Part shown: piece by piece, positions 1 through 64,000 of the stretch
Numbering within the stretch: the first letter of the stretch is position 1
Layout: each line of letters opens with the position of its first letter
DNA from: an uncultured Smithella sp.
GTDB taxonomy: Bacteria > Desulfobacterota > Syntrophia > Syntrophales > Smithellaceae
NCBI GenBank assembly: GCA_964450075.1
Contig: CAYVFA010000001.1
Coordinates: 11,893-75,892 of the forward strand
Reading direction: 5' to 3'
Length of the DNA stretch: 64,000 nt
Notes under the pieces: model-generated
Told to the model about the DNA's origin: nothing
The model's input: the letters and a program-made list of their open reading frames with translations, nothing else
The model's database searches: none
Translations under genes and position numbers: made by a program

Positions 1-635
1 TTACCACGCCGGAGGCGACCACGAAGGAGGCTATTACCATGGCCTTTGAGGACATGCGGCAGAAGGTTGGACCCAACGATCTTTTTATCTTCTACAATGC
101 ATCTCACGGCATGGTTGACGTGGTGAATGGTGAGGAACAATATTTTCTACTGACGAGTAATGTCCGGCTCCTTTCTTCTCAGCATATCAGCAAAGATGCC
201 CTGAGTCACAAGGATCTGGTGAGTCTAATTGGCAGTATTCCGGCGCAGAAGAAAGTGGTGATCCTCGACACCTGCAATGCGGGCAAAGGGGGCAAGGAAA
301 TCCAGATAGCCCTGCTGCAGCAAACGAGAGGCCTCACCGACGCAACAGCGGTCAAGCTCCTGCAGCGGGCTGTGGGTTCATCGGTCTTTTCCGCTTCTGC
401 CGACACCCAGCAGGCACTGGAAGGCTATAAAGGACACGGGCTATTTACCTATGTGCTTCTGGAAGGATTACAGGGTGCGGCGGACTTCAAGAAAGATGGC
501 TTCATCACCGTGAAGGGTCTTGCCCTGCACACGGAGGAACGCGTGATGACACTTTCCGAGGAAGTTTTCAAACGTCAACAGAACCCGATGATCGAGACGG
601 GCGTCAATGATTTTCCGATTGGGAGGGTGAAGTAG
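1..635 (+). CDS. Caspase-like peptidase C14 domain protein, C-terminal part (5' end lies outside the window)
   Basis: The frame is open from nt 3. It has the FYNASHG motif (His codon 105-107) and VILDTCNAG motif (Cys codon 273-275). The C-terminus is clearly paralogous to the 10935-13268 product, including the shared ...FPIG(R/K)VK* end. Confidence 0.85.
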   Translation, partial: TTPEATTKEAITMAFEDMRQKVGPNDLFIFYNASHGMVDVVNGEEQYFLLTSNVRLLSSQHISKDALSHKDLVSLIGSIPAQKKVVILDTCNAGKGGKEIQIALLQQTRGLTDATAVKLLQRAVGSSVFSASADTQQALEGYKGHGLFTYVLLEGLQGAADFKKDGFITVKGLALHTEERVMTLSEEVFKRQQNPMIETGVNDFPIGRVK

Positions 636-654
636 TGGATAGTGGATCGTGGGT
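634..654. repeat. Heptanucleotide tandem repeat AGTGGAT AGTGGAT CGTGGGT
   Basis: Read directly. It overlaps the TAG stop codon (633-635) by 2 nt and runs on directly 3' of it. Confidence 0.6.
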
Positions 655-682
655 ATCAAACAAAATCGTGTAATAAGGTTAT

Positions 683-1225
683 ATGATGCCTGAAATAGCT
701 TATACCAGCATTGGAAGAAATATGCTTTTTACGGGATTGATCAGTCACGTTGCCGCCATTCTTGTGGCGACCATGGCCGCTTCCGGCAGAGACCATTTTT
801 TCGGTTTTGTCTATTTATTCTCCTGCCTGCTCCTTGTTGCCGGCGCTTTTGCGGAATTGAAAAAAAAAGGCTACCGGCCATTGATCGAATGGCGATTCTA
901 CGTGATCGCGGCCCTAACGGTTTTCCCTTTACTTGGGCCGTTAATGGTTCTGGGGCTGGTTTACAGTATCCCGAAAAGCGGGCAGGAGGAACGCGTCAGT
1001 CTGTCGGGTTTGCTTCCAGCGTTTTTCAGGTTCAGGGCGAATGGAGTGGTTTTGTTTTTACTGATGATCTTTCTGTTTGTTTTATTTTTATTCGCAAGTC
1101 GTCAGGATGATCCTTACTTTAAGAAAAGATATCGGAACGATTTGGGCAGGAATTTGCCGAAGTCTGTTTTAGCAGCAGGTCATCACAGGGATTATGCCCA
1201 AATAGCCAAAATATTTTGCCGATGA
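683..1225 (+). CDS. Hypothetical polytopic membrane protein
   Basis: 180-aa ORF with several hydrophobic segments (LFTGLISHVAAILVATMAA, FVYLFSCLLLVAGAF, VVLFLLMIFLFVLFLF). I recognise no family. Confidence 0.55.
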   Translation: MMPEIAYTSIGRNMLFTGLISHVAAILVATMAASGRDHFFGFVYLFSCLLLVAGAFAELKKKGYRPLIEWRFYVIAALTVFPLLGPLMVLGLVYSIPKSGQEERVSLSGLLPAFFRFRANGVVLFLLMIFLFVLFLFASRQDDPYFKKRYRNDLGRNLPKSVLAAGHHRDYAQIAKIFCR

Positions 1226-1242
1226 GATGTAGGTGAAACACT

Positions 1243-2067
1243 TTGCTGAAAAAATATCAACCCGAACGCACGGATTTATTGATCAACACGGAATGGGGCA
1301 TCCCGCGCGACGGCTTGTCAAAAGAGGAAGCCAAAGGCCCGAAGATGCTTCTTTTCAAAGGCCGGTGGGTGACCAGGAAAGAAAAAAAGCAGCTTCAGGA
1401 CGAACGAAATGCCTACACTTCGATCAGGGTCATTGGCTATCTCCTTCTTTTTATTTGCGTTCCTGTTCTGATTAATATCCGACTAATTGCAGCCAATGGT
1501 ATCACGACTGTTGCCTTGGCCGTCATTTACGCGTTTGCCGCGGTAGCGACCGGCGCGGGATTAATCCGATATACGCGATATGCACGTTACCCGGCCGTTT
1601 TGCTTTTTATGTCCTTCTTCGTTTTGCCGTTTATGCCGCTCTTTGAAAGTGAAAAAGGATCACCGCTCCTGTTTATCCTTGGAATGGCTGGTCTTTATTA
1701 TCTTCTGCGCAAGACGGCACGGAATATTCTTTGGCCGCAGACCGGTCTTAAATCCGATGATAAAAGAATCAAGCCTGTTATTCGTATAATCATTTATGGC
1801 ATTGTCCTGATTGCCGGACTGTTGGCCGGTTATTTTATCTATGATGCGACACAGGCCGGGCGGATGGCCGCTGATGCCTGCGATTCTGCAGAAGCGGGAC
1901 AGCCTGTTGAAGAATACTTGTCAAAATTATCAAAAGAGGATTACAGAATAATCCGAAGATCTGAAACGATTATGATCGTGCCGAAAAGAGGCATGGGCCG
2001 GAACTACTGCACGATCACCCATGACGGCCGGATCATTACCGGCGCAGAAACAGGTTTTATGGATTAA
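1243..2067 (+). CDS. Hypothetical membrane protein with a soluble C-terminal domain
   Basis: TTG start 6 nt after AGGTGA. There are four hydrophobic segments and then a ~75-aa hydrophilic tail. No family recognised, and the start is uncertain. Confidence 0.5.
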   Translation: MLKKYQPERTDLLINTEWGIPRDGLSKEEAKGPKMLLFKGRWVTRKEKKQLQDERNAYTSIRVIGYLLLFICVPVLINIRLIAANGITTVALAVIYAFAAVATGAGLIRYTRYARYPAVLLFMSFFVLPFMPLFESEKGSPLLFILGMAGLYYLLRKTARNILWPQTGLKSDDKRIKPVIRIIIYGIVLIAGLLAGYFIYDATQAGRMAADACDSAEAGQPVEEYLSKLSKEDYRIIRRSETIMIVPKRGMGRNYCTITHDGRIITGAETGFMD

Positions 2068-2112
2068 GCAAACGCCTGCCAATAACTGTCGGGAAAACGA
2101 TTGGAGAAAATA

Positions 2113-3714
2113 ATGTTCAGATATAAAAAGAGTTTGTTACGTTGTTTGCTGATTTGCTTCGAAATTATTTTCATATCCTTCCTCAGTTCGGCTTCAGTCT
2201 TTGCCGGGACGAGAACTTTCATTAAGGAATACACTTACCAGGCAAGTGAAGACGACAGCCGGAACTCCAGCCGCGTCATTGCCTTGCGGGAGGTGAAAAG
2301 ACTTCTTTTGGAAGAACTGGGGACCTATCTGGAAAGTGAGACGGAAGTCAAAAACTATCAACTTACCCGTGACCAGATCACAACCCTTACCGCCGGCATT
2401 GTCCAGACAGAAATTATCGAAGAAAAGTGGGATGGGCGTTCATACTGGCTCAAGTCGAAGATAACGGCGGATGCCGAAAAAGTGGTGCAATCGATTGATA
2501 AGTTACGCAAAGACCGCGATAAGACCAATGAGCTCGAAGCGATGCGGCGGAAATCGGACGAGTTGCTTCGTGAAGTCGAGCGGCTGCGCAAACAAATGAG
2601 TTCCGGTAATGACGTCAACCGGGATCAGCAGAAGGCGGCTTATGACACATCGATCAAGCAACTCTCAGCGGCGGAATGGATTGAAAAAGGTCATGCCGTA
2701 TCAGGCCCTCATGATCAGTTCAAAGGGGCTTTTGATGCCTACAGCCGGGCCATCGAACTGGATCCGAACAATATCGAAGCGTATTATTTCCGGGCACGGA
2801 TCAGTGAAAAAAATCAGGCGATGTCCGATTACTACAAAATTCTGAGCATCGTGCCGAAAAATTCGGAAGCGCATCTCATTCGCGCCTGGACTTATAAGGA
2901 GCTTAATGAGCGTGATTCCGCGCTCAACGAATTCGCCAAAGCGATTGAGAACGCCAGGGGAAATAAAGAAATGGCTACAGCTTATCATGACCGCGGACGG
3001 TATTACACCTTGCTTCGCCCCAGGCCTTACGTCAAGTCAGGGAGCCTGACGATCCCAAACGCCATCGCGCTCTCCATTCATGATTTCAGCAAAGCCATCG
3101 CGCTTGATCCAAAGGAATCATCCTATTATTCTTCGCGTGCGGATGCTTACCTGGGAGCCGGCAAGTATGATTTGTCCATTAACGATTTCAATATCGCAAT
3201 CGCAATGGAACCGAAAAGTGCCGGATTGTATTCGGCAAGAGCGCATGTTTTTCGCTTTCTCAATAAAATGGAGCAGGCCGCCGCTGATTTCAGCCGGGCC
3301 ATTGAACTTGACCCGGAAAGTCTGTTTGTTACGCATGATTACATGATGAGAGCAGTTACCTACGAAAATCTTGGCAAATTCGATCTTGCGATCCGGGATT
3401 GGAGCAAGCTGATCGAACTGAAACCGAAAGAGTCTGGTAACTACCGGGCTAGAGCCGAAAATTATGCGAAACTCAAAAAGTATGATCTCGCCATCAAGGA
3501 CTACGGCAAGGCGGTATCGCTTGCGCCCAAAGAGGGTGCACTCTACTATGGACGCGCGCGGATTCACGCGCTTCTGAAAGATAAACACAAAGCCATTAAG
3601 GATCTGACGGTAGCAATTCAGCTTAGCCAGAGCTACAAAGAATCAGCCCGCAACGAAGCAGCGTTTGATTCCGTCCGTCAACACGCTGATTTCATCAAAC
3701 TGGTGGTGAAATAA
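2113..3714 (+). CDS. Exported TPR-repeat protein with N-terminal LPP20-like module and coiled coil
   Basis: ATG 2113 follows GGAG. The signal peptide ends ...SSASVFA-G. There are multiple TPR units (AIELDPNNIEAYYFRA, AIALDPKESSYYSSRADAY, AIAMEPKSAGLYSARA, AIELDPES...). The N-terminal ~100 aa resemble the N-terminus of the 10055 product. Confidence 0.85.
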   Translation: MFRYKKSLLRCLLICFEIIFISFLSSASVFAGTRTFIKEYTYQASEDDSRNSSRVIALREVKRLLLEELGTYLESETEVKNYQLTRDQITTLTAGIVQTEIIEEKWDGRSYWLKSKITADAEKVVQSIDKLRKDRDKTNELEAMRRKSDELLREVERLRKQMSSGNDVNRDQQKAAYDTSIKQLSAAEWIEKGHAVSGPHDQFKGAFDAYSRAIELDPNNIEAYYFRARISEKNQAMSDYYKILSIVPKNSEAHLIRAWTYKELNERDSALNEFAKAIENARGNKEMATAYHDRGRYYTLLRPRPYVKSGSLTIPNAIALSIHDFSKAIALDPKESSYYSSRADAYLGAGKYDLSINDFNIAIAMEPKSAGLYSARAHVFRFLNKMEQAAADFSRAIELDPESLFVTHDYMMRAVTYENLGKFDLAIRDWSKLIELKPKESGNYRARAENYAKLKKYDLAIKDYGKAVSLAPKEGALYYGRARIHALLKDKHKAIKDLTVAIQLSQSYKESARNEAAFDSVRQHADFIKLVVK

Positions 3715-3730
3715 TCGTCATAAAGGTAGA

Positions 3731-6730
3731 ATGGTTATGTGTAAGAAAATATTATTTGTTATTTGTCTTTTACTAATATCCCTTTTGGGAACGCTTGCTT
3801 TTGGCGCCGAGCGGGCGTCATTTGGTTTAATGATCAAGGCGGTAACGGCTGAATATGCGCAATTTATCGGTCTCACCGCTCCTGAGGGCGCCTACGTCGT
3901 TTCAGTGCCGCAGGCAGGCGACTTGCGGCCCGGTGACGTCATCCTGAAGGTTGATGACCGGAGCATCAACGCGCCTGCTGATTTGCAAGCGGTCGCGAGA
4001 TTTTATCAGCCGGGTGACAAGGTGCAGTTGCAGATTGCACGAGGTAAAGAGCGTCTCCAGATCAGCTACACTTTGAAAAGAGCTGCCGTACCGCCGGTTC
4101 GTTCGAGTCAATCCTTGCAGGCGTCGATCGTCTCAAGTTATTTCCCGACCGTGGAAAGTTCGCGCTTTGAACAGGACGTGTTGGGGGCTGAACAGCCTGT
4201 GCTGGCTTATTTCTACGCAAACTGGTGTGCGCCCTGTAAAATGTACCTGCCGATCATGCAGCAGGCCAAAGAGCAATATCCCGATGTTAAAATCGTCGGC
4301 ATTGATATCGACAAAAGCCGTGATATCGTCAGCCGCTATGGCGTATCAGGAATATTGCCGACGGTCATCCTGTTCAACGGCGGCCGGGAAGTGGACAAAA
4401 TTTCGCGGCCGTCACGCAAGGAACAGTTAGCGGAACTGCTCGCCAAGACGCGCAGTGACCATGATGAAATTGAAGTCTTCGCCTCCCTCGGCAGGGGGAG
4501 CTGGATCTTGCAGGTTGCTTTTATCAAGGACACGGAGCTGATGGCCGCCAGAGATGCTTCCGGGGCGATTAAAGTCTGGGATTACCAGCGGGGAGCCCAG
4601 GTGCGAACCTATCGCGCGGCGGTATCCGGTTTATCGCCCAACGGGGTCTATGCGGCGCTGGCTGATCCGCAGCGGACGGCCATACAGATTGTGGATATTG
4701 TGCGCCGGCAGCAAAAAGCCATCCGGACGCAGCAGTTTGTTGAAAAATTGGCGATATCACCGCGCGGCAATGCGGTGGCCAGTTTTGGAGCAGACCGCAA
4801 TGGCCGTTTCAGTGTCGATATCTGGAGCCCGGATAACCGGCTGATCAAGTCCATTCCTGTTGACCCGGGAACCAGTCCGCATTCAGTGATGTTTGTCTTT
4901 TCACCTGACGGCGCACACTTTGCGCTTTCCACCTTGAATAAACTTGAGCTGTTCACCACGAAAAGCTGGACGCATGAAGCGGTTGTCCCGCTAAAAGGTA
5001 CGGCGGCGGTGTTGCAGTTTACTTCCGACAGCAAGGCTGTCTGGATCACGGGGAAAGAGGCGCTACTGATCGACCTGCAGGGAAACAAACAGAGCGGGTC
5101 TGACGGCCGCGTGGTTGTGGGCAGGCCTGATGATCGTGTGGCCATTGCGGATAATGGTGATAATTCCTTTCGTTTGATGAGCAGCCAGTCCGATGGGAAG
5201 GGGCTTCGTTTTGCCGGTCATCGTGCGCCCATCAACGCGGGGGCGGCAAGCGATGCAGTCCCGTGGCTGGCCAGCGGTAGTTCGGACGGGACTGTCCGGC
5301 TGTGGGATACGGCTTCCGGCAGAGAGGTTGGACAGTTTGTTGATTTCGGCAATGGCGAATGGATCGTGATAACGAAAGAAGGGTATTACAATTCTTCGGC
5401 CCGGGGGCATGAATATCTGAAAATCCGCAGAGGCAACAAAGTTTACGGGATTGACCAGTTTTATGACGTGTTTTACCGTCCCGATATCGTAATGGCAAAA
5501 CTCAAAGGAGAGGATATTACGGGTCTTGTCACTCTGACGGTGGAAGAGGCGATCAAAAATCCTCCTCCTGCGGTGAAAATTTCTCAATTACCGGATCAGG
5601 TCGGCGATCCGGTAGTGAAAGTCTGCTATCAGGTGCAAAGCACCGGCGGCGGCATTGGCGAGGTGCGTTTGTTCCAGAATGGCAAACTGATTAAATCCGA
5701 CGGATTCTATCGCGACGTGGCAGCACAGGGTAAATCGGCAACCATGAAGCTGGCTTCCGTCAACAGCAGCGTTGTTTATCAGGACATGCGCTCACTGACC
5801 ATCAAGGAAAAACAAAGTCCCGGCGCACACGTTCTCCGGGCAAAGGGCGAGTTGTTTGATGAATGTGTGGACATCGTAACCATTGCCGGTGAAAACGAAA
5901 TCAGCCTCACTGCTTTCAATGCTCAAAATTCGGTACAGAGTGCAATGGGCACAGTCCGCTTCCACTCGACCATACCGCCCGACGAGCCGCATCTGTATAT
6001 CCTGGCTGTCGGCATTGACCGGTATCGCGATTCCGCAATCAATCTGAAGTATGCGGCCAAGGATGCCAGGGATTTTATGACCCGGATGGCCGATAAGGCT
6101 AAAACCATCTACAAACCGGCAAACATCCATCTGACCATCCTGGTCGATGAACAGGCGGGCAAGCAAAACATTTTGAACTCCATCGAAAAACTGGCGGCGC
6201 AAGTCAAGCACGGCGATAGTTTTATCTTTTTCAATGCGTCCCACGGTTTGCTTTTGCAAAGCCAGTACTACATGGTCACCAGCGGTTTTGCTGGCACGCT
6301 GGACCAAAACGCAAGCCTGATCAGCTCCAACGAGATTGTCGAGATGTCCAAAAAGATCAAAGCGCTGTCGCAGTTGTTTGTTTTTGACACCTGCCATGCC
6401 GGTGGCGTGGATAATATTATCAGCGGACTGTATGACGCCCGGATGTCGGTGCTGGCCAAAAAGATGGGGCTGCATATCTATGCCTCAGCCGGAAGTGTGC
6501 AAACCGCCCTGGATGGTTATCAGGCCAACGGTCTGTACACCTACACCCTGCTTGCCGGATTGAAAAATGGCGCGCTCGTGGACAGGGATAAAAGTGGTGT
6601 GGTAACGGTTAAAAGTCTGGGGATTTTTTCCAGAGAGATGACACGGGAAATTTCCAGTAAACTTGGCCATCCCCAGACGCCGTTGATCATCAATTTTGGC
6701 AAAGACAGCCGATTGTTTAACGTGCGTTGA
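3731..6730 (+). CDS. Exported PDZ - thioredoxin-like - WD40/beta-propeller - Ig-like - caspase (C14) multidomain protein
   Basis: Signal peptide ...GTLAFG-A. PDZ-like GDLRPGDVILKVDDRSINAP..GDKVQLQIARG. Thioredoxin-fold segment VLAYFYANWCAPCK (CxxC at 4226-4237). WD-like repeats (SGSSDGTVRLWDTASG). Caspase His codon at 6242-6244 (FFNASHG) and Cys codon at 6392-6394 (FDTCHAGG). Confidence 0.85.
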   Translation: MVMCKKILFVICLLLISLLGTLAFGAERASFGLMIKAVTAEYAQFIGLTAPEGAYVVSVPQAGDLRPGDVILKVDDRSINAPADLQAVARFYQPGDKVQLQIARGKERLQISYTLKRAAVPPVRSSQSLQASIVSSYFPTVESSRFEQDVLGAEQPVLAYFYANWCAPCKMYLPIMQQAKEQYPDVKIVGIDIDKSRDIVSRYGVSGILPTVILFNGGREVDKISRPSRKEQLAELLAKTRSDHDEIEVFASLGRGSWILQVAFIKDTELMAARDASGAIKVWDYQRGAQVRTYRAAVSGLSPNGVYAALADPQRTAIQIVDIVRRQQKAIRTQQFVEKLAISPRGNAVASFGADRNGRFSVDIWSPDNRLIKSIPVDPGTSPHSVMFVFSPDGAHFALSTLNKLELFTTKSWTHEAVVPLKGTAAVLQFTSDSKAVWITGKEALLIDLQGNKQSGSDGRVVVGRPDDRVAIADNGDNSFRLMSSQSDGKGLRFAGHRAPINAGAASDAVPWLASGSSDGTVRLWDTASGREVGQFVDFGNGEWIVITKEGYYNSSARGHEYLKIRRGNKVYGIDQFYDVFYRPDIVMAKLKGEDITGLVTLTVEEAIKNPPPAVKISQLPDQVGDPVVKVCYQVQSTGGGIGEVRLFQNGKLIKSDGFYRDVAAQGKSATMKLASVNSSVVYQDMRSLTIKEKQSPGAHVLRAKGELFDECVDIVTIAGENEISLTAFNAQNSVQSAMGTVRFHSTIPPDEPHLYILAVGIDRYRDSAINLKYAAKDARDFMTRMADKAKTIYKPANIHLTILVDEQAGKQNILNSIEKLAAQVKHGDSFIFFNASHGLLLQSQYYMVTSGFAGTLDQNASLISSNEIVEMSKKIKALSQLFVFDTCHAGGVDNIISGLYDARMSVLAKKMGLHIYASAGSVQTALDGYQANGLYTYTLLAGLKNGALVDRDKSGVVTVKSLGIFSREMTREISSKLGHPQTPLIINFGKDSRLFNVR

Positions 6731-6865
6731 AGATAAAACAAGGTAAAAACGGCATTCCAAATATAACTTGCGATAATATATAAAAACGATTCCGTCTTTT
6801 TTATTGCCATTTGGCGCTTGTCGAAGTATGTATTCTCAAATATTTTATCTGGGGAGATTCCTTAC

Positions 6866-8512
6866 ATGCAAGCGAAGCCCGCAAGATATTTTCTTATTCT
6901 GTTAGTCCTTATTGTCATTTATCCGGCTTTATCCATTGCTGCGACGCAGCACCGCTCTGCGCTGGTCATCGGCAATAGCGCATACAGCGCAGGCCCACTG
7001 AAGAATCCGGTCAACGATGCAGCGGACATGGCAACTGCACTCAAAGGCCTCGGCTTCAATGTCAACATGCACCGCAATGCCAACCACCAGACCATGGAAA
7101 ATGCTATCCGGGAGTTTGGCGGAAAGCTCAGGAAAAACCGTGGAGTGGGACTTTTCTACTATGCCGGCCACGGGATGCAAATCGGCGGCGTCAATTACCT
7201 CATCCCTGTCGGTGCCCGTGTGGATAAGGAATCAGACGTAAAGTTTCAGGCCGTCAACGCGGATATTATTCTGGCTGAAATGGAGAATGCCGACAATGGC
7301 ATGAACATCGTCCTGCTTGATGCCTGCAGGGACAATCCTTTCGCCCGTTCATTCAGAAGCGCCACAAGAGGCCTTGCCATCATCAGCAACGCACCGACGG
7401 GCACCTTTATTTCGTATTCCACGGGTCCCAACCAACTGGCTAAAGATGGAGAGGGAAGAAACAGCCCTTACACCAAGGCACTTCTGGAGAATATTGCCAT
7501 GCCTGGATTGAATATAAACAAGATCTTTATGAACGTAAGAAGTAAGATTATGAAGTCCACCGGCCAGGTACCTTGGGAGCTGTCATCATTGGTAGGGGAC
7601 TTCTACTTCATTCCACCAAAGGGATCTGTTGCTTCCGTGCGGGATGAAGCTATTAAGGCTTCTCAGGCTATAGACGCCATGGACGAGGAGAACCAGAGAC
7701 TAGATACGGAAAAGGAAGTCCAAAGCCAGGCAAAGCTGGAACAGAAGCAGGAGAAGAAGACAACAAATACCTTGTCCACAAGCACGGACAATGTCTTGGC
7801 CCATCCGCCGGAGCTTTCGCACGATAGTTTATTTACCGACCCCACCACTGTTATGCAGTTTGTCTTCGTCAAGGGTGGCTGCTACCAGATGGGAGACACC
7901 TTTTGGTTTGGTAAATTTGACAAAAAACCAGTCCATGATGTTTGTGTCAGCGATTTTTATATTGGGAAATATGAAGTTACACAGGGCGAATGGCAGAAAA
8001 TTATGGGCTACAACCCTTCATATTTCGGAAGTTGCGGCGAAAACTGCCCAGTGGAGAGAGTCTCATGGAATGACGCTCAGGATTTTATAAAGAAACTCAA
8101 CAGCCTGACGGGGAAACGATATCGTTTGCCGACAGAGGCAGAATGGGAATACGCGGCAAAAAGCGGCGGAAAAAGCGAGAAATATGCGGGTGATAGTGAT
8201 GTCGACACTGTGGCTTGGTATCGGGGTAATTCTAGCAAAGAAACTCACCCAGTTGGTCAGAAACAGCCTAATGGTCTGGGACTTTTCGACATGAGTGGAA
8301 ATGTTTGGGAGTGGTGTAATGACTTGTATGGAAGCGATTATTACAAAAACAGCCCACAAAATAACCCTGACGGGCCGTCGTTAAGTGACGGGCGCGTCCT
8401 TCGTGGCGGGAGCTGGAGCGACAATGCGTACACTTCTGACCGCTATTGGGACTATCCTGTCAAACGGATTGACTACGTAGGTTTGCGGCTTTCCTTCCCC
8501 CTAGGTCAGTGA
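6866..8512 (+). CDS. Exported caspase (C14) - FGE-sulfatase (SUMF1-like) domain fusion protein
   Basis: ATG 6866 gives signal peptide MQAKPARYFLILLVLIVIYPALSIA-A. Caspase motifs are ALVIGNSAY, FYYAGHG (His 7169-7171) and LLDACRDNPF (Cys 7325-7327). The C-terminal FGE-sulfatase motifs are VSWNDAQDF, RLPTEAEWEYAA, GNVWEWCND and RVLRGGSW. Confidence 0.88.
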   Translation: MQAKPARYFLILLVLIVIYPALSIAATQHRSALVIGNSAYSAGPLKNPVNDAADMATALKGLGFNVNMHRNANHQTMENAIREFGGKLRKNRGVGLFYYAGHGMQIGGVNYLIPVGARVDKESDVKFQAVNADIILAEMENADNGMNIVLLDACRDNPFARSFRSATRGLAIISNAPTGTFISYSTGPNQLAKDGEGRNSPYTKALLENIAMPGLNINKIFMNVRSKIMKSTGQVPWELSSLVGDFYFIPPKGSVASVRDEAIKASQAIDAMDEENQRLDTEKEVQSQAKLEQKQEKKTTNTLSTSTDNVLAHPPELSHDSLFTDPTTVMQFVFVKGGCYQMGDTFWFGKFDKKPVHDVCVSDFYIGKYEVTQGEWQKIMGYNPSYFGSCGENCPVERVSWNDAQDFIKKLNSLTGKRYRLPTEAEWEYAAKSGGKSEKYAGDSDVDTVAWYRGNSSKETHPVGQKQPNGLGLFDMSGNVWEWCNDLYGSDYYKNSPQNNPDGPSLSDGRVLRGGSWSDNAYTSDRYWDYPVKRIDYVGLRLSFPLGQ

Positions 8513-8567
8513 GCCTGGCAGGTTCTTCATCGCTTGCCTAATCTGTCTGGCCCCAAGCGCAGTAAAG

Positions 8568-8588
8568 TCCCCCTTTTTTAAAGGGGGA
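8568..8588. repeat. Perfect palindrome TCCCCCTTT-TTT-AAAGGGGGA, followed by a GGGGGATT direct repeat
   Basis: Read directly: 9-bp stem with a 3-nt loop, 56 nt after the stop of the caspase-FGE gene. GGGGGATT occurs at 8583-8590 and 8593-8600. It may act as a terminator or as the left end of the DUF559 cassette. Confidence 0.5.
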
Positions 8589-8652
8589 TTTAGGGGGATT
8601 GAGCTTCAGGCTCATAGTCACCCTTAGTAAAGGGGGGACAGGAGGGATTTTA

Positions 8653-9021
8653 ATGTTGCCCTTTAATAAAAAATTAAAGCCGTTGGCCCGGACGTTAAGA
8701 AGCAACATGACCGATGCCGAGCAGCTTATCTGGTCGAAGATCAGGCGAAAACAGATAGGCAACTTGCAATTCTACCGTCAGAAAAACATAGGTAACTACA
8801 TTGTGGACTTTTATTGCCCCAAGGCTAAACTTATCTTGGAGATTGACGGTGGGCAGCATTACGAAAGCAATGGGGTGAGAAAGGACCAGACCAGGGAACG
8901 CTATCTTCAAGGTTTGGGATTAACTGTGATGCGCTTTTCCAACATAGACATTCTCAAAAATATTGATGGCGTTTCAGAAAAAATTGAGGACTATTTAAAA
9001 TCCACCCCACCCCTCCTTTAA
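8653..9021 (+). CDS. DUF559 (Vsr-like PD-(D/E)XK endonuclease) domain protein
   Basis: ATG 8653 follows GGAGGG. The sequence LARTLRSNMTDAEQLIWSKIRRKQ..FYRQKNIGNYIVDFYCPKAKLILEIDGGQH...ERYLQGLGLTVMRF is typical of DUF559. Confidence 0.85.
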   Translation: MLPFNKKLKPLARTLRSNMTDAEQLIWSKIRRKQIGNLQFYRQKNIGNYIVDFYCPKAKLILEIDGGQHYESNGVRKDQTRERYLQGLGLTVMRFSNIDILKNIDGVSEKIEDYLKSTPPLL

Positions 9022-9031
9022 AAAAGGAGGG
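9011..9031. repeat. Perfect palindrome CCCTCCTTT-AAA-AAAGGAGGG at the 3' end of the DUF559 gene
   Basis: Read directly. It overlaps the stop codon. With the preceding AAATCCACCCCACCCC it forms an imperfect inverted counterpart of the G-rich left flank (8579-8600). Confidence 0.5.
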
Positions 9032-9218
9032 AGACTCGCGTTTCACGCGAAATCCACTTCAACCCTACCCTAGAAAAGGATGGGATTTTGCTGGTATGGC
9101 GAAGGAAACTATATGAAAAAGATAATGTTGAAGATTTATCGGTAAAAATGAAACGTTAAGGCTTCAAAGGCAGATATGAGGACGGCCGTCACGGGCGTTA
9201 TTTATGGAGGCGTGATTG

Positions 9219-9626
9219 ATGACTTCACAGGATGTTCGCTGGATTCAGCGTTTTAAACATTTTGAACAAGCATATGCTCAGTTGGAAAAGGCCGTGGAGC
9301 TTTCTAAAAAACGTCCGCTAACCGAGCTCGAAGAACAGGGAATCATTCAGGCTTTCGAATACACCCATGAACTGGCGTGGAACGTATTGAAAAACTTTCT
9401 GGAAGAACAGGGCGTGCGAGAGCTTTACGGCTCCAAAGACAGCAGCCGCGAGGCATTCAAACGGGGTCTCATCGAAAACGGAGACGCCTGGATGGACATG
9501 ATCCAAAACAGAAATCTTACCTCCTATACTTACAATAAAGATGTTGCTCAAAAAATTGTCCAAGCGATCCTGGAAAATTATTACGCGGAATTCGGAAGAC
9601 TGTTTGAAAAGTTTAAAAGCCTGTAA
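9219..9626 (+). CDS. HEPN-type nucleotidyltransferase substrate-binding protein (HI0074 family), putative toxin
   Basis: ATG 9219 follows GGAGG. The sequence RWIQRFKHFEQAYAQLEKAVE...IQAFEYTHELAWNVLKNFLE...RNLTSYTY fits the HI0074 family pattern. It is paired with the MNT gene 10 nt downstream. Confidence 0.85.
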   Translation: MTSQDVRWIQRFKHFEQAYAQLEKAVELSKKRPLTELEEQGIIQAFEYTHELAWNVLKNFLEEQGVRELYGSKDSSREAFKRGLIENGDAWMDMIQNRNLTSYTYNKDVAQKIVQAILENYYAEFGRLFEKFKSL

Positions 9627-9635
9627 GGAAAAGCC

Positions 9636-9992
9636 ATGAAATACGGACTCAAAGAATCCGCTATTGAGAAAATCTGCGAAATCTTCAATCGCTATCCACA
9701 GGTGGGCAAAGCTGTTCTGTATGGATCACGCGCCAAAGGAAACTATAAAAACGGGTCTGATATCGACCTGACACTGGATGGCGACGCCGACCTGACGATG
9801 AATGTCCTGTATAGGATTATGGATGATATTGACGACCTGTATCTGCCTTATCATTTTGACCTTTCCATTCTGAAGGATATCCGCGATCAGGATGTCCTCG
9901 ATCATATCCGGCGCATCGGCGTTGTATTCTACGAAAGAAAAGAAATCAGGAAGCTCGAATCAACCTTCGGGGAAGAAATTCATCATGCCTGA
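9636..9992 (+). CDS. Minimal nucleotidyltransferase (MNT, HI0073-like), putative antitoxin
   Basis: LYGSRAKGNYKNGSDIDL is the GS-x10-DxD nucleotidyltransferase motif. The product is 118 aa. Confidence 0.85.
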   Translation: MKYGLKESAIEKICEIFNRYPQVGKAVLYGSRAKGNYKNGSDIDLTLDGDADLTMNVLYRIMDDIDDLYLPYHFDLSILKDIRDQDVLDHIRRIGVVFYERKEIRKLESTFGEEIHHA

Positions 9993-10018
9993 TAAAATAG
10001 CAGAAAATATTAACTGGA

Positions 10019-10034
10019 TGGCAATTCCGTTGCC
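10019..10034 (+). promoter_or_regulatory. Candidate sigma-54 (-24/-12) promoter TGGCAA-TTCCG-TTGCC
   Basis: GG at 10020-10021 and GC at 10032-10033 have the canonical spacing of TGGCAC-N5-TTGC. The site lies 21 nt upstream of the 10055 start codon. The predicted TSS (~10045) would leave only a ~10-nt leader beginning at the GGAGG. Confidence 0.35.
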
Positions 10035-10054
10035 TGAAATTCAAGGAGGTTTTT

Positions 10055-10918
10055 ATGCGTAAAATATTATTGATTCTGGCTTTACTGGTTTTGATGGCTG
10101 TGCCGCTTTATGCCGCGCAATCGACGATTAAGATCGCGGAAGGTTCCGCCTGTATGGGGGATGACAAATCGCGCAAACAAACTGAAACGGCGGCCCTGAC
10201 CGAAGCCAAAAGAAACGCGGTCGAGTCGGTCAAAACCTATGTGTCGTCCGCAACGGAAGTAAAAGATTTTGAACTTCAAAAAGATCTTGTGTCCGCTTAC
10301 GCCAACGCCACGGTTTCAGTGATCGAGACACTGGAAAAGGCCTGGTATAAAGATCCGGCGCAGGGCGACTGTTACAAGATCAAGCTGAAGGCCGAAGTTA
10401 TTCCGGATGAAAAGGCCATGAAGAAAGCCAATGAAAAAGCCAGTGATGCGATCCTTGATGATCCGTCATTGCCTCTGACCGTGAAAGTCTGGACGGATAA
10501 AGCAGCTTATCGCACAGGCGAGAAAATCAAGATTTATCTCAAAGGCAACAAGCCTTTCTTTGCCCGGGTGATTTACCGCGACGCGGCAAAAACCAGCCTG
10601 CAGTTGCTGCCCAATCCCTACCGTCAGGACAATTACTTTCAGGGCGGCGTCATTTATGAAATCCCCTCCGGTAATGATAAATTTGAACTGGAAGTGAATC
10701 CGCCTTTCGGCGAGGAAAATATCATGGTTTATGCCAGTGTTTCCGAACTGGGCGATCTGAATTTGAAGGAAGAAGGCAGTGTCTATGCCGTCAAAACAAA
10801 ATCAAGGGACATTGGCATCAAAACCAGAGGGGTCAAAATTACAGCTGGCGGGCAGGCGAGCGCCACGCAGTCTGCGGAATTTTCCGAAGGCAAAGTGACG
10901 GTTAAGACAAAAAAATGA
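10055..10918 (+). CDS. Exported DUF4384 domain protein with N-terminal LPP20-like module
   Basis: AAGGAGG RBS and signal peptide ...MAVPLYA-A. The DUF4384-like core is LTVKVWTDKAAYRTGEKIKIYLKGNKPFFARVIYRD...LQLLPNPY...FELEVNPPFGEENIMVYAS. Confidence 0.8.
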   Translation: MRKILLILALLVLMAVPLYAAQSTIKIAEGSACMGDDKSRKQTETAALTEAKRNAVESVKTYVSSATEVKDFELQKDLVSAYANATVSVIETLEKAWYKDPAQGDCYKIKLKAEVIPDEKAMKKANEKASDAILDDPSLPLTVKVWTDKAAYRTGEKIKIYLKGNKPFFARVIYRDAAKTSLQLLPNPYRQDNYFQGGVIYEIPSGNDKFELEVNPPFGEENIMVYASVSELGDLNLKEEGSVYAVKTKSRDIGIKTRGVKITAGGQASATQSAEFSEGKVTVKTKK

Positions 10919-10934
10919 GGCAAAAGGAGCAGAG

Positions 10935-13268
10935 ATGTCTGTTTGTCGAACAGTAGTAATCGTCTGTTTTGCGCTTTTTCTTTCTTCCTGTGCGGCGACG
11001 CCTGTTTTGACCGGAAAAGGTGATATGTCGCGGGAAATTAAACAAAAAGCTCCCGCAGTGGGTAAGGTGGATATCTCTCCGGATGGACGATACGCTTTGT
11101 CGAGCAGCTTTGATTCTTTTATCCTTTGGGACATCCGGCAGGGTGTGAAAATACAGACTTTCAATCATGTTAGCGGCATGGGTTTTACAGTCGCGGTTGC
11201 TTTTTCGCCTGATGGAAAATATTTTGCCTCCGGTGGCAAAGGAACAAAACTTTGGGATTTGGCTACAAGACAGGAAATAATGACATTGGATGATGAGGGA
11301 ACGATCTCTGTCGCTTTCTCTCCTGATGGAAAATATCTTTTGTGCGGGAATACTTCTTTAGACTTGAACTTGCTTTCGGCACCTAAACCTCACACCATGA
11401 AAATCTTTGATGTGGCAACGGGACGAAAAGTCAGAGATTTTAAATTACATAAAAAAGATGTTATCTGCGCTGTTGCCTTTTCTCCGGATGGCAAATATGC
11501 ATTATCGGGCGGCAGTTTCGGCAATATTGAACTATGGAGTATATCGTCCGGGACGTCCGTGAAAACAGTGGCAGGAAGTGATGGTGCTTTTCTTCTGCCT
11601 CCTCGTGTTAATGCCGTTTCTTTTTCTTCAGATGGTGAATATGCCCTGTCGGGCGGACACGATAATCTTGTTAAATTGTGGAATACAAAAAACTTAACAC
11701 TGATCAGGACATTTGCCGGTCACTCTGGTATGGGCGGAGTTAGTTCCGTGGATTTTTCACGGGACGGTAAATATATTGTGTCCGCAGGATGGAATGGGAA
11801 CATAAAAATATGGGATTTGGCGACGGGAGCCAAATTAAAAGCTTTTAGCGGCAATATTGTTACAACGCAGGCCGGCACTTCGGCGAAATTCTTTCCAAAT
11901 GGCAGGCAGGTGATATCCGCAGGTGACGCTTCCACCCGAATATGGGATGCCGCCACAGGCGAAGAAATTGCTTCCATGATTGATTTTGAAGACGGCGAAT
12001 GGATTATAACAACAGCCAATGGCTATTATACCTCCTCCCCTAAAGGCGATCAGTATCTCGGCGTTACCGTCGGCGGTAAGGAATACAGCACAGAGCAGTT
12101 GCGGGAGAGTTTCTACCGTCCCGATCTTGTTCAGGTAGCACTTGGGGGTGGATCTTTAAAAGATCTGAAAAAGGTGGCGGATGTCAAACCGCCTCCGGTA
12201 GTGGCCATCGTCGATACGCCTAAAAGCATCGACAAGAGCGATGCGACCATCACCTTGAAAATTACCGATGCCGGTGGCGGCATTGGCGATATCCGGCTTT
12301 ACCTCAACGGGTCTGCTGTCATGCTGGACAGCACCAGAGGTGTAAAAGTTGTTACATCCAATCAGAGCGAAATTACAAAAACCTATCAACTGAAACTATC
12401 AAGCGGCGTGAACGTTGTCAGGGCCATTGCCTTTAATGCCGATAATACCATGCAAAGCACAGACGCTGTTCAGGAAATTACAGCGGCATTTAAAGCTGTC
12501 GGCAAGCCTTATCTTTATGCGTTGGTCATAGGCATCAACGAGTATAAAAACCCAAAACTCCAACTGAATTACGCTGTCGCTGATTCCGATCTGTTTGCCA
12601 ACACGCTTCAACAAGGCGCATCCTCTCTTTTTGAGAAAGTAACCATAAAAAAGCTTTCTTCTAAAGAAGAGACAACCCGGGAAAACATCTTAAAAGAACT
12701 CAAAGCCATGCAGTCGTTAAACCCCGACGACCTGTTTGTCTTCTATGTGGCAAGCCACGGTACAGTTGACGACGGAGAGTATTTTCTGATTACGTCCAAT
12801 GTCGGTTCTGTATCGACAGCAAAGCTCAAAACGGATGCGGTCAGTCAGAACTCATTGAAAGAACTGATTGCCAACATTCCCGCGACCAAGAAGCTGATCG
12901 TCATCGATACATGCAGTGCCGGTCAATTAGGCGATGTTATCCAAACGGCCATGCTGACGCGTGGCATGAGCGAAGCCACGGCCATGAAGGTGTTGAGCCG
13001 TGCGGTGGGCTCAACCATTCTTTCTGCTTCTACTTCGATTCAGGAAGCGCTGGAAGGATACAACGGGCATGGGCTCTTTACCTATGTCCTGGCGGATGGA
13101 TTGAAGGGCAAGGCGGACAAGAGCAAGACCGGGTTTATTAAGACAACAGAGCTGGCGGATTACGTGGATAATGAGGTACCCGCTCTTGCTGAAAAAGTAT
13201 TCAAACGGGCGCAGTACCCGACCATATCCATCAGCGGGCAGGGTTTTCCGATCGGAAAGGTAAAATAA
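10935..13268 (+). CDS. Lipoprotein WD40-repeat - Ig-like - caspase (C14) protein
   Basis: AAGGAG RBS and lipobox FLSSC. There are at least 7 WD40 units (VAFSPDGKYFASGG..KLWDL, GHDNLVKLWNT, GWNGNIKIWDLATG). The caspase His codon is 12756-12758 (FYVASHG) and the Cys codon is 12912-12914 (VIDTCSAG). Confidence 0.9.
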   Translation: MSVCRTVVIVCFALFLSSCAATPVLTGKGDMSREIKQKAPAVGKVDISPDGRYALSSSFDSFILWDIRQGVKIQTFNHVSGMGFTVAVAFSPDGKYFASGGKGTKLWDLATRQEIMTLDDEGTISVAFSPDGKYLLCGNTSLDLNLLSAPKPHTMKIFDVATGRKVRDFKLHKKDVICAVAFSPDGKYALSGGSFGNIELWSISSGTSVKTVAGSDGAFLLPPRVNAVSFSSDGEYALSGGHDNLVKLWNTKNLTLIRTFAGHSGMGGVSSVDFSRDGKYIVSAGWNGNIKIWDLATGAKLKAFSGNIVTTQAGTSAKFFPNGRQVISAGDASTRIWDAATGEEIASMIDFEDGEWIITTANGYYTSSPKGDQYLGVTVGGKEYSTEQLRESFYRPDLVQVALGGGSLKDLKKVADVKPPPVVAIVDTPKSIDKSDATITLKITDAGGGIGDIRLYLNGSAVMLDSTRGVKVVTSNQSEITKTYQLKLSSGVNVVRAIAFNADNTMQSTDAVQEITAAFKAVGKPYLYALVIGINEYKNPKLQLNYAVADSDLFANTLQQGASSLFEKVTIKKLSSKEETTRENILKELKAMQSLNPDDLFVFYVASHGTVDDGEYFLITSNVGSVSTAKLKTDAVSQNSLKELIANIPATKKLIVIDTCSAGQLGDVIQTAMLTRGMSEATAMKVLSRAVGSTILSASTSIQEALEGYNGHGLFTYVLADGLKGKADKSKTGFIKTTELADYVDNEVPALAEKVFKRAQYPTISISGQGFPIGKVK

Positions 13269-13275
13269 GAAAGAA

Positions 13276-13310
13276 GGTTCAGGGTTCAAGGTGAAAAGCT
13301 GAAAGCGGTG
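13276..13310. repeat. Degenerate heptanucleotide tandem repeat (GGTTCAG GGTTCAA GGTGAAA AGCTGAA AGCGGTG)
   Basis: Read directly. It begins 8 nt after the stop codon at 13266-13268. Confidence 0.5.
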
Positions 13311-13345
13311 ATGTGTAACAAATGACAAGGAAATGGAGATGAAAG

Positions 13346-15139
13346 ATGAAAAGATTATGGGTTTACTCTTGGGTGATCATGGCTCTGGTTCTCTCTTTTG
13401 CCGCGGCGCGGGAAACACTGGCGCAAAATCCCACACCCATGAAGGTCGCCCTCATTTTTGATATCGGCGGCAGAGGCGACGGCGGATTTAACGATTCCGC
13501 ATACAACGGTCTGGAAAAGGCAGTTACCGAACTGGGGGTGAAAGCCGTCTATGTCGAACACAAGAGAAATCTGGAACTGGATCATGCTATAAATGAGGCG
13601 TTGGCTTCAGATGTGGGGATGATTATCGGCGTTGGATTTGCAGTTTCAGACAAGCTGGATAAACTGGCCGCAAAATATCCTGATAAAAAATTCGTCTGCG
13701 TGGATTATAGCGTGAAGCATGACGACAAAGGCCGGATTATTCCATTGCCTGCCAATCTGGCCGGGCTCACGTTCAAAGAAGAGGAAGGTTCTTATCTGGT
13801 CGGGGCGATGGCGGCCTTAAAAAGCAAAACAGGGGAAATCGGTTTTATCGGCGGTATGGACAGTCCGATCATCCGTAAATTTCAGGCAGGCTATCAGGCC
13901 GGTGCGCTTGCTGTCCGGCAGGATATTCGCGTGTCATCAAAATATGCGGGGATAACCGGTCAGGCATTTAATGATCCGCAAAAAGGATACCAAATTGCAA
14001 GCCGCATGTATAAAGAGGGCGCGGATATTATCTATCATGCGTCAGGGGCGACGGGCGCCGGGCTTTTCGAGGCAGCAAAGAAGATGAAACGTCTGGCCAT
14101 CGGTGTGGATATAGATCAGAGCGCGCAGGCTCCCGGACTTGTCCTGACAAGCATGACCAAGCATATCGATGTGGCGGTCTTCGAGAGCGTGAGGTCCTGT
14201 GTTCGGGGAAACTTTTCCGGAGGTTTGAAGACCTTCGGTCTGAAAGAAAACGGTGTCGGCTTTGTATATAATGATCAAAACAAGAAGCTGATTCCTGTGG
14301 AAATTCACAAAAAAGTCCTGGCGCTGCAGGCGAAGATCATTGCGGGGGCATTGACGGTTCCCACCGAGAGTAACCATCAGCTTCTGCTTTCCCGAAAAGA
14401 TCTGCAAGACCTTCTGTCGGGATTGCATTCGGAGGTCAACACGGCGCTTGGCAAGCTGGACGGCGATGTTAAGCGAAGCGCGCAGGCCCTGAACGGCAGG
14501 GACTTGAAGGGCGATTCCGCCCGGGACGTACTCAAAAAGCTCTATGATGCGAATTCATATATCATTGACTGCGAAACGGTGAGCAATTCGGGAATTATGC
14601 TGGTTGTTGAACCGCCCGCGCACCGGACGTCCGAGGGCGCCGATATCAGCAAGCAGGCGCATATGGTCAAGCTATTCAAAACCCATAAGCCGGTGATGAG
14701 CGGTTCTTTCCGTTCCGTCGAAGGTCCCCAAGCTGTTGTCATACATTATCCCGTATTTTCATCGGGGCATCGGTTTGAGGGGTCGGTGGCGGCGCTCTTT
14801 GCCCCGGAACATCTTTTGTCGAGCATCATCGGACCGGTTGCTTCGAACCTGCCAGTCGATATCTTCCTGATGCAAACCGACGGTCTGGTTATTTATGATG
14901 TTGATGTGACGCAGATCGGGCGTAATGTTTTTACGGACCCCTTATATCAGCCCTTTCCGGACCTGATTGATCTGGCAAAAAAAGTGGCTGACACGAACGA
15001 TGGAACGGGTGTTTTCCGTTTCTATCAGATGGGCGGCAAAACGCCGGTGACGCATGTAGCGTATTGGAGGACCGTCAAGCTGCATGGTGCGACGTGGCGT
15101 CTTGTGATTACCTGTGCAAAGGACCATATCGAAAAATGA
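13346..15139 (+). CDS. Exported BMP/PnrA-family substrate-binding domain fused to a C-terminal Cache-like sensor domain
   Basis: Signal peptide is present. KVALIFDIGGRGDGGFNDSAYNGLEKA...GFIGGMDSPIIRKFQAGY is typical of BMP-family ABC substrate-binding proteins. The C-terminal ~230 aa look like a Cache/PDC fold, which is a weaker call. No permease or ATPase genes are adjacent. Confidence 0.7.
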   Translation: MKRLWVYSWVIMALVLSFAAARETLAQNPTPMKVALIFDIGGRGDGGFNDSAYNGLEKAVTELGVKAVYVEHKRNLELDHAINEALASDVGMIIGVGFAVSDKLDKLAAKYPDKKFVCVDYSVKHDDKGRIIPLPANLAGLTFKEEEGSYLVGAMAALKSKTGEIGFIGGMDSPIIRKFQAGYQAGALAVRQDIRVSSKYAGITGQAFNDPQKGYQIASRMYKEGADIIYHASGATGAGLFEAAKKMKRLAIGVDIDQSAQAPGLVLTSMTKHIDVAVFESVRSCVRGNFSGGLKTFGLKENGVGFVYNDQNKKLIPVEIHKKVLALQAKIIAGALTVPTESNHQLLLSRKDLQDLLSGLHSEVNTALGKLDGDVKRSAQALNGRDLKGDSARDVLKKLYDANSYIIDCETVSNSGIMLVVEPPAHRTSEGADISKQAHMVKLFKTHKPVMSGSFRSVEGPQAVVIHYPVFSSGHRFEGSVAALFAPEHLLSSIIGPVASNLPVDIFLMQTDGLVIYDVDVTQIGRNVFTDPLYQPFPDLIDLAKKVADTNDGTGVFRFYQMGGKTPVTHVAYWRTVKLHGATWRLVITCAKDHIEK

Positions 15140-15177
15140 AACGGGCAGAATAAACCTGCGGTTTACGCTGCCCGTTT
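15139..15177. terminator. Hairpin between convergent genes (AAACGGGCAG...CTGCCCGTTT)
   Basis: 10-bp stem (15139-15148 / 15168-15177) with an inner AAACC/GGTTT stem. It lies between stop 15139 (+) and stop 15188 (-). Confidence 0.5.
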
Positions 15178-15187
15178 ATAGATCACA

Positions 15188-17020
15188 CTAGAACTTATAT
15201 CTACCTGCCTCTATGTTGTGGTAAATTTCATCAGTCAAGGCCACATAGCCTTCATTTTCCGGCAAAAGCACATAGATTTCTTCCTTTACCTGTGACAAGT
15301 CGAATGCCTGGGCCTTGAGGTTTGTTTTCTTTATCTTGTGGGTGGCAGTCCACTCGAAATCGGGCACGAAACGAACAAAAATCGGCACGGCATATTTGGG
15401 GAGGCTTGCTTTGAGATGCGAGGCCAGCCTGGATATATCAAGGGATTCTTTTTCATCTTTGACGATAGCCGCCATTCCCGCCTTGCCGTCACAGCCGTGA
15501 ATGGAAATACCGTACACTGCGGAGGATGAAACACCCGGGAAAGTATCAATAGCCTTTTCGACTTCTTGCGTGGCGACATTCTCACCTTTCCAGCGGAACG
15601 TATCGCCCAGCCGGTCGGCAAATTGCGCATGTCGAAATCCCATATTCCTGAGCAGATCCCCCGTGTTAAACCACAGGTCTCCCTTTTTGAAGGCGTTGCG
15701 GATGATTTTTTCCTCTGTTTTTTTCTTGTCGGAATAGCCGGGGAAGGGCGTCTTTTCAGTAATTTCCATAATTAAAAGGCCGGTTTCGCCTTTGCCGACT
15801 TTTTTCAGGTATCCTTGAGCGTCTCTGACCGGCACATCGTTTTCAGTGTCGTAGGCGACCAGGGCAAAAGGCGTGACGCTTGTTCCGACGCTGTAATCAA
15901 AGTTAAAAATATTGGTGAAAACGCCCACACCTTCGGCGGCGCCGTAAAATTCATAAATTTTCTTAATGCCGAAACGCTTTTTGAAAGCCATCCAGATATC
16001 GGGCCTCAGACCGTTGCCGACAATATATTTCAGCGTGGTTTGGTGGTCGTCGGGCTTGGCGGGCAGGGCCATCAGATAGCGACAGACTTCTCCCACATAA
16101 ACAAAGTGGGTTGCCTGAAATTGCCGGACATCGTCCAGAAATTTGCTGGCGCTGAATTTTCGGCGCAGGGCCACTGCCGCTCCGTTATACAGCGCCGGAG
16201 GCCACCCCACGGTAATGGCGTTGGTATGGAAAAAGGGCAGCGGAATGTAGATGGTATCGGAGGGTTTTACGCGCATGACGACTCTTCCAAACCAGAACAT
16301 GGCGGAGACGGCGCGTTTATTGATGATGACCGCCGCCTTGGGCAGGCCGCCGGTTGTGCCGGACGTGTAAACGTAGGATACCGGGTCCTTGAGCGTGACG
16401 CTCGGGGTTGTCGTTGGATTTAATGAACTCATCAGGTCGAGTTCATCCGTGATGTCTTTGATATCTTTGGGTGAGATTTTACCCGTATCCCGGACCATGA
16501 CCAGTGTCGATTTCTCCAGGTTGATTGACGCGCGGGATTCGCTGAAAAAGCCATAGCACTCCTCGCCGATGATGACGACCTTACCGGGATTCAAATTGAA
16601 ACTATGCACCAGAGAATCACCCCGCTGGTTCGTATTGATGAGAGAAGCGATAGCGCCGACTTTGGAACAGCCGCAATAAGCGGCAAGCAGTTCCGGCCGG
16701 TTTTCAAAACAGAGCGCCACCACATCGCCCTTGCCCACGCCCTTGGAGATGAGGTAATGGGCGAAACGGTTGGCGCGTTCGTTTAATTCACTATAGGTGA
16801 GCGATCCATCCGGTGATTTAACTGCCGGGTTTTGAGGAAATTGCTTTGCGATTTTTTCCAGCTCCAGACCCCAGGAATTATTCTTGTTGCTGCCGATGCT
16901 CTTGAGACCTTTAACGGTGCTCACGATCATCGACGGCAGCCGCCACAGGATCTGAGATATTTTAGTAATAAATTCCGATAAACTGATGGTGGTGTTAATT
17001 TTGGCCGGTTGTGTGCTCAT
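15188..17020 (-). CDS. Very-long-chain acyl-CoA synthetase / fatty-acid transport protein (FATP) family
   Basis: YVYTSGTTGGLPKAAVI and FADRLGDTFRWKGENVATQEVE are FATP-type AMP-binding motifs. Confidence 0.88.
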   Translation of the reverse strand: MSTQPAKINTTISLSEFITKISQILWRLPSMIVSTVKGLKSIGSNKNNSWGLELEKIAKQFPQNPAVKSPDGSLTYSELNERANRFAHYLISKGVGKGDVVALCFENRPELLAAYCGCSKVGAIASLINTNQRGDSLVHSFNLNPGKVVIIGEECYGFFSESRASINLEKSTLVMVRDTGKISPKDIKDITDELDLMSSLNPTTTPSVTLKDPVSYVYTSGTTGGLPKAAVIINKRAVSAMFWFGRVVMRVKPSDTIYIPLPFFHTNAITVGWPPALYNGAAVALRRKFSASKFLDDVRQFQATHFVYVGEVCRYLMALPAKPDDHQTTLKYIVGNGLRPDIWMAFKKRFGIKKIYEFYGAAEGVGVFTNIFNFDYSVGTSVTPFALVAYDTENDVPVRDAQGYLKKVGKGETGLLIMEITEKTPFPGYSDKKKTEEKIIRNAFKKGDLWFNTGDLLRNMGFRHAQFADRLGDTFRWKGENVATQEVEKAIDTFPGVSSSAVYGISIHGCDGKAGMAAIVKDEKESLDISRLASHLKASLPKYAVPIFVRFVPDFEWTATHKIKKTNLKAQAFDLSQVKEEIYVLLPENEGYVALTDEIYHNIEAGRYKF

Positions 17021-17037
17021 GCTTTCTGCTCCTTGTT

Positions 17038-17496
17038 TTATTTTCGTTTTGCGCAGGCTTCTTTTTCAACGGGATACCAGATGCTACCCCCATTGATCAG
17101 AAACCGCTCAGGTTTGTCTTCGTTGGCTTCGTGAATGACGTTTCTATTTTTATCCAGGTAAACAAATCTTGTAAACCGGATCAAATGACGGGAACAATTA
17201 ATTTCGCAGAAAATTTCTACGGACTTGAATTCATGATGGGGTTTTCTGACGGACGCCAGATATTCGTTGATGGAGCGCAGATATTTGCTGCGGGCTGACG
17301 GAGCGATTTTGATCCATATGGCTTGCGTGTCGTGAGCAGGCGATCTCAAACGGGCCATGTCGGCAAAAACGGGATCACGATATTTTGTATAGCCGGTCAG
17401 CTGCCAATTGCTTGTCATTTTTTCGGCAAACAGGATTGCAGGCAGGATCATCAACAGGCAGACTAGAAATAATACGGATTTCCATTTCATCATCAT
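17038..17496 (-). CDS. Hypothetical exported protein
   Basis: Signal peptide MMMKWKSVLFLVCLLMILPAILFA-E. It lies 17 nt upstream of the FATP gene on the same strand. No family recognised. Confidence 0.55.
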   Translation of the reverse strand: MMMKWKSVLFLVCLLMILPAILFAEKMTSNWQLTGYTKYRDPVFADMARLRSPAHDTQAIWIKIAPSARSKYLRSINEYLASVRKPHHEFKSVEIFCEINCSRHLIRFTRFVYLDKNRNVIHEANEDKPERFLINGGSIWYPVEKEACAKRK

Positions 17497-17626
17497 TGAA
17501 TCTCCCTTTCCGGTTTTTATGAAGGCACTCTATACTATAAAAATACTTGCAATTGAAATAGATTAATTTTAACTATAAGCCGAAATCGTAAAAAGTCGTA
17601 TTGAAATCAGATTGTAAGGAGTGCTT

Positions 17627-18451
17627 ATGTGGGAATACACGGATAAGGTCAAAGAGCATTTTCTTAACCCGCAAAATGTGGGCGAGATTGAAAATCCGGA
17701 TGGCGTGGCCGAAGTCGGATCGCTCGCTTGCGGTGATGCGCTGAAACTCACCTTTAAACTTGATGAAAACAAGCGCATCAAGGACGCCAAATTCAAAACA
17801 TTCGGTTGCGCCAGCGCGATTGCGTCGTCTTCGGCTCTGACCGAAATCATCAAGGGAATGACCGTTGACGAAGCGCTTAAAGTCAGCAATCAGGATATTG
17901 CCCAGTATCTGGGCGGTCTGCCCGATGAAAAAATGCATTGTTCCGTCATGGGTAAGCAGGCGCTGGAGAAGGCCGTGGAAAATTATCGGGGCGCGCCTTC
18001 GCTTGCAGCAGGTGAAAAAATTATTTGTGAATGCTTCGGTGTAACGGATAAAGAAATCGAAAGGGCTATTCGGGAAAATAATCTGACAACCGTGGAAGAT
18101 GTCACCAATTATACCAAGGCCGGCGGAGGCTGCGGGGGGTGTCAGGACGCCATTGCCCAGATTCTCGAACAGGTGAAGGCCGAGCCGAAAGCGGAAGCCA
18201 AACCCAAGCTCACCAATATTCAGAAAATCAGATTAATCGAAGAAACGATTGAGCGGGAAATCAGGCCCTCTCTGAAGCAGGATGGCGGGGATATCGAGAT
18301 CATAGACATCATCGGAAATCGAGTCATTGTGGCCATGCGCGGCGCTTGTGCCAGTTGCAAGGCGTCGAATATCACGCTGAAAGATTTTGTCGAACACCGC
18401 CTGAAAGAACTTGTTTCGCCGGACATCGTGGTTGAGGAGGAATCCAAATGA
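17627..18451 (+). CDS. nifU: Fe-S cluster assembly scaffold NifU (IscU-like N-domain, BFD-like 2Fe-2S domain, NifU C-domain)
   Basis: MWEYTDKVKEHFLNPQNVG..GSLACGDALKL..FKTFGCASAIASS. The central part is CECFGVTDKEIE...GGGCGGCQ. The C-terminal part is MRGACASCKAS. Confidence 0.92.
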   Translation: MWEYTDKVKEHFLNPQNVGEIENPDGVAEVGSLACGDALKLTFKLDENKRIKDAKFKTFGCASAIASSSALTEIIKGMTVDEALKVSNQDIAQYLGGLPDEKMHCSVMGKQALEKAVENYRGAPSLAAGEKIICECFGVTDKEIERAIRENNLTTVEDVTNYTKAGGGCGGCQDAIAQILEQVKAEPKAEAKPKLTNIQKIRLIEETIEREIRPSLKQDGGDIEIIDIIGNRVIVAMRGACASCKASNITLKDFVEHRLKELVSPDIVVEEESK

Positions 18452-19629
18452 AAACCATTTATCTCGACAACAATGCCACAACGCAAGTGGCCCCGGAAGT
18501 GCTGGAAGCTATGATGCCTTATTTTCGCGATCTGTACGGCAATCCTTCCAGCATGCATACATTCGGGGGGCAAGTTGGCCAGAAAATTCGTGTTGCGCGT
18601 GAGCAGGTGGCCGCGCTTCTGGGCGCAATGCCTGAAGAAATTGTCTTTACCAGTTGCGGAACGGAAAGCGACAACTCCGCAATTCGATCCGCCTTGGTCA
18701 CCAGACCTGATAAAAAGCATATTGTCATCAGCCGTGTGGAGCATCCTGCCGTCCGCACCCTTTGTGCGCAATTAAATACCGAGGGGTATCGGATCACAGA
18801 GTTGCCCGTTGATAAAAACGGCATTCTCGATCTGGAAAATCTGGAAAAAAGTCTGACGCCCGATACGGCTATTGTCAGCCTGATGTGGGGCAACAATGAA
18901 ACCGGTGTTATTTTTCCGGTGGAGGAAGCAGCAAGGCTGGCGCACGAAAAGGGTATTCTCTTTCATACCGACGCGGTTCAGAGCACCGGTAAAATTCCGA
19001 TCAATTTGAAAAAAAATGTTATTGATATGCTCTCCGTTTCCGGACACAAGCTGCATGCGCCGAAAGGAATCGGTGTTCTCTATATCCGGCGCGGCACCAA
19101 GTATTCACCCCTTCTAATCGGCGGACATCAGGAAAAGGGGCGGCGCGGCGGCACCGAAAATACACCGAGCATCATCGGATTTGGAATGGCCTGCGAACTG
19201 GCGGCCAAAAATCTGGAAAAAGAAAATACGGATGTCCGAAGGCTGAGGGATAAACTGGAAAATGAGCTTTTAAAGAAGATTCCCAAAAGTCGTGTTAACG
19301 GAGACATTACCCATCGTCTGCCCAATACCACCAACATCAGCTTTGAATATGTGGAAGGAGAGGCGATCCTGCTTCTGATGAATGAGTTGGGCATTTGCGC
19401 TTCGTCCGGGTCCGCCTGCACATCCGGATCTTTGCAGCCGTCACACGTTCTGCGGGCCATGGGTGTTCCGTTCACGATGGCGCACGGTTCGATTCGTTTC
19501 AGCTTGAGTGTGAATAACACGGAAGAGGAAGTTGATTTTGTTATTGAAAAAATGCCGGCGATTATTGACCGGTTGCGCGACATGTCTCCCTTCTGGAATA
19601 CCGCAGAGCACGCCTGCAAGGCGCAGTGA
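18448..19629 (+). CDS. nifS: Cysteine desulfurase NifS
   Basis: IYLDNNATT, SGHKLHAPKGIG (PLP lysine) and SSGSACTSG (active-site Cys). There is a 4-nt ATGA overlap with nifU. Confidence 0.92.
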   Translation: MKTIYLDNNATTQVAPEVLEAMMPYFRDLYGNPSSMHTFGGQVGQKIRVAREQVAALLGAMPEEIVFTSCGTESDNSAIRSALVTRPDKKHIVISRVEHPAVRTLCAQLNTEGYRITELPVDKNGILDLENLEKSLTPDTAIVSLMWGNNETGVIFPVEEAARLAHEKGILFHTDAVQSTGKIPINLKKNVIDMLSVSGHKLHAPKGIGVLYIRRGTKYSPLLIGGHQEKGRRGGTENTPSIIGFGMACELAAKNLEKENTDVRRLRDKLENELLKKIPKSRVNGDITHRLPNTTNISFEYVEGEAILLLMNELGICASSGSACTSGSLQPSHVLRAMGVPFTMAHGSIRFSLSVNNTEEEVDFVIEKMPAIIDRLRDMSPFWNTAEHACKAQ

Positions 19630-19631
19630 GT

Positions 19632-19673
19632 GGTGGATGGTAGATGGTAGATAGTGGATAGTGGATAGTGAAT
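19632..19673. repeat. Heptanucleotide tandem repeat, six units RGTRGAT (GGTGGAT GGTAGAT GGTAGAT AGTGGAT AGTGGAT AGTGAAT)
   Basis: Read directly. It starts 3 nt after the nifS stop, and degenerate units continue to ~19690. It has the same consensus as 634-654. Confidence 0.7.
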
Positions 19674-19695
19674 GGGATAAGGATAGTGTGATGAG

Positions 19696-20682
19696 ATGAA
19701 ACGTGCAACCAACGGCGATAAATGTAAAAATGAAATCAAATCGGCAAAAAATTATCGTAATGAAGTCCCCGCGATTGTTGATGAGCTTGTCTCCTCATGC
19801 AGCAAGGGGGGATGCTTTGATCATGTCAGCGCCGAACCGATTCCGCATCGGGAAGCGATCATTGATATTCTGCGACGTCTGGCGTTGATTCTATATCCGG
19901 GATATTTTGTGCGCACCCGGCTGGATTCCACCAATCTGGAATATTATCTGGGTCAGCAGACGACTGCTCTTTACGAAATACTTTCCGAACAGGTTGTTCT
20001 GGCTATCCGTCACGATTGTATTCGTCAAAACCAGTCCTGTGTGCATTGCGAACCGTTGGGACATCAACTGACTGTCGAATTTCTCCGGCAACTGACACCA
20101 TTGCGCACGATGCTGGCCAAGGATATCCGTGCCGCCTTTGACGGTGATCCGGCGGCCAAAGGTTATGATGAAATCATATTCAGCTATCCGGGAATCTGGG
20201 CGATCATGGTTTATCGGATTGCCCATGAACTCTACCATCAAAATATTCCGCTCATCCCGCGGATCATGACGGAATACGCTCACAGCCGCACAGGCATTGA
20301 TATCCATCCGGGCGCTCATATCGGCGAGAGCTTTTTTATTGATCATGGCACAGGCGTTGTCATCGGCGAAACCTGCACGATCGGTAACCGCGTACGGATC
20401 TATCAGGGGGTTACGCTGGGTGCCCTGTCTTTATCGAAAGTGGACTGCAAGCGTTTGAGATCCAAAAAGCGCCACCCATCGATTGAAGATGACGTCATCA
20501 TTTATGCCAATGCCACTATTTTGGGCGGTGATACGGTTGTCGGCAAGCGTTCCGTGATCGGAGGAAACGTGTGGCTGACTCATTCTGTGGCGCCCGACAC
20601 GGAAGTGTTTATTAAAAAGCAGGATTTAATATTTGGTGAAAAGCAGTATAAAAAACAAGCATCTAAACAGAAATTGCGCTAA
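19696..20682 (+). CDS. cysE: Serine O-acetyltransferase (long form)
   Basis: [19 protein letters not shown]...[41 protein letters not shown] shows the hexapeptide repeats. Confidence 0.88.
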
Positions 20683-20859
20683 ACAGCGAGGCTTCCGGAT
20701 GACAGAAGGGCCTGCCTCGGTTTGTTTTATTCCCGCCGTGAAGCGTTTGTGGCAGTGCAATATGATGAAAAATTTTTATAAAAAAGGTGGATTTTTTTTA
20801 AAATAAGATATATTTTCGCTGAACCGTTTTCCAAAATAAAACTTTTAAAGGGGTGTCCA

Positions 20860-21129
20860 ATGAACAGAGCAGAGTTGATCGAAGAAGTAGCAAAAGCAAC
20901 ATGCACAAAGAAAGAGGCTGATGCGGCGGTTAGTGCGACATTGGCGGCAATCCAGAAAGCACTCAAAAAAGGTGACAGCGTGACGTTGGTGGGTTTTGGA
21001 ACCTTCTCTGTGAGCAAGAGAAAGGCTCGCAAGGGCAGAAATCCCCAGACCGGCGAAGCCATTAAAATCGCTGCCAAGAAGGTTCCGGTATTCAAAGCCG
21101 GCAAGGGTTTGAAGGATGCAGTAAAGTAA
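20860..21129 (+). CDS. hup: DNA-binding protein HU
   Basis: [12 protein letters not shown]...[48 protein letters not shown]. Confidence 0.95.
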
Positions 21130-21152
21130 ATTTATATTTGTTATCATTCATT

Positions 21153-21191
21153 AAAAAAGCCGTCTCATTTTGAATGAGACGGCTTTTTTTT
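21153..21191. terminator. Bidirectional Rho-independent terminator
   Basis: AAAAAA-GCCGTCTCATT-ttg-AATGAGACGGC-TTTTTTTT. The 11-bp stem is flanked by an A-run and a T-run, between convergent hup and the acyl-CoA ligase gene. Confidence 0.85.
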
Positions 21192-21212
21192 AGCTTTTTT
21201 GGCAGGAGTTTC

Positions 21213-23027
21213 TTACTTCGATTTGTAAAGCGCTTCGATTTTATCCATGTAGTTATCCATAACAATTTTGCGCTTGAGTTTCATGGTCTGAGTCAGCATG
21301 CCATTGTCCAGACTGAAAGGCTCGGAAAGAAATAAAAACTTTTTCGGGATTTCGTAACTGCCGAACTTACCCTTCAGATGGTTGGTAATTTCCCCGCTGA
21401 TCATGTCGGTGACATCCTGACGTGCCAGCAGGGTTGGAATATCGGTCGGCAGTCCTTTTCCCTTGGCGTAGTTTTTCAAGACGTCAAAATCCGGCACGAT
21501 AAGACAAATATTGTAAGGCCGGTTGAGACCGTAAATCACCGCTTGCTGAACAAATGACACCAGGCAGATGGTTTCTTCCAGGGAAACCGGGAAACAGAAT
21601 TTGCCATTTTCCAGTTTATACTGTTCCTTGATGCGGCCGGTAATGAAGAGGTATCCGTCTTTATCCAGCCTCCCGCGGTCGCCGGTGCGGAAACCACCAT
21701 CCGGCGTCATGGTAGCCTGTGTGTCTTCGGGCCGGTTGTGGTAACCTTTCATGACATTGGGACCGTAAATAATAATTTCGCCGTCGGTTGCGCCTGGCTC
21801 CACAACAGAGGAGTCGATGACGATTTTGACTTTGTCAATGGCTCTGCCGACGCTGCCCAGACGGTAGCCCCAGGAGGCATTCATCGTGGCGGCCGGCGAC
21901 GTTTCAGTCAGCCCGTAACAATCGTAAACGGGAATGCCGACATCAAAGAAAAACTGCCCGATTTGAGGGTTCATGGCCGCGCTGCCCGTCATCGCACCCA
22001 GTACTCTTCCACCCAGACGCTCCCGGATTTTTGAAAAAACAATTTTATCCGCCAGTTTGAGTTTTAGATTGGTTATGAAATCGGACTGGCCACTGGCTGC
22101 CAGCTCCCTCTTTTTCTTGGCCGCCTCGACACCCATCACAAAAAGGGCTTTGGCCAATCCTCCTTCTTTATTCATTTTAGCCCACAGGCCGTCGTATATC
22201 CGGTTAAAAACGCGGGGGACGGCGACGAGAAAGGTGGGCTTGACCTTAACAATGTCATCAACGATGGTGGTCGGACTTTCCGCAAGCCCGAAAGAACCGC
22301 CGAGGCGGATAATGGCAAATAACTCGCCGCTCTGGCCGAAAACATGGGCCCAGGGTAAAATGGCCAGCGTCACGCTGTCGATTCCATCGTTTTTCTGAAG
22401 TTCGGGGTACATCTTGAGGCCGGAAGATGAATTGTGGGTAAAATTGCCGTGAGACAGCAAAACGCCCTTGGGGTTGCCGGTTGTGCCGGATGTATAGATG
22501 AGTTCGGCGATATCATCGGGTTTTGGACTCTGGGGCGGGACAGGCTTTGCCGATCCTGTTTTTTCAAGGGCAGCCATCGAATGATCGCCTTCTGCATCAA
22601 TGATGAAAATATGCTCGAGCGTGGGGATTTCTTTTGGAAAATCTTTTATTTTCTCATAGATTTCAGGTTTGGAAACCAACAGCACTTTGATCCGGCTGTC
22701 GGTGATAATATATTTCCATATTTTAACAAGTTCGGCTTCATACATCGGAACATACCGGGCGACGCGTCCCCACGAGGCAAAAGCGGCGACCACCCACTCC
22801 ACGCGGTTATTGGCGATGATGCCTACGACATCCCCTTCATTAACGCCAAGCTTTGCCAATCCCGCCCGGAGATTGTCAATGCGCGTGTTGACTTCTTGGC
22901 GTGTGACCCATTCATAAACACCGTCTTTATTCTTGGTGCCGATGAATCTTCTGTCGGGATATTTGTCGACACTTTCCTTCCACCAGTCAATCAGGTTATC
23001 CGGTTTGTCGAGTGTATAGGTATTCAT
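21213..23027 (-). CDS. Long-chain fatty acid-CoA ligase (AMP-forming)
   Basis: LIYTSGTTGNPKGVLLSHGN and TGDRGRLDKDGYLFITGRIKEQYKLENGKF. Confidence 0.9.
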   Translation of the reverse strand: MNTYTLDKPDNLIDWWKESVDKYPDRRFIGTKNKDGVYEWVTRQEVNTRIDNLRAGLAKLGVNEGDVVGIIANNRVEWVVAAFASWGRVARYVPMYEAELVKIWKYIITDSRIKVLLVSKPEIYEKIKDFPKEIPTLEHIFIIDAEGDHSMAALEKTGSAKPVPPQSPKPDDIAELIYTSGTTGNPKGVLLSHGNFTHNSSSGLKMYPELQKNDGIDSVTLAILPWAHVFGQSGELFAIIRLGGSFGLAESPTTIVDDIVKVKPTFLVAVPRVFNRIYDGLWAKMNKEGGLAKALFVMGVEAAKKKRELAASGQSDFITNLKLKLADKIVFSKIRERLGGRVLGAMTGSAAMNPQIGQFFFDVGIPVYDCYGLTETSPAATMNASWGYRLGSVGRAIDKVKIVIDSSVVEPGATDGEIIIYGPNVMKGYHNRPEDTQATMTPDGGFRTGDRGRLDKDGYLFITGRIKEQYKLENGKFCFPVSLEETICLVSFVQQAVIYGLNRPYNICLIVPDFDVLKNYAKGKGLPTDIPTLLARQDVTDMISGEITNHLKGKFGSYEIPKKFLFLSEPFSLDNGMLTQTMKLKRKIVMDNYMDKIEALYKSK

Positions 23028-23334
23028 AAAAATGTTCTCCTTCTTTTGCTTCCGTTTGGGAAGTTATTTGTATTTTGCTTATTCTCCTGAAAATGCGTTT
23101 GATGTTTGTCGCACATATTAGCATATATTCGCCGGCGAGTGATAATATGCTCTGCGATTATTGTCAAACCAAATTTGTTGATCGGTCATTCCCTGGTTTT
23201 ATTTATTCAGCGTTTATGATAGAAAAAGAACCGTCCAATGGTAGCTACTGAATATTTGTGGCAAAAATATCCATTAACCTGTCTGAGTGGAAGAAACAGT
23301 TGTATCGGACTCACCATCAAAGAAAGGAGTTTTT

Positions 23335-23958
23335 ATGAATCAACCCGAATTAACCGGGCAAGCATTAAGCATTTTGCGCTGCCCTGATAATTTTCAGTGG
23401 TATGTCATTACACTTCTGGCTCTGGTCATTTATGTTTACACCAATGAGATCAGCAAAAAAAACTGGAAAGGCGTTGCCGCCGGTCTTTCGCTTTATCTGG
23501 TGCACTGGTTTTTCGAAATCGGAAATGCCCTGATTCAGTATGGAAGCGGACACGCGCTTTGGACGGTGCCAACGGGCACTTCATTTTTGCTTTTGGTCGG
23601 TGTCGGCATTGAACTGAGTCTGATGTTTTCTGTTGCCGGTCTGGTCCTTTCCAAAATCCTCCCCGAAGATCCCAAAATAAAAATACTCGGTGTCAACAAT
23701 CGCATCTTCTTTGCGGTGGTTAATGCGGGCCTGTTTTCATTCATTGAAATCTTTCTGGCGAAAACACCGGCCTTTCACTGGGTTTACAACTGGTGGGGTG
23801 CGTTCCCGGTTTTTGTCACGGTTTACATTCCCTTCTTTGTGGTTTCGTTTTTCTGCTACGACTGGAAACCAAAAGTGCAATGCGCGTTCATCGGCGCCCT
23901 TTTTGTCGTGGATGCCCTCCTGTTGATTGTGTTTGCGGGCATTTTGAAATGGATATAA
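23335..23958 (+). CDS. Hypothetical polytopic membrane protein
   Basis: ATG 23335 follows AAGGAG. There are about 6 hydrophobic segments. No family recognised. Confidence 0.6.
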   Translation: MNQPELTGQALSILRCPDNFQWYVITLLALVIYVYTNEISKKNWKGVAAGLSLYLVHWFFEIGNALIQYGSGHALWTVPTGTSFLLLVGVGIELSLMFSVAGLVLSKILPEDPKIKILGVNNRIFFAVVNAGLFSFIEIFLAKTPAFHWVYNWWGAFPVFVTVYIPFFVVSFFCYDWKPKVQCAFIGALFVVDALLLIVFAGILKWI

Positions 23959-24074
23959 AAAAACTTGCCGAATCGCAAAAAGTACTCAGCGATGTCGTTG
24001 CCAAATTACTGAAATGAGTAAACTCAGTGAAAGTGGCATAAAAACAGGCAGAAATTTATTTTAGGGAAATCAAT

Positions 24075-24617
24075 ATGGTAAGAGATAAAAAGAAATCATT
24101 TGGGCAAAGCGTCAAAGCGTATCGGGAAGGTAAAAAACTGAGCATCAAAGAGCTGGCGCATGAAACCGGATATCCCGCCGACCTTCTGCAAAAAGTTGAA
24201 AACGATGAAACCACGCCTCCGGTAGCGCTGGTGTTGCAATTAAGCCGGACCCTGAAGGTTGACGTGGCAACCCTGGATCAAAACGAAAACAAAAAAGCGT
24301 CATCCCGGGTCAAAAGCCAGAAGCGGCGCGCGGGATCTTATGCCTATAAACAACTGACCCAGTCAGGCGCCGATAAGCATCTTGGCGGATACCTTGTGAC
24401 CATTGAGCCTGATACGGTTCACGAAGGTGTTGAATATCACCATGAAGGTGAAGAATTCATTTATGTATTAAAAGGGCGTCTTTCGATCTCCGTTGGCAAA
24501 AATACCAGCCTTCTGGAGCGGGGCGAATGCATCCATTTTAATTCGGCTCTGCATCACGCATTGAGTAATCCTTCCGACGAAAAAACAGAACTGCTGGTAG
24601 TTCTGTATATCCCTTAA
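24075..24617 (+). CDS. XRE-family HTH transcriptional regulator with C-terminal cupin domain
   Basis: N-terminal HTH (VKAYREGKKLSIKELAHETGYPADLLQKVEND). The C-terminal cupin is HEGEEFIYVLKGRLSISVG...HFNSALHHAL. Confidence 0.8.
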   Translation: MVRDKKKSFGQSVKAYREGKKLSIKELAHETGYPADLLQKVENDETTPPVALVLQLSRTLKVDVATLDQNENKKASSRVKSQKRRAGSYAYKQLTQSGADKHLGGYLVTIEPDTVHEGVEYHHEGEEFIYVLKGRLSISVGKNTSLLERGECIHFNSALHHALSNPSDEKTELLVVLYIP

Positions 24618-24628
24618 GAGTGGCGACT

Positions 24629-25768
24629 ATGGCATTTGAACTTACAAGCGAGCAGGAAATGATCAGGCTGATGGCAAGAGACTTTGCCAAAAAGGAACTG
24701 GAACCGAAGGCGGCCGAGTGGGACAGGCAAGGCCTGTTTCCGATGGATGCGATAAAAAAGATGGGCGGGCTGGGCCTGTTGGGTATGATGGTGCCGCCTG
24801 CGCTGGGCGGTTCAGGCGCCGGCGCGGTGGCGTATTCCCTGGCGCTGCAGGAGATCGCCTACGCGTGTGCTTCAAGCGCGGTCACCATGTCGGTTGCTAA
24901 TTTGTCCACGGAACCTCTTTTGAAATTCGGCAGCAGTCAGCAGAAAGATAAATGGTTGGCGGGCCTTGCTGAAGGTTCGCTTCTGGGTGCTTTTGCGCTG
25001 ACCGAACCGAATGCCGGCTCTGATCCCGGATCGATGACGACGACAGCCGTTTTGAAAAAAGACAAATATATCATCAACGGAACAAAGGTATTTATTACCC
25101 ACGGACAGTATGCCGATATCATCAATCTGATTGCCAGAACCGGTCAAGAGAAGGGAACAAAAGGACTTTCCGCTTTTATCATCGAAAAAGGCACCCCCGG
25201 TTTTAAAATCGGCACAAAAGAGGAAAAACTCGGGCTGAGGGCATCCAACACGGTGGAACTGGTCTTTGAAGACTGTGAAATTCCCGCGACAAACTTGCTG
25301 GGAAACCCCGGTGAAGGGTTCAAAGTGGCCATGGGTGCGCTGGACAGCGGAAGAATAGGCATTGCCTCCCAGGCGACCGGTATTGCAAGAGCTTGTCTGG
25401 ATGAGGCTGTTTCCTACACCAAGCAAAGGCGTCAGTTTGGAAAAACCATCAGCTCGTTTGAAGCCATCCAGTTTATGATCGCGGATGCCGCAACAAAAAT
25501 CGAAGCCGCCTCATGGCTGATGCTGGCTGCGGCGGACCGCAAGGACAGAGGGTTGAAGTTTACCAGGGAAGCCTCCATGGCCAAATTGTTCGCTTCGGAA
25601 ACAGCCAATTCGAGCGCCTATATGGCGCTTCAGGTTCATGGCGGTTACGGCTATACGAAAGACTACAAGGTTGAACGTTTATACCGGGACGCCCGCGCCA
25701 CGACCATCTACGAAGGCACATCGGAAATTCAACGGATCGTCATTGCCAGAGAGGTTATCAAGGAATAA
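24629..25768 (+). CDS. Acyl-CoA dehydrogenase (short/butyryl-CoA dehydrogenase-like)
   Basis: FALTEPNAGSDPGSM, QVHGGYGYTKDYKVERLYRDARATTIYEGTSEIQR. The start could instead be the GTG at 24620. Confidence 0.9.
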   Translation: MAFELTSEQEMIRLMARDFAKKELEPKAAEWDRQGLFPMDAIKKMGGLGLLGMMVPPALGGSGAGAVAYSLALQEIAYACASSAVTMSVANLSTEPLLKFGSSQQKDKWLAGLAEGSLLGAFALTEPNAGSDPGSMTTTAVLKKDKYIINGTKVFITHGQYADIINLIARTGQEKGTKGLSAFIIEKGTPGFKIGTKEEKLGLRASNTVELVFEDCEIPATNLLGNPGEGFKVAMGALDSGRIGIASQATGIARACLDEAVSYTKQRRQFGKTISSFEAIQFMIADAATKIEAASWLMLAAADRKDRGLKFTREASMAKLFASETANSSAYMALQVHGGYGYTKDYKVERLYRDARATTIYEGTSEIQRIVIAREVIKE

Positions 25769-25789
25769 CGAACTGCTATATTTTTATCG

Positions 25790-26932
25790 TCACCGTGTCT
25801 GTAGCGCTCGTCCGATAGTCATGATTTCGGCTTCCTTGGTTCCTTCATAAAGTTCCAGTATTTTCGCGTCCCGATACCATTTCTGCACGGGATATTCCTC
25901 AATATAACCGTAGCCGCCATGAAGCTCAACGGCGTAATTGGCGCAAAAGACGGCGGTTTGTCCGCCGTAAAATTTAGCCATGGCGGCCAGCGTATAATCC
26001 GGTTTTTTCTGATCGATCAGCCAGGCCGCTTTATAAACCAGACCGCGCAGCGCTTCAATACGGATTGCCATTTCGGTGAGTTTCATCTGCGTCATTTGAT
26101 AAGATCCCAGCGGTGCTCCGAAGGCGGTTCTTTCTTTGACGTATTTAATGCTGGTTTCCAGACAAGCTTCCGAAAGCCCCAGAGCCTGACCGGAAACCAT
26201 GACGCGGGTGATATCAAAAAAGTGCATCAGTTGGCGAAAGCCGTGTCCTTCTTTCCCTACCAGATTGGATTGGGGAACCCGCACGTCTTCCAGAGCGATT
26301 TCCGCCGTATCGCTGGCACGGATGCCCATTTTCCCGTGAATTTTATTGCGTGTCACACCTTGGGCATCGGCCGGTATAATAATCAGGCTGAAGCTGTTAT
26401 GCTTTTTTTCTTCCGGGTTGGTGATGCATTGCGTCACCATAAAGTCGCAAACCGTGCCGTTGGTGATGAACATTTTGTTGCCGTTAATGACATAATCATT
26501 GCCGTCTTTAACCGCACGTGTTTTGTAGCCAGAAACATCCGTTCCGGCATTGGGTTCGGTATAAGCGCCGGCGCAGACTTTCACGCCTTCGCAGATGGGT
26601 GGCAGATAAGTTTTCTTCTGCGCTTCCGTTCCGTAGTTGAGGATCGATTCGCAACCGAAGCCCGAAGCAACGATGTTCAATCCGATGCCCATATCAATTT
26701 TTGATATTTCTTCCGTGATGATGGTATTGCCCAAAATTCCGGCACCCGATCCACCGTATTCCTCAGGGATCCACGCACCGACCAGACCATTTTGGGCCGC
26801 TTTGATTCTGATTTCCGGCAGGTATTTTTCATGTTCATCCGATTCCTGTGACACTGGCTTTACCTCCGCCACAGCAAATTTATAGGCCATTTCCTTCAAC
26901 ATCTTCATTTCTTCGGTAAGTTCATAATTCAT
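25790..26932 (-). CDS. Acyl-CoA dehydrogenase
   Basis: MNYELTEEMKMLKEMAYKF..., AYTEPNAGTDVSG and HGGYGYIEEYPVQKWYRDAKILELYEGTKE. The upstream extension to 26974 is less likely. Confidence 0.9.
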   Translation of the reverse strand: MNYELTEEMKMLKEMAYKFAVAEVKPVSQESDEHEKYLPEIRIKAAQNGLVGAWIPEEYGGSGAGILGNTIITEEISKIDMGIGLNIVASGFGCESILNYGTEAQKKTYLPPICEGVKVCAGAYTEPNAGTDVSGYKTRAVKDGNDYVINGNKMFITNGTVCDFMVTQCITNPEEKKHNSFSLIIIPADAQGVTRNKIHGKMGIRASDTAEIALEDVRVPQSNLVGKEGHGFRQLMHFFDITRVMVSGQALGLSEACLETSIKYVKERTAFGAPLGSYQMTQMKLTEMAIRIEALRGLVYKAAWLIDQKKPDYTLAAMAKFYGGQTAVFCANYAVELHGGYGYIEEYPVQKWYRDAKILELYEGTKEAEIMTIGRALQTR

Positions 26933-26993
26933 ATCTGTGCCCCCCCTTTTATGATGTTTAGACTGCTGTGGCATTTTGGAAAGAAATAAATGA

Positions 26994-27848
26994 TTATTTG
27001 CTGTAATCGTAAAACCCTTTACCGGTTTTCCGTCCGAAATTTCCGGCGCGGACCAGTTTTCTCAAGATAGGCGCGGGACGGTACTTATCGCCCAGTTCAC
27101 GGTGCAATCCTTCGATGACACGCAGCAGCGTTTCATTGCCGACCAGATCAGCCAGCGCCAGCGGTCCGATTGGATGATTGCATCCCAGAACCATGCCTTT
27201 GTCAATATCCTCTGCCGAGGCCAGTCCTTCATCCAGAACAAAGAAAGCCTCATTGAGCATAGTGCAGAGAATTCTGTTGACGACGAATGCCGGTGCTTCT
27301 TTCACGGTAATCACATCTTTGCCGATTTTTTTACCCCATTCGACGGCAGCCGCGAGTGTTTCATCGGATGTTTGATGGCCTCGAATGATTTCCAGGAGTT
27401 TCATCACCGGAACGGGATTGAAAAAATGCGTGCCGACAAAGCGGTCCGGTCTGCCTGTTACGGCGGCCATTTCGGTAATACTCAGTCCCGACGTATTGGT
27501 GAAAAATAAACAATGTTTGGGGACAATGTCTTCGAGTTCGGCATAAACTTTTTTCTTGATGTCCATCAGTTCGATGACGACTTCAACCACAATGTCCGCT
27601 CCGGCTGCTGCATCCTTCAAACTCAGTGTCGGTTTGATGCGTCCCAGAACTGCATCCATATCTGCCTGCGCCATCTTTCCTTTTGCAACGTCACGGCCCA
27701 GATTCTTTTTGATGGTGTTCATCCCGCCATCTACAAATTTCTGTTCAATATCGCGTAATGCAACTTCGTAACCTGCCTGAGCACAAACCTGCGCAATGCC
27801 ATTGCCCATTAAACCGGCACCTAATACACACACCTTTTTAATTTCCAT
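26994..27848 (-). CDS. hbd: 3-hydroxybutyryl-CoA dehydrogenase
   Basis: [26 protein letters not shown] (Rossmann fold), [14 protein letters not shown] and GFYDY. Confidence 0.92.
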
Positions 27849-28040
27849 GACAAATTCTCCTTGTTAATGTTGGATGAAAAATGATTTATAAAAAAACATC
27901 ACGGCCTTATCGATGAGGAAAAATAGCAGGATCGGAATGATGAAGTCAAGCAAAAACCGGCTGATGTAGAACCGTATTTGCCCGTTTTGAGCTAAAAGTT
28001 ATCTTGACAGCAATGAAATAAATAAGATTATGCGCAGCCA

Positions 28041-28056
28041 CAGAACGCCCGTTCTG
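28041..28056. promoter_or_regulatory. Perfect palindrome CAGAACG-CC-CGTTCTG in a divergent intergenic region (candidate operator)
   Basis: Read directly. It lies between the hbd/acd operon (-) and the PHP-GT cluster (+). Confidence 0.3.
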
Positions 28057-28151
28057 CTATATTCCAGTTATTTCATGATCTTTATTGACTCGCGGTTCTA
28101 AATTGTGCTAAGTGACAACCAGTTTTCAGGGTTTTTAAATTTCAGTGATGA

Positions 28152-28811
28152 ATGTTTGAAATGATTGATTTACATACACATTCTATTTTAAGCGACGGCG
28201 ATCTTATTGTGTCCGAGTCTGTTCAGCGCGCCTTTGCCGCCGGATACAAGATAATAGCTATTACCGATCATGCCGATTATTCCAATCTTGACTTTATTAT
28301 TCCAAGGGTGGTCAAGGCGTGTACAAAAATTACTCAGAAGGGCAGAATGCAGGTTTTGCCTGGTGTGGAACTCACGCATGTTGACCCAACCGACATCGCC
28401 TCGCTTGCCGCTGAAGCCAGAAAACTGGGGGCAAAAATTGTTGTCGTCCACGGTGAAACCATAACGGAACCCGTGCCTGCGGGCACCAATCTAGCCGCCA
28501 TCCATGCGACCGTCGATATCCTTGCCCATCCGGGCCTGATAACAGAAGAAGAAGTATGTCTTGCTGCACAAAAAGGTGTTTTTCTCGAGATAACCACCCG
28601 CAGAGGTCATAGTTTCAGTAACGGCCATGTTGCTCAAATGGCCAGAAAATGTAACGCGAAACTGGTGCTCAATAACGACGCTCATGCGCCGGGTGATTAT
28701 GTCGGCCTTAAAATGGCGACGACTATCGCAAAAGGAGCAGGATTATCCGACGAAGAGATTTCTGTTATGTTTGAAAATTCTCAAAAGCTGGTTCAGAGGA
28801 TTGGTGTGTGA
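28152..28811 (+). CDS. PHP-domain phosphoesterase (histidinol-phosphatase-like)
   Basis: MIDLHTHSILSDGDL, ITDHAD, VVHGE and NNDAHAPGD are metal-binding motifs of the PHP family. Confidence 0.8.
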   Translation: MFEMIDLHTHSILSDGDLIVSESVQRAFAAGYKIIAITDHADYSNLDFIIPRVVKACTKITQKGRMQVLPGVELTHVDPTDIASLAAEARKLGAKIVVVHGETITEPVPAGTNLAAIHATVDILAHPGLITEEEVCLAAQKGVFLEITTRRGHSFSNGHVAQMARKCNAKLVLNNDAHAPGDYVGLKMATTIAKGAGLSDEEISVMFENSQKLVQRIGV

Positions 28812-30070
28812 AGAGTCGTTTGGGTTCAAAGCCGTTGAAGATCTGCCTGTTGACTTACCGGGGTAATCCCACTTGCGGCGGGCAGGGTGTTTATATCAAG
28901 CATTTAGCCGAGGCACTGGCCGACGAAGGACATCAGGTGGATGTCATATCCGGTCCGCCTTATCCCCATCTGAATAAAAATATTGGCCTGATTAAAATGC
29001 CCAGTCTTGATCTTTATCATCCGGATCATCTTTTCTGGCCGGAAAAAATCAGCGATTTAATAAAACCGCTTAATCTGTATGAGTTTTTAAATGTCTGTGT
29101 GGGCAGTTTTCCAGAACCTTTTACTTTCGGCGAACGGGTTTACGACTATCTGAAAGAGCACAAAAACGATTATGACATTGTTCACGACAACCAGTGTCTT
29201 GCCTATGGTATCGGCAAACTGGCGCAGGAGGTTATGCCGACGATTGTCACCATTCACCACCCGATTACGGTGGACAGGCAGGAAGACTATAAAGCGGCCA
29301 AAACACTCCGTCAGAAATTTCGTGTTCGCCGCTGGTACTCATTTATCAACATGCAGTTGAAAGTTGCCCAAAAATTTTCTCATATTATCACGGTATCGGA
29401 ATTCACCAGGAAAGATATTGCCAAAGAGTTTTCACTGGATGAAAATAAATTCCGCGTTGTGCATAACGGCATCATCAACGAATATTTTTATCCCAAACAA
29501 AACGGCCCGCGGCCGGAAAATTCTCTGATTGTAACCAATAGCGCGGACACCCCCCTGAAGGGTCTCAATTTCCTTCTGGAGGCAGTCGCGGAAATACGTA
29601 AAAAACAGCCGATCCACCTAACCGTTATCGGTCAGCCCAAGAAAGACGGTATCATTGAAAACCTGGTGGCCAAACTGGGCGTTGGGGATATTGTCCACTT
29701 TACCGGGCGCATTGACAATGAGGAATTTGCCGATTACTACGCCAAATCGACCATCGCCGTTGTCCCGTCTCTTTATGAAGGTTTTGGCATCCCGGCTGCA
29801 GAGGCGATGGCTTGCGGTGTGCCGCTTATTTCCACATCCGGGGGTGCTCTGCCGGAAGTCGTGGGAGAGGCGGGTATCATCGTTCCGCCTGCTGATTCCA
29901 AAGCGTTGGCGGATGCCATTACGCGATTGTTGAATTCCCCCGAAGAAAGAAATAAATACGCTCAGGCTGGATTAGAGCGCGTCCGTTCGGTTTTCAGCTG
30001 GAAAAAGGCCGCGCAGGAAGTGGCCGAAGTATATCACGAGGCAATCAATGATCACCGTAGATTTTCATGA
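28808..30070 (+). CDS. Glycosyltransferase family 4 (GT-B, group 1)
   Basis: KICLLTYRGNPTCGGQGVY and the C-terminal VVPSLYEGFGIPAAEAMACGVPLISTSGGALPEVV (E-x7-E region). There is a GTGA overlap with the PHP gene. Confidence 0.88.
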   Translation: MKSRLGSKPLKICLLTYRGNPTCGGQGVYIKHLAEALADEGHQVDVISGPPYPHLNKNIGLIKMPSLDLYHPDHLFWPEKISDLIKPLNLYEFLNVCVGSFPEPFTFGERVYDYLKEHKNDYDIVHDNQCLAYGIGKLAQEVMPTIVTIHHPITVDRQEDYKAAKTLRQKFRVRRWYSFINMQLKVAQKFSHIITVSEFTRKDIAKEFSLDENKFRVVHNGIINEYFYPKQNGPRPENSLIVTNSADTPLKGLNFLLEAVAEIRKKQPIHLTVIGQPKKDGIIENLVAKLGVGDIVHFTGRIDNEEFADYYAKSTIAVVPSLYEGFGIPAAEAMACGVPLISTSGGALPEVVGEAGIIVPPADSKALADAITRLLNSPEERNKYAQAGLERVRSVFSWKKAAQEVAEVYHEAINDHRRFS

Positions 30071-30749
30071 ATTGAAGTTAAAGCCGGGTTTTACAGTGCT
30101 GGACGCCGGATGCGGCAGTGGCAGGCATCTGCGTGCAATGGCCAGACTGCCGGGGCTGAAGATTGTCGGGATCGACCGGAATCCAGCCGATGTGGATGCG
30201 GCCGTCAAAGCGTTAAAAGAAATGCCTGATGCCCTCTCCAATGATTTTTCGGTGACGTGCGCCGACATCACACGACTGCCTTTTAGTGATGCATCGTTTG
30301 ACTGTGTCATTTGTTCGGAGGTGCTGGAGCACATTCCAGAGCATGAAGCCGCACTGAAGGAACTGGTTCGCGTCTTAAAATCGAGGGGGACTCTGGTGGT
30401 CAGTGTACCGCGATATTTTTCAGAACGCATCTGCTGGATGATTTCCACGGCATATTCGAGTGATGAGGGTGGTCACATCCGCATCTATAAAAAGAAAAAA
30501 CTTCAGAAAATGCTTACGGGGCAGGGCATGCAATGCTGGAAGATTAATTATAAACACGCGCTGCATGCGCCTTACTGGTGGCTGAAATGTCTGGTGGGTA
30601 TTAAAAATGATGACAATATTTTCGTAAAACTTTATCATAAGTTTCTGGTTTGGGATATGTTTTGCAAGCCCAGAGGAGTGCGGTTTCTGGAAGAAGCATT
30701 GAATCCGCTGATTGGTAAGAGTATCGTGTTTTATCTTAAAAAAGGTTGA
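30048..30749 (+). CDS. Class I SAM-dependent methyltransferase
   Basis: VLDAGCGSGRH (motif I) and FDCVICSEVLEHIP. It overlaps the GT gene by 23 nt. Confidence 0.85.
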   Translation: MITVDFHELKLKPGFTVLDAGCGSGRHLRAMARLPGLKIVGIDRNPADVDAAVKALKEMPDALSNDFSVTCADITRLPFSDASFDCVICSEVLEHIPEHEAALKELVRVLKSRGTLVVSVPRYFSERICWMISTAYSSDEGGHIRIYKKKKLQKMLTGQGMQCWKINYKHALHAPYWWLKCLVGIKNDDNIFVKLYHKFLVWDMFCKPRGVRFLEEALNPLIGKSIVFYLKKG

Positions 30750-30753
30750 GTGT

Positions 30754-31788
30754 ATGGAATTGAATGTATCTTTAAGCGAAGCGATCAAACCCATTGAAAT
30801 AGAGAAGGTAGCCGAGTTTATCGCCTCCCTGCAAAAAGATAATGGCGAGATACCCTGGTCGGCAGGGGGTAAAACGGATCCCTGGGATCATACCGAAAGC
30901 GCCATGGGGCTCAGCATCGCCGGATATTTCCATCAGGCTGAACGCGCCTACCAATGGCTGGTTTCAACGCAGTTGCCAGACGGCAGCTGGTGGTCGGAAA
31001 CCCAAGACGGGGCCGTTATCAATTCAACGAAAGAAACAAATTTCGCCGCGTATATCGCCGTGGGCGTTTATCATCACTATCTGATTACGGGCAATATTGA
31101 TTTTCTGAAAACCATGTGGCCGTCGGTGATGCGCGGCATCCAGTACGCAATCAACATGCAGGCGCCGGACGGTGAAATTTACTGGGCTAGAAACCGCGAA
31201 GGGGTCGTCGATAAGATGGCGCTTTTAACCGGGTGCAGTTCGATTTATATGAGCATCAAGTGCGCACTGGCTATTTGCGAGGTGCTGGGGATCAAACGAC
31301 CCAGCTGGCAGAAGGCCAAAGAGCTTTTGGGCGCAACCATTTGCAACCGGCCTGATCTGTTTAATATGATCAAGTCGCGGTTTTCGATGGACTGGTATTA
31401 TCCGATTCTGTGCGGCGCCATCAGCGGTAGCGAGGCAAAAAACAGGATCGACCACCTCTGGGATAAGTTTGTCGTGCCTGACTGGGGGGTTCGTTGTGTC
31501 AGCGACCGTCCCTGGGTCACGATGGCCGAAACATCGGAATTCATCATGACCTTGGCTGCTATCGGGGATGAAACCCGGGCTAAAACCATTTTCAGCTGGC
31601 TTGGCGATAAACGCTACCCTGACGGTTCTTACTGGATGGGCGTTACGTTTCCGGACACAGTCATCTGGCCGGAAGAAAAAACCGGCTGGACATCTGCAGC
31701 TGTCCTCATGGCCTGGGATGCCTTAAACGGCATAACGCCGGCTGCGAAAATCTTTAACCATCGCTATTGGCAGGAACGGAAATTATAA
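30754..31788 (+). CDS. Prenyltransferase/terpene-cyclase-like alpha-alpha toroid protein (QW-type repeats)
   Basis: Three Q/x-x-x-DG-x-W repeats are present: TQLPDGSWW, MQAPDGEIYW and KRYPDGSYW. ATG 30754 is preferred over the overlapping 30712 start. Confidence 0.65.
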   Translation: MELNVSLSEAIKPIEIEKVAEFIASLQKDNGEIPWSAGGKTDPWDHTESAMGLSIAGYFHQAERAYQWLVSTQLPDGSWWSETQDGAVINSTKETNFAAYIAVGVYHHYLITGNIDFLKTMWPSVMRGIQYAINMQAPDGEIYWARNREGVVDKMALLTGCSSIYMSIKCALAICEVLGIKRPSWQKAKELLGATICNRPDLFNMIKSRFSMDWYYPILCGAISGSEAKNRIDHLWDKFVVPDWGVRCVSDRPWVTMAETSEFIMTLAAIGDETRAKTIFSWLGDKRYPDGSYWMGVTFPDTVIWPEEKTGWTSAAVLMAWDALNGITPAAKIFNHRYWQERKL

Positions 31789-31875
31789 TCTTCTGATAAG
31801 CTTACCGCAGTTTTCGAAGTGTTAATTGTTTTGAAAATACATTGACCCAAAAATCATTTTGAAAAGAGACATGTA

Positions 31876-32598
31876 TTGCAAAAGGATCATCGTCCATATT
31901 ACGTGAAGCGTTTGTATCAAAAGTTTCAGAAGAGCTATGCACATTATTTTCTGGCTCCTCAATTTGAATATTTTGGCCGGGGGGTGGTGTTTATGAAGCC
32001 CTGGCAGGTGGAAGTCTTCGGTGGACCGGTTTTTCTGGGAGACTATTCCAATGTGATCGCGACGCCGGATAAAAAAGTAAGATTTACGGTTTGGCCTGCC
32101 TGGAAGTCTTCAGGAAAAATCTCTATTGGACAATGTTGTCTGATCTGTCCGGGCACAAGAATTATGGCCGCAACTTCTGTATCCATTGGCGATGGTTGCA
32201 TGACGGCTCAAAATGTCAGCATCAGCGATTCGGACTGGCATGATTTATACGATCGCAGTTTGTCGGTCGGCAATACCCAGGCGGTCAGCATCGGCAACAA
32301 TGTCTGGGTGGGCGAAAGCTCGATCATCTGCAAGGGCGTAACAATCGGAGACAATGCGGTCATCGGCGCCGGTTCGATCGTTGTAAAAGACATTCCGGCC
32401 AATGCGATTGCCGCCGGAAATCCGGCCAAGGTTATCAAATACCTGGATCCGGCTAAAACCTTAAAGACAAGAATGGATTGGCTTTCTGATCCCGTAAAAT
32501 TGGCCAGAGATTTTGAAGAGATTGATCGCGACACGATGAAAGGTAACACGCTGTCAGGCTGGCTCAGGTCATTGCTTTTCCCGCGAAGGGGAGATTGA
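31876..32598 (+). CDS. Hexapeptide-repeat acyl/acetyltransferase
   Basis: Left-handed beta-helix repeats: IGNNVWVGESSIICKGVTIGDNAVIGAGSIVVKDIPANAIAAGNPAKV. TTG start, uncertain. Confidence 0.8.
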   Translation: MQKDHRPYYVKRLYQKFQKSYAHYFLAPQFEYFGRGVVFMKPWQVEVFGGPVFLGDYSNVIATPDKKVRFTVWPAWKSSGKISIGQCCLICPGTRIMAATSVSIGDGCMTAQNVSISDSDWHDLYDRSLSVGNTQAVSIGNNVWVGESSIICKGVTIGDNAVIGAGSIVVKDIPANAIAAGNPAKVIKYLDPAKTLKTRMDWLSDPVKLARDFEEIDRDTMKGNTLSGWLRSLLFPRRGD

Positions 32599-32600
32599 AT

Positions 32601-34172
32601 ATGAAAGTTGCCGTTATTGCCGCACCCTATCCTCTGGGAGAGTACCCCTCGCCTCCGCTGGGCATCGCTTATGTCACCGCAGCCTTTGAAGCGGCCGGCT
32701 GTGAAGTGCGTGTTTTCGATTATATCATCTCCTGTTATTCCAGGGAAAAACTGGCCTTGCAACTGGCCGACTTTCAACCGGACGCGGTGGGCGCCGGTTC
32801 CGTCACGATGAATTTTTATGATGCGCAACGGATTCTGCGCGATGTGAAAAGCATCGATTCCGACATTCTCACCATGATGGGCGGGCCGCATGTATCCTTT
32901 ACCGTGGATGAGACGCTCAGAACCTATCCGGAAATCGATTTAATCTTTATCGGCGAGGCTGATGATACCATCGTTGAATTTGCTCCGCTCATCAAACAGA
33001 AAAATAAATGGCGCGGTATTCAGGGTATCGCATTTCGGGACGCAGGCGAAATCGTCAATAACGGCAGGAGAGATTTCATCGTTGATGTTGACCGCATTCC
33101 CCTGCCGGCAAGGCACAGGCTGCCCATCTCGCGTTATCGGGCGCTTGGTTTTCCGGTCAGCATGATTACAGGCCGCGGCTGTCCTCATGGCTGCATCTTT
33201 TGTCTGGGGCGGAAAATGGTCGGATCGAAAGTGCGCCGCCGCAGTCCGGGACTGGTGCTCGATGAAATTGAGCAGATCATGGGGTTGGGATTTGACCGCA
33301 TGAATATTGCCGACGATCTTTTTGCCTCTGATACCGATCGGGTCAAGGAAATATGCAACGGCATCAAAGAACGTAACTTGAAATTCGCCTGGAGTGCATT
33401 TGCCCGCGTCGATACCGTTCATCAGGAGATGTTTGACGCCATGGCGGCTGCGGGTTGCGACAGCATCAGCTTTGGCGTAGAATCGGGCTGTCCCGAAATG
33501 CTCAAACGAGTCAGGAAGGGAATTAAGCTTGAACAAGTGAAAAACGCGGTCCGGATGTGTAAACAGTCGGGTATGCTGGCTCATGCCTCCTTCATGGTCG
33601 GGTTGCCGGGTGAAACGAAAGATACGCTCAAAAGAACTGATGCATTTGCCAGAAGCCTTGATGTTTATTATGGTTATCATTTTCTTGCGCCTTTCCCGGG
33701 AACAACCTTGTGCGAAAAAGCAGGCGACTATGATCTGGAAATATTAACCAGAGACTGGTCCAAGTATGATGCCAATGACGCGATCGTGAAAACGGCAGAG
33801 CTTACACCGCAGGATATCCGTGATTTTGTCGCTTTATATGATGCGGAGATTAACAACGACTGGCAGCAAGTGCTGGACAATTACAAGACGGGAAAGAACA
33901 CGCCATATGATGACATGCGGATTGAAGGTCAGCGCCGGATGAATATCACCTTTGCCATTCTCAAGGAAGATCTGGTTGAAAAACTGGGTTTCATTCATGC
34001 CTCCGAGCTAAGCGGAGAGGGTGATGCAGCCAAAAGGATATTGTCCGAAAGAATGAAAAAACATATTGTAGGCGATCCCGGTCTGATTGAAAACACCGTC
34101 CATGATTTTCTTTCCCGCGGCTACATTAAAGCAAAAGAAACCGACAAAGGCTGCACCTGGCAATGGGCGTGA
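32601..34172 (+). CDS. B12-binding-domain radical SAM protein (class B)
   Basis: The N-terminal cobalamin-binding-like segment is MKVAVIAAPYP...PPLGIAYVTAAFEAAGCEVRVFDY. The radical SAM motif is GRGCPHGCIFC (CxxxCxxC). Confidence 0.85.
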   Translation: MKVAVIAAPYPLGEYPSPPLGIAYVTAAFEAAGCEVRVFDYIISCYSREKLALQLADFQPDAVGAGSVTMNFYDAQRILRDVKSIDSDILTMMGGPHVSFTVDETLRTYPEIDLIFIGEADDTIVEFAPLIKQKNKWRGIQGIAFRDAGEIVNNGRRDFIVDVDRIPLPARHRLPISRYRALGFPVSMITGRGCPHGCIFCLGRKMVGSKVRRRSPGLVLDEIEQIMGLGFDRMNIADDLFASDTDRVKEICNGIKERNLKFAWSAFARVDTVHQEMFDAMAAAGCDSISFGVESGCPEMLKRVRKGIKLEQVKNAVRMCKQSGMLAHASFMVGLPGETKDTLKRTDAFARSLDVYYGYHFLAPFPGTTLCEKAGDYDLEILTRDWSKYDANDAIVKTAELTPQDIRDFVALYDAEINNDWQQVLDNYKTGKNTPYDDMRIEGQRRMNITFAILKEDLVEKLGFIHASELSGEGDAAKRILSERMKKHIVGDPGLIENTVHDFLSRGYIKAKETDKGCTWQWA

Positions 34173-34303
34173 GGTGGGAGGAGTAATACGTCAGACGTAT
34201 GGAACGACCAGTTGGTGCAACTCCATTATTTTATTTTGTAATAAACACTTTAATTGCCCGACAGTCATTAATAGCGCACCCCGCTTTTTATCTTAAAGTT
34301 CCA

Positions 34304-34332
34304 TTGACATAGAAAATCATTCTTTATATACT
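34304..34332 (+). promoter_or_regulatory. Sigma-70-type promoter: TTGACA, 17-bp spacer, TATACT
   Basis: The -35 is at 34304-34309 and the -10 at 34327-34332, about 120 nt upstream of the 34452 start in an AT-rich gap. Confidence 0.45.
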
Positions 34333-34451
34333 TCAAAAAAAAGCACGAAAATCTTCTTGCTATTTATGTTTCCTCCAAACAGACAGACATGAGAATGTTT
34401 ATCCATTCAATTTTTAATTAACACAAAATATCAGTAAAAGGAGTTCGGCAA

Positions 34452-36839
34452 ATGTCTATGAGAATGATGAAGGTTATTTTTAACCTATGTATCTCATTCG
34501 TAATCATGAGTTGTGCGCATGCACCAACGCAGGTGCAGTTTTGCGAAAACAATAAATGCGCAGTTCTCTCTGAAGCCGATTCCCAAGATGCGGTATTTCA
34601 AAAGATTACTTCTATGATGAAATCCAATCTCAATAAAACAATACCTCTGATTGTAGGTCGCGAAAAGGAAGGCAAAACGGATACTGATATCGTTGGACAT
34701 CACAGATGGATCGCGAAAAATCATGTAGAATATGAAATATCACCGAGAATTCATTCTCTTACTTTCACCGACATTCTCTACATAGATCGAGAAACAAGAG
34801 AAATCAAGGTTATGGCCCAGGCTGATATTTCACACCCTGCTTTTCCTTCGGCTCAATGTGGCACTTACCCAGCCCTCTCGTCAACTGTTCAGATGCCTTC
34901 TGCCATAACTGTAAAATCGTCGAATAAGATTACGTTTACAGGCAAAATCAATATACCTGTTATACATTTACTTCCCCATCCATTGTGTCCCGAATTTAAG
35001 ATTGATATTGATGGTTTGATTGATTATATTGATGTCGATAAGTTATTTATGGCTTCTGAATTTTCAATTGACGTCTATGGCCAAAATACTGGTCTTACAC
35101 GCAAGAATGGTTATCTGCATCTTTCCTTCAAGGACGGCGTACATAAAACAAGTAAAACATATGAAAAAGCAAAAAATCTATCGGCAAAACCGACTATTTA
35201 CCAGCAGGCAAAGGAAAGTAAGGAGATTGTTGAAATTATCACTGCGGCAGATACTCCTCAACTTGCCTACACAGTAAAGCTACAAGATCAGAACAACAAC
35301 AAAGTACTTGATGGCGGCGAGAAAGTAAGCCTGCGCGTGGAAGTTGAAAACACAGGCGAAGGTACAGCCAATGATGTAAGCATTGAACTTACGGGCCAGA
35401 AGGAAATCATTGATGCCCTGGGTAACAAGGCATCAATTGGGGATATTCAACCGAAGCAGAAGAAGCTGTATGAGTTCAAGGGCGTTTTGCCTCTGCAAAT
35501 CCCTTCCGGCAAAGCTGTGGTGCGCGTGGAAATAGTTGAAGACAAGGGATTTTCACCTCAAGAGAAGAAGTCGTTTCAGATAGCGATGCGACCATCTAAG
35601 GTGGCAAAGGAAAGCAAGGAAAGTTTTGAAGTTATTGCCGCAAAGCTTCCCCGGCTTGCCTACACCGTGGGGCTGCAAGATCAGGACAACAACAAGGTCC
35701 TCGATGGTGGAGAGAAATTAAGCCTGCGTGTGGAAGTTGAAAACACAGGCGAAGGTACAGCCAATAATGTGAGCATTGAGCTATCCGGTCAGAAGGAAAT
35801 CATTGATGCCTTGGGCAGTAAGGCGCAAATCGGGGACATTCAACCGAAACAGAAAAAGGTGCATGAGTTCAAGGGTGTTTTACCCGTCAATATTCCTTCA
35901 TCCACTGCCCTGTTACGAGTTAGTCTCCATGAATTTAACGGATATTCTCCCGCCAGAGGAAAGTCTTTTCAGATAGCCATGAAAGCTGCGGAAACGGCAA
36001 CGGACCAGACCGAGATTATATCTGAAGTAGATGTTGACGATATACCTCAGCGGATCAAAGGTGCTGAGAATAAGAATAACTATGCCATTGTCATTGGCAT
36101 CGGCACATATCGGGACAAAATTATTCCCAAGGTTAAATATGCCAATCGAGATGCGGAAACCATGGCCAGATACCTGGAAAATTTAGCTGGGATTCCTAAA
36201 GGGAATATTTTAATTAAAACGGATTCGGATGTAACTAAGGGTGACTTGGAAGACTATTTTGAAAACTGGCTGCCCCGGAGGGTCACCGGTGATTCTCTGG
36301 TTTATGTTTACTATGCAGGTCACGGTACACCTGATCCTGCAGGGAAAGATGCCTACATTGTTCCGTATGAAGGCCATCCGGATTCTCCCGGCAAACTTTA
36401 CCCGCTGACGAAGATGTATGCTGCACTGACCAAACTGCCGGCGAAACAGGTAGTGGTGATGCTGGACAGTTGTTTTTCCGGTGTGGAAGGGCGTGGTGTA
36501 ATAAGTGAAGGCACAAGGCCTTTGGTCATGTCTGTAGAGAATCAGGTATTGACTGGGAATAGGGTGTTTGTAATTACCGGAGCAAAGGGAAATCAGATGA
36601 GTTCTGATTATGACAAGGTAAAGCATGGCCTGTTCACATATTATCTTTTAAGAGGTATCCGGGGAGAAGCAGATAAAAGTGGGCGCGGTGTTGTCAGTGT
36701 TGGAGACTTATATGAATACGTCAAGCAAAGTGTCACCCGGACAGCATCTTTGGAATTAAACAGAGATCAGACACCCGATTTACTTCCCGGCAAGGCAGCC
36801 GAAAGTATACTTTCTCTGCCCATAGCAAGGACAAAATAA
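34452..36839 (+). CDS. Lipoprotein with duplicated CARDB/Ig-like domains and C-terminal caspase (C14) domain
   Basis: Lipobox VIMSC. Two 132-aa tandem repeats are present. Caspase motifs are YAIVIGIGTY, VYYAGHG (His 36321-36323) and VMLDSCFSG (Cys 36471-36473). Confidence 0.88.
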   Translation: MSMRMMKVIFNLCISFVIMSCAHAPTQVQFCENNKCAVLSEADSQDAVFQKITSMMKSNLNKTIPLIVGREKEGKTDTDIVGHHRWIAKNHVEYEISPRIHSLTFTDILYIDRETREIKVMAQADISHPAFPSAQCGTYPALSSTVQMPSAITVKSSNKITFTGKINIPVIHLLPHPLCPEFKIDIDGLIDYIDVDKLFMASEFSIDVYGQNTGLTRKNGYLHLSFKDGVHKTSKTYEKAKNLSAKPTIYQQAKESKEIVEIITAADTPQLAYTVKLQDQNNNKVLDGGEKVSLRVEVENTGEGTANDVSIELTGQKEIIDALGNKASIGDIQPKQKKLYEFKGVLPLQIPSGKAVVRVEIVEDKGFSPQEKKSFQIAMRPSKVAKESKESFEVIAAKLPRLAYTVGLQDQDNNKVLDGGEKLSLRVEVENTGEGTANNVSIELSGQKEIIDALGSKAQIGDIQPKQKKVHEFKGVLPVNIPSSTALLRVSLHEFNGYSPARGKSFQIAMKAAETATDQTEIISEVDVDDIPQRIKGAENKNNYAIVIGIGTYRDKIIPKVKYANRDAETMARYLENLAGIPKGNILIKTDSDVTKGDLEDYFENWLPRRVTGDSLVYVYYAGHGTPDPAGKDAYIVPYEGHPDSPGKLYPLTKMYAALTKLPAKQVVVMLDSCFSGVEGRGVISEGTRPLVMSVENQVLTGNRVFVITGAKGNQMSSDYDKVKHGLFTYYLLRGIRGEADKSGRGVVSVGDLYEYVKQSVTRTASLELNRDQTPDLLPGKAAESILSLPIARTK
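35208..35987 (+). repeat. Intragenic tandem duplication, 2 x ~396 nt (units start at 35208 and 35604)
   Basis: Both units start AKESKE and share long identical nucleotide runs, e.g. GTTGAAAACACAGGCGAAGGTACAGCCAAT and CAGAAGGAAATCATTGATGCC. Confidence 0.85.
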
Positions 36840-36856
36840 CGATACGGCGTCGGTCT

Positions 36857-37516
36857 TCAGGCTGATGCCTTGCGTTTCAGCACGCCCAATGATTTGAAAA
36901 GCGGCAGAACATCATATAATTCAGAATCGACTGCTAAAGAATAAACCTGATAGGGCGCCTGACCGCCGTCTGATGGATTCGGGAAAATGTCGTGAAAAAT
37001 CAGATAGCCACCTTTCATCACATGTTTGGCCCAGATTTTATAATCGTTCAATACAGATTCATAAGCGTGGCTGCCGTCGATAAAGAGCAGACTCAAAGGT
37101 GTTTGCCAGGCACCTCCGATAATTTCCGACCGACCAATGACAGGCACCACGGTATTGCCCAGATCAAAATCATCGATCGTTTTACGAAACAGACGAAAGG
37201 TGTCGATTTTCCCTGTTTCTTTATCCAGTAAGTCAGGATCAAAATATTCTTGTCCGGGCTGCTGTTCTTCCGAACCTGTGTGATGATCAACGGAAAACAA
37301 AACGGCGCTGTTTTCCCTGCAGGCCGTGCCCAGATAGATGGCAGATTTGCCGCAATAACTGCCGATTTCCAGGCAGGAACCGAATTTTGAGGCCTCTAAG
37401 GCCAGATTGTAGAGACGATGGGCCTCTGCTTCGTCCAGAAAACCTTTAACATTCATTGCTTTTGCAGAATCAATTTTCAAAATCAGCCATCCTTCTTTTT
37501 TGATGGTCATTCTCAT
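36857..37516 (-). CDS. Class I SAM-dependent methyltransferase (Methyltransf_24/O-MT-like)
   Basis: GFLDEAEAHRLYNLA, CLEIGSYCGKSAIYLG and LLFIDGSHAYESV. The start is uncertain (37516, 37510, 37456 or 37540). Confidence 0.75.
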   Translation of the reverse strand: MRMTIKKEGWLILKIDSAKAMNVKGFLDEAEAHRLYNLALEASKFGSCLEIGSYCGKSAIYLGTACRENSAVLFSVDHHTGSEEQQPGQEYFDPDLLDKETGKIDTFRLFRKTIDDFDLGNTVVPVIGRSEIIGGAWQTPLSLLFIDGSHAYESVLNDYKIWAKHVMKGGYLIFHDIFPNPSDGGQAPYQVYSLAVDSELYDVLPLFKSLGVLKRKASA

Positions 37517-37547
37517 AGCTTTCCGGGGGATTAATTGCAACCCAAAG

Positions 37548-37865
37548 ATGATGGATATTAAATCTCCGATCGAAAAATATCAAAGCGTTGTTCATGTGCC
37601 GGTTGACGGCAATGATATTCGTAAAAGTATCCGGATTGTTTTAAAAGCGAATATTTTGAATGAATTTCGCACTACGGTTGTGGTATCATTGCTGACACAG
37701 AAAGATATTGAGGCGATTGTCGGGGAGATTGCCGGGGCCAGGCGTTATGTGCTGCAGAAATATCATCCGACCAAAGCGCTGAATAAGAGATACCTTAAGG
37801 AAAAGACATACCCGGATGATGACTTTATCAAGATAAAAAACAGTTGGAAAAAGATATCCCGTTGA
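37548..37865 (+). pseudogene. 3' remnant of an anaerobic RNR/PFL-activase-type radical SAM gene (NrdG-like), N-terminal half missing
   Basis: NEFRTTVVVSLLTQKDIEAIVGEIAGARRYVLQKYHP matches the conserved C-terminal region of NrdG-like activases. No CxxxCxxC region lies upstream. The upstream ORF extension overlaps the oppositely oriented methyltransferase gene. Confidence 0.55.
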
Positions 37866-37898
37866 TCATTATTCGTTAATAGCAAGAGGCAATACTGG

Positions 37899-39479
37899 AT
37901 GCAGAAAAAAATAAATAGTAACAATTCCATTGATGCAGATCATCTGAGAAGGTTAACGCAGATCGGTTTGGCGCTGTCGGCCGAAAAAGATATCGACCGC
38001 CTGCTGGAAAAAATATTAATTGAAACGCGCACGATCACGAACGCTGATGGCGGCACGCTTTATTTGATGTCGGAAAACGAAAGCGCGCTTCAGTTCGCTT
38101 TCATCCAGAATCAATCCATGGGGCTGAAGATGGGAGGTACGGGCGAAAAAATAACCTGGCCGCCGATCAAGCTTGTCGGCACGGATGGTTTGCCAAATCA
38201 TTCCAATATTTCCGCGCATGTGGCGATTACCGCAGAGGCGGTTCATATTGATGATGTTTACCATGCACCCGGTTTCAATTTTGAAGGTCCCCGCGAGTTT
38301 GATAAGAAAACCGGTTATCGCACGCAATCCATGCTGGTTGTTCCGATGCGCAATCATGATAATGACATCATTGGTGTTGTTCAACTGATTAACGCTAAAG
38401 ATCCGGATACGGGGCAGGTAACCTCTTTTCCCTTGAAGGCGCAGGAGTTGGCCAAGTCTCTGGCGTCCCAGGCGGCGGTCGCTCTAACCAATAACATGCT
38501 TATTTCAGAACTGAAGAATTTACTGGATGCTTTTATTCAATCCATTGCGCTGGCCATTGACGAAAAATCTCCTTACACCGGCGGGCATGTCCGACGGGTG
38601 GCCGGTCTGACGATGAATATTGCCGAAAAGATAAATGCGACTCATGAAGGACATTTTGCCGGAATCAGCTTTTCTGAGGATGAAATGCAGGAATTGCGTA
38701 TGGCGGCCTGGCTGCATGATATCGGGAAAATTACCACACCCGATCATGTTGTCGATAAAGCAACCCGTTTAGAAAAAATATATGATCGGATTGAAGATGT
38801 TAAAACGCGGTTTGAATTGCTTAAATACGAATATCATCTGGCGATAAACAATGCCCCAAAAAACACAAGCGAGCATTCCTTGGAAGAAGCTGCCCGTGAA
38901 CTAAAGATTCTGGATGAAGAATATCAGTTCTTGGTGCAAGTCAATAGCGGAAGCGAATATACGCAGGATGAAATGATCGAGCGAATCAAAAAGATCGCCA
39001 AAAGGAAGTGGAACACAAGTACCCAGGCTTTACCGCTGCTTACGGAAGATGAAATTTACAATTTATGTATCCGTCGGGGCACACTCAATGATGAAGAAAG
39101 GACCATTATCAATAATCACGCGGCGCTCACTTATAAAATGCTGAAAAAACTACCTTTTCCGAAAAAGTTACACAAAATTGCCGAATACGCAGCCGCCCAT
39201 CACGAAAAACTTGACGGAAGTGGTTATCCCATGGGCTTGAAGGGGGGGCAACTTTCTCTGCAGTCGCGCGTGATTGCCCTGGCGGACATTTTTGAGGCAC
39301 TCACCGCCAAAGACCGGCCTTACAAAAAAGGAAAGACACTGGGGGAAGTTTTACAGATTATGAAAATAATGGTGAAAGATCAACACATTGACTCAAATTT
39401 ATATGATCTCTTTATTAAAGAAAAAATTTATATGGACTATGCCCAAAGAGAACTGGCGACTTTCCAGATTGATGTGTGA
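37899..39479 (+). CDS. GAF-domain HD-GYP protein (putative c-di-GMP phosphodiesterase)
   Basis: The N-terminal part is GAF-like. The HD-GYP motifs are AAWLHDIGK and HHEKLDGSGYPMGL. Confidence 0.88.
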   Translation: MQKKINSNNSIDADHLRRLTQIGLALSAEKDIDRLLEKILIETRTITNADGGTLYLMSENESALQFAFIQNQSMGLKMGGTGEKITWPPIKLVGTDGLPNHSNISAHVAITAEAVHIDDVYHAPGFNFEGPREFDKKTGYRTQSMLVVPMRNHDNDIIGVVQLINAKDPDTGQVTSFPLKAQELAKSLASQAAVALTNNMLISELKNLLDAFIQSIALAIDEKSPYTGGHVRRVAGLTMNIAEKINATHEGHFAGISFSEDEMQELRMAAWLHDIGKITTPDHVVDKATRLEKIYDRIEDVKTRFELLKYEYHLAINNAPKNTSEHSLEEAARELKILDEEYQFLVQVNSGSEYTQDEMIERIKKIAKRKWNTSTQALPLLTEDEIYNLCIRRGTLNDEERTIINNHAALTYKMLKKLPFPKKLHKIAEYAAAHHEKLDGSGYPMGLKGGQLSLQSRVIALADIFEALTAKDRPYKKGKTLGEVLQIMKIMVKDQHIDSNLYDLFIKEKIYMDYAQRELATFQIDV

Positions 39480-39703
39480 AAAAAAGATTGAAGGCTGAAG
39501 GATTTGCAGTCAGAAATATTTCTTGATTTTATGGATTTATGTGGTAAGAAGCAACTCAAGCGGTGATTTAAAGTAAATTGCTCCGCTCTATAAATGTGCT
39601 AAAGCACTGAAAATCAATGAATCAATTGAACCTGTGCTTTGGCGCGGGTTTTTTTAGTTTTAATGACGAAAAGCCCGCACAAAAAAATGTAAGGAGAAAT
39701 ATT

Positions 39704-40879
39704 ATGCAAATTTCGTCGGAAAGTGTCAAAGTGGGTCATCCTGATCTGGTTGCGGATATTATTGCGGCCAATGTGATTGCAGCGATTTTGGATGAAGAAA
39801 AAAAACAAAAGCTTACGCTGGCCAATATGCCGCATTGCGGGATAGAGGTTTTTCTGGGCAAGGGAATCTGTCTGGTCGGCGGCGAGGTCAGAACAAGAGT
39901 TAATATTGATGTTGATAAAATTGCCAGAGATTCCGTAATTGAACTGGGTTATAACCATGCCGCAGTCGGTTTAAATGGCCATTTGATGGGCGTTCTAAAC
40001 GCCATCATTCCCCAGTCACCTGATATTAATCAGGGTACAAGCTGCCTTTTAAATAAAGATAAAGAAATCGGCGCGGGCGATCAGGGGATTATGTATGGTT
40101 TTGCCTGTGACGAAACGCCGGAACTCCTTCCTCTGCCTTATGTGCTGGTCAATAAAATGATGAGAGCCTTTGAGTACTGTCAGAATCCGATTTTCGCACC
40201 GGACGGGAAGGGTCAGGTGTCGGTTGATTACGACACAAAAACCGGTAAACCGCTGCGGGTAGCCAAAGTGCTGATGTCTAATTCGATTGATTATCGTTTT
40301 GTCAAAGGCAATCGTTTGAAGGTGCGAGACCAGGCCAAGAAAATCGCTTTTGAGGCTTTGAAGGATTGTGTGGATAAGAAAACGGAATTTTTATTCAACC
40401 CCACCGGTGAATGGAATGCCATTAATTCCTGCAGCGCGGCGGATTCGGGTGTGACTGGACGCAAACTGGTTGTGCAGTTTTACGGGGGATACCCCGGCGC
40501 TCAGTTAGGCGGTGGCGCGGTCGTCAATAAGACTCCGGAGAAAGTTGACTGTTCGGCAGCCTTCGGCGCCCGTTATGTCGCCAAAAATATTGTGGCGGCG
40601 GGGCTTGCTTCTAAATGTGCAGTTCAGCTGGCTTATGCCATCGGTATTGCCTGTCCGTTTTCCATTTATGTCAATACGTTTGGCACGGGCAAGGTCTCGG
40701 ACGACCGGCTGGAAAAAATGATTGAAGATCATTTTGATTTGACGCCGGAAGGCATGATCGAAAAATTCGATTTGCTCAACGGAAACATTTACCGCAAAAT
40801 TCCCCGGACATTCTTCATGGATGACTACCGCTGGGAAAAAACGGACATGGCCAAAACGCTGCAAAAAGCGGCAAAATAG
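39704..40879 (+). CDS. metK: S-adenosylmethionine synthetase (divergent MetK)
   Basis: ATG 39704 follows AAGGAG. Motifs are SESVKVGHPDLVAD, GAGDQGIMYGFA and GGGAVVNKTPEKVDCSAAFGARYVAKNIVAAGLA. Confidence 0.88.
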   Translation: MQISSESVKVGHPDLVADIIAANVIAAILDEEKKQKLTLANMPHCGIEVFLGKGICLVGGEVRTRVNIDVDKIARDSVIELGYNHAAVGLNGHLMGVLNAIIPQSPDINQGTSCLLNKDKEIGAGDQGIMYGFACDETPELLPLPYVLVNKMMRAFEYCQNPIFAPDGKGQVSVDYDTKTGKPLRVAKVLMSNSIDYRFVKGNRLKVRDQAKKIAFEALKDCVDKKTEFLFNPTGEWNAINSCSAADSGVTGRKLVVQFYGGYPGAQLGGGAVVNKTPEKVDCSAAFGARYVAKNIVAAGLASKCAVQLAYAIGIACPFSIYVNTFGTGKVSDDRLEKMIEDHFDLTPEGMIEKFDLLNGNIYRKIPRTFFMDDYRWEKTDMAKTLQKAAK

Positions 40880-40893
40880 AACAACGAATAAAA

Positions 40894-40931
40894 GAAAAGC
40901 CGAAGTGCAAAACACTTCGGCTTTTCTTTTT
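40894..40931 (+). terminator. Rho-independent terminator after metK
   Basis: GAAAAGCCGAAGTG-caaaa-CACTTCGGCTTTTC forms a 14-bp stem and is followed by TTTTT. Confidence 0.85.
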
Positions 40932-41020
40932 GGTGTCATTCAACGCATTGGATGAAGGCAATTCTTTGGTTAAAACGGGCATCAGTTCTCCGGTCTTGAA
41001 AACGTGGCACGGTTTTTATC

Positions 41021-41049
41021 TTGACACTCTGCATGTAAATTCCTATAGT
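41021..41049 (+). promoter_or_regulatory. Sigma-70-type promoter: TTGACA, 17-bp spacer, TATAGT
   Basis: The -35 is at 41021-41026 and the -10 at 41044-41049, about 55 nt upstream of ATG 41106. Confidence 0.5.
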
Positions 41050-41105
41050 TCGCCGCGAAAAAAAATCTATCGGTTGTTTCAATCGCGATGGTGGAGGAAA
41101 GAGCT

Positions 41106-42467
41106 ATGAGCAACTCAGGGGGAAAACGGGAACACTGGGCAACCCGTGCCGGCTTTATTCTTGCTGCGTCGGGCTCGGCAATAGGACTGGGAAATATCTG
41201 GCGGTTTCCGTATATGACCGGTGAGCATGGCGGTGCGGCTTTCATGTTGATATACTTGGTTGCCGTCCTGCTTTTGGGCTATCCCCTGATTGTGAACGAA
41301 ATGGTTCTGGGGCGCGCAGCGCAGCGCGATCCGGTCGGTGTCTTTAAAGTTCTTGCCCCAAACAGTCCCTGGTGGCTGGTGGGAGCGCTTGGTGTATTTA
41401 CCGGCTTCATTATCCTTTCCTATTATGCCGTGGTTGCCGGGTGGTCAATGGCCTATATTTACAAGGTGGTTGTGGCTACAAGCACCCCGGGGATCGACCA
41501 TGCCAGTGTATTCAAAAGTCACATCAGCAGCTTATGGGAGCCGATTGTCTGGCAGGCCCTGTTCATCCTCATCACCGTGAGCATCATCGCGGCCGGTGTG
41601 GTCAAAGGCATCCAGAGATGGTCAACCATTCTAATGCCGATACTCTTTTTGCTCCTGATCGTTCTGATTGTCAGGTCTGTCACGCTACCGGGAGCAGGTG
41701 AGGGGCTTCTTTATTACCTGAATCCTGATTTCAGCAAGGTGACGGGGCGTACGCTGCTGGCCGCTCTGGCACAGGCCTTTTTCTCCTTGAGCCTGGGGAT
41801 GGGTGCCATTATGACCTATGGAAGCTATCTGGACGATAAAGATGAAATCCCGTCCAACGCTGCGTGGGTGGCAGGACTCGACACGGGTGTAGCCCTGTTG
41901 GCAGGATTTGCTTTGTTTCCCGCTATATTTGCCCTGGGATTCGAACCCGGCGCGGGGCCGGGGCTAGCCTTTATTACACTGCCTGCGGTCTTTACACAGA
42001 TGCCTCTGGGAAGCGTTTTCGGGGTCTTCTTTTTCTTTCTGCTGTTTATTGCCGCGCTCACCTCCGCCATATCCCTTCTGGAAGTGGTGACGGCCTGGTT
42101 GATTGATGAAAAGCAATGGCAAAGAAAAAAAGCCGCCGCTTGCATGGGACTGATTATTTTTGTTGTTGGACTTCCGGCGACCCTCGGATACAGTGTACTG
42201 AAAGATTTTACCTTTCCTGGCTTGAATACAGATCTGCTCGATACTTATGACTGGTTTTGCAACAGCATTTTCCTGCCCGTGGGTGGATTTTTGATGGCCA
42301 TATTTTCCGGCTATGTCTGGGGCATCAAACACGCCGTTCATGAAGCAAATAAAGGCCACAAGTCCATCATGGTAGGAAGCTGGTGGGTATTGCTAATCCG
42401 TTATGTTGTTCCCGTACTGATCTTCTTCATCCTGGTGGTAGGGATTTACGATACCTTTGCAAAATAG
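41106..42467 (+). CDS. Sodium-dependent transporter, neurotransmitter:sodium symporter (SNF) family
   Basis: REHWATRAGFILAASGSAIGLGNIWRFPYMTGEHGGAAF. The protein is polytopic. ATG 41106 follows GGAGGA. Confidence 0.9.
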   Translation: MSNSGGKREHWATRAGFILAASGSAIGLGNIWRFPYMTGEHGGAAFMLIYLVAVLLLGYPLIVNEMVLGRAAQRDPVGVFKVLAPNSPWWLVGALGVFTGFIILSYYAVVAGWSMAYIYKVVVATSTPGIDHASVFKSHISSLWEPIVWQALFILITVSIIAAGVVKGIQRWSTILMPILFLLLIVLIVRSVTLPGAGEGLLYYLNPDFSKVTGRTLLAALAQAFFSLSLGMGAIMTYGSYLDDKDEIPSNAAWVAGLDTGVALLAGFALFPAIFALGFEPGAGPGLAFITLPAVFTQMPLGSVFGVFFFFLLFIAALTSAISLLEVVTAWLIDEKQWQRKKAAACMGLIIFVVGLPATLGYSVLKDFTFPGLNTDLLDTYDWFCNSIFLPVGGFLMAIFSGYVWGIKHAVHEANKGHKSIMVGSWWVLLIRYVVPVLIFFILVVGIYDTFAK

Positions 42468-42481
42468 ATTGCCGGCAAGGT

Positions 42482-44065
42482 ATGGAGATGGATATGCGGC
42501 AAAATTCCAAAAACAAACTTCACTTTACATTGCAGGATTGGCGTCAGCTCAAGACATTGGCGTTGACGCCATCTGATGTTCAGTGCCAGCTGGAGACTTT
42601 CCGGCGCGGTCCAACCTATTTGCATCTTATTCGTCCCTGTGTTCAAGGCGATGGAATTCAATCTTTTACGGCAGCGCAGCGCAACCGTTTGATTAAACAC
42701 TATGATATCGAAGCGGCTCGATACAAAATAATAAAGTTTGTGCCGGCGTCCGGCGCGGCCAGCAGAATGTTTTCTGAATGGTTTGCCGCGGCCGGGACAG
42801 GTAGTTTCGGCAATGCCCGGAAGGATCGGTCTTTCTTTTCCGATCTTAAAAATATGCCGTTCATCTCATTGCTTCAAAAAGATATTATGGCCCGTGAGAA
42901 GCTTGAACAAAAAAATATTAAAGCAGTGCTGGATTATATTTTGCTTTCCAAGGGTCTTCATTTCGGCTGGTTGCCCAAAGCGCTCATTCCTTTTCACGCC
43001 TATCCAACAGGTAAAGTGAGAACAGCGCTGGAAGAACATCTTGTTGAAGCCGCAAGCCTCATCGGAAAAGCAGGAGGCCTGTGCCGCCTTCACTTTACGA
43101 TTTCAGTGGAGCATGCAAAGGCCGTTAAAAAGTTATTGAGAATTGTTATTCCTGAGTATGAAAAAAGATATCATGTTCGATTTAAAGTTGATTTATCCGT
43201 GCAATCTCCATCTACCAATAGGGTGGCTGTCGATAAAAACAATCTGCCGTTTCGTGATGAAGACGGCTGTCTGGTTTTTCGACCCGGCGGACACGGCGCT
43301 TTGCTTGCAAACCTTCAGGCCGTAAACGCGGATCTTATCTTTGTTAAAAATATTGACAATATTGTTCCTGAAGCACATCAAAAGAAAATATTGCCCTACA
43401 AAAAAATGCTGGGGGGGCTGGCGTTGCAATTGCAGCAGTCTGCCAAGAGGACATTGAAGCGTCTGGCAAAAGATCAGCTCAGTGACAGTGAGTTGCAAGT
43501 CATGGCGGCGTTCTGCCATTTAGAATTTCAGATGCGTATTCCACAGGAATTTGCACAGCTGTCCCGGAAAGACAAAAAGCAGTGGATTTTTTCGCATTTG
43601 AACCGTCCGCTACGCGTTTGTGGGATGGTGAGAAATGTCGGCGAGCCGGGCGGCGGTCCCTTCTGGGTTTTAGAAAAAGATAAATCACAAACATTGCAAA
43701 TTGTAGAATCGGCCCATGTCGATCACAGCAAGACAACGCAGGCGGACATCTGGTCACGGGCTTCTTATTTTAATCCGGTCGATATGGTTTGCTGTACGAA
43801 AAATTATCTCGGAGAAAAATTTAATTTGGCTGATTATGTTAATCAGGAGGCTTATTTAATCAGCCCGAAAACAGAAAAGGGAAAGCATATCAAAGCCCAG
43901 GAGATGCCGGGTTTGTGGAATGGCGGTATGGCCTTTTGGAATACGGTCTTTGTAGAACTTCCGCTTGCGGTCTTTAATCCGGTCAAAACGGTAAATGATC
44001 TTTTGCGCACACAGCACCGGGTCGGCCGAATCATTAAAGAATCCAGCGCTCGGCGTTTTCTTTAA
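42482..44065 (+). CDS. DUF4301 family protein (uncharacterised, nucleotidyltransferase-like)
   Basis: LETFRRGPTYLHLIRPC and KFVPASGAASRMF fit the pattern I associate with DUF4301. It starts 14 nt after the transporter gene. The family assignment is from memory only. Confidence 0.6.
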   Translation: MEMDMRQNSKNKLHFTLQDWRQLKTLALTPSDVQCQLETFRRGPTYLHLIRPCVQGDGIQSFTAAQRNRLIKHYDIEAARYKIIKFVPASGAASRMFSEWFAAAGTGSFGNARKDRSFFSDLKNMPFISLLQKDIMAREKLEQKNIKAVLDYILLSKGLHFGWLPKALIPFHAYPTGKVRTALEEHLVEAASLIGKAGGLCRLHFTISVEHAKAVKKLLRIVIPEYEKRYHVRFKVDLSVQSPSTNRVAVDKNNLPFRDEDGCLVFRPGGHGALLANLQAVNADLIFVKNIDNIVPEAHQKKILPYKKMLGGLALQLQQSAKRTLKRLAKDQLSDSELQVMAAFCHLEFQMRIPQEFAQLSRKDKKQWIFSHLNRPLRVCGMVRNVGEPGGGPFWVLEKDKSQTLQIVESAHVDHSKTTQADIWSRASYFNPVDMVCCTKNYLGEKFNLADYVNQEAYLISPKTEKGKHIKAQEMPGLWNGGMAFWNTVFVELPLAVFNPVKTVNDLLRTQHRVGRIIKESSARRFL

Positions 44066-45011
44066 GAATAGCTCTGGCTGTGACCGTAACGGATCTATTT
44101 TTATGCAGGCAGATAACACTGGCTTCCGTATTATCCGGCGCGTCGGAATAGCGGACGCAGAGCGAGGCTGCCGTGGCGATTGATGAATCATTGCCGTAAG
44201 GTGCAAGCACACAGGGCCCGGGAAAATCGGCCATGCTGCAGATCAGGTCTTCCTCCAGCGAAAGTTTATCCAAGGCTTCATTATCGGATTTATTTCTGCC
44301 GACAATAATTTTGCCGATTGCTTCAACGCGAAAGTGTCGTCCGTATTTCAGCAGTTCGTAATCGCGAATCTGCAGGTCTTCAACATGAGACATTAGATCA
44401 CGCAGACGACGGGAAAAAATCGGATCGGTCAGCAGGCAGCCGCCGGCTGGTGGGGGGTAGTCCCGGATCCCGAATGCTTCCGCCATCCGTATTTGATCTT
44501 TGCGCCCGCGCCCTGAAATAGCCAGCAGTTTTGTGCGATCGACCTTTCCGTCTCTTTCAGCTTTAATCGGTTCAAGCAGCTGTGCGGAAAGGGGCCGCAA
44601 AATGTAGTCGGCGTAACCGGAGTTTTTGGCGACGACAAAAAGGGACTGTTTGGTCTGTGACATGGGGCGTTGGCCCAGAACCTCGCCGGTCACGAGAAAG
44701 TCAGCGCCGATTTCCTCCATTTTTCTGCCCGCAATTTTCAGCATCAACGTGTGACAGTCAATGCAGGGGTTCATGTTTTTACCGTAACCATAGCGGGGAG
44801 ATTTGAGCATTTGCAGATGCTCAGTCGTGATATCTTCAACCATCAGAGGTAAACGGATTTGATCGGCCGCCGCCTGTGCCTTGACCGCATTAAAAAAAGG
44901 GGTCGTACAGGTAAAACCGATCACATCAATGTTTTGATTTTGCAAAAGCTTGACGGCTAATATGCTGTCCAGACCTCCGGACAAAAGCGAAATTGCTTTT
45001 ACCATATTCAA
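44034..45011 (-). CDS. PP-loop ATP pyrophosphatase, ThiI/MnmA-like (tRNA thiolation family)
   Basis: The SGGLDS PP-loop lies near the N-terminus (AISLLSGGLDSILAV), with CIDCH downstream. There is a convergent 32-nt overlap with the 42482 gene. Confidence 0.65.
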   Translation of the reverse strand: MNMVKAISLLSGGLDSILAVKLLQNQNIDVIGFTCTTPFFNAVKAQAAADQIRLPLMVEDITTEHLQMLKSPRYGYGKNMNPCIDCHTLMLKIAGRKMEEIGADFLVTGEVLGQRPMSQTKQSLFVVAKNSGYADYILRPLSAQLLEPIKAERDGKVDRTKLLAISGRGRKDQIRMAEAFGIRDYPPPAGGCLLTDPIFSRRLRDLMSHVEDLQIRDYELLKYGRHFRVEAIGKIIVGRNKSDNEALDKLSLEEDLICSMADFPGPCVLAPYGNDSSIATAASLCVRYSDAPDNTEASVICLHKNRSVTVTARAILKENAERWIL

Positions 45012-45088
45012 AAATCCAATTGAAAAATAAAAGCATTACGCAATACTATACGCAATGCCGAATGATCATAGATGGATCAATGCAAAAC

Positions 45089-46822
45089 TCAATATCGGAT
45101 AACGTCAGCCGACCATGCTTCCTGCAACAATCCCCGCAATTCATTGTTGAAGTCAAAATTAACAATGTAGATGTCTTTATCGGTCTTTATTTTGGTTCCA
45201 TTGAAACTGAAATGATAAGGTGGCTGGTTCTTGTCCAGACCGGAAAAAGTAAAGGACCCCGACGTAAAGGCAAAATGAAGGCCGCGTAAAATCTTTTCTA
45301 TTTTTTGGGAAGGTTCATCCTGATCGGATAGGAAGATGAGTTCATTGCCGGCCTTTTGAAGAATGTTGACAAATTGCAAAGGCAGATTACGTGAGAAAAT
45401 AATAGTACTTTTATCGCCTTGTATCACCTTCATATCCGCTTTGATCGATAAATTAAATCCGTCCCGAGCGATATTAAAAACTCTGAGTTCGACATCCTTT
45501 TCTGCCGGTATCTTCAAATAAGAAAGTAAAGCCAAAGCGAACTCAGCGGCGGACGATGACGGTAAAACCGTTTGCGGCGCCAGGGTGTATATTTCTTCCG
45601 GTTTGACGACAAGGCCCTTATCCGGAGAGATTTCCGTAATAATAAAGGAATGCCTTTTTGCATGATTGACAATCGCTCTGGGCAACAAAGCGTTATTTTC
45701 ATAAACAAAACGCAACCCCTGGATCATGGATGGGGATTGTTTCTTGTTTTTTCTGGTGATCAGCCAGTCCATAAGGATTTCCAGCGAAGGCAAAGATTCG
45801 AGGACAACAGGTTTTTGCGCCTTAACGATCTCATAGGATTTGGTGTTTTTGAAAATCTTTTTCAATAGGGTGATAATATCGTCTTTAGCGTCTATTTTGA
45901 CTAAATGGTAATTGCTCCAGTTGTCGCTTATTATTTTTTTTAGATGATGGCTGGAACGGTTTCCCAGATCGAGGAAGATCGTTGTCCGGTCGTCAAATTC
46001 TACGACGGGAATAATGGAACAGTCGATGGTCAGTTGTCCGGTTTTAGAGACCGGAAGATAGTAATTGCCGCTGGTCATCATGTTCGCATTCATTTGTGTA
46101 AAGATATGCTTGATGACGGCCAGTCGCGCTGCAGGAGAAAGAACAATGGAATCTTTCACTGCAGCCGTTTTTTCCGATGACGCCTGCTGTTCTTCAGACA
46201 ATGAAACGGCAGGGGGATTCTTATCGATTAATGCCGTTGACTGTCCCCCGCTTTTTACGATGGCCTGAGTACCGGGCAGACGAATGACCTGTCCGACATA
46301 GATCTTATGGGCATTTCTCAGGGATGGGTTTAATGATTTGATGTGGAGCATGGTGTTTTGTGTGTTGGCTGTTATATGCAGTTCTCGGTGAACAATTCGA
46401 ATGAGATTGTCGCCTTTTTTTACCCGGTAGGCTTGAGGGGCAACTGATTTTTGTGAGGGCTGATTCTCGGGAGTATCGGCCGGTGCAGTTATTTCTTCTG
46501 CAACCGCAACGGCTTTTCCGGGCAACACAATCTTCTGGCCCACGAGTAATTTGTCCAGGTCTTTGATGTGGGGATTAAGATCCTTGATCATCCTGTAATA
46601 ATTTGGAACATCCTTTTCGGTGACGCCGGGTATTTTGCGGACGATCGCTGAAAGAACATCCTCTTTCTGAACCGTATAATAAAGAACATCTTTTTTAGGA
46701 AAAGCTGTTTTGCTGAAAGTCAGTTGTGCCGTATCTTCTTTGGCGGACATCGCCTGCGCGTGAAAAACCATTGTTGCAAAAATGGTCAGAATCAGAATGG
46801 ATAAGAATATCTTCCTCATCAC
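45089..46822 (-). CDS. Exported LysM-domain protein
   Basis: Signal peptide ...MVFHAQA-M. Two LysM units are present: YTVQKEDVLSAIV...VGQKIVLP and YRVKKGDNLIRIV...VGQVIRLP. The C-terminal ~350 aa are unassigned. Confidence 0.75.
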   Translation of the reverse strand: MMRKIFLSILILTIFATMVFHAQAMSAKEDTAQLTFSKTAFPKKDVLYYTVQKEDVLSAIVRKIPGVTEKDVPNYYRMIKDLNPHIKDLDKLLVGQKIVLPGKAVAVAEEITAPADTPENQPSQKSVAPQAYRVKKGDNLIRIVHRELHITANTQNTMLHIKSLNPSLRNAHKIYVGQVIRLPGTQAIVKSGGQSTALIDKNPPAVSLSEEQQASSEKTAAVKDSIVLSPAARLAVIKHIFTQMNANMMTSGNYYLPVSKTGQLTIDCSIIPVVEFDDRTTIFLDLGNRSSHHLKKIISDNWSNYHLVKIDAKDDIITLLKKIFKNTKSYEIVKAQKPVVLESLPSLEILMDWLITRKNKKQSPSMIQGLRFVYENNALLPRAIVNHAKRHSFIITEISPDKGLVVKPEEIYTLAPQTVLPSSSAAEFALALLSYLKIPAEKDVELRVFNIARDGFNLSIKADMKVIQGDKSTIIFSRNLPLQFVNILQKAGNELIFLSDQDEPSQKIEKILRGLHFAFTSGSFTFSGLDKNQPPYHFSFNGTKIKTDKDIYIVNFDFNNELRGLLQEAWSADVIRY

Positions 46823-46959
46823 TTGTTGCTCCCGCTTGAAATTAAAGAAATTAACAGGAAATCTAATTACTTCAAGTGTCTGGAAAAGTCAATACGAATC
46901 AAAGATTAAAAAAGCTCGCCGCCTGTTATTGTTTGACGAACTCAAGGATTGAAAACAGG

Positions 46960-47829
46960 TTAAATAACTTTTTTCATGGCGGCGATGGCGACTTCAATTT
47001 GATCGTCATCTGGTTCGCGTGTGGTGATTTTTTGAAGGGCAAGTCCCGGCCAGCTGAGAATCTGCACCAGTTTAAATCGGCCGTATTTTCCGGTAAAGCG
47101 AATCGCTTCATATGAAATACCCGCAATAACCGGCATCAGTAGAATCTTGTAAAGGATCCGGTGCAGAAAGTCAGGCCGTCCCAACAGAGAAAAGACGAGA
47201 ATGGAAACGATCATGACAAAAAGAATAAAGCTGGTGCCGCAACGAGGGTGGCGGGTTGAGTATTTTTTAACATTTTCAACCGTCAGTTCCTGGCCGTCTT
47301 CCCAGGCGAAAACGGTTTTATGCTCGGCGCCATGATACATATAGACACGACGCATATCCTGCATCAGGAGCGTGGCGGATAGAAAACATAAAAACATGCC
47401 CAGGCGGACGCAGCCTTCGAGAATATTTAAAAGGATCAGGCTATCAATGTAAAATTTTATTTTGGTAAAGAAAAACGCCGGAACGATAATAAAGAAAAAA
47501 ATGGCAATAGCAAAGCTGATGACAAAAGAAACATACATCTCCCAGCCTTTCGGCTTCACGTCCTCTTCAGAAAGTGCGACTTCAGCGGAAAACATCAGGC
47601 ATTGAATCCCGACGATCATCATTTCAAACAAACTGATGGTGCCGCGGATAAACATCCAGCCCAGGGGCTTGTAGCGTTTGGTCAGGGGAATGTATTCGCG
47701 CTCCTGGAAAACAATTTTTCCGTCAGGTTTTCTGACAGCCGCCGCGATTTTTGTGCCGTGGCGCATCATGACGCCTTCGAGAATTGCCTGGCCACCGGCG
47801 ATATCTTCGGGATTAGGTTTACAGCTCAT
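46960..47829 (-). CDS. DUF1385 (YqhQ-like) membrane protein
   Basis: GGQAILEGVMMRH and YHGAEHK motifs with several TM segments. Confidence 0.8.
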   Translation of the reverse strand: MSCKPNPEDIAGGQAILEGVMMRHGTKIAAAVRKPDGKIVFQEREYIPLTKRYKPLGWMFIRGTISLFEMMIVGIQCLMFSAEVALSEEDVKPKGWEMYVSFVISFAIAIFFFIIVPAFFFTKIKFYIDSLILLNILEGCVRLGMFLCFLSATLLMQDMRRVYMYHGAEHKTVFAWEDGQELTVENVKKYSTRHPRCGTSFILFVMIVSILVFSLLGRPDFLHRILYKILLMPVIAGISYEAIRFTGKYGRFKLVQILSWPGLALQKITTREPDDDQIEVAIAAMKKVI

Positions 47830-47918
47830 AAGATTTACGATGCCATTCTTGTGTTATTAGTGCCGCTTATTTATAGTATTTAAGAGGGACTGTCAAATCA
47901 TCATTTGATAAATGTTTA

Positions 47919-47946
47919 TTGCATGTTTTGAGCCGAATGATATAAT
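47919..47946 (+). promoter_or_regulatory. Strong sigma-70-type promoter: TTGCAT, 16-bp spacer, extended -10 TGATATAAT
   Basis: The -35 is at 47919-47924, the TG at 47938-47939 and the -10 TATAAT at 47941-47946. They are followed by AAGGAGGA and ATG 47975. Confidence 0.55.
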
Positions 47947-47974
47947 GCTCCAGCAAACACAAGGAGGACACAAA

Positions 47975-48196
47975 ATGGCATCTTTGGATTCATCATCTGC
48001 CGCTTTTATCAAGGAGTATCAGGAACGGTTTGAAAAGAAATTGAAGGAAAATGAGATCGAGCTTCTGGAGCATTGGAAAGGGCAAATTGAAAAAATCGAA
48101 AGCTCAAGACCGGACAGTATTGCCTCCTTGCAATTACAAATTCATAAAATGTCTGAAATGATGGGCAACCGCATCAAGGTACTGAAAAAGGGTTAA
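47975..48196 (+). CDS. Small hypothetical coiled-coil protein (73 aa)
   Basis: AAGGAGGA lies 7 nt before ATG 47975. The track's longer 47912 start lies upstream of the predicted promoter. Confidence 0.6.
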   Translation: MASLDSSSAAFIKEYQERFEKKLKENEIELLEHWKGQIEKIESSRPDSIASLQLQIHKMSEMMGNRIKVLKKG

Positions 48197-48197
48197 A

Positions 48198-48773
48198 ATG
48201 GAGAGTATTGCTGATTTCTTGTTTGAAGTGGGGATGCTGTGTAAGACACCGCGAAGCGGTTACCAGTTTCTAGGTAGTGGTCGGGAGTCCGTCGCGGAGC
48301 ACGTATTGCGTACTGTATTCATCGGTTACGCTCTGTGTAAATTAAATCCGTCACTGGAAGAATTGCGTGTGCTGAAAATGTGTGTGCTTCATGATCTGCC
48401 GGAAGCACGCACCGGTGACATGAACTATGTCAATAAAAAATATGTGCAGGTTGATGAAGCTAAAGCCGTGAAGGAATTAACGGAAGGTCTTTTTTTCGGC
48501 GATGATATCCGGAAATCGATTGAGGAATTTAACGCGAAAGAAACAGAAGAATCCTTAATTGCCCGTGACGCCGATCAGATTGCTCTTATCCTTCAGCTCA
48601 AGGAGTACGGTGATCTGGGCAACAAGTATTCTGATGAATGGATTAAATATGCTTTGCAAAGGCTTTGCACCGACGAGGGCAAAAAACTGGCTGACCGCAT
48701 TATTCAAACGGATTCCTCGCACTGGTGGTTTAAGGAAAAAAACGACTGGTGGATCAATGGAAGTGCCCGGTAA
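48198..48773 (+). CDS. HD-domain phosphohydrolase (YfbR-like 5'-nucleotidase family)
   Basis: PRSGYQFLGSGRESVAEHVLR and LHDLPEARTGDMN. Confidence 0.8.
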   Translation: MESIADFLFEVGMLCKTPRSGYQFLGSGRESVAEHVLRTVFIGYALCKLNPSLEELRVLKMCVLHDLPEARTGDMNYVNKKYVQVDEAKAVKELTEGLFFGDDIRKSIEEFNAKETEESLIARDADQIALILQLKEYGDLGNKYSDEWIKYALQRLCTDEGKKLADRIIQTDSSHWWFKEKNDWWINGSAR

Positions 48774-48802
48774 CCTTTCATCATAAGTACGGAGATTATG
48801 GC

Positions 48803-49240
48803 ATGATTCGTAAAATGTTACGGTTGTATTTTGCTTTGATCATCATTCTGAACCTGATGTCGTGCGCTCATGATTTGGGCAAAACGGTCATAACAAAACC
48901 GGACCAACACACACACGTTTACGAGGCCAAAGAAAAAATCATTCTCAAGGCGATTGCCGCCGTATTAAAAGAAAAAAGTATCGGCGAAAATGTTGTGATC
49001 GATTACAAGCTCAACCGCGTTGATTCAGATTACGTGGTTTCTGATGATTGGCGGACAAAAACCACGGCTCTTGTCAAAAGGCTTAATTGGAAGGAATGCG
49101 AGGTGACGCTGATCGTCAAGACGGAAAAGAAAGTAAAAGATGGATGGGAAATGCGCAGAATATTGGAAAAAGCACAATATGAAAGTTTTTTCAGTGTGAT
49201 CGATGTTAAAATTTACGAAGCCATGTCCAAGGGTGAATAA
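48803..49240 (+). CDS. Hypothetical lipoprotein
   Basis: MIRKMLRLYFALIIILNLMSC has a lipobox. No family recognised. Confidence 0.6.
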   Translation: MIRKMLRLYFALIIILNLMSCAHDLGKTVITKPDQHTHVYEAKEKIILKAIAAVLKEKSIGENVVIDYKLNRVDSDYVVSDDWRTKTTALVKRLNWKECEVTLIVKTEKKVKDGWEMRRILEKAQYESFFSVIDVKIYEAMSKGE

Positions 49241-49263
49241 GATCAATCTGCTGAGCGGTGAAA

Positions 49264-50316
49264 ATGATTGCCAGTGATCAACACGTATTATCGCGCCGGT
49301 TCAAGTCCGGTTTGTCCATTATTTTAAATCGTCCCGGAGCGCTCAACAGCCTCAGCGAAGCGATGCTCGACAGGATCGATAGCTTGCTTTCTGAAGCCCT
49401 TGCAGACGAAGCCTGTCTGTTTGTTTTGTTTTACAGTAGCAGTCACAAAGGTTTTTGCGCAGGAGGGGATGTTAAAGAACTGGCCAGGCTGGGCAGCATC
49501 AATCAATTTGACAAGGTTGATTCCTTTTTTCACAAAGAATACGGTCTGGATTTGAGACTCCATCTTTTCCCCAAACCGGTGATCGTGATAGCCGACGGCA
49601 TCACGATGGGCGGAGGGTTGGGGATTGCCGCAGGAGCCGGAATCAGTATTGCCACCCAGCGGACACGCATGGCCATGCCTGAAACCCGGATTGGTTTTTT
49701 CCCGGATGTTGGCTCAACCGGCTGGATGTTTGCGCGCTGTCCCAAAGGTTATCCTGAATATCTTGGATTGACCGGTTATGAAATGGACGGAAGCGAATGC
49801 GTTCGATTGGGTTTTGCAACGCATTTCATGCAATCGGAGAAAATCCCCGCATTGATTGAAATGCTGGAAAATGTAGAACTGACAGCCGGAAAAGACAAAC
49901 AGGGAATGATGCGCAATCTGCTGGTCAAGATTTCCGGTTTCCTGGATTTTAATATCCCGGTTCATCATGATATGGATATCTGGGTCGAAAAATACTTTGC
50001 GGGAAAGTCGGATATCCGGAAAATTCTGGAGCCGTTATCAAGATGCCATGAACAGGAAAAACAATGCAGTGCAGTTTTTGCCAGTATTGCCGAACGATCG
50101 CCCACCGCTCTCGTGCTGACATTAAAATTATTGCGGCACAACGAAGGACGGTCCATTGCGGACGTATTTGCCACCGAACTTAAAGCTGCTTTTTTTATTA
50201 CCCGCGAGCCCGATTACATTGAGGGCGTAAGGGCAAGACTTGTTGATAAAGACGATAAACCAAGATGGCTTCCGGATAGCATCGATAAGGTTAATGCGGA
50301 TAAATTTATTCCATAA
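49264..50316 (+). CDS. Enoyl-CoA hydratase/isomerase family, 3-hydroxyisobutyryl-CoA hydrolase-like
   Basis: GFCAGGDVKEL and ADGITMGGGLGIAAGAGISIATQRTRMAMPETRIGFFPDVGSTGW. Confidence 0.85.
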   Translation: MIASDQHVLSRRFKSGLSIILNRPGALNSLSEAMLDRIDSLLSEALADEACLFVLFYSSSHKGFCAGGDVKELARLGSINQFDKVDSFFHKEYGLDLRLHLFPKPVIVIADGITMGGGLGIAAGAGISIATQRTRMAMPETRIGFFPDVGSTGWMFARCPKGYPEYLGLTGYEMDGSECVRLGFATHFMQSEKIPALIEMLENVELTAGKDKQGMMRNLLVKISGFLDFNIPVHHDMDIWVEKYFAGKSDIRKILEPLSRCHEQEKQCSAVFASIAERSPTALVLTLKLLRHNEGRSIADVFATELKAAFFITREPDYIEGVRARLVDKDDKPRWLPDSIDKVNADKFIP

Positions 50317-50319
50317 CAG

Positions 50320-50358
50320 GCCGAATGCTGATAGCAAAAGGATCAGCATTCGGCTTTG
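50320..50358. terminator. Hairpin terminator between convergent genes
   Basis: GCCGAATGCTGAT-agcaaaagg-ATCAGCATTCGGC forms a perfect 13-bp stem and is followed by TTTG. Confidence 0.65.
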
Positions 50359-50391
50359 TGCTGGAAAGGGAAATGTCCATTCATGTTTCTG

Positions 50392-50571
50392 CTATTTGCT
50401 TTTGCTGAAAAATCCTATAAGGAATTCACTATCCTTGGGGGACAAATCAAATTTAAACACGGCCTTTTCAACCAGTACATATAGTGGCGAAGCGGCATTA
50501 TCTTCTCTGTTGGCAGAAATCCATTTAATCGCTTTCTGAATATTTTCACCTTCGGGCATGACGGTTGCCAT
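50392..50571 (-). CDS. Small hypothetical protein (59 aa), absent from the ORF track
   Basis: My reverse-strand reading gives AGGAGGAACCAAAATT-ATG, then MATVMPEGENIQKAIKWISANREDNAASPLYVLVEKAVFKFDLSPKDSEFLIGFFSKSK*. It has a strong SD and is followed by the 50320-50358 hairpin. Confidence 0.55.
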   Translation of the reverse strand: MATVMPEGENIQKAIKWISANREDNAASPLYVLVEKAVFKFDLSPKDSEFLIGFFSKSK

Positions 50572-50682
50572 AATTTTGGTTCCTCCTCATGATAAATAAT
50601 GTTGTACGAAAGAAATATATCATTAATATTTTTTTTTACATACTACAATATGACTTAAAAATTAACTAAATTTTAAACATAT

Positions 50683-50711
50683 TTGACATTAGCGTTTTTG
50701 TTGTTAATTAT
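50683..50711 (+). promoter_or_regulatory. Candidate sigma-70-type promoter: TTGACA, 17-bp spacer, AATTAT, overlapping an AT-rich TTAATTATAA element
   Basis: The -35 is at 50683-50688. The -10 region is weak. It lies about 110 nt upstream of the rubrerythrin gene. Confidence 0.3.
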
Positions 50712-50822
50712 AAACAGCGTAGTGATACGAAAAACTTTTGTGATAGACAAAAAAACGAAATAACTGTTGATTATCGTTTGAAAAAATATTAATTCATGAC
50801 AAACAACAACGAGAGGAGATAA

Positions 50823-51404
50823 ATGATGGCAAAATCAATTAAAGGAACGAAGACAGAAAAAAATCTACTGGCAGCTTTTTCAGGGGAGTCACAGGCAAGG
50901 AATCGCTACACATTTTTTGCAAGTGCTGCAAAGAAAGAAGGATATGAACAAATTTCCCGATTCTTTCTGGAAACGGCGGAAAATGAAAAAGAACATGCCA
51001 AAGTGTTCTTTAAGTATCTCGAAGGCGGGGAACTAGAAATTACGGCGGCTTTTCCGGCAGGGGTGATCGCCGATACGAAAAGCAATCTGGAGGCTGCTGC
51101 CGCTGGTGAAAATATGGAATGGACTGTCCTGTATGCCGAGGCTGCCAAAGTAGCCAGAGAGGAAGGATTTCCCGAAGTCGCGCGTTCATTTGAGCAGATT
51201 GCCAAAGTAGAGAAGTTTCATGAAGAAAGATATCGCAAGCTTGTTGCCAATATTGCCAACCGTGAAGTGTTTCAAAAGAAAACGACTGCCAAGTGGCACT
51301 GCATCAATTGCGGTTATGTCCATGAAGGCGCTGAAGCACCGAAGGAATGTCCCGCCTGCCTGCACCCGCAGTCGTATTACGAGCTATTAGCGGAAAATTT
51401 TTAA
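50823..51404 (+). CDS. rbr: Rubrerythrin
   Basis: [23 protein letters not shown] and [10 protein letters not shown] form the di-iron four-helix bundle. The C-terminal rubredoxin-like part is [19 protein letters not shown]. Confidence 0.93.
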
Positions 51405-51431
51405 AACCCGTTTTGCAGCAAAACAGATTTC

Positions 51432-51469
51432 AAAACAGCCCGTGTGTTATTCCGCGGGCTGTTTTTTTT
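51432..51469 (+). terminator. Rho-independent terminator after rbr
   Basis: AAAACAGCCCG...CGGGCTGTTTT forms the stem (51432-51442 / 51455-51465) and runs into a T-tract. Confidence 0.75.
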
Positions 51470-51541
51470 ACCCGGAATGAAGTAATAATTTAGTGCTTTG
51501 CACCATGCGAACGTTCTTGTCCAGACGAAAGCTTGTTGTGC

Positions 51542-51570
51542 TTGACAGTAAAAGAAAAATACCCTAGATT
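51542..51570 (+). promoter_or_regulatory. Candidate sigma-70-type promoter: TTGACA, 17-bp spacer, TAGATT
   Basis: The -35 is at 51542-51547 and the -10 at 51565-51570, upstream of ATG 51603. Confidence 0.4.
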
Positions 51571-51602
51571 GGCGCAGTTTTTCGCAAGAGGAGTCCATCA
51601 TT

Positions 51603-52226
51603 ATGTCCACAAAAAAGCAGCGCCGGTCTGAAGATTTTAAAGACCGGAAGAAAAAGAAATCCACTCGAGTCGTTTATTTAGTCGCCATCATCGGCGGTGT
51701 CTTTTTATTGCTGGTGATTTTCTTTGTCATCTTGTTTAACGCATTATTTCCGCCTGTGGATATGGAAGCCCTGAAAAAGAAAGAAAAAAGAATTGCAGAA
51801 ATTTATTTTTCGGACCCTCAGGAGCGCTTTCTGGTTGCTGAGAAACGCTATATTTATAAAGCAGACGATGCGGCAGAACAGGCAAAAGAAGTCGTCAAAG
51901 CCCTGTTGGCTGGTTCCAAAACGGGCAATGTCAATACTTTTCCCGCCAATGTTACGCTCAAAGACGTAAAGGTGGATAAAGAGGGCTTGGCGCAAGTCAC
52001 CTTCAGCGATCATCTGACCAAGTCCCATCCAGGTGGTTCCACGGCGGAAATGGTCACCATCTATTCATTGACGAATACATTGACTGCTAATATTCCCGAT
52101 ATTAAATCCGTTCAAATATTGGTCAACGGAAAAGAACTGTCTTCAATTAAAGGGCATATTTCCACCGTTAATCCCTTTCGACCGGATCTCGATCTCTTCG
52201 CGCCGGTTAAAGAGGAGAAAAACTGA
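51603..52226 (+). CDS. GerMN-domain membrane-anchored protein
   Basis: There is an N-terminal TM anchor. [14 protein letters not shown]...[19 protein letters not shown]...[26 protein letters not shown] fits the GerMN pattern. Confidence 0.6.
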
Positions 52227-52233
52227 AACTGTT

Positions 52234-54267
52234 ATGGCCCCGAAATCCAAAATATCACGTACGCGCAATATCGGCATTGTCGCTCACATCGACGCGGGCA
52301 AAACAACCGTCAGCGAAAGAATCCTGTTTTATACCGGTAAATCCTATAAAATAGGTGAAGTCCACGACGGGGAAGCCGTTATGGACTGGATGCCTCAGGA
52401 ACAGGAAAGAGGCATCACCATTACCTCCGCGGTAACCACCTGTACGTGGAAGAATTCAGAAATTCACATTATTGACACGCCCGGACATGTCGATTTTACC
52501 ATTGAAGTCGAGCGATCCCTGCGCGTGCTTGACGGCGCAGTTGTCGTGTTTTGCGCTGTCGCGGGCGTCGAGCCGCAATCAGAAACTGTCTGGCACCAGG
52601 CGGATAAATACGCCGTTCCCAAGGTCGCCTTCGTCAACAAGATGGATCGCGTCGGCGCTGATTATTTTCATGTGATTGATATGATGCGTGACCGTTTTCA
52701 ATCCACTCCCGTGCCTGTTCAAATTCCAGTAGGCAGCGAAGATACATTCCGCGGCGTAATTGATTTAATCAACCGGAAAATGCTGATTTGGGATGATAAT
52801 TCTCAGGGTGTGGAATATGCCACAAGTGAGATACCTGAGGATTTCGCCGATGCCGCCGCCCATGAGCGGGAGAGAATGATTGAAACCCTTGCGGACTGTG
52901 ATGATGAGCTGGCGGATCTTTATCTGGCCGGAGAGGAATTATCAGTCGCTCAAATTAATGCCGCCTTGCGCAAGGCAACCATTGCTTTAAAAGTTGTGCC
53001 GGTCATGTGTGGCACGGCGCTCCGCAATAAAGGCGTTCAGCCCATACTGGATGCGGTGGTCAATTACCTCCCTTCACCGGAAGATGTTCCTCCGGTCAAA
53101 GGCATGAATCCAAAAACAAAGCTAGAAGAAGTCAGATCGAGTTCTGACAAAGAACCGCTGGCGGCGCTGGCTTTTAAAATCCAGCTGGATGATGGACGCA
53201 AACTGACGTATCTGCGCATTTATTCCGGCCAGATTTTTGCCAACAGTGAAGTTTATAATATTGTCAAAAAGAAGAAAGAAAAAATAGCCCGTCTTTTACA
53301 GATGCACTCCAATAAGCGGGAAAGAATAGACAAAGCGTCAGCGGGGGAGTTGGTCGCTGTTTTGGGATTGAAGGAAACGACCACTGGCGATACGCTGTGT
53401 GACGAAGCGCATCCGATCGTTCTGGAACAAATGGAGTTTTATGAGCCGGTGATCAGTCAGGCTATTGAAGCGAAAACTCCCGCCGATCAGGATAAATTGG
53501 CGCAGGCGCTGGTCAAACTGACCGATGAAGATCCGACGTTGCGTGTTAAGTATGATGATGAAACCGCACAGACGGTGATTTCCGGGATGGGTGAACTACA
53601 TCTGGAAATTATTGTGGATCGACTGCTTCGGGAATTCAATGCCCGTGTTAATGTCGGCCGTCCGCGTGTTGTTTATCGCGAAACGATTCAAAAGCCCTTC
53701 GAAATTGAAAGTGTCTTCGAAAAGGAATTGGGTGAAAAAAGACATTTTGGACAAGTGCGCATCGAGCTGGTTCCGCGTAAACGGGGGATGGGCAACGAGA
53801 TTGTTAATCAACTATCTGAGGAAGTGATCCCTGCCGAGTATCATGAAGCGATAGAAGAAGGCATCCGGGAAGCGATGATGAGCGGCGTCCTCAACAGTTA
53901 TCCGGTGATCGATGTCGGCGTTAAATTAACCGGTGGCGCTTATCGTGATGGAGAATCTTCCACACAGGGTTATAAAATCGCTGCTGCCACTGCGTTTCGT
54001 GACGGCTGTCTTGCGGCGGATCCGCTTATGCTCGAGCCGATTATGGTGGTGGATATTATTACACCCAGCGAGTTTATGGGCGATGTGATCGGTGATATTA
54101 ACGCCCGTCGGGGTGAAATTCAGGCAGTCAATCCTAAAGGGCCGGTTGCTGAAATAAAAGCCAGGGTTCCTCTCAAAGCCATGTTTGGCTATTCCACGGA
54201 CCTGCGCTCCGCCACTCAGGGGCGCGCGGTCTTTACCATGATTTTTGGCGAATATGATAAAGCGTAG
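52234..54267 (+). CDS. Elongation factor G paralogue (EF-G2-like)
   Basis: [34 protein letters not shown] and NKMDR are G motifs. The gene is full length (677 aa) and is not in an rpsL-rpsG-fusA-tuf context. Confidence 0.9.
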
Positions 54268-54511
54268 CTGAAAAATATTCATTGATGATTTTGGGCAGGA
54301 GAGCCCTTGCGCGAAAGTCAAGGATACACGATCATCGATCTGACAAAACCTCTGGATGTTTCTTTTGTTCCCTTTTCCAAAGGAAGCATTTCCGGTAACG
54401 GTGAAATATTTATTTTTCCATTGCGGCTGGTTGGTGTCAGCGGTTCTCCCTGCCGTGTGATTGTCCGAATCCCTAAGCAGACGGACTGGACGCTGACAGA
54501 AGGGCGATGAT

Positions 54512-55870
54512 GTGGTTGTTCTACGATACATACTCGAACGATTACGGGCTTATTCTTTTTTCGAAGATGAAAGAGCCGACTACCCGCCGACTTTTGCTGA
54601 AGAATTAAACTATCAATGCGGCCGGGTTCTCTTCGTTGTTACCATCATTACCATGGTCGCCTGGCTACCGTATATCTCCCTTGACCACCAACTCCATCCG
54701 GATGAATTTCTCATTCCCTATATCCGCATTGGCCTGTCCATCGTCAGTCTGATCATTTTTATTCTGTATCTCACCTCGCGGTTTGCCCGATATCATATGC
54801 TTTTTCTCGTCATCATCGGAGCCTATCTGGCCATTTCCTGCGGCTTGTTGACCGCGTTGACAAAAGCCGATTCCGTTTACATGGGAGGATACACTTTTAT
54901 TTTGATGATCATGGCCGTTGCTCCGGTTGACAGGCGGGCGGCTTTGTCGGTCATTGCCGCATCGCTTATCACATTTTTTGCAGTGGGTTATTTTAAGGGA
55001 ATATCCTTTGATAGCCTCAGCGCCCGATATAGTTTTCTGGATTTGATCAGCGCAACATTTGTCTCTATTTCGTTTATCTTCCTGCTACATGAAACGAGAT
55101 ACCGAAGCTGGTTAAAATCGAAAAAAATAGACGAGCAGAGCATGGAATTAAGGTCTGACAAAGAAAAAATCGATAAGCTGCTTTTGAATATTTTACCTCC
55201 CGCGGTTGCTCAGGAACTCAAGGATGATGGGCTGGTCAAGCCCGTCTTTTATAAATCAGCGACGATTGTTTTTGCTGATATCGTCGGCTTTACTAAAATT
55301 ACGGAAAAACTGACACCCGATCAACTCGTCAGAGAGCTTGATGAAGTATTTTCAAGCTTTGATCGGGTCATGGATCAATACGGGCTGGAAAAACTAAAAA
55401 CGATCGGTGATGCTTACATGTTTGTCGCGGGCGTGCCCGTGGCCAGTAAAACGCATGAAATAGACGCGGTGCTGGGCGCGCTGGAATTCCAGTCTTTAAT
55501 CGAAAAAATCAATCAGGAAAAAACGTGTAAAGGCCGTCCTGTCTTTGATATCCGAATCGGAATCAATACTGGCCCGCTGATGGCCGGTATTGTGGGTGAA
55601 AAGAAATTTGTCTATGATGTCTGGGGTGATTCAGTGAACCTGGCCAGTCGCATGGAATCATCGGGTGAGAGCGGCAAAGTCAACATTTCCGAAACAACCT
55701 ATGTTCGGATTAAGGATTATTTTGAAACCGAAGTACGCGGGCAGATTATGGCAAAAAATAAAGGGTCGGTGGCCATGTATTTTGTGAAAAGGATAAAATC
55801 TGAATTTTCAGCCGACGCCGCCGGTTTGCACCCCAATTCGCGTTTTCAGAAAATGGTTGCTAGGTATTAA
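54512..55870 (+). CDS. Membrane-bound class III adenylate/guanylate cyclase
   Basis: About 6 N-terminal TM segments. The cyclase domain is ATIVFADIVGFTKITE...KTIGDAYMFVAGVP...GINTGPLMAGIVG..YDVWGDSVNLASRMES. GTG start, uncertain. Confidence 0.85.
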   Translation: MVVLRYILERLRAYSFFEDERADYPPTFAEELNYQCGRVLFVVTIITMVAWLPYISLDHQLHPDEFLIPYIRIGLSIVSLIIFILYLTSRFARYHMLFLVIIGAYLAISCGLLTALTKADSVYMGGYTFILMIMAVAPVDRRAALSVIAASLITFFAVGYFKGISFDSLSARYSFLDLISATFVSISFIFLLHETRYRSWLKSKKIDEQSMELRSDKEKIDKLLLNILPPAVAQELKDDGLVKPVFYKSATIVFADIVGFTKITEKLTPDQLVRELDEVFSSFDRVMDQYGLEKLKTIGDAYMFVAGVPVASKTHEIDAVLGALEFQSLIEKINQEKTCKGRPVFDIRIGINTGPLMAGIVGEKKFVYDVWGDSVNLASRMESSGESGKVNISETTYVRIKDYFETEVRGQIMAKNKGSVAMYFVKRIKSEFSADAAGLHPNSRFQKMVARY

Positions 55871-57258
55871 TCCACCCAGTCGTTGGCGATATTCAATCGC
55901 TTCAGTTTTTCCACCAGCGTGGTGCGGTTGAGGTTCAGCAGTTTGGCTGCACGGTTTTTGACGCCACCGCTCATTTTCAGCGCTTTCAGTAGAAGCTCTT
56001 TTTCCAGGCGGCTGACCTGCTCGTTAAAGTCTATGCCTTCTTCCGATAACGTTGTGATTCTCGAACCTGCCTTTTCGCCTGTGGCGTTGCGTATTTTAGC
56101 GGGTAAATCATCAACCGAGATTTCACCTTCGTCTTTCATGACCACCAGCATTTCGATCAAATTCTGCAACTCCCGGACATTGCCGGGCCAGTTATAGCAC
56201 ATCAAATGGCTGACGGTGTCAGGTGTGATCCGCTCAATATTTTTCTTTTTGAGTTGATTAAAATGCATTAAAAAATGATTGGCGAGAATCGAGATGTCCG
56301 ATCCGCGTTCACGAAGCGGGGGCAGATGAATGGGAATGACGTTAATCCGGTAGAAAAGATCTTCACGGAATTGTTTGTCGGCGACCGCCTTTTCCAGATC
56401 CTGGTTGGTGGCAGTGATAATGCGAACATCGACTTCAATGGTTTTGACGCCGCCGATACGTTCAAACTTTCTTTCCTGTATGACACGGAGGACTTTCACC
56501 TGGAGAGACGGACTCATGTCGCCGATTTCGTCGAGAAATATCGTGCCACCCTGAGCCAGTTCAAATCGTCCCATCCGACTGCGAATGGCGCCGGTGAAAG
56601 CGCCTTTTTCGTGACCGAAGAGTTCGCTTTCCAGCAGGTCTTCCGGTATCGCGCCACAGTTAACCGGAATCATCGGCTGATGGCTCCGGTCGCTCTTGAA
56701 ATGAATCTCCCGGGCCACCAATTCCTTGCCCGTTCCGCTTTCACCGGTAATTAAAACGGTACTGTCCGAATGAGATACTTTATCAATCGTATCAAAAACT
56801 TTTTTCATACAGTCGCTATAGCCGATGATTTTGTTAAAATTCTGCCTTTCCCGGAGGTTATCTTTTAAGGACACGTTTTCATTACGAAGTTTGGCAAAAT
56901 TCATGGCGCGGCTGACCGATAACTTGACCAGATCATCTTTAATGGGCTTGGATATAAAATCGAAAGCGCCCATTTGCATGGCGGCAACGGCCACGTTTAC
57001 TGTGGCGTGCCCGGTAATCATGATGACGATATTATCACGATTAACGCCCTTAATGTATTTAAGCAATTCCAGTCCGTCCACTTTAGGCATGCGAAGGTCC
57101 GTGATGACCAGGTCGTAGGGTTCTTCAAGAAAAGTATTGATCGCCTCACGTCCATCGTTGACGGCTTTGACTTCGTAACCTTCTTCCTTCAGAATTTCCG
57201 CAAGCGTTTCCTTGTTGAGCTCGTTATCGTCAGCAATGAGGATTTTTCCGTTTGACAT
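55867..57258 (-). CDS. Sigma-54-dependent response regulator (NtrC family)
   Basis: The REC domain is ILIADDNE...VITDLRMPKVDG. The AAA+ motifs are GESGTGKELVAREIH and GAFTGA. A C-terminal Fis-type HTH is present. Confidence 0.92.
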   Translation of the reverse strand: MSNGKILIADDNELNKETLAEILKEEGYEVKAVNDGREAINTFLEEPYDLVITDLRMPKVDGLELLKYIKGVNRDNIVIMITGHATVNVAVAAMQMGAFDFISKPIKDDLVKLSVSRAMNFAKLRNENVSLKDNLRERQNFNKIIGYSDCMKKVFDTIDKVSHSDSTVLITGESGTGKELVAREIHFKSDRSHQPMIPVNCGAIPEDLLESELFGHEKGAFTGAIRSRMGRFELAQGGTIFLDEIGDMSPSLQVKVLRVIQERKFERIGGVKTIEVDVRIITATNQDLEKAVADKQFREDLFYRINVIPIHLPPLRERGSDISILANHFLMHFNQLKKKNIERITPDTVSHLMCYNWPGNVRELQNLIEMLVVMKDEGEISVDDLPAKIRNATGEKAGSRITTLSEEGIDFNEQVSRLEKELLLKALKMSGGVKNRAAKLLNLNRTTLVEKLKRLNIANDWVD

Positions 57259-57520
57259 ATGAATTCCTTCGTTGGTGTTAAAACTTTGTTAGTTGTAAAT
57301 TTGACGCATATTAAAATAAAAGCGCTAAAAATACAACATTAAAATACAAAAAAGCGTCAAAATATAAACATTCAGGTGGTAATTGATAAGGTCCGTCATA
57401 AAATCAACAGTCATTGCTTGCATAATCACAATATTTGTTTTTATTGTGTAAAATAATTGCATATAAGAATTCAATGTTATAAGGTTAAAATAGAAAAAGA
57501 TGGAAAGCGTGTGCTAAAAT

Positions 57521-58354
57521 ATGTCACTAAATACTTTTGAATTGAAAAACAGCGACTTTGAAAAGATCAGTCGTCTTGTTTACGAACAATGCGGAATTTT
57601 TCTTCACGAAGGCAAGAAAGAACTGGTCAAGGCGCGTTTGAGCAAACGGCTTCGGGCTGGCGGTTATAAATCCTTTACCGATTATTACCATTATGTTACA
57701 ACCAATGAGGGTACCGAAGAATTGATCTCCATGATCGATTCGATCTCAACCAATTTAACATCTTTTTTTCGTGAGGAGAGCCATTTTGTAAGACTTCGAC
57801 ATATTTTGCTGGCCAATTTAGAAAAATCCGGCCACCGGGGAGCTCAAAAAAGTTTCAAAATCTGGTCTGCGGGATGTTCCACCGGCGAAGAACCTTACAC
57901 CCTGGCCATTACGGTTTCGGAAGCCGTCGGACAAATTCCATTAGATGCTTCCATTTTGGCAACCGATATTTCAACAAAGGTATTACGAATTGCCCAGGCC
58001 GGAATTTATGCTCAGGACAGAACGAAAGGAATTGCGCTTCCTATTTTAAAAAAGTATTTTCAGGTCGGGACGGGGAATTCCGAAGGCTATGTTCGGATTA
58101 AAAGTGATTTGAAAAAAATGATCACATTCCAGCGGTTTAACCTGATGGATCATTTTCATTTCCAAAATACTTATGATGTCATCTTCTGCAGGAATGTCAT
58201 GATTTATTTTGACAAAAGTACCCAGAATGTTTTGGTCAACAAGTTTTACGATTCCCTGAAAAGCGGCGGATATTTTTTTGTCGGTCATTCGGAAAGCTTG
58301 ACCGGTTTGAAGCATCGTTTTAATTATGTTGAACCGAGCGTTTATTTAAAATAA
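57521..58354 (+). CDS. cheR: Chemotaxis protein methyltransferase CheR
   Basis: TSFFRE, IWSAGCSTGEEPYTLA and IFCRNVMIYFD. Confidence 0.92.
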   Translation: MSLNTFELKNSDFEKISRLVYEQCGIFLHEGKKELVKARLSKRLRAGGYKSFTDYYHYVTTNEGTEELISMIDSISTNLTSFFREESHFVRLRHILLANLEKSGHRGAQKSFKIWSAGCSTGEEPYTLAITVSEAVGQIPLDASILATDISTKVLRIAQAGIYAQDRTKGIALPILKKYFQVGTGNSEGYVRIKSDLKKMITFQRFNLMDHFHFQNTYDVIFCRNVMIYFDKSTQNVLVNKFYDSLKSGGYFFVGHSESLTGLKHRFNYVEPSVYLK

Positions 58355-58357
58355 TCT

Positions 58358-58840
58358 ATGAGCGATTTAATTGTCGGAATATCTGACATAAAGGTCAGTA
58401 ACAGCACGAACGACGTCATTATTACATACGCGTTGGGTTCATGTATCGGTATTGCTGTTTTTGATCCTTTTGCCAAGGTCGGAGGGCTTCTGCATTACAT
58501 GCTACCGGATTCTAATCTGGATGAAAGGAAGGCTAAAGATAATCCTGCGATGTTTGCCGATACGGGTATTCCATCGTTGTTTAAAGCCTGTTATGCCTTA
58601 GGGGCGGAAAAGAAACGAATGATTGTCAAGGTGGCCGGTGGCGCCAGTATCCTGGATGATACAAATTTTTTCCGTATTGGTCAGAAAAATATTATGGCCA
58701 TGAGGAAAATATTCTGGAAGAACAATGTTATGGTTAATGCTGAAGATACGGGCGCGAATCATAATCGAACCGTTCGTCTGGAAATGGCTACGGGGAAAAT
58801 ATTTGTTCGAACCTCCGGAGGTGAAATGAAAGAACTATGA
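58358..58840 (+). CDS. cheD: Chemoreceptor glutamine deamidase CheD
   Basis: YALGSCIGIAVFDP..VGGLLHYMLP. Confidence 0.88.
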   Translation: MSDLIVGISDIKVSNSTNDVIITYALGSCIGIAVFDPFAKVGGLLHYMLPDSNLDERKAKDNPAMFADTGIPSLFKACYALGAEKKRMIVKVAGGASILDDTNFFRIGQKNIMAMRKIFWKNNVMVNAEDTGANHNRTVRLEMATGKIFVRTSGGEMKEL

Positions 58841-59688
58841 ATGCAATCAAACGTATCCTGAAATCAATTGATACCATTCCGGCATTTCCCGCGACAGGCA
58901 GCAAAGTTGCTCAATTGCTCAGCAAACCGGACTACTCTGTTTTGCAGGTGGCCAATGTTGTTAAATATGATCCCTCCATAACGGCAAACATCCTGAAGAT
59001 GGCCAATTCATCCTATTTCGGGTCTCAGCATAAAATCAGCAACATTAATGACGCGGTCATGTATCTGGGCCAGAAGAATCTTTTGCGGGCGATTCAGACG
59101 GCCGGCATTTCCAAATATTACAAAAAAGGTTCATCCGGCTATTACGACAAGGCGACGGATTTGTGGGAACATTCCGTGGCGGTGGCCTTAATGTCGCAGA
59201 TTTTATCCAGGAAGATCACCGGCGAAGAGAATACAACGCTTTACACGGCGGCGCTTCTGCATGATGTCGGGAAAATCATTATGGGTGAGTTTGTCCGCGA
59301 TGAAATGAAAAAAATCGTGATGCTTGTTTCAGAACACCACATGTCGTTTCTGGAGGCGGAGGAGACGGTTTTGGGAATCAACCATGCGGATCTGGGTGGG
59401 AAAATTGCCGAACACTGGAATTTCCCGATAGAAATACGTGACGCCATTTCTTTTCATCATCGACCGGATCTGCTCGAAAAAGAAGACAAGACCATGCCAT
59501 GGATTGTTTACATGGCGGATGAAGCGTGCTTGATGATGGGCATCGGCAGCGCGGTGGAAGGTCTGGCGCAGCGGGCGGTGGGCGAACTGCTCAAAAAATT
59601 TAATTTGAGGATGAAGGATCTGGAAATAAGCATGGTGATGTTGTCGGATGATTTAAATAGCGCCAAAGAACTCATCAGTATTGTATAG
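58837..59688 (+). CDS. HDOD domain protein
   Basis: LPAFPATGSKVAQLL....VANVVKYDPSITANILKMANSSYFG and LLHDVGK. Confidence 0.85.
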   Translation: MNAIKRILKSIDTIPAFPATGSKVAQLLSKPDYSVLQVANVVKYDPSITANILKMANSSYFGSQHKISNINDAVMYLGQKNLLRAIQTAGISKYYKKGSSGYYDKATDLWEHSVAVALMSQILSRKITGEENTTLYTAALLHDVGKIIMGEFVRDEMKKIVMLVSEHHMSFLEAEETVLGINHADLGGKIAEHWNFPIEIRDAISFHHRPDLLEKEDKTMPWIVYMADEACLMMGIGSAVEGLAQRAVGELLKKFNLRMKDLEISMVMLSDDLNSAKELISIV

Positions 59689-60094
59689 TCATACTTAAGG
59701 GAAGGTGACGTTATGTCATTTAATGTTTTAATTGTGGATGATTCCAATTCCATTCGGGCAGTCATCAAAAAAATTGTAACCATATCCGGATTTAAGATGG
59801 ATAATTGCCTGGAAGCGGGAAATGGCCGAGAGGCCATGGAGTTGCTTGCCGATAACTGGGTGGATGTGATCATTTCCGATATCAACATGCCGGAAGTCAA
59901 TGGCTTGGAATTTCTAGCGTTACTGGCAAAAAACGATACCTTGAAGGAAATTCCAGTGATCATGATTACAACGGAAGGATCTGATCAGCGCATGAAGGAA
60001 GCTTTTGCTTGCGGGGCAAAAGGTTTTATTAAAAAACCTTTTTTGCCGGAAGAAATTAAAAAGGTTCTTTACGAAGTGATAGGAGTTGGAAACG

Positions 60095-61644
<1,550 letters not shown>

Positions 61645-61646
61645 TT

Positions 61647-63863
61647 ATGGATTGTCAAAATTTAATCAAACTTTTAAATGCATTGGCCCAGGAATATCTT
61701 TTTATGGATAGTAAAGAGGTGGATATTCCGATGGCGGGTAAGTTGCTCAACCAACTGGAGCTGATTATCGATGAGGCGAAAAAACTCAAAATCACTCCCA
61801 TAAAAAGTTGCGCGGCCAGTCTGACCCAAATCATGGAAAAAACCATTTTAGGCGGAATTGACGATAAAGATTCGGCCGCAAGCGTATTTGAAAGCGGCAT
61901 TCACCTGATGCAGGAAATCGCCGACAGTTACAGTAATACAGGCAAATATGAAGGCAACATTCAAGAATTTCTTGTAAAAAGCAGCGCGGTCGCCGGTGAG
62001 GCAAGTATTGCCAGTGTATCGGTTGATGAAGAAAACAAACCGGATCAGGCAAAGCAGGATGCCGGGGAAAGTAAACCTGCCGCAAGCGATAAAATCGAGA
62101 TACAGGATGAATCGCTGACCCGTGACTTCATTGCCGAAGGTCTTGAATATATTGAAGAGATTGAAATCAATATTCTTAATCTGGAAAACGAACCGGAAAA
62201 CAAAGATTATATCAACGCCATATTTCGTCCTTTTCATTCCATCAAAGGGGTTGCCAGTTTTCTGAATCTGGAGAAAATCCGGTCTCTGGCGCATAATCTG
62301 GAAAGCCTTTTAGACAAAACCCGCAATGGTGAAATATCCGTTACACCTTCTTTGATTGATGTCGTTCTGGATGGCGCGGATATGCTCAAAACGCTCATCG
62401 GTCAATTAAAAGACGTGTTGGAGGGAAAAACCGCCGAGGCGGCCGATCTGGACATCCCCTCGCTGACAACCAGAATCCATAGAATCGAACAAGGTTTTGA
62501 CACAGAAGCCGGCAATAAGAAAATCGGCGACATTCTGGTGGATGACGGCATCATTTCCAAGGAAAAGCTGGAACAGACGCTGAAAACAAATGCGGCGTCA
62601 CCGGATAAAAAAATAGGGCAGGCGTTAATTGAAGAGGGTGTTGTTAAACCCAAACAGGTTTCACAGGCATTGCGCAAGCAGGTTGAACAGGTTACGGATT
62701 TAACGACCATCCGCGTGGATACCAATAAACTGGATGATCTGATCGATATGGTCGGCGAACTGGTCATTACCCAGTCCATGATTTCTCAGGATCTAAAAAA
62801 TCAGGTGAATGCCGATAAAAGATTGACCCGCGATATTTCACAGTTTTTCCGAATTACTTCAGCCCTGCAGCGCGTATCCACCAGTTTAAGAATGATTCCC
62901 ATCAAACAGACGTTTCAACGCATGTCCCGTTTGGTGCGGGATTTAGCTAAAAATGCAGGGAAGAATGTTTCGGTGGAGCTGGTGGGTGAAGATACGGAAA
63001 TCGACCGCAACATGGTTGATGAAATTTATAATCCGCTGGTCCATATGATCCGCAATTCCGTGGATCATGGACTGGAAACGACAGCTGATAGAATCAAAGC
63101 GGGCAAAACGGAAAAAGGCATGATCACCTTGAAGGCTTATCATCGGGGCGGCAATATTGTGATCGAAATTGCTGATGATGGTAAAGGGCTGGACAAACAG
63201 AAAATTATTAACAAGGCCATTAAATCAGGCGTCATCCAGAGCGATGAAAATCTCAGTGATCAGGAAATTTTTAAGCTTATTTTTATGCCCGGTTTATCCA
63301 CGGCTGAAAAAGTAACCGATGTGTCAGGCCGTGGTGTCGGGATGGATGTTGTCAAGCGCGCCGTTGAAAAGCTTCGCGGTAAAATAGAAATTGAAAGTAC
63401 CCTCGGAGAAGGAACAACCTTCATCACCCGTTTCCCCCTGACGCTTGCCATTATCGATGGCATGATCGTGAAAGTTGGCACCGAAAGTTATATTCTGCCC
63501 ACGATATCCATCCGTCAAGCGTTACGCCCGACGCGTGAAAGTTATACCCGTGTCGTAGGGCGCGGTGAAATGATCAACGCGATGGGACAATTGATGCCGC
63601 TGATTCGCATGTATGATTTATTTGATATTGAGCCGGAGCACAAAGAACCCTGGGATGCTATTGTTGTCGTTGTCGATAGTGAAAGCGGCTCAAGATGTTT
63701 GATGGTCGATAAAATTATCGGCAAGGCGGAAGTCGTGGTCAAAGGCCTGGGAGAAGGATTAAAGAACATCAAGGGGTTAGCCGGTGGCGCCATTCTGGGG
63801 AACGGTCGAATTGGTTTGATTATTGATACGGAAGGGCTGTTCGAATTGGCTCAGGAACGTTAA
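61647..63863 (+). CDS. cheA: Chemotaxis histidine kinase CheA
   Basis: The HPt motif is FRPFHSIKGVASFL. The HATPase part is HMIRNSVDHG...DDGKGLD...GRGVGMDVV. A C-terminal CheW-like domain is present. Confidence 0.93.
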   Translation: MDCQNLIKLLNALAQEYLFMDSKEVDIPMAGKLLNQLELIIDEAKKLKITPIKSCAASLTQIMEKTILGGIDDKDSAASVFESGIHLMQEIADSYSNTGKYEGNIQEFLVKSSAVAGEASIASVSVDEENKPDQAKQDAGESKPAASDKIEIQDESLTRDFIAEGLEYIEEIEINILNLENEPENKDYINAIFRPFHSIKGVASFLNLEKIRSLAHNLESLLDKTRNGEISVTPSLIDVVLDGADMLKTLIGQLKDVLEGKTAEAADLDIPSLTTRIHRIEQGFDTEAGNKKIGDILVDDGIISKEKLEQTLKTNAASPDKKIGQALIEEGVVKPKQVSQALRKQVEQVTDLTTIRVDTNKLDDLIDMVGELVITQSMISQDLKNQVNADKRLTRDISQFFRITSALQRVSTSLRMIPIKQTFQRMSRLVRDLAKNAGKNVSVELVGEDTEIDRNMVDEIYNPLVHMIRNSVDHGLETTADRIKAGKTEKGMITLKAYHRGGNIVIEIADDGKGLDKQKIINKAIKSGVIQSDENLSDQEIFKLIFMPGLSTAEKVTDVSGRGVGMDVVKRAVEKLRGKIEIESTLGEGTTFITRFPLTLAIIDGMIVKVGTESYILPTISIRQALRPTRESYTRVVGRGEMINAMGQLMPLIRMYDLFDIEPEHKEPWDAIVVVVDSESGSRCLMVDKIIGKAEVVVKGLGEGLKNIKGLAGGAILGNGRIGLIIDTEGLFELAQER

Positions 63864-63914
63864 CTGAATGATAGCATTCAGCCAAAAAGCTAAAATAATA
63901 TAGTGAGGTAATAT

Positions 63915-64000
63915 ATGAATGAAAAGAATATCAAAGTTTTAATCGTTGACGATTTTGCTACCATGAGAAAAGTGGTTCGTAATCTATTGAAGCAAGTCGG
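63915..64000 (+). CDS. cheY: CheY response regulator, N-terminal part (3' end lies outside the window)
   Basis: MNEKNIKVLIVDDFATMRKVVRNLLKQV...; the frame is open to the window end. Confidence 0.8.
   Translation, partial: MNEKNIKVLIVDDFATMRKVVRNLLKQV

Follow-up and report, generated by a model that had tools for sequence, protein, structure and literature searches.

A chromosomal array of caspase-like cysteine proteases, all apparently exported, in a Smithella-group sediment bacterium

What do caspase-like proteases do when a bacterium appears to send all of them out of the cytoplasm, and do the genes clustered around them form one system? The question is raised by a chromosomal cluster in a Smithella-group sediment bacterium with at least six such cysteine proteases, all apparently exported. 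A stretch of 64,000 nucleotides (the window) was analysed, in which four genes of positions 1-13268, all on one strand (A, E, F and K), encode Peptidase_C14 domains; intergenic gaps in this island, taken from the gene coordinates, are 9-194 nt (Table 1). The island is bigger than the preliminary description had it. Contig L079, with 3 mismatches in 10,561 overlapping bases, extends it leftward by 6 kb and adds genes for a further caspase, a TPR-CHAT protease with an export signal and a small lipoprotein. These additional clan-CD proteases directly left of the window had been missed, as had the CARDB-containing caspase of the last table row, the genes G, H and I, and the fact that A is the tail of a larger WD40-caspase with a signal (full gene at L079 3136-6600; protein start MFRFKYLCRALSIALGMIAILSTSLVFA). 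The island reads best as a chromosomal array of paralogous caspase-fold endopeptidases (clan CD, family C14, plus one CHAT).

Table 1. Coordinates and predicted products of the island genes and nearby features in the window.
Gene	Position	Strand	Product	Family or remark
A	1..635	+	C-terminal 210 aa of a 1154-aa signal-bearing WD40-mid-caspase protein	Peptidase_C14
B	683..1225	+	Small membrane protein, about 4 hydrophobic segments, no Pfam family	
C	1243..2067	+	Membrane protein, about 5 hydrophobic segments, 70-aa two-cysteine C-terminal domain	
D	2101..3714	+	Signal peptide, Lpp20-like N-domain, coiled coil, TPR repeats	TPR_1 E 1.4e-31
E	3731..6730	+	Signal peptide, PDZ, thioredoxin (WCAPC), degenerate propeller, mid, caspase	Pfam
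F	6866..8512	+	Signal peptide, caspase, FGE-like lectin domain	Pfam
G, H/I	8599-9992	+	G (DUF559) and H/I pair (HEPN-like NTase_sub_bind and Polbeta nucleotidyltransferase)	Inside island
J	10055..10918	+	Signal peptide, Lpp20-like domain, DUF4384, conserved tail	DUF4384 E 1.5e-22
K	10935..13268	+	Lipoprotein (LSSC), one 7-bladed WD40 propeller, mid, caspase	Pfam
L	13346..15139	+	Signal peptide, Bmp/PnrA-type binding domain, Cache-like sensor domain	
Extra exported caspase	34452..36839	+	Lipobox, CARDB Ig-like repeat, caspase	Beyond 1-13268

All four Peptidase_C14 assignments lie above the Pfam gathering score, with E values of 6.8e-11 for A (ORF 3-635), 1.9e-13 for E, 8.3e-37 for F and 9.7e-19 for K. 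The fusions reported earlier were recovered by Pfam HMM search as well: WD40 in K, PDZ_2, Thioredoxin and a weak WD40 region in E, and FGE-sulfatase in F (E 2.1e-42). The additional caspase beyond the island matched Peptidase_C14 (E 1.1e-18) and CARDB (E 6.7e-8), and its YAGHG and DSC motifs align with K.

The His/Cys dyads, described as intact from the letters alone, were compared with solved structures. A profile of 28 caspase domains, all four window copies included, matched the paracaspase MALT1 best (E 1e-15), with the His-Gly and Asp-x-Cys columns falling on the MALT1 motifs and an upstream Asp aligning too; yeast, trypanosome and plant metacaspases and GSU0716 were also matched. All 28 aligned domains have H88, G89 and D138, and nearly all have C140 and D30. 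The ASHG and DTC of A are in register with the catalytic columns, the caspase domain of F aligns directly with MALT1 at YYAGHG and LLDxCR, and H608 and C660 of K are invariant in 15 orthologues. Pfam, the MALT1 alignment and the structure-profile search all concur on the predicted fold and catalytic residues. The homology to MALT1 is confined to the catalytic domain; MALT1 differs in being a eukaryotic, cytoplasmic, scaffold-activated protein with death and Ig domains.

The proteins share one build: a signal peptide or lipobox, a ligand-binding module, a conserved module here called mid (a hairpin/helical part and an Ig-like part, without a Pfam model) and a caspase domain with its His/Cys pair intact. 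The ligand-binding module varies between one to three WD40 propellers, PDZ with thioredoxin and a degenerate propeller, TPR, and a lectin-like FGE domain. The AlphaFold model of K (mean pLDDT 78) has a propeller matching 7-bladed WD40 structures. It is confident except for residues 670-706, between the two caspase halves (pLDDT 34-51), and there L674-T-R-G-M-S-E680 is invariant across the 15 orthologues; DARMSVLAKKMG is invariant across six E-type proteins. Orthologues of E in L014 and L080 are 79-81% identical, with the full architecture and WCAPC kept. The FGE-like domain of F finds its best solved match in the Treponema variable protein TvpA, and F reads GGSWSD where Streptomyces FGE has GGSYLC, whose cysteine is an FGE catalytic residue.

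Export was called with a home-made hydrophobicity/lipobox heuristic (not SignalP/LipoP) that has a background call rate of 29%. The complete caspases E, F and K were positive, as the preliminary description had proposed, and so were D, J and L. In L079 the CHAT protein, A and the small lipoprotein begin with signal or lipobox sequences. Signal-like N-termini were called in 75 of 88 complete caspase genes in related loci versus 99 of 343 long background ORFs, and lipoboxes in 31 of 88 versus 9 of 343. The lipobox cysteine of K (Cys19) is invariant in 15 orthologues. Among distant representatives 31 of 40 were export-positive by the same heuristic, and several of the nine negatives look as if the N-terminus were truncated or the heuristic had missed the signal. 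All that is said here on the activity of the island proteases, their specificity, their autoprocessing and their location is inferred.

To our knowledge, the only orthocaspases with known biochemistry are cyanobacterial cytoplasmic enzymes such as MaOC1. Unlike these, each island member appears to be exported, while the fold and catalytic pair are shared with surveyed orthocaspases in general (MEROPS C14, PF00656; PMC3501461, PMC5756287, Klemencic & Funk 2017). The extracytoplasmic idea is not new, since exported metacaspases and multi-caspase operons were noted in 2012: signal-like N-termini, a likely extracellular location and multi-metacaspase operons of Deltaproteobacteria were reported, and cell-surface programmed death or fratricide was speculated upon (Asplund-Samuelsson et al. 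2012, PMC3501461). In that survey of prokaryotic metacaspase-like proteins, WD40 and TPR headed the list of fusion partners, FGE-sulfatase came fifth, an N-terminal helix presumed to be a signal peptide was present in about 15% of the proteins, and Desulfococcus oleovorans had up to three caspases per operon (PMC3501461). The island differs from the surveyed orthocaspases in its C-terminal catalytic domain, preceded by the mid module, and in recurrent DUF4384, B and C partners, undescribed in the surveys (PMC3501461, PMC5756287).

The combined mid and caspase module defines a very large family, with 2,546 clusters at 50% identity matching at E 1e-30 or better. These are mostly signal-bearing, and the module is C-terminal in nearly all of the best 150 of them. 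Its presence in different phyla suggests horizontal transfer.

The Smithellaceae array occupies a syntenic locus, with B/C and small lipoproteins on one side and J and L on the other, in the order [small secreted protein]-B-C-[lipoprotein]-(propeller-caspase)n-J(DUF4384)-L, where n is 0 to at least 5; protease copy number differs between genomes via tandem gain and loss. The intervening genes had been described correctly, with D a TPR and J a DUF4384 protein and B and C membrane proteins. Homologues of B form only 28 clusters among 5.8 billion proteins. B immediately precedes or adjoins propeller-caspase genes in L014, L022, L069, L072, L080, L084 and L086, and has no caspase nearby in L082 and L083. 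C, whose two-cysteine domain would lie in the periplasm, or just its C-terminal part, comes after B in L080, L082, L083 and L084. An orthologue of D adjoins C and a propeller-caspase in L043, and the N-domains of D and J, both Lpp20-like, are 31% identical (E 2e-9). HipA, HEPN and HNH genes adjoin one B-propeller locus, and TIR-domain genes (TIR_2) adjoin alphaproteobacterial copies. G and the H/I pair are probably a toxin-antitoxin passenger outside the protease set; they are absent from the syntenic loci L080, L084 and L086, and the order H-I-J recurs in L009.

DUF4384 is the only specific recurrent caspase partner and the commonest putative operon partner of caspase genes (9 of 87). In 8 loci, three of them from Nitrospirota-type assemblies, the distance between J and a caspase gene is 12-536 nt; homologues of J are 75-91% identical. 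Its model is poor (pLDDT 56), so the fold assignment is weak (top match Lpp20, E 3.5e-3). The tail, residues 247-287, holds invariant residues at pLDDT below 50 and is probably disordered, as far as the model can be read. L, with Bmp (E 4.6e-66) and HK-GC-Chemotax_sensor (E 9.8e-36) domains by Pfam, follows in the order J-L or J-K-L in L009, L016, L085 and L086, and lies about 6 kb from J in L084. DUF4384 has been reported as 'often fused to protease domains' and as the C-terminal domain in part of the Csx30 proteins, on which the Craspase CHAT protease acts (bioRxiv 10.1101/2022.08.17.504292). Craspase (type III-E CRISPR Csx29 TPR-CHAT with Csx30) resembles the island in joining a caspase-fold protease to a separate DUF4384-capable protein, and the island likewise includes a TPR-CHAT protease. 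The island is, however, without Cas7-11 or RNA guide, and its J and CHAT proteins bear export signals whereas the Craspase proteins are cytoplasmic.

A conflict or cell-death role outside the cytoplasm, in which the propeller, lectin and TPR modules would detect an envelope molecule as foreign or non-kin and the caspases, once switched on, would break down envelope proteins, with death of the cell or of a neighbour as the outcome, is rather unlikely in our judgement. It agrees with a propeller that evolves faster than the catalytic part (58% identity among K orthologues versus 83-86% for mid and caspase) and varies from 1 to 3 copies, with the range in paralogue number at the locus, with the spread across phyla, and with the toxin-antitoxin pair and DUF559 gene in the island and the defence-type and TIR_2 genes beside other loci. 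The FGE-like domain of F is closest to a variable surface-binding protein, and FGE-type lectin domains have been put forward as sensors of invaders, in some cases with a predicted periplasmic location (PMC7159879, PMC10907252). NTPase-centred conflict systems (Kaur et al. 2020, PMC7159879) and gasdermin-protease systems likewise combine caspase or CHAT domains with WD40, TPR and FGE-like 'sensor' modules, and are enriched in morphologically complex or sediment bacteria. Their hallmark is a STAND, MoxR or GTPase component, adaptor domains or gasdermin, and the island has none of them: Pfam, PADLOC and the operon partners gave no effector-associated adaptor domain or gasdermin, and no NTPase is encoded in the window or its 6 kb extension, nor is there one in the set of 87 putative operon partners from 75 related loci, which bears out the earlier reading on this point. 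The island proteases, unlike those of such systems, bear export signals. The killing, kin-recognition or phage-recognition function proposed in the preliminary description gained no direct support: PADLOC returned only its generic caspase model, and the NCBIfam conflict-type caspase model scored 47-85 bits, far under its cut-off of 140. The catalytic module and J are strongly conserved rather than diversifying, an arms-race locus would not usually show 70-91% conservation of K, J and E together with a stable syntenic place in the chromosome, here next to NifU/NifS and acyl-CoA ligase genes, and no diversity-generating retroelement or hypervariable region was seen.

The genes may instead have no joint function, the proteases being independent tandem-duplicated paralogues that act alone and B, C, D, J and L unrelated envelope proteins. 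Most K orthologues are indeed solitary, usually with J, B and C absent within 10 kb, so these partners are not obligatory or act in trans; the B-C and J-L pairs also occur without caspases, and locus content differs in every genome examined. Such independence is nevertheless improbable, for the order B, caspase(s), J is repeated in at least 7 genomes and was recovered independently by searches started from B and from J, J-K adjacency is retained across phyla (Smithellaceae and Nitrospirota-type assemblies), and in L014, L022 and L069 the last 12-18 nt of B run into the following caspase gene. The co-location looked for in related genomes was seen, alongside aligned dyads and predicted signals. 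A recurrent gene order in Smithellaceae stands and a single conserved 'system' does not: of 29 related loci that extend at least 4 kb to either side, only 6 have more than one caspase gene. The genes are not clustered by chance, yet there is no fixed system.

The gingipains of the anaerobe Porphyromonas (C25, clan CD) are exported cysteine proteases specific for Arg/Lys, and their caspase-type fold has an Ig-like domain next to it; they differ from the island proteases in family, in their type IX secretion C-terminal signal and in their nutritional and virulence role. That the island encodes comparable surface-anchored scavengers degrading environmental proteins, with propeller and Ig-like domains as adhesins, is very doubtful: clan and fold, a probable basic-residue preference at the cut site, Ig-like or CARDB domains beside the catalytic domain, anaerobic hosts, many paralogues and a secreted nutrient-type binding protein (L) as neighbour would suit it, but the hosts are syntrophic fatty-acid or alkane oxidisers, which are not known to live on protein, the PDZ, thioredoxin and propeller modules indicate specific protein ligands, neither a peptide transporter nor a type IX secretion signal turned up next to the genes, and tight linkage with one small conserved protein (J) suits regulation more than digestion.

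The reading we favour, though tentatively, is that the island encodes exported zymogen endopeptidases, probably Arg/Lys-specific, for limited proteolysis in the envelope, with J as cognate substrate or regulator. The proteases would be made as inactive single chains in the periplasm, those of the K type held at a membrane via a lipid anchor. They would cleave after Arg or Lys, because two acidic positions that presumably line the MALT1 pocket for a basic residue (arginine) are conserved. Activation may occur when the flexible segment that links the large and small caspase halves is cut at a conserved Arg, with TR676-GMSE in K and DAR904-MSV in E as candidate sites. The protein ligand would be chosen by the variable N-terminal module. 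E has at its start an HtrA-type PDZ, similar to those of DegP/HtrA, as in DegP, DegS and Prc, and K is comparable to BamB, a propeller lipoprotein; this analogy suggests that both modules may recognise protein tails or partners in the envelope. DegP, DegS and Prc are serine proteases whereas the island has the cysteine caspase fold, and the likeness is one of possible working, not of family membership. J could be the substrate or regulator, since DUF4384 accompanies these enzymes in more than one phylum and occurs elsewhere as a fusion with proteases, and its invariant, probably disordered Lys/Arg-rich tail could dock on the propeller or on the PDZ of E, while the thioredoxin fused to E could hold a thiol reduced. 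An extracytoplasmic cysteine protease fits anaerobic or microaerophilic hosts, in which the task of the array would be limited, regulated proteolysis of envelope proteins as opposed to bulk digestion.

Reading of the gene row from a six-frame ORF listing and translation placed genes A to L on one strand. The preliminary description of this region as an island of caspase genes with interspersed partners was accurate for the genes that it named, but G, H and I in the middle of the island had been left out. A search with B retrieved a copy 100% identical over 99% of its length on a 16.5-kb contig, L079, which differs from the window by three mismatches in 10,561 overlapping bases and adds 5,965 bases on the left. 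The island is thus larger than reported earlier. Another caspase gene, with YAGHG and DSC intact, lies 21 kb from the island, and a caspase of this CARDB type is also present in the multi-caspase locus L010. The remainder of the window consists of housekeeping genes (acyl-CoA ligases, NifU/NifS, acyl-CoA dehydrogenases, EF-G, chemotaxis genes); a signal-bearing LysM protein encoded there has no visible tie to the island. Promoter-like sites were rarer than in shuffled sequence, no terminator-like site was found within any intergenic gap, and Rfam and tRNA scans of the window were empty.

Features of the caspase locus, its leftward extension on contig L079 and selected neighbours
Feature	Source	Coordinates	Strand	Description
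K-like caspase gene	L079	within 1-5965		end of gene
TPR-CHAT protease	L079	within 1-5965		760 aa; lipobox FLSC; HG and SAC motifs intact
S1	L079	within 1-5965		150-aa predicted lipoprotein, lipobox LYSC; conserved in L080, L082, L083
A, full length	L079			1154 aa; signal peptide, propellers, mid module, caspase domain
A	window	3-635	+	C-terminal part, gene cut by window start; Peptidase_C14
B	window	683-1225	+	no family in Pfam, NCBIfam, PADLOC
C	window	1243-2067	+	no family in Pfam, NCBIfam, PADLOC
D	window	2101-3714	+	TPR (Pfam)
E	window	3731-6730	+	Peptidase_C14, PDZ_2, Thioredoxin, weak WD40 (Pfam)
F	window	6866-8512	+	Peptidase_C14, FGE-sulfatase (Pfam)
G	window	8599-9021	+	DUF559 (Pfam)
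H	window	9216-9626	+	HEPN-like NTase_sub_bind protein
I	window	9636-9992	+	Polbeta-type nucleotidyltransferase
J	window	10055-10918	+	DUF4384 (Pfam); no family in NCBIfam
K	window	10935-13268	+	Peptidase_C14, strong WD40 (Pfam)
L	window	13346-15139	+	Bmp/PnrA binding domain and Cache-like sensor domain (Pfam)
Further caspase	window	34452-36839	+	795-aa predicted lipoprotein, IMSC lipobox, CARDB Ig-like repeat, C-terminal Peptidase_C14
LysM protein	window	45092-46822	-	577 aa, signal-bearing; LysM peptidoglycan-binding domain
TIR_2 gene	L057	13689-14558		
TIR_2 gene	L065	13629-14504		
TIR_2 gene	L066	13756-14628		

Assignment to the caspase family was clear for A, E, F and K, with PF00656 scores of 42.7-127.5 bits (cut-off 21.4), and for the further caspase at 68.2 bits. 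Direct alignment of F with the paracaspase MALT1 placed AGHG on YYAGHG and LLDACR on LLDMCR. A, E and K are too divergent for single-sequence structure matches (searches of solved structures with the K and E caspase domains gave chance matches or nothing), so a profile was built from an alignment (A2) of 28 caspase domains taken from the window and from related loci. This profile matches MALT1 at E 1e-15, as well as the metacaspases Yca1, MCA2, AtMC4 and AtMC9 and the Geobacter protein GSU0716. Its columns for His-Gly and Asp-x-Cys line up with their MALT1 counterparts, which bears out the earlier claim of intact His/Cys dyads. All 28 domains have the His, the Gly and, two positions ahead of Cys, the Asp (D138 of A2); an upstream Asp (D30 of A2) is nearly invariant, and 27 keep the catalytic Cys. 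In the exception, one of four tandem caspase paralogues of an alphaproteobacterial locus (L048 17032-17805), Ser stands in place of the catalytic Cys (IDTSQ), and its product is therefore probably an inactive pseudo-protease. D30 and D138 presumably correspond to positions that help form the arginine pocket of MALT1; since both are conserved, the enzymes may be expected to prefer Arg or Lys at the cut site, as non-metazoan members of family C14 do.

Export was assessed by a heuristic requiring, close to the N-terminus, a hydrophobic run free of charged residues and, after it, a lipobox ([LVI][ASTVI][GAS]C) or a small-x-small site. D, E, F, J, K and L were positive; G, H and I were negative. 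Signal-like starts were found in 75 of 88 complete caspase genes of the related loci versus 99 of 343 long background ORFs, and lipoboxes in 31/88 versus 9/343. By this measure the proposed export of the caspases holds. The lipobox pattern identifies K, the CHAT protein, S1 and the 34452-36839 product as predicted lipoproteins; in K it reads LSSC, with Cys19 invariant in 15 orthologues. Either cleaved or retained as an anchor, the hydrophobic start would place the remainder of the protein outside the cytoplasm.

In the AlphaFold model of K (mean pLDDT 78) a seven-bladed propeller is followed by a hairpin/helical part and an Ig-like sandwich, together referred to here as the mid module, and then by the caspase domain. 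Strands alternate with helices in residues 526-775 (pLDDT mostly 70-90), and the propeller dominated the fold search with the whole chain, which returned WD40 propellers exclusively. Per-domain identity served as the gauge of conservation, synonymous sites being presumed saturated at about 75% protein identity. Among orthologues of K, identity is 58% in the propeller and 83-86% in the mid module and caspase domain. Between the halves of the caspase domain, residues 670-706 have a pLDDT of 34-51 and contain an invariant motif, LTRGMSE; the corresponding stretch of E-type proteins holds DARMSVLAKKMG without variation. An Arg-specific zymogen would be expected to carry its autoprocessing site in just such a setting, an unchanging Arg within a flexible segment.

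Accessory domains differ between the proteases. The PDZ domain of E resembles those of DegP/HtrA, and the two close orthologues of E, in L014 and L080, retain the WCAPC thioredoxin motif. For the FGE-like domain of F the best match is TvpA, a non-enzymatic binding protein of Treponema. F reads GGSWSD where the Streptomyces FGE has GGSYLC, the Cys of which we take to be catalytic. A catalytic FGE was rejected, the active-site cysteine pair not being complete and TvpA being nearest, and the domain is probably a lectin-like binder rather than an enzyme. Pfam searches with the isolated mid module, the C-terminal domain of C and the N-terminal domains of D and J gave no significant family.

More than 7,700 homologues of K were found, the best 120 being 69-86% identical and of the same length; those of the 120 with a named source came from Smithella, Smithellaceae, Syntrophaceae or Desulfobacterales assemblies. 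A scan in which a single genome stood for each species gave 76 loci, in Smithellaceae, Syntrophaceae, Nitrospirota, Nitrospinota, Gallionellaceae, Geobacteraceae, Holophagaceae and Alphaproteobacteria. When the domains of the window were mapped onto all ORFs, a single core architecture emerged, propeller(s)-mid-caspase, in which the propellers number from one to about three. A HMMER search with the K mid and caspase module (432 aa) against 1.84 billion cluster representatives matched 2,546 proteins with E values no higher than 1e-30; in nearly all of the best 150 the module is C-terminal, in proteins of 450-1,470 aa. Among 40 sampled family members of 39-69% identity, His and Cys were both kept in 38 and a signal-like start was present in 31, several of the other nine appearing to be N-terminally truncated or missed by the heuristic.

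Independent walks from B and from J led to the same syntenic Smithellaceae locus, so that the co-location of these genes in related genomes stands. The acyl-CoA ligase and NifU/NifS genes known from the window often adjoin this locus, and its order is [S2]-B-[C]-[S1]-(caspase)n-J-[K]-L, S2 being a secreted protein of about 155 aa. The number of caspase genes varies from none in L085 (J-L only) over one in L080 (E only), L084 and L069, two in L086 and four in L014, to at least five in the window combined with L079, which also has the CHAT protease. B, C and S1 are present in L082 and L083 with no caspase nearby. From this synteny and the caspase-free loci it follows that the co-location is real and inherited, that the content is fluid and that the partners are not obligatory. 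Of the 29 loci having at least 4 kb on each side, just 6 contain more than one caspase gene. The single 'system' first proposed is not what was found: the locus is a fluid array of paralogues and not a fixed machine. Such an array might consist of functionally unlinked paralogues, an explanation that we consider unlikely. A protease-inhibitor gene lies within 10 kb in all three caspase-free B-C or J-L loci (7595-7960 in L082, 17584-18012 in L083, 1128-2336 in L085); the inhibitors are chagasin-type Inhibitor_I42, Kunitz_BPTI and Serpin, a different family per locus, and this could be chance.

Clustering of all neighbour genes left the J family as the sole specific recurrent partner, 12-536 nt from a caspase gene in eight loci. 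When Pfam families were counted among 87 close neighbours on the same strand, regarded as putative operon partners, DUF4384 ranked first (9/87), followed by PAS and then TPR and CHAT. J homologues are 75-91% conserved. D and J resemble each other at the N-terminus, where a shared domain some 90 aa long (31% identity; window 2101-2400 and 10100-10400) falls outside the Pfam models. The best structural match of this domain in J, itself weak, is the Helicobacter lipoprotein Lpp20; confidence in the J model being low (pLDDT 56), this is no more than a weak lead. The Lys/Arg-rich tail of J (residues 247-287, window 10793-10915) has very low model confidence, yet many of its residues are invariant, among them DIGIKTR, EFSEG and the terminal TKK. 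Judged from the model, the tail is probably disordered, and it resembles a short docking or cleavage motif. In some proteins of the Csx30 type, which the CHAT protease of Craspase has as its substrate, DUF4384 is the C-terminal domain, and the paper that reports this notes frequent fusion of the domain to proteases (bioRxiv 10.1101/2022.08.17.504292). In the literature no functional context for DUF4384 was found beyond Csx30. B and C were rejected as gasdermin-like or pore-forming effectors because the idea had no sequence support and B-C occur without the proteases. In another genome (record P0145) B overlaps the start of a 1100-aa WD40 protein; HipA, HTH, helicase, MazG-like, HNH and HEPN/nucleotidyltransferase genes are its neighbours, a setting resembling a defence island.

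A conflict or death module, including the killing or immunity role proposed at first, was weighed against known systems. No NTPase domain was found in the island, in L079 or in the 25 commonest families of the 87 putative partners, and no STAND- or AAA-type NTPase adjoins the island in the window, in agreement with the preliminary description. The Pfam search of the island gave no effector-associated adaptor domain. NF047832 (caspase, EACC1-associated type) scored 47-85 bits, below its cut-off of 140, and all NCBIfam caspase matches were below the curated cut-off. With no NTPase, adaptor domain or EACC1-type caspase found in these searches, an NTPase-dependent conflict system (STAND, MoxR-vWA, GAP1) was rejected. 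The same applies to a gasdermin-protease system, B, C, D and J having neither a PADLOC match nor a Pfam gasdermin family, and to Craspase (type III-E CRISPR), as no Cas7-11 or CRISPR array lies beside the TPR-CHAT gene in the gene tables of L079 and the window. PADLOC matched a generic caspase model and, for I, nucleotidyltransferase models, and nothing else; no known defence system fits this result. The killing or immunity role is thus unsupported.

H and I (PF08780 at 147.9 bits, PF18765 at 62.2 bits), 9 nt apart, are classed by these families as a putative HEPN/nucleotidyltransferase toxin-antitoxin-type pair. Together with G, endonuclease-like, they are inserted between F and J (8599-9992, + strand). 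The order H-I-J recurs in L009; G, H and I are missing from the syntenic L080, L084 and L086 and therefore appear to be mobile passengers. At three alphaproteobacterial loci a TIR_2 protein of about 290 aa is encoded 550-680 nt downstream of the propeller-caspase, and these neighbours hint at a link to defence in that branch. For the locus as a whole a conflict or death module seems improbable.

Prokaryotic metacaspases fused to WD40, TPR and FGE-sulfatase were described by Asplund-Samuelsson et al. 2012 (PMC3501461), who noted N-terminal helices 'likely to be signal peptides' in about 15% of them and multi-metacaspase operons in four groups, Deltaproteobacteria among them, and already suggested programmed death or fratricide at the surface. 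Later reviews added nothing further on exported forms, work on conflict systems being centred on NTPase-linked, mostly cytoplasmic assemblies (PMC7159879, PMC10907252), and the literature searched held no experimental study of an exported propeller-caspase lipoprotein. This kind of protein is thus already catalogued and the locus is a variant of it. The earlier observation is confirmed and extended, its interpretation supported in part.

The best explanation, tentatively held and given somewhat less than an even chance, is that exported zymogens carry out limited, regulated proteolysis in the envelope. They would probably cleave behind Arg or Lys, and J would be their cognate substrate or regulator. 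That the enzymes are scavenging proteases is decidedly unlikely. The likelihoods attached to these two explanations, to unlinked paralogues and to a conflict or death module are separate judgements, not normalised to sum to one. A more elaborate proposal, to which we give little credence, is an apoptosis-like caspase cascade in the periplasm, outside the cytoplasm and without an NTPase platform. Several exported caspase zymogens with individual ligand-binding heads would be switched on by cutting each other at the conserved Arg between the zymogen halves, and would converge on J; its cleavage or release would be relayed by the membrane proteins B and C or detected by L, the outcome being altered cell behaviour or lysis.

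Bacterial caspase homologues are mostly viewed as cytoplasmic effectors of death or immunity. The locus belongs to a very large exported branch without an NTPase partner, with thousands of sequence clusters spanning Desulfobacterota, Nitrospirota, Acidobacteria, Nitrospinota and Beta- and Alphaproteobacteria. Its interest we rate as moderate, given the huge size of the family and the concrete hypotheses supplied here. K, a compact and strongly conserved predicted lipoprotein, offers a handle, with R676 as candidate activation site. J is the candidate partner and would yield the first function for DUF4384, a domain recurrent beside proteases, including in Csx30. If regulated envelope proteolysis is true, the question of what bacterial caspases are for would be answered differently for a large share of them.

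Follow-up and report, generated by a model that had tools for sequence, protein, structure and literature searches.

An open reading frame from an uncultured anaerobe, a Smithellaceae/Syntrophales bacterium, raises the question of whether a thioredoxin with an intact active site has been joined to a caspase-fold protease in one exported polypeptide and, if so, what such a thioredoxin would do there. The frame occupies 3731..6730 on the plus strand of the window, by which we mean the whole stretch of 64,000 nucleotides that was analysed, and from its ATG start encodes 999 aa; the NCBI call (P0001) starts two codons later and is 997 aa long and 100% identical. Its database label reads only "thioredoxin/PDZ/WD40 protein". 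The order of domains in the protein is signal peptide, HtrA-type PDZ, classical thioredoxin, seven-bladed WD40 propeller, beta-sandwich and C14 caspase, and the features are as follows:

3731..3808, plus strand: Sec-type signal peptide, residues 1-26, with predicted cleavage after AFGA (read from the sequence)
3809..4090, plus strand: HtrA/DegP-type PDZ domain, residues 27-120 (Pfam PDZ_2, NCBIfam DegP-family model, AF2)
4136..4456, plus strand: classical thioredoxin domain, residues 136-242 (Pfam, solved relatives, AF2)
4463..5410, plus strand: seven-bladed WD40-like beta-propeller, residues ~245-560 (Pfam WD40 and propeller models, AF2, Foldseek)
5303..6730, plus strand: conserved chassis, residues ~525-999, comprising the last WD blade, a helical linker, the beta-sandwich and the caspase (sliding identity, family search)
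5561..5974, plus strand: beta-sandwich ("Ig-like") domain, residues ~611-748 (AF2 strands, conserved cysteine pair)
5984..6727, plus strand: Peptidase C14 caspase/orthocaspase domain, residues 752-999 (Pfam, Foldseek, invariant residues)

Because about 40 clusters, at 55-100% identity, carry the whole of this PDZ-thioredoxin-WD40-caspase architecture, it is not the product of chance. The catalytic residues are invariant in 24/24 aligned orthologues (55-85% identity, from Smithellaceae/Syntrophales metagenome-assembled genomes), and the PDZ-thioredoxin-caspase combination is, judged on sequence, real and conserved. A preliminary description had read a signal peptide, a PDZ-like segment, a thioredoxin fold with intact WCAPC and cis-Pro region, a WD-like propeller, an Ig-like segment and a caspase domain with an intact dyad from the letters alone. 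With the exception of the signal peptide and the Ig-like segment, that anatomy is confirmed by Pfam scores above the gathering cut-offs, including the PDZ and thioredoxin assignments for residues ~30-240, and the positions given for CAPC, His and Cys proved exact when the coordinates were recomputed. The signal peptide, by inspection, has the expected regions, and AF2 models, a structure prediction having been called for, match WD40 propellers and caspase folds.

Export signal and PDZ domain

The N-terminus, which reads MVMCKKILFVICLLLISLLGTLAFGA with ERA following the predicted cleavage point, shows on inspection a basic n-region, then a hydrophobic core whose 12-residue Kyte-Doolittle mean reaches 3.4, and a small-residue c-region with an A-F-G-A motif. 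Equivalent N-termini are present in 24/24 aligned orthologues, and a hydrophobic N-terminus in 94 of 120 full-length family representatives. We infer that the protein is exported by the Sec route and acts beyond the cytoplasm, either in the periplasm or on the surface of the cell.

Pfam PDZ_2 matches residues 53-113 at 41.8 bits (cut-off 27, E 1.3e-10), positions 234-340 of the NCBIfam DegP-family model match residues 27-128, and AF2 pLDDT over the domain is 80-90. Gly32, Gly68 and Asp69 are invariant in the 24 orthologues, and the S-F-G32-L stretch gives the PDZ fold a predicted carboxylate-binding loop of the form x-hydrophobic-G-hydrophobic. Membership of the HtrA/DegP serine protease family (TIGR02037) was rejected, since the score is 51.4 bits where 416 are required and the match is confined to positions 234-340, and the Pfam search found no trypsin domain in the 999-aa protein. 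Also rejected was membership of NF041199, the Trx7/PDZ domain-containing (seleno)protein family (24.6 bits against a cut-off of 300). This family likewise joins a thioredoxin fold to a PDZ domain, which matches residues 59-114 weakly, but there the PDZ comes last, at the C-terminus, and a protease is lacking.

The thioredoxin active site

Pfam Thioredoxin (PF00085) matches residues 141-238 at 76 bits (cut-off 23.5, E 2.5e-21), the nearest solved relatives of the domain are genuine thioredoxins (LPBCA thioredoxin, E 1.4e-19), and in the AF2 model strands and helices alternate over residues 143-238 with pLDDT of 80-89. The active site Trp165-Cys166-Ala-Pro-Cys169 lies at nt 4223-4237 (Trp165 at 4223-4225, CAPC with Cys166 and Cys169 at 4226-4237), and Pro210 of the cis-Pro loop GILPT at nt 4358-4360. 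While Trp165, Cys166, Cys169, Pro174 and Pro210 are invariant in 24/24 orthologues, the dipeptide between the cysteines drifts (AP in 12, VP in 5, GP in 2, VH in 2, and TP, TH and SY); this combination suggests selection on redox chemistry and is what a functioning active site would leave. Conservation of the two cysteines and the cis-Pro extends to the distant relative P0165, whose thioredoxin domain is 39% identical and retains WCAPC, and to L061, which has CKPC. The domain fell short of the TIGR01068 equivalog for the TrxA/TrxC group (76.6 against a cut-off of 96.8 bits) and of NF006898 and NF008229 (51.3 against 138 and 50.2 against 125 bits), and is classed here as thioredoxin-type and not as an orthologue of the housekeeping thioredoxins.

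Tyr160 occupies what we take, from a motif-based alignment, to be the position of Asp26 in E. coli TrxA. The residue is Tyr in 23 of the 24 orthologues and Phe in 1, and an equivalent of this buried acidic residue is absent from all 24. Loss of Asp26 in a thioredoxin should slow the resolution of mixed disulfides, and CxHC or CxYC dipeptides are typical of oxidases and isomerases, not of reductases.

These features could be read as those of a non-catalytic thioredoxin, a binding or structural module comparable to redox-inactive protein disulfide isomerase domains, in which case the protein would be a plain exported caspase guided by its PDZ and WD40 domains. The loss of the Asp26 equivalent and the shortfall against the TrxA equivalog are in agreement with this, as is the exchange of the block for a pure binding domain, a propeller, in relatives described below. 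Such a module would not be expected to hold its cysteines, Trp, Pro174 and cis-Pro invariant in 24 orthologues, with cysteines and cis-Pro kept as far away as P0165 and L061, while adjoining positions vary, and we consider it very unlikely.

Propeller, sandwich and protease

Pfam WD40 matches residues 494-526 at 37.3 bits (cut-off 27), and many Pfam propeller models cover residues 244-540. AF2 pLDDT over the propeller is ~90, and the full-length model matches seven-bladed WD40 propellers in the PDB (Foldseek E 2e-15, TM 0.6-0.7 on the target). For the segment previously called Ig-like, AF2 predicts a sandwich made wholly of beta strands (residues 614-617, 628-636, 642-649, 652-656, 708-716, 720-730 and 740-746) and interrupted by a disordered insert, which bears out the earlier reading in part, whereas its sequence profile matches no solved structure; nor did the profile match the CARDB domain of a paralogue. 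Cys632 (nt 5624-5626) and Cys712 (nt 5864-5866) are both present in 82/82 close chassis relatives and probably form a disulfide within the sandwich.

No part of the protein is more conserved than the caspase domain, which Pfam Peptidase_C14 (PF00656) matches over residues 758-948 at 51.1 bits (cut-off 21.4, E 1.9e-13). The dyad of His838 (nt 6242-6244) and Cys888 (nt 6392-6394) lies in the motifs His838-Gly839 (S-H-G) and Asp886-Thr-Cys888-His-Ala-Gly (D-x-C-H-x-G), which are invariant in the 24 orthologues, as is Asp778. Across the wider chassis relatives His838 is found in 82/82 and Cys888 in 81/82. An AF2 model of residues 600-999 (pLDDT 80.6, pTM 0.82) has GSU0716 of Geobacter (3BIJ, E 5e-12) as its best Foldseek match, followed by MALT1 (E about 1e-10) and caspase-9 and -3 (to 1e-7). 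By these matches the 999-aa protein is a multidomain orthocaspase of clan CD, family C14, for which proteolysis is predicted. Asp778 and Asp886, mapped by motif and not by superposition, are at the positions described for Asp95 and Asp211 of TbMC2, (PMC8283722); as acidic S1 pocket residues they would predict cleavage after Arg or Lys, as in meta- and orthocaspases and in contrast to the Asp-specific caspases with a Q-A-C-R-G motif.

A conserved chassis with exchangeable heads

A family search with residues 600-999 returned 399 representative clusters at E<1e-30. In sliding comparisons, true orthologues are 40-88% identical, uniformly over their length, and double-propeller relatives are 15-35% identical before residue ~525 and 65-100% after it; identity to sister proteins rises at the same residue from ~25% to ~85%, and we place a mosaic breakpoint there (nt ~5303). 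These sister proteins are encoded in the same gene slot, where the small membrane proteins recur and a neighbouring gene product is 64% identical, and have a second WD40 propeller in place of PDZ-thioredoxin; the assemblies with one variant and those with the other do not overlap (10 against 11). Heads among the 82 distinct chassis proteins from genome loci comprise PDZ-thioredoxin-propeller, double propeller, PDZ(-PDZ)-propeller and a lipoprotein form with a single propeller, and the Nitrospiraceae protein L061 has the order thioredoxin (CKPC), WD, PDZ, WD, sandwich, caspase. These comparisons make the chassis part of a large family of apparently exported proteases, and the head (residues 27-525) one of several alternatives mounted on it.

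At least 69 chassis relatives without a thioredoxin, including paralogues from the same genomes and the same-slot sisters, keep the same three cysteines, and a built-in reductase is therefore not required by the protease. This bears directly on the main rival to the reading that we prefer, a redox gate or self-protection device of the kind first suggested for this protein, in which the thioredoxin would keep Cys888 reduced or reversibly lock it in a mixed disulfide, so turning proteolysis on or off with the redox state of this strict anaerobe or its contact with oxygen. Cys888 is the only cysteine of the mature protein besides the CxxC and sandwich pairs (five in all), which leaves few intramolecular partners, all of them conserved, and the thioredoxin cysteines are under strong purifying selection; both observations are consistent with a gate, as is the control of cysteine proteases elsewhere through oxidation of their thiols and through thioredoxin in trans, known among others for caspases, for Atg4 and for a diatom metacaspase (reviewed in PMC7226053). 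We nevertheless regard a gate as rather unlikely: the chassis is the same in relatives without the domain, a thioredoxin is present in just 2 of the top 150 protease-body representatives at 50% identity, and in both arrangements the thioredoxin accompanies a PDZ, which points to target binding.

The unchanged chassis of relatives without thioredoxin, and the replacement of PDZ-thioredoxin by a propeller in the same slot, lead us to favour a head that handles the target, and the pattern of swapping fits a target-recognition or target-handling head better than a built-in redox gate. In the mechanism that we propose, to which we would give a little less than an even chance, the PDZ-thioredoxin head would dock its target and handle it by disulfide exchange, after which the Arg/Lys-type caspase would cut. 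The head would thus both select and prepare the target, with the PDZ binding a free C-terminal tail and the propeller the body of the target, while the thioredoxin would carry out thiol-disulfide exchange on it, either opening a protective disulfide or tethering the target by a transient mixed disulfide. The caspase domain would then cut after a basic residue, an envelope reductant would recharge the thioredoxin, and the paralogous exported caspases with other heads in the same cluster would act alongside, each presumably on its own target.

Head swapping in itself shows the modularity of the head, not that substrate handling is its job. Some features also count against a target-handling head: the active sites of some orthologues are CxHC or CxYC, oxidase/isomerase-like rather than reductase-like; the Asp26 equivalent is Tyr or Phe; and no DsbD/CcdA-type reductant was found beside the gene in four annotated loci or among the window genes scanned.

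Gene neighbourhood

Genes in the surroundings of the one for the 999-aa protein are the following:

39..635, plus strand: another WD40-caspase paralogue, truncated at the window edge so that the C-terminal part is left (Pfam Peptidase_C14)
683..2067, plus strand: two small membrane proteins of 180 and 274 aa, which recur upstream of chassis genes (homology)
2101..3714, plus strand: exported TPR protein (Pfam TPR models)
6818..8512, plus strand: exported protein with caspase and FGE-sulfatase-like domains, directly downstream (Peptidase_C14 E 8e-37, FGE-sulfatase E 2e-42)
10055..10918, plus strand: exported DUF4384 protein (Pfam)
10935..13268, plus strand: lipoprotein WD40-caspase paralogue without PDZ and thioredoxin (Pfam)

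Full-length counterparts of 39..635, at 92-95% identity, occur in L002, L010, L016, L017 and L021. Homologues of the 180- and 274-aa membrane proteins (45-67% identity) lie upstream in PDZ-thioredoxin and double-propeller loci alike, and searches of Pfam, NCBIfam and PADLOC assigned them to no family. The TPR gene ends 16 nt before the caspase gene on the same strand and the two are probably co-transcribed; its presence beside orthologues of the PDZ-thioredoxin-caspase gene is not conserved. Counterparts of the DUF4384 protein at 79-86% identity accompany 4 of 11 PDZ-thioredoxin loci.

A paralogous caspase is found in most PDZ-thioredoxin loci; in 9 of 12 distinct loci one or more additional caspase genes lie within 10 kb, and the window holds at least four besides the gene under study. 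This company would suit a helper acting in trans, which would bind the cluster's other exported caspases through its propeller and PDZ and would serve to reduce or activate these, or to make the disulfide of their sandwich. Also in favour are the conserved cysteine pair of the chassis proteins, which must be oxidised while Cys888 stays reduced, and the resemblance of the CxHC and CxYC variants to isomerase-type sites. However, double-propeller genomes have the same neighbouring caspases and, in the loci recovered, no thioredoxin-bearing paralogue, and the protein's own protease site, needless for a pure helper, is fully conserved; a role as helper is, we believe, decidedly unlikely.

The cluster might alternatively form an extracytoplasmic conflict or self/non-self system, attacking proteins of phage, predators or competitors, with head swapping as the trace of an arms race. 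Variable heads on a constant effector in a recombination-like mosaic, several paralogues per genome, a toxin-antitoxin pair and a DUF559 gene embedded in the caspase cluster, and Kunitz and serpin protease-inhibitor genes near two orthologues would all be in keeping with such a system. Against it, PADLOC returned for the cluster its generic 'caspase' model only, with no match for the neighbours and no known system partners, the model for the EACC1-associated caspase (NF047832) scored 46.9 bits against a cut-off of 140, and orthologues are 55-85% identical over their full length without obvious hypervariability. On balance we hold a conflict system to be unlikely. It concerns biological role, and is compatible with either target handling or a redox gate as mechanism.

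Relation to known systems

Exported proteases with an HtrA-type PDZ are represented by HtrA/DegP/DegS (S1C) and Tsp/CtpA (S41), in which PDZ-guided proteolysis is established, the PDZ binding C-terminal tails and delivering or activating. Unlike these serine proteases, the 999-aa protein has a caspase-fold cysteine protease, and its PDZ is N-terminal and followed by thioredoxin and propeller. A parallel for disulfide handling ahead of proteolysis is the lysosomal thiol reductase GILT, whose CxxC opens substrate disulfides for cathepsins in a non-cytoplasmic compartment; this likeness is one of proposed function only, hypothetical for the 999-aa protein, and GILT is a separate enzyme of another fold family serving another protease clan. 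In the paracaspase MALT1 a caspase also lies beside an Ig-type beta-sandwich, and Arg specificity is predicted or known for each. MALT1, however, is eukaryotic and cytoplasmic, carries death and Ig domains and not PDZ, thioredoxin or WD40, and has its Ig3 after the caspase, whereas the sandwich precedes the caspase here.

With the orthocaspases, such as MaOC1 of Microcystis aeruginosa and GSU0716 (3BIJ) of Geobacter sulfurreducens, the protein shares the C14 fold and the His-Cys dyad in its H-G and D-x-C-H-x-G motifs, and its putative acidic pocket residues would likewise give Arg/Lys specificity. The characterised orthocaspases are cytoplasmic and small, in contrast to a protein of 999 aa that is probably exported and has a sandwich with a conserved cysteine pair before its protease; thioredoxin and PDZ domains likewise set it apart from the orthocaspases described in surveys. 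The link of a thiol-redox protein to a cysteine protease recalls Atg4 and thioredoxin, S-nitrosated or glutathionylated caspase-3, and PtMC5, a diatom metacaspase under redox regulation (PMC7226053), which are separate cytoplasmic partners and not, as here, a single exported polypeptide. Prokaryotic caspase homologues usually have WD40, TPR and FGE-sulfatase as their accessory domains (PMC3501461), and a thioredoxin or PDZ fused to a prokaryotic caspase finds no mention in the architecture surveys PMC3501461, PMC6426788, PMC8283722 and PMC4933709. Full-text literature searches gave nothing relevant. Within those surveys and searches, the initial statement that no characterised protein couples the two holds, and the concern that the architecture might be a common one is answered by its rarity among the best representatives of the protease body.

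Significance

The PDZ-thioredoxin-caspase combination has not previously been studied. It may be the first case in nature of a working thioredoxin fused to a caspase-fold protease, a self-contained reductase-protease outside the cytoplasm, with exchange at the CxxC, on a substrate or on its own Cys888, mechanistically coupled to cleavage; this we put forward as a possibility that is still doubtful. If true, the fusion would be a 'Rosetta stone' for thioredoxin-caspase links that are known only in trans in eukaryotes, and the family at large would form a cassette system, its exported caspases gaining new targets through the exchange of heads at one fixed junction around residue 525.

A thioredoxin-caspase fusion in an apparently exported protein

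The gene at 3731..6730 (+ strand) encodes an apparently exported protease of family C14, with its catalytic dyad and acidic pocket residues intact, that is fused to PDZ and thioredoxin domains. It is one uninterrupted frame of 999 codons with a plausible ribosome-binding site immediately 5' to it, and a gene for an exported TPR protein ends 16 nt before it. Judged by eye, the N-terminus appears to have the full tripartite make-up of a Sec signal peptide. The preliminary description, made from the sequence alone, had named the domains that follow; each is backed by a profile match above the Pfam curated cut-off, and the nucleotide positions it gave for the CAPC motif, His838 and Cys888 were all exact, as is the position quoted for the cis-Pro.

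Pfam matches in the 999-aa protein
Residues 53-113: PDZ_2, E 1.3e-10
Residues 141-238: Thioredoxin, E 2.5e-21
Residues 244-540: WD40 and propeller models
Residues 758-948: Peptidase_C14, E 1.9e-13

In NCBIfam a DegP/HtrA-type model matches the PDZ domain, while the thioredoxin match lies below the TrxA equivalog cut-off and the caspase match below the EACC1-type cut-off. The PDZ and thioredoxin domains each belong to the superfamily of that name; the protein as a whole stands outside the HtrA family, the TrxA equivalogs, the Trx7/PDZ family and all PADLOC systems, because it falls below the cut-offs that define them. In the full-length AF2 model the PDZ, thioredoxin and propeller parts are confident, and a fold search with this model returned only propellers, matching seven-bladed WD40 propellers. 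Residues 600-999 modelled on their own (pLDDT 80.6, pTM 0.82) retrieved the Geobacter orthocaspase-like structure 3BIJ first, followed by MALT1 and caspases; the same residues gave nothing meaningful when compared with the PDB by sequence (phmmer). The action of the protease is predicted to be orthocaspase-like. Ahead of the caspase domain an Ig-like segment had been proposed. A beta-sandwich is indeed predicted there, but no sequence tie to a known Ig-type family was found, and its profile matched neither a PDB sequence nor the CARDB domain that the paralogue at 34452 carries.

Surveys of prokaryotic caspases list WD40, TPR, Sel1, FGE-sulfatase and other domains as partners, and in these architecture surveys neither thioredoxin nor PDZ is recorded as a caspase-fused domain (PMC3501461, PMC6426788, PMC8283722, PMC4933709). 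Full-text literature searching likewise found no paper on a thioredoxin- or PDZ-caspase fusion, and within these sources the earlier statement, that no characterised protein is known to couple a redox-active thioredoxin fold to a caspase-fold protease, holds. The fusion should be moderately surprising to a specialist. Public records name these proteins "thioredoxin domain-containing", "PDZ domain-containing" or "wd40 repeat subgroup", and IMG uses "thioredoxin-like negative regulator of GroEL"; the databases thus already contain the sequences, with their architecture unrecognised and uncharacterised. This is a practical annotation problem, since names that refer only to thioredoxin, PDZ or WD40 miss the protease.

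Conservation of the thioredoxin active site

A search of 5.8 billion clusters returned approximately 40 with the same full architecture at 55-100% identity, those with names coming from Syntrophaceae, Smithellaceae or "Deltaproteobacteria" metagenome-assembled genomes, after which the matches drop sharply to WD40-caspase proteins at no more than 37% identity. Across an alignment of 24 orthologues, Trp165, Cys166, Cys169, Pro174 and Pro210 of the thioredoxin domain are invariant, as are Gly32 in the PDZ loop and Asp778, His838, Gly839, Asp886 and Cys888 in the caspase domain. The dipeptide between the two CxxC cysteines varies (AP in 12, VP in 5, GP in 2, VH in 2, and TP, TH and SY in one each). 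Invariant cysteines around a variable dipeptide are the pattern expected of an active site that is used, and purifying selection acts on this site in the thioredoxin domain. A purely structural role for the thioredoxin, in our view a lesser alternative, is contradicted by this conservation pattern. Variation in the dipeptide also implies that redox potential probably differs between orthologues. The closest solved relatives of the domain are genuine thioredoxins, and Tyr or Phe occupies the position equivalent to E. coli Asp26 in the target and its orthologues.

The most divergent orthologues (P0026, P0038, P0039 and P0040) carry CVHC, CTHC or CSYC rather than CxPC. Dipeptides of the CxHC or CxYC type are typical of disulfide isomerases or oxidases, not reductases, and the redox role may therefore differ within the family.

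An exchangeable head on a conserved protease chassis

A scan for two caspase motifs, in one genome per species, gave 193 relatives, and 80 loci were kept; the orthologue alignment supplied domain HMMs, which were then run over all ORFs of these loci. Many proteins that have no PDZ or thioredoxin domain score almost as highly as the orthologues in the sandwich and caspase part. This part, together with the last WD blade, forms a chassis (residues ~525-999) that carries several kinds of head.

Heads found on the chassis
Double propeller, ~1100 aa
PDZ or PDZ-PDZ with propeller, ~1000 aa
Single propeller, lipoprotein, ~825 aa
PDZ-thioredoxin-propeller, the form of the target

Region-by-region identities to the target are discordant between relatives in which a second propeller replaces the PDZ and thioredoxin domains and true PDZ-thioredoxin orthologues.

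Identity to the target by region
Double-propeller relatives L016, L019 and L021: propeller 37-40%, sandwich 70-75%, caspase 82-84%
PDZ-thioredoxin orthologues P0036 and P0040: propeller 54-58%, sandwich 53-55%, caspase 65-74%

In a 40-residue sliding comparison the switch is sharp and falls at residue ~525 (nt ~5303), in the last WD blade, with the double-propeller relatives (L016, L019, L021 and L027) at 15-35% identity to the target before this point and 65-100% after it. Such a jump suggests that heads have recombined or been replaced at one fixed position within the last blade. The two variants share one gene slot: both have the same pair of small membrane proteins ahead of them, and the caspase gene upstream (1393/1407 aa) is 64% identical between a PDZ-thioredoxin and a double-propeller locus. 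Among the loci recovered, the variants occur in non-overlapping sets of 10 and 11 assemblies. A neighbour-joining tree of the chassis, used for this general point only, intermingles them in one shallow clade. We conclude from these sequence comparisons that residues 27-525 are a head exchanged on the conserved chassis 525-999, either by recombination or by head replacement, and that the PDZ-thioredoxin-propeller block behaves as an exchangeable unit.

Among 50%-identity representatives, an exhaustive HMMER search with residues 600-999 reached 17,380 proteins at E<1e-3; tightening the threshold to E<1e-30 left 399. Only two of the best 150 representatives have a thioredoxin, namely that of the present family and P0165, a protein of 1007 aa with the domain order of the target and a WCAPC motif, which makes the thioredoxin fusion a rare offshoot of a large family. 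Target residues 27-250 as query retrieved same-family fragments only, with no free-standing or otherwise fused relatives. A different arrangement is found in a Nitrospiraceae MAG (CAZHHV010000035; L061:538-3654), where a signal peptide is followed by thioredoxin (CKPC), WD, PDZ, WD, sandwich and caspase; its thioredoxin and caspase domains were confirmed by Pfam and its PDZ domain was called by the local HMM. This arrangement need not have a common origin with the PDZ-thioredoxin form. Its N-terminus was uninformative as a query for further members, being swamped by WD40 matches. In another chassis protein (L079:9319-12540) Tyr replaces the catalytic cysteine, with the His and the sandwich cysteine pair kept, and this may be a pseudo-protease.

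The breadth of the family bears on the proposal, made in the preliminary description, that periplasmic redox state could gate the protease. A redox gate on Cys888 has precedent in cysteine proteases known to be under redox control in trans (PMC7226053), and is the main rival to the mechanism that we propose below. What weakens it is the wide use of the same chassis in proteins that have no thioredoxin, and we consider such a gate unlikely.

The sandwich cysteine pair

The mature target has five cysteines only. Two make up the CxxC, two (Cys632 and Cys712) belong to the sandwich, and the fifth is the catalytic Cys888. Both sandwich cysteines are lacking in the thioredoxin-less paralogue at 10935..13268 in the window. 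The idea that the pair tracks the thioredoxin, as an intramolecular switch, was rejected because it is present independently of thioredoxin in 82 of 82 close chassis relatives, with any head; it is absent only in distant family members. A structural disulfide of the exported beta-sandwich is more likely, and would fit an extracytoplasmic location.

Gene neighbourhood

Counting the target, there are at least five caspase genes in the window.

Further caspase genes in the window
39..635: caspase gene cut by the window edge, with accessory WD40
6818..8512: caspase with FGE-sulfatase-like domain
10935..13268: WD40-caspase lipoprotein
34452..36839: CARDB and caspase

These point to a genome with a large set of apparently exported caspases. 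That the thioredoxin-bearing target serves as a helper for the neighbouring caspases is a lesser alternative. Also encoded in the window are an exported TPR protein, a DUF4384 protein and two unclassified membrane proteins. The neighbours of orthologues vary, and again include caspase, CHAT, WD40, TPR, ankyrin and DUF4384 proteins. No DsbD/CcdA-type reductant gene was found adjoining the target in four annotated orthologous loci or among the scanned window genes. PADLOC reported no defence system in the locus, matching its generic caspase model only; a role in a conflict system is a further lesser alternative, which concerns the biology of the protein and not its chemistry.

Several other features of these loci were observed. 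The small membrane proteins at 683-1225 and 1243-2067 have no family assignment, recur upstream of chassis genes at 45-67% identity, and may serve the system as anchors or partners. The TPR protein (2101-2400) and the DUF4384 protein (10055-10350) have in common an N-terminal domain of ~85 aa that is named in no library (31% identity, pairwise E 2e-9). Mid-cluster there are a DUF559 endonuclease-like gene (8599-9021) and a HepT/MntA-type (HEPN/nucleotidyltransferase) toxin-antitoxin pair (9216-9992). Downstream of the cluster, at 17621-20682, the translations read as a putative NifU-like scaffold, NifS-like cysteine desulfurase and serine acetyltransferase-like protein in a row. Genes for protease inhibitors accompany two orthologues: a Kunitz/BPTI gene lies directly upstream of one (L003:2032-2526, minus strand), and a serpin gene ~1 kb downstream of another (L004:14152-15360).

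Proposed mechanism and significance

The function that we infer for the fusion, in a family so far known from uncultured anaerobes only, is that the head recognises and prepares a target before cleavage by the caspase, a reading that we put forward as a tentative one. The PDZ domain would hold the C-terminal tail of the target and the propeller its body, the thioredoxin would exchange a disulfide with it, either opening or tethering it, and the caspase would then cut after Arg or Lys.

To our knowledge bacterial caspase homologues are abundant, yet a substrate or trigger is known for hardly any of them, and we know of no study of those that are exported. A built-in thioredoxin and PDZ domain offers a direct experimental handle on what such a caspase acts on: a mutant in the resolving cysteine of the CxxC should covalently trap its partner, be it a substrate or the active site of the protease itself. 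The mosaic of head and chassis provides a natural comparison set, with one protease body and different heads in the same gene slot, and these natural head-swap variants allow the contribution of the heads to be tested. If the coupling is real, it would be a new mode of control for cysteine proteases outside the cytoplasm, and a bacterial parallel to the cross-talk between thioredoxin and caspases in eukaryotes.
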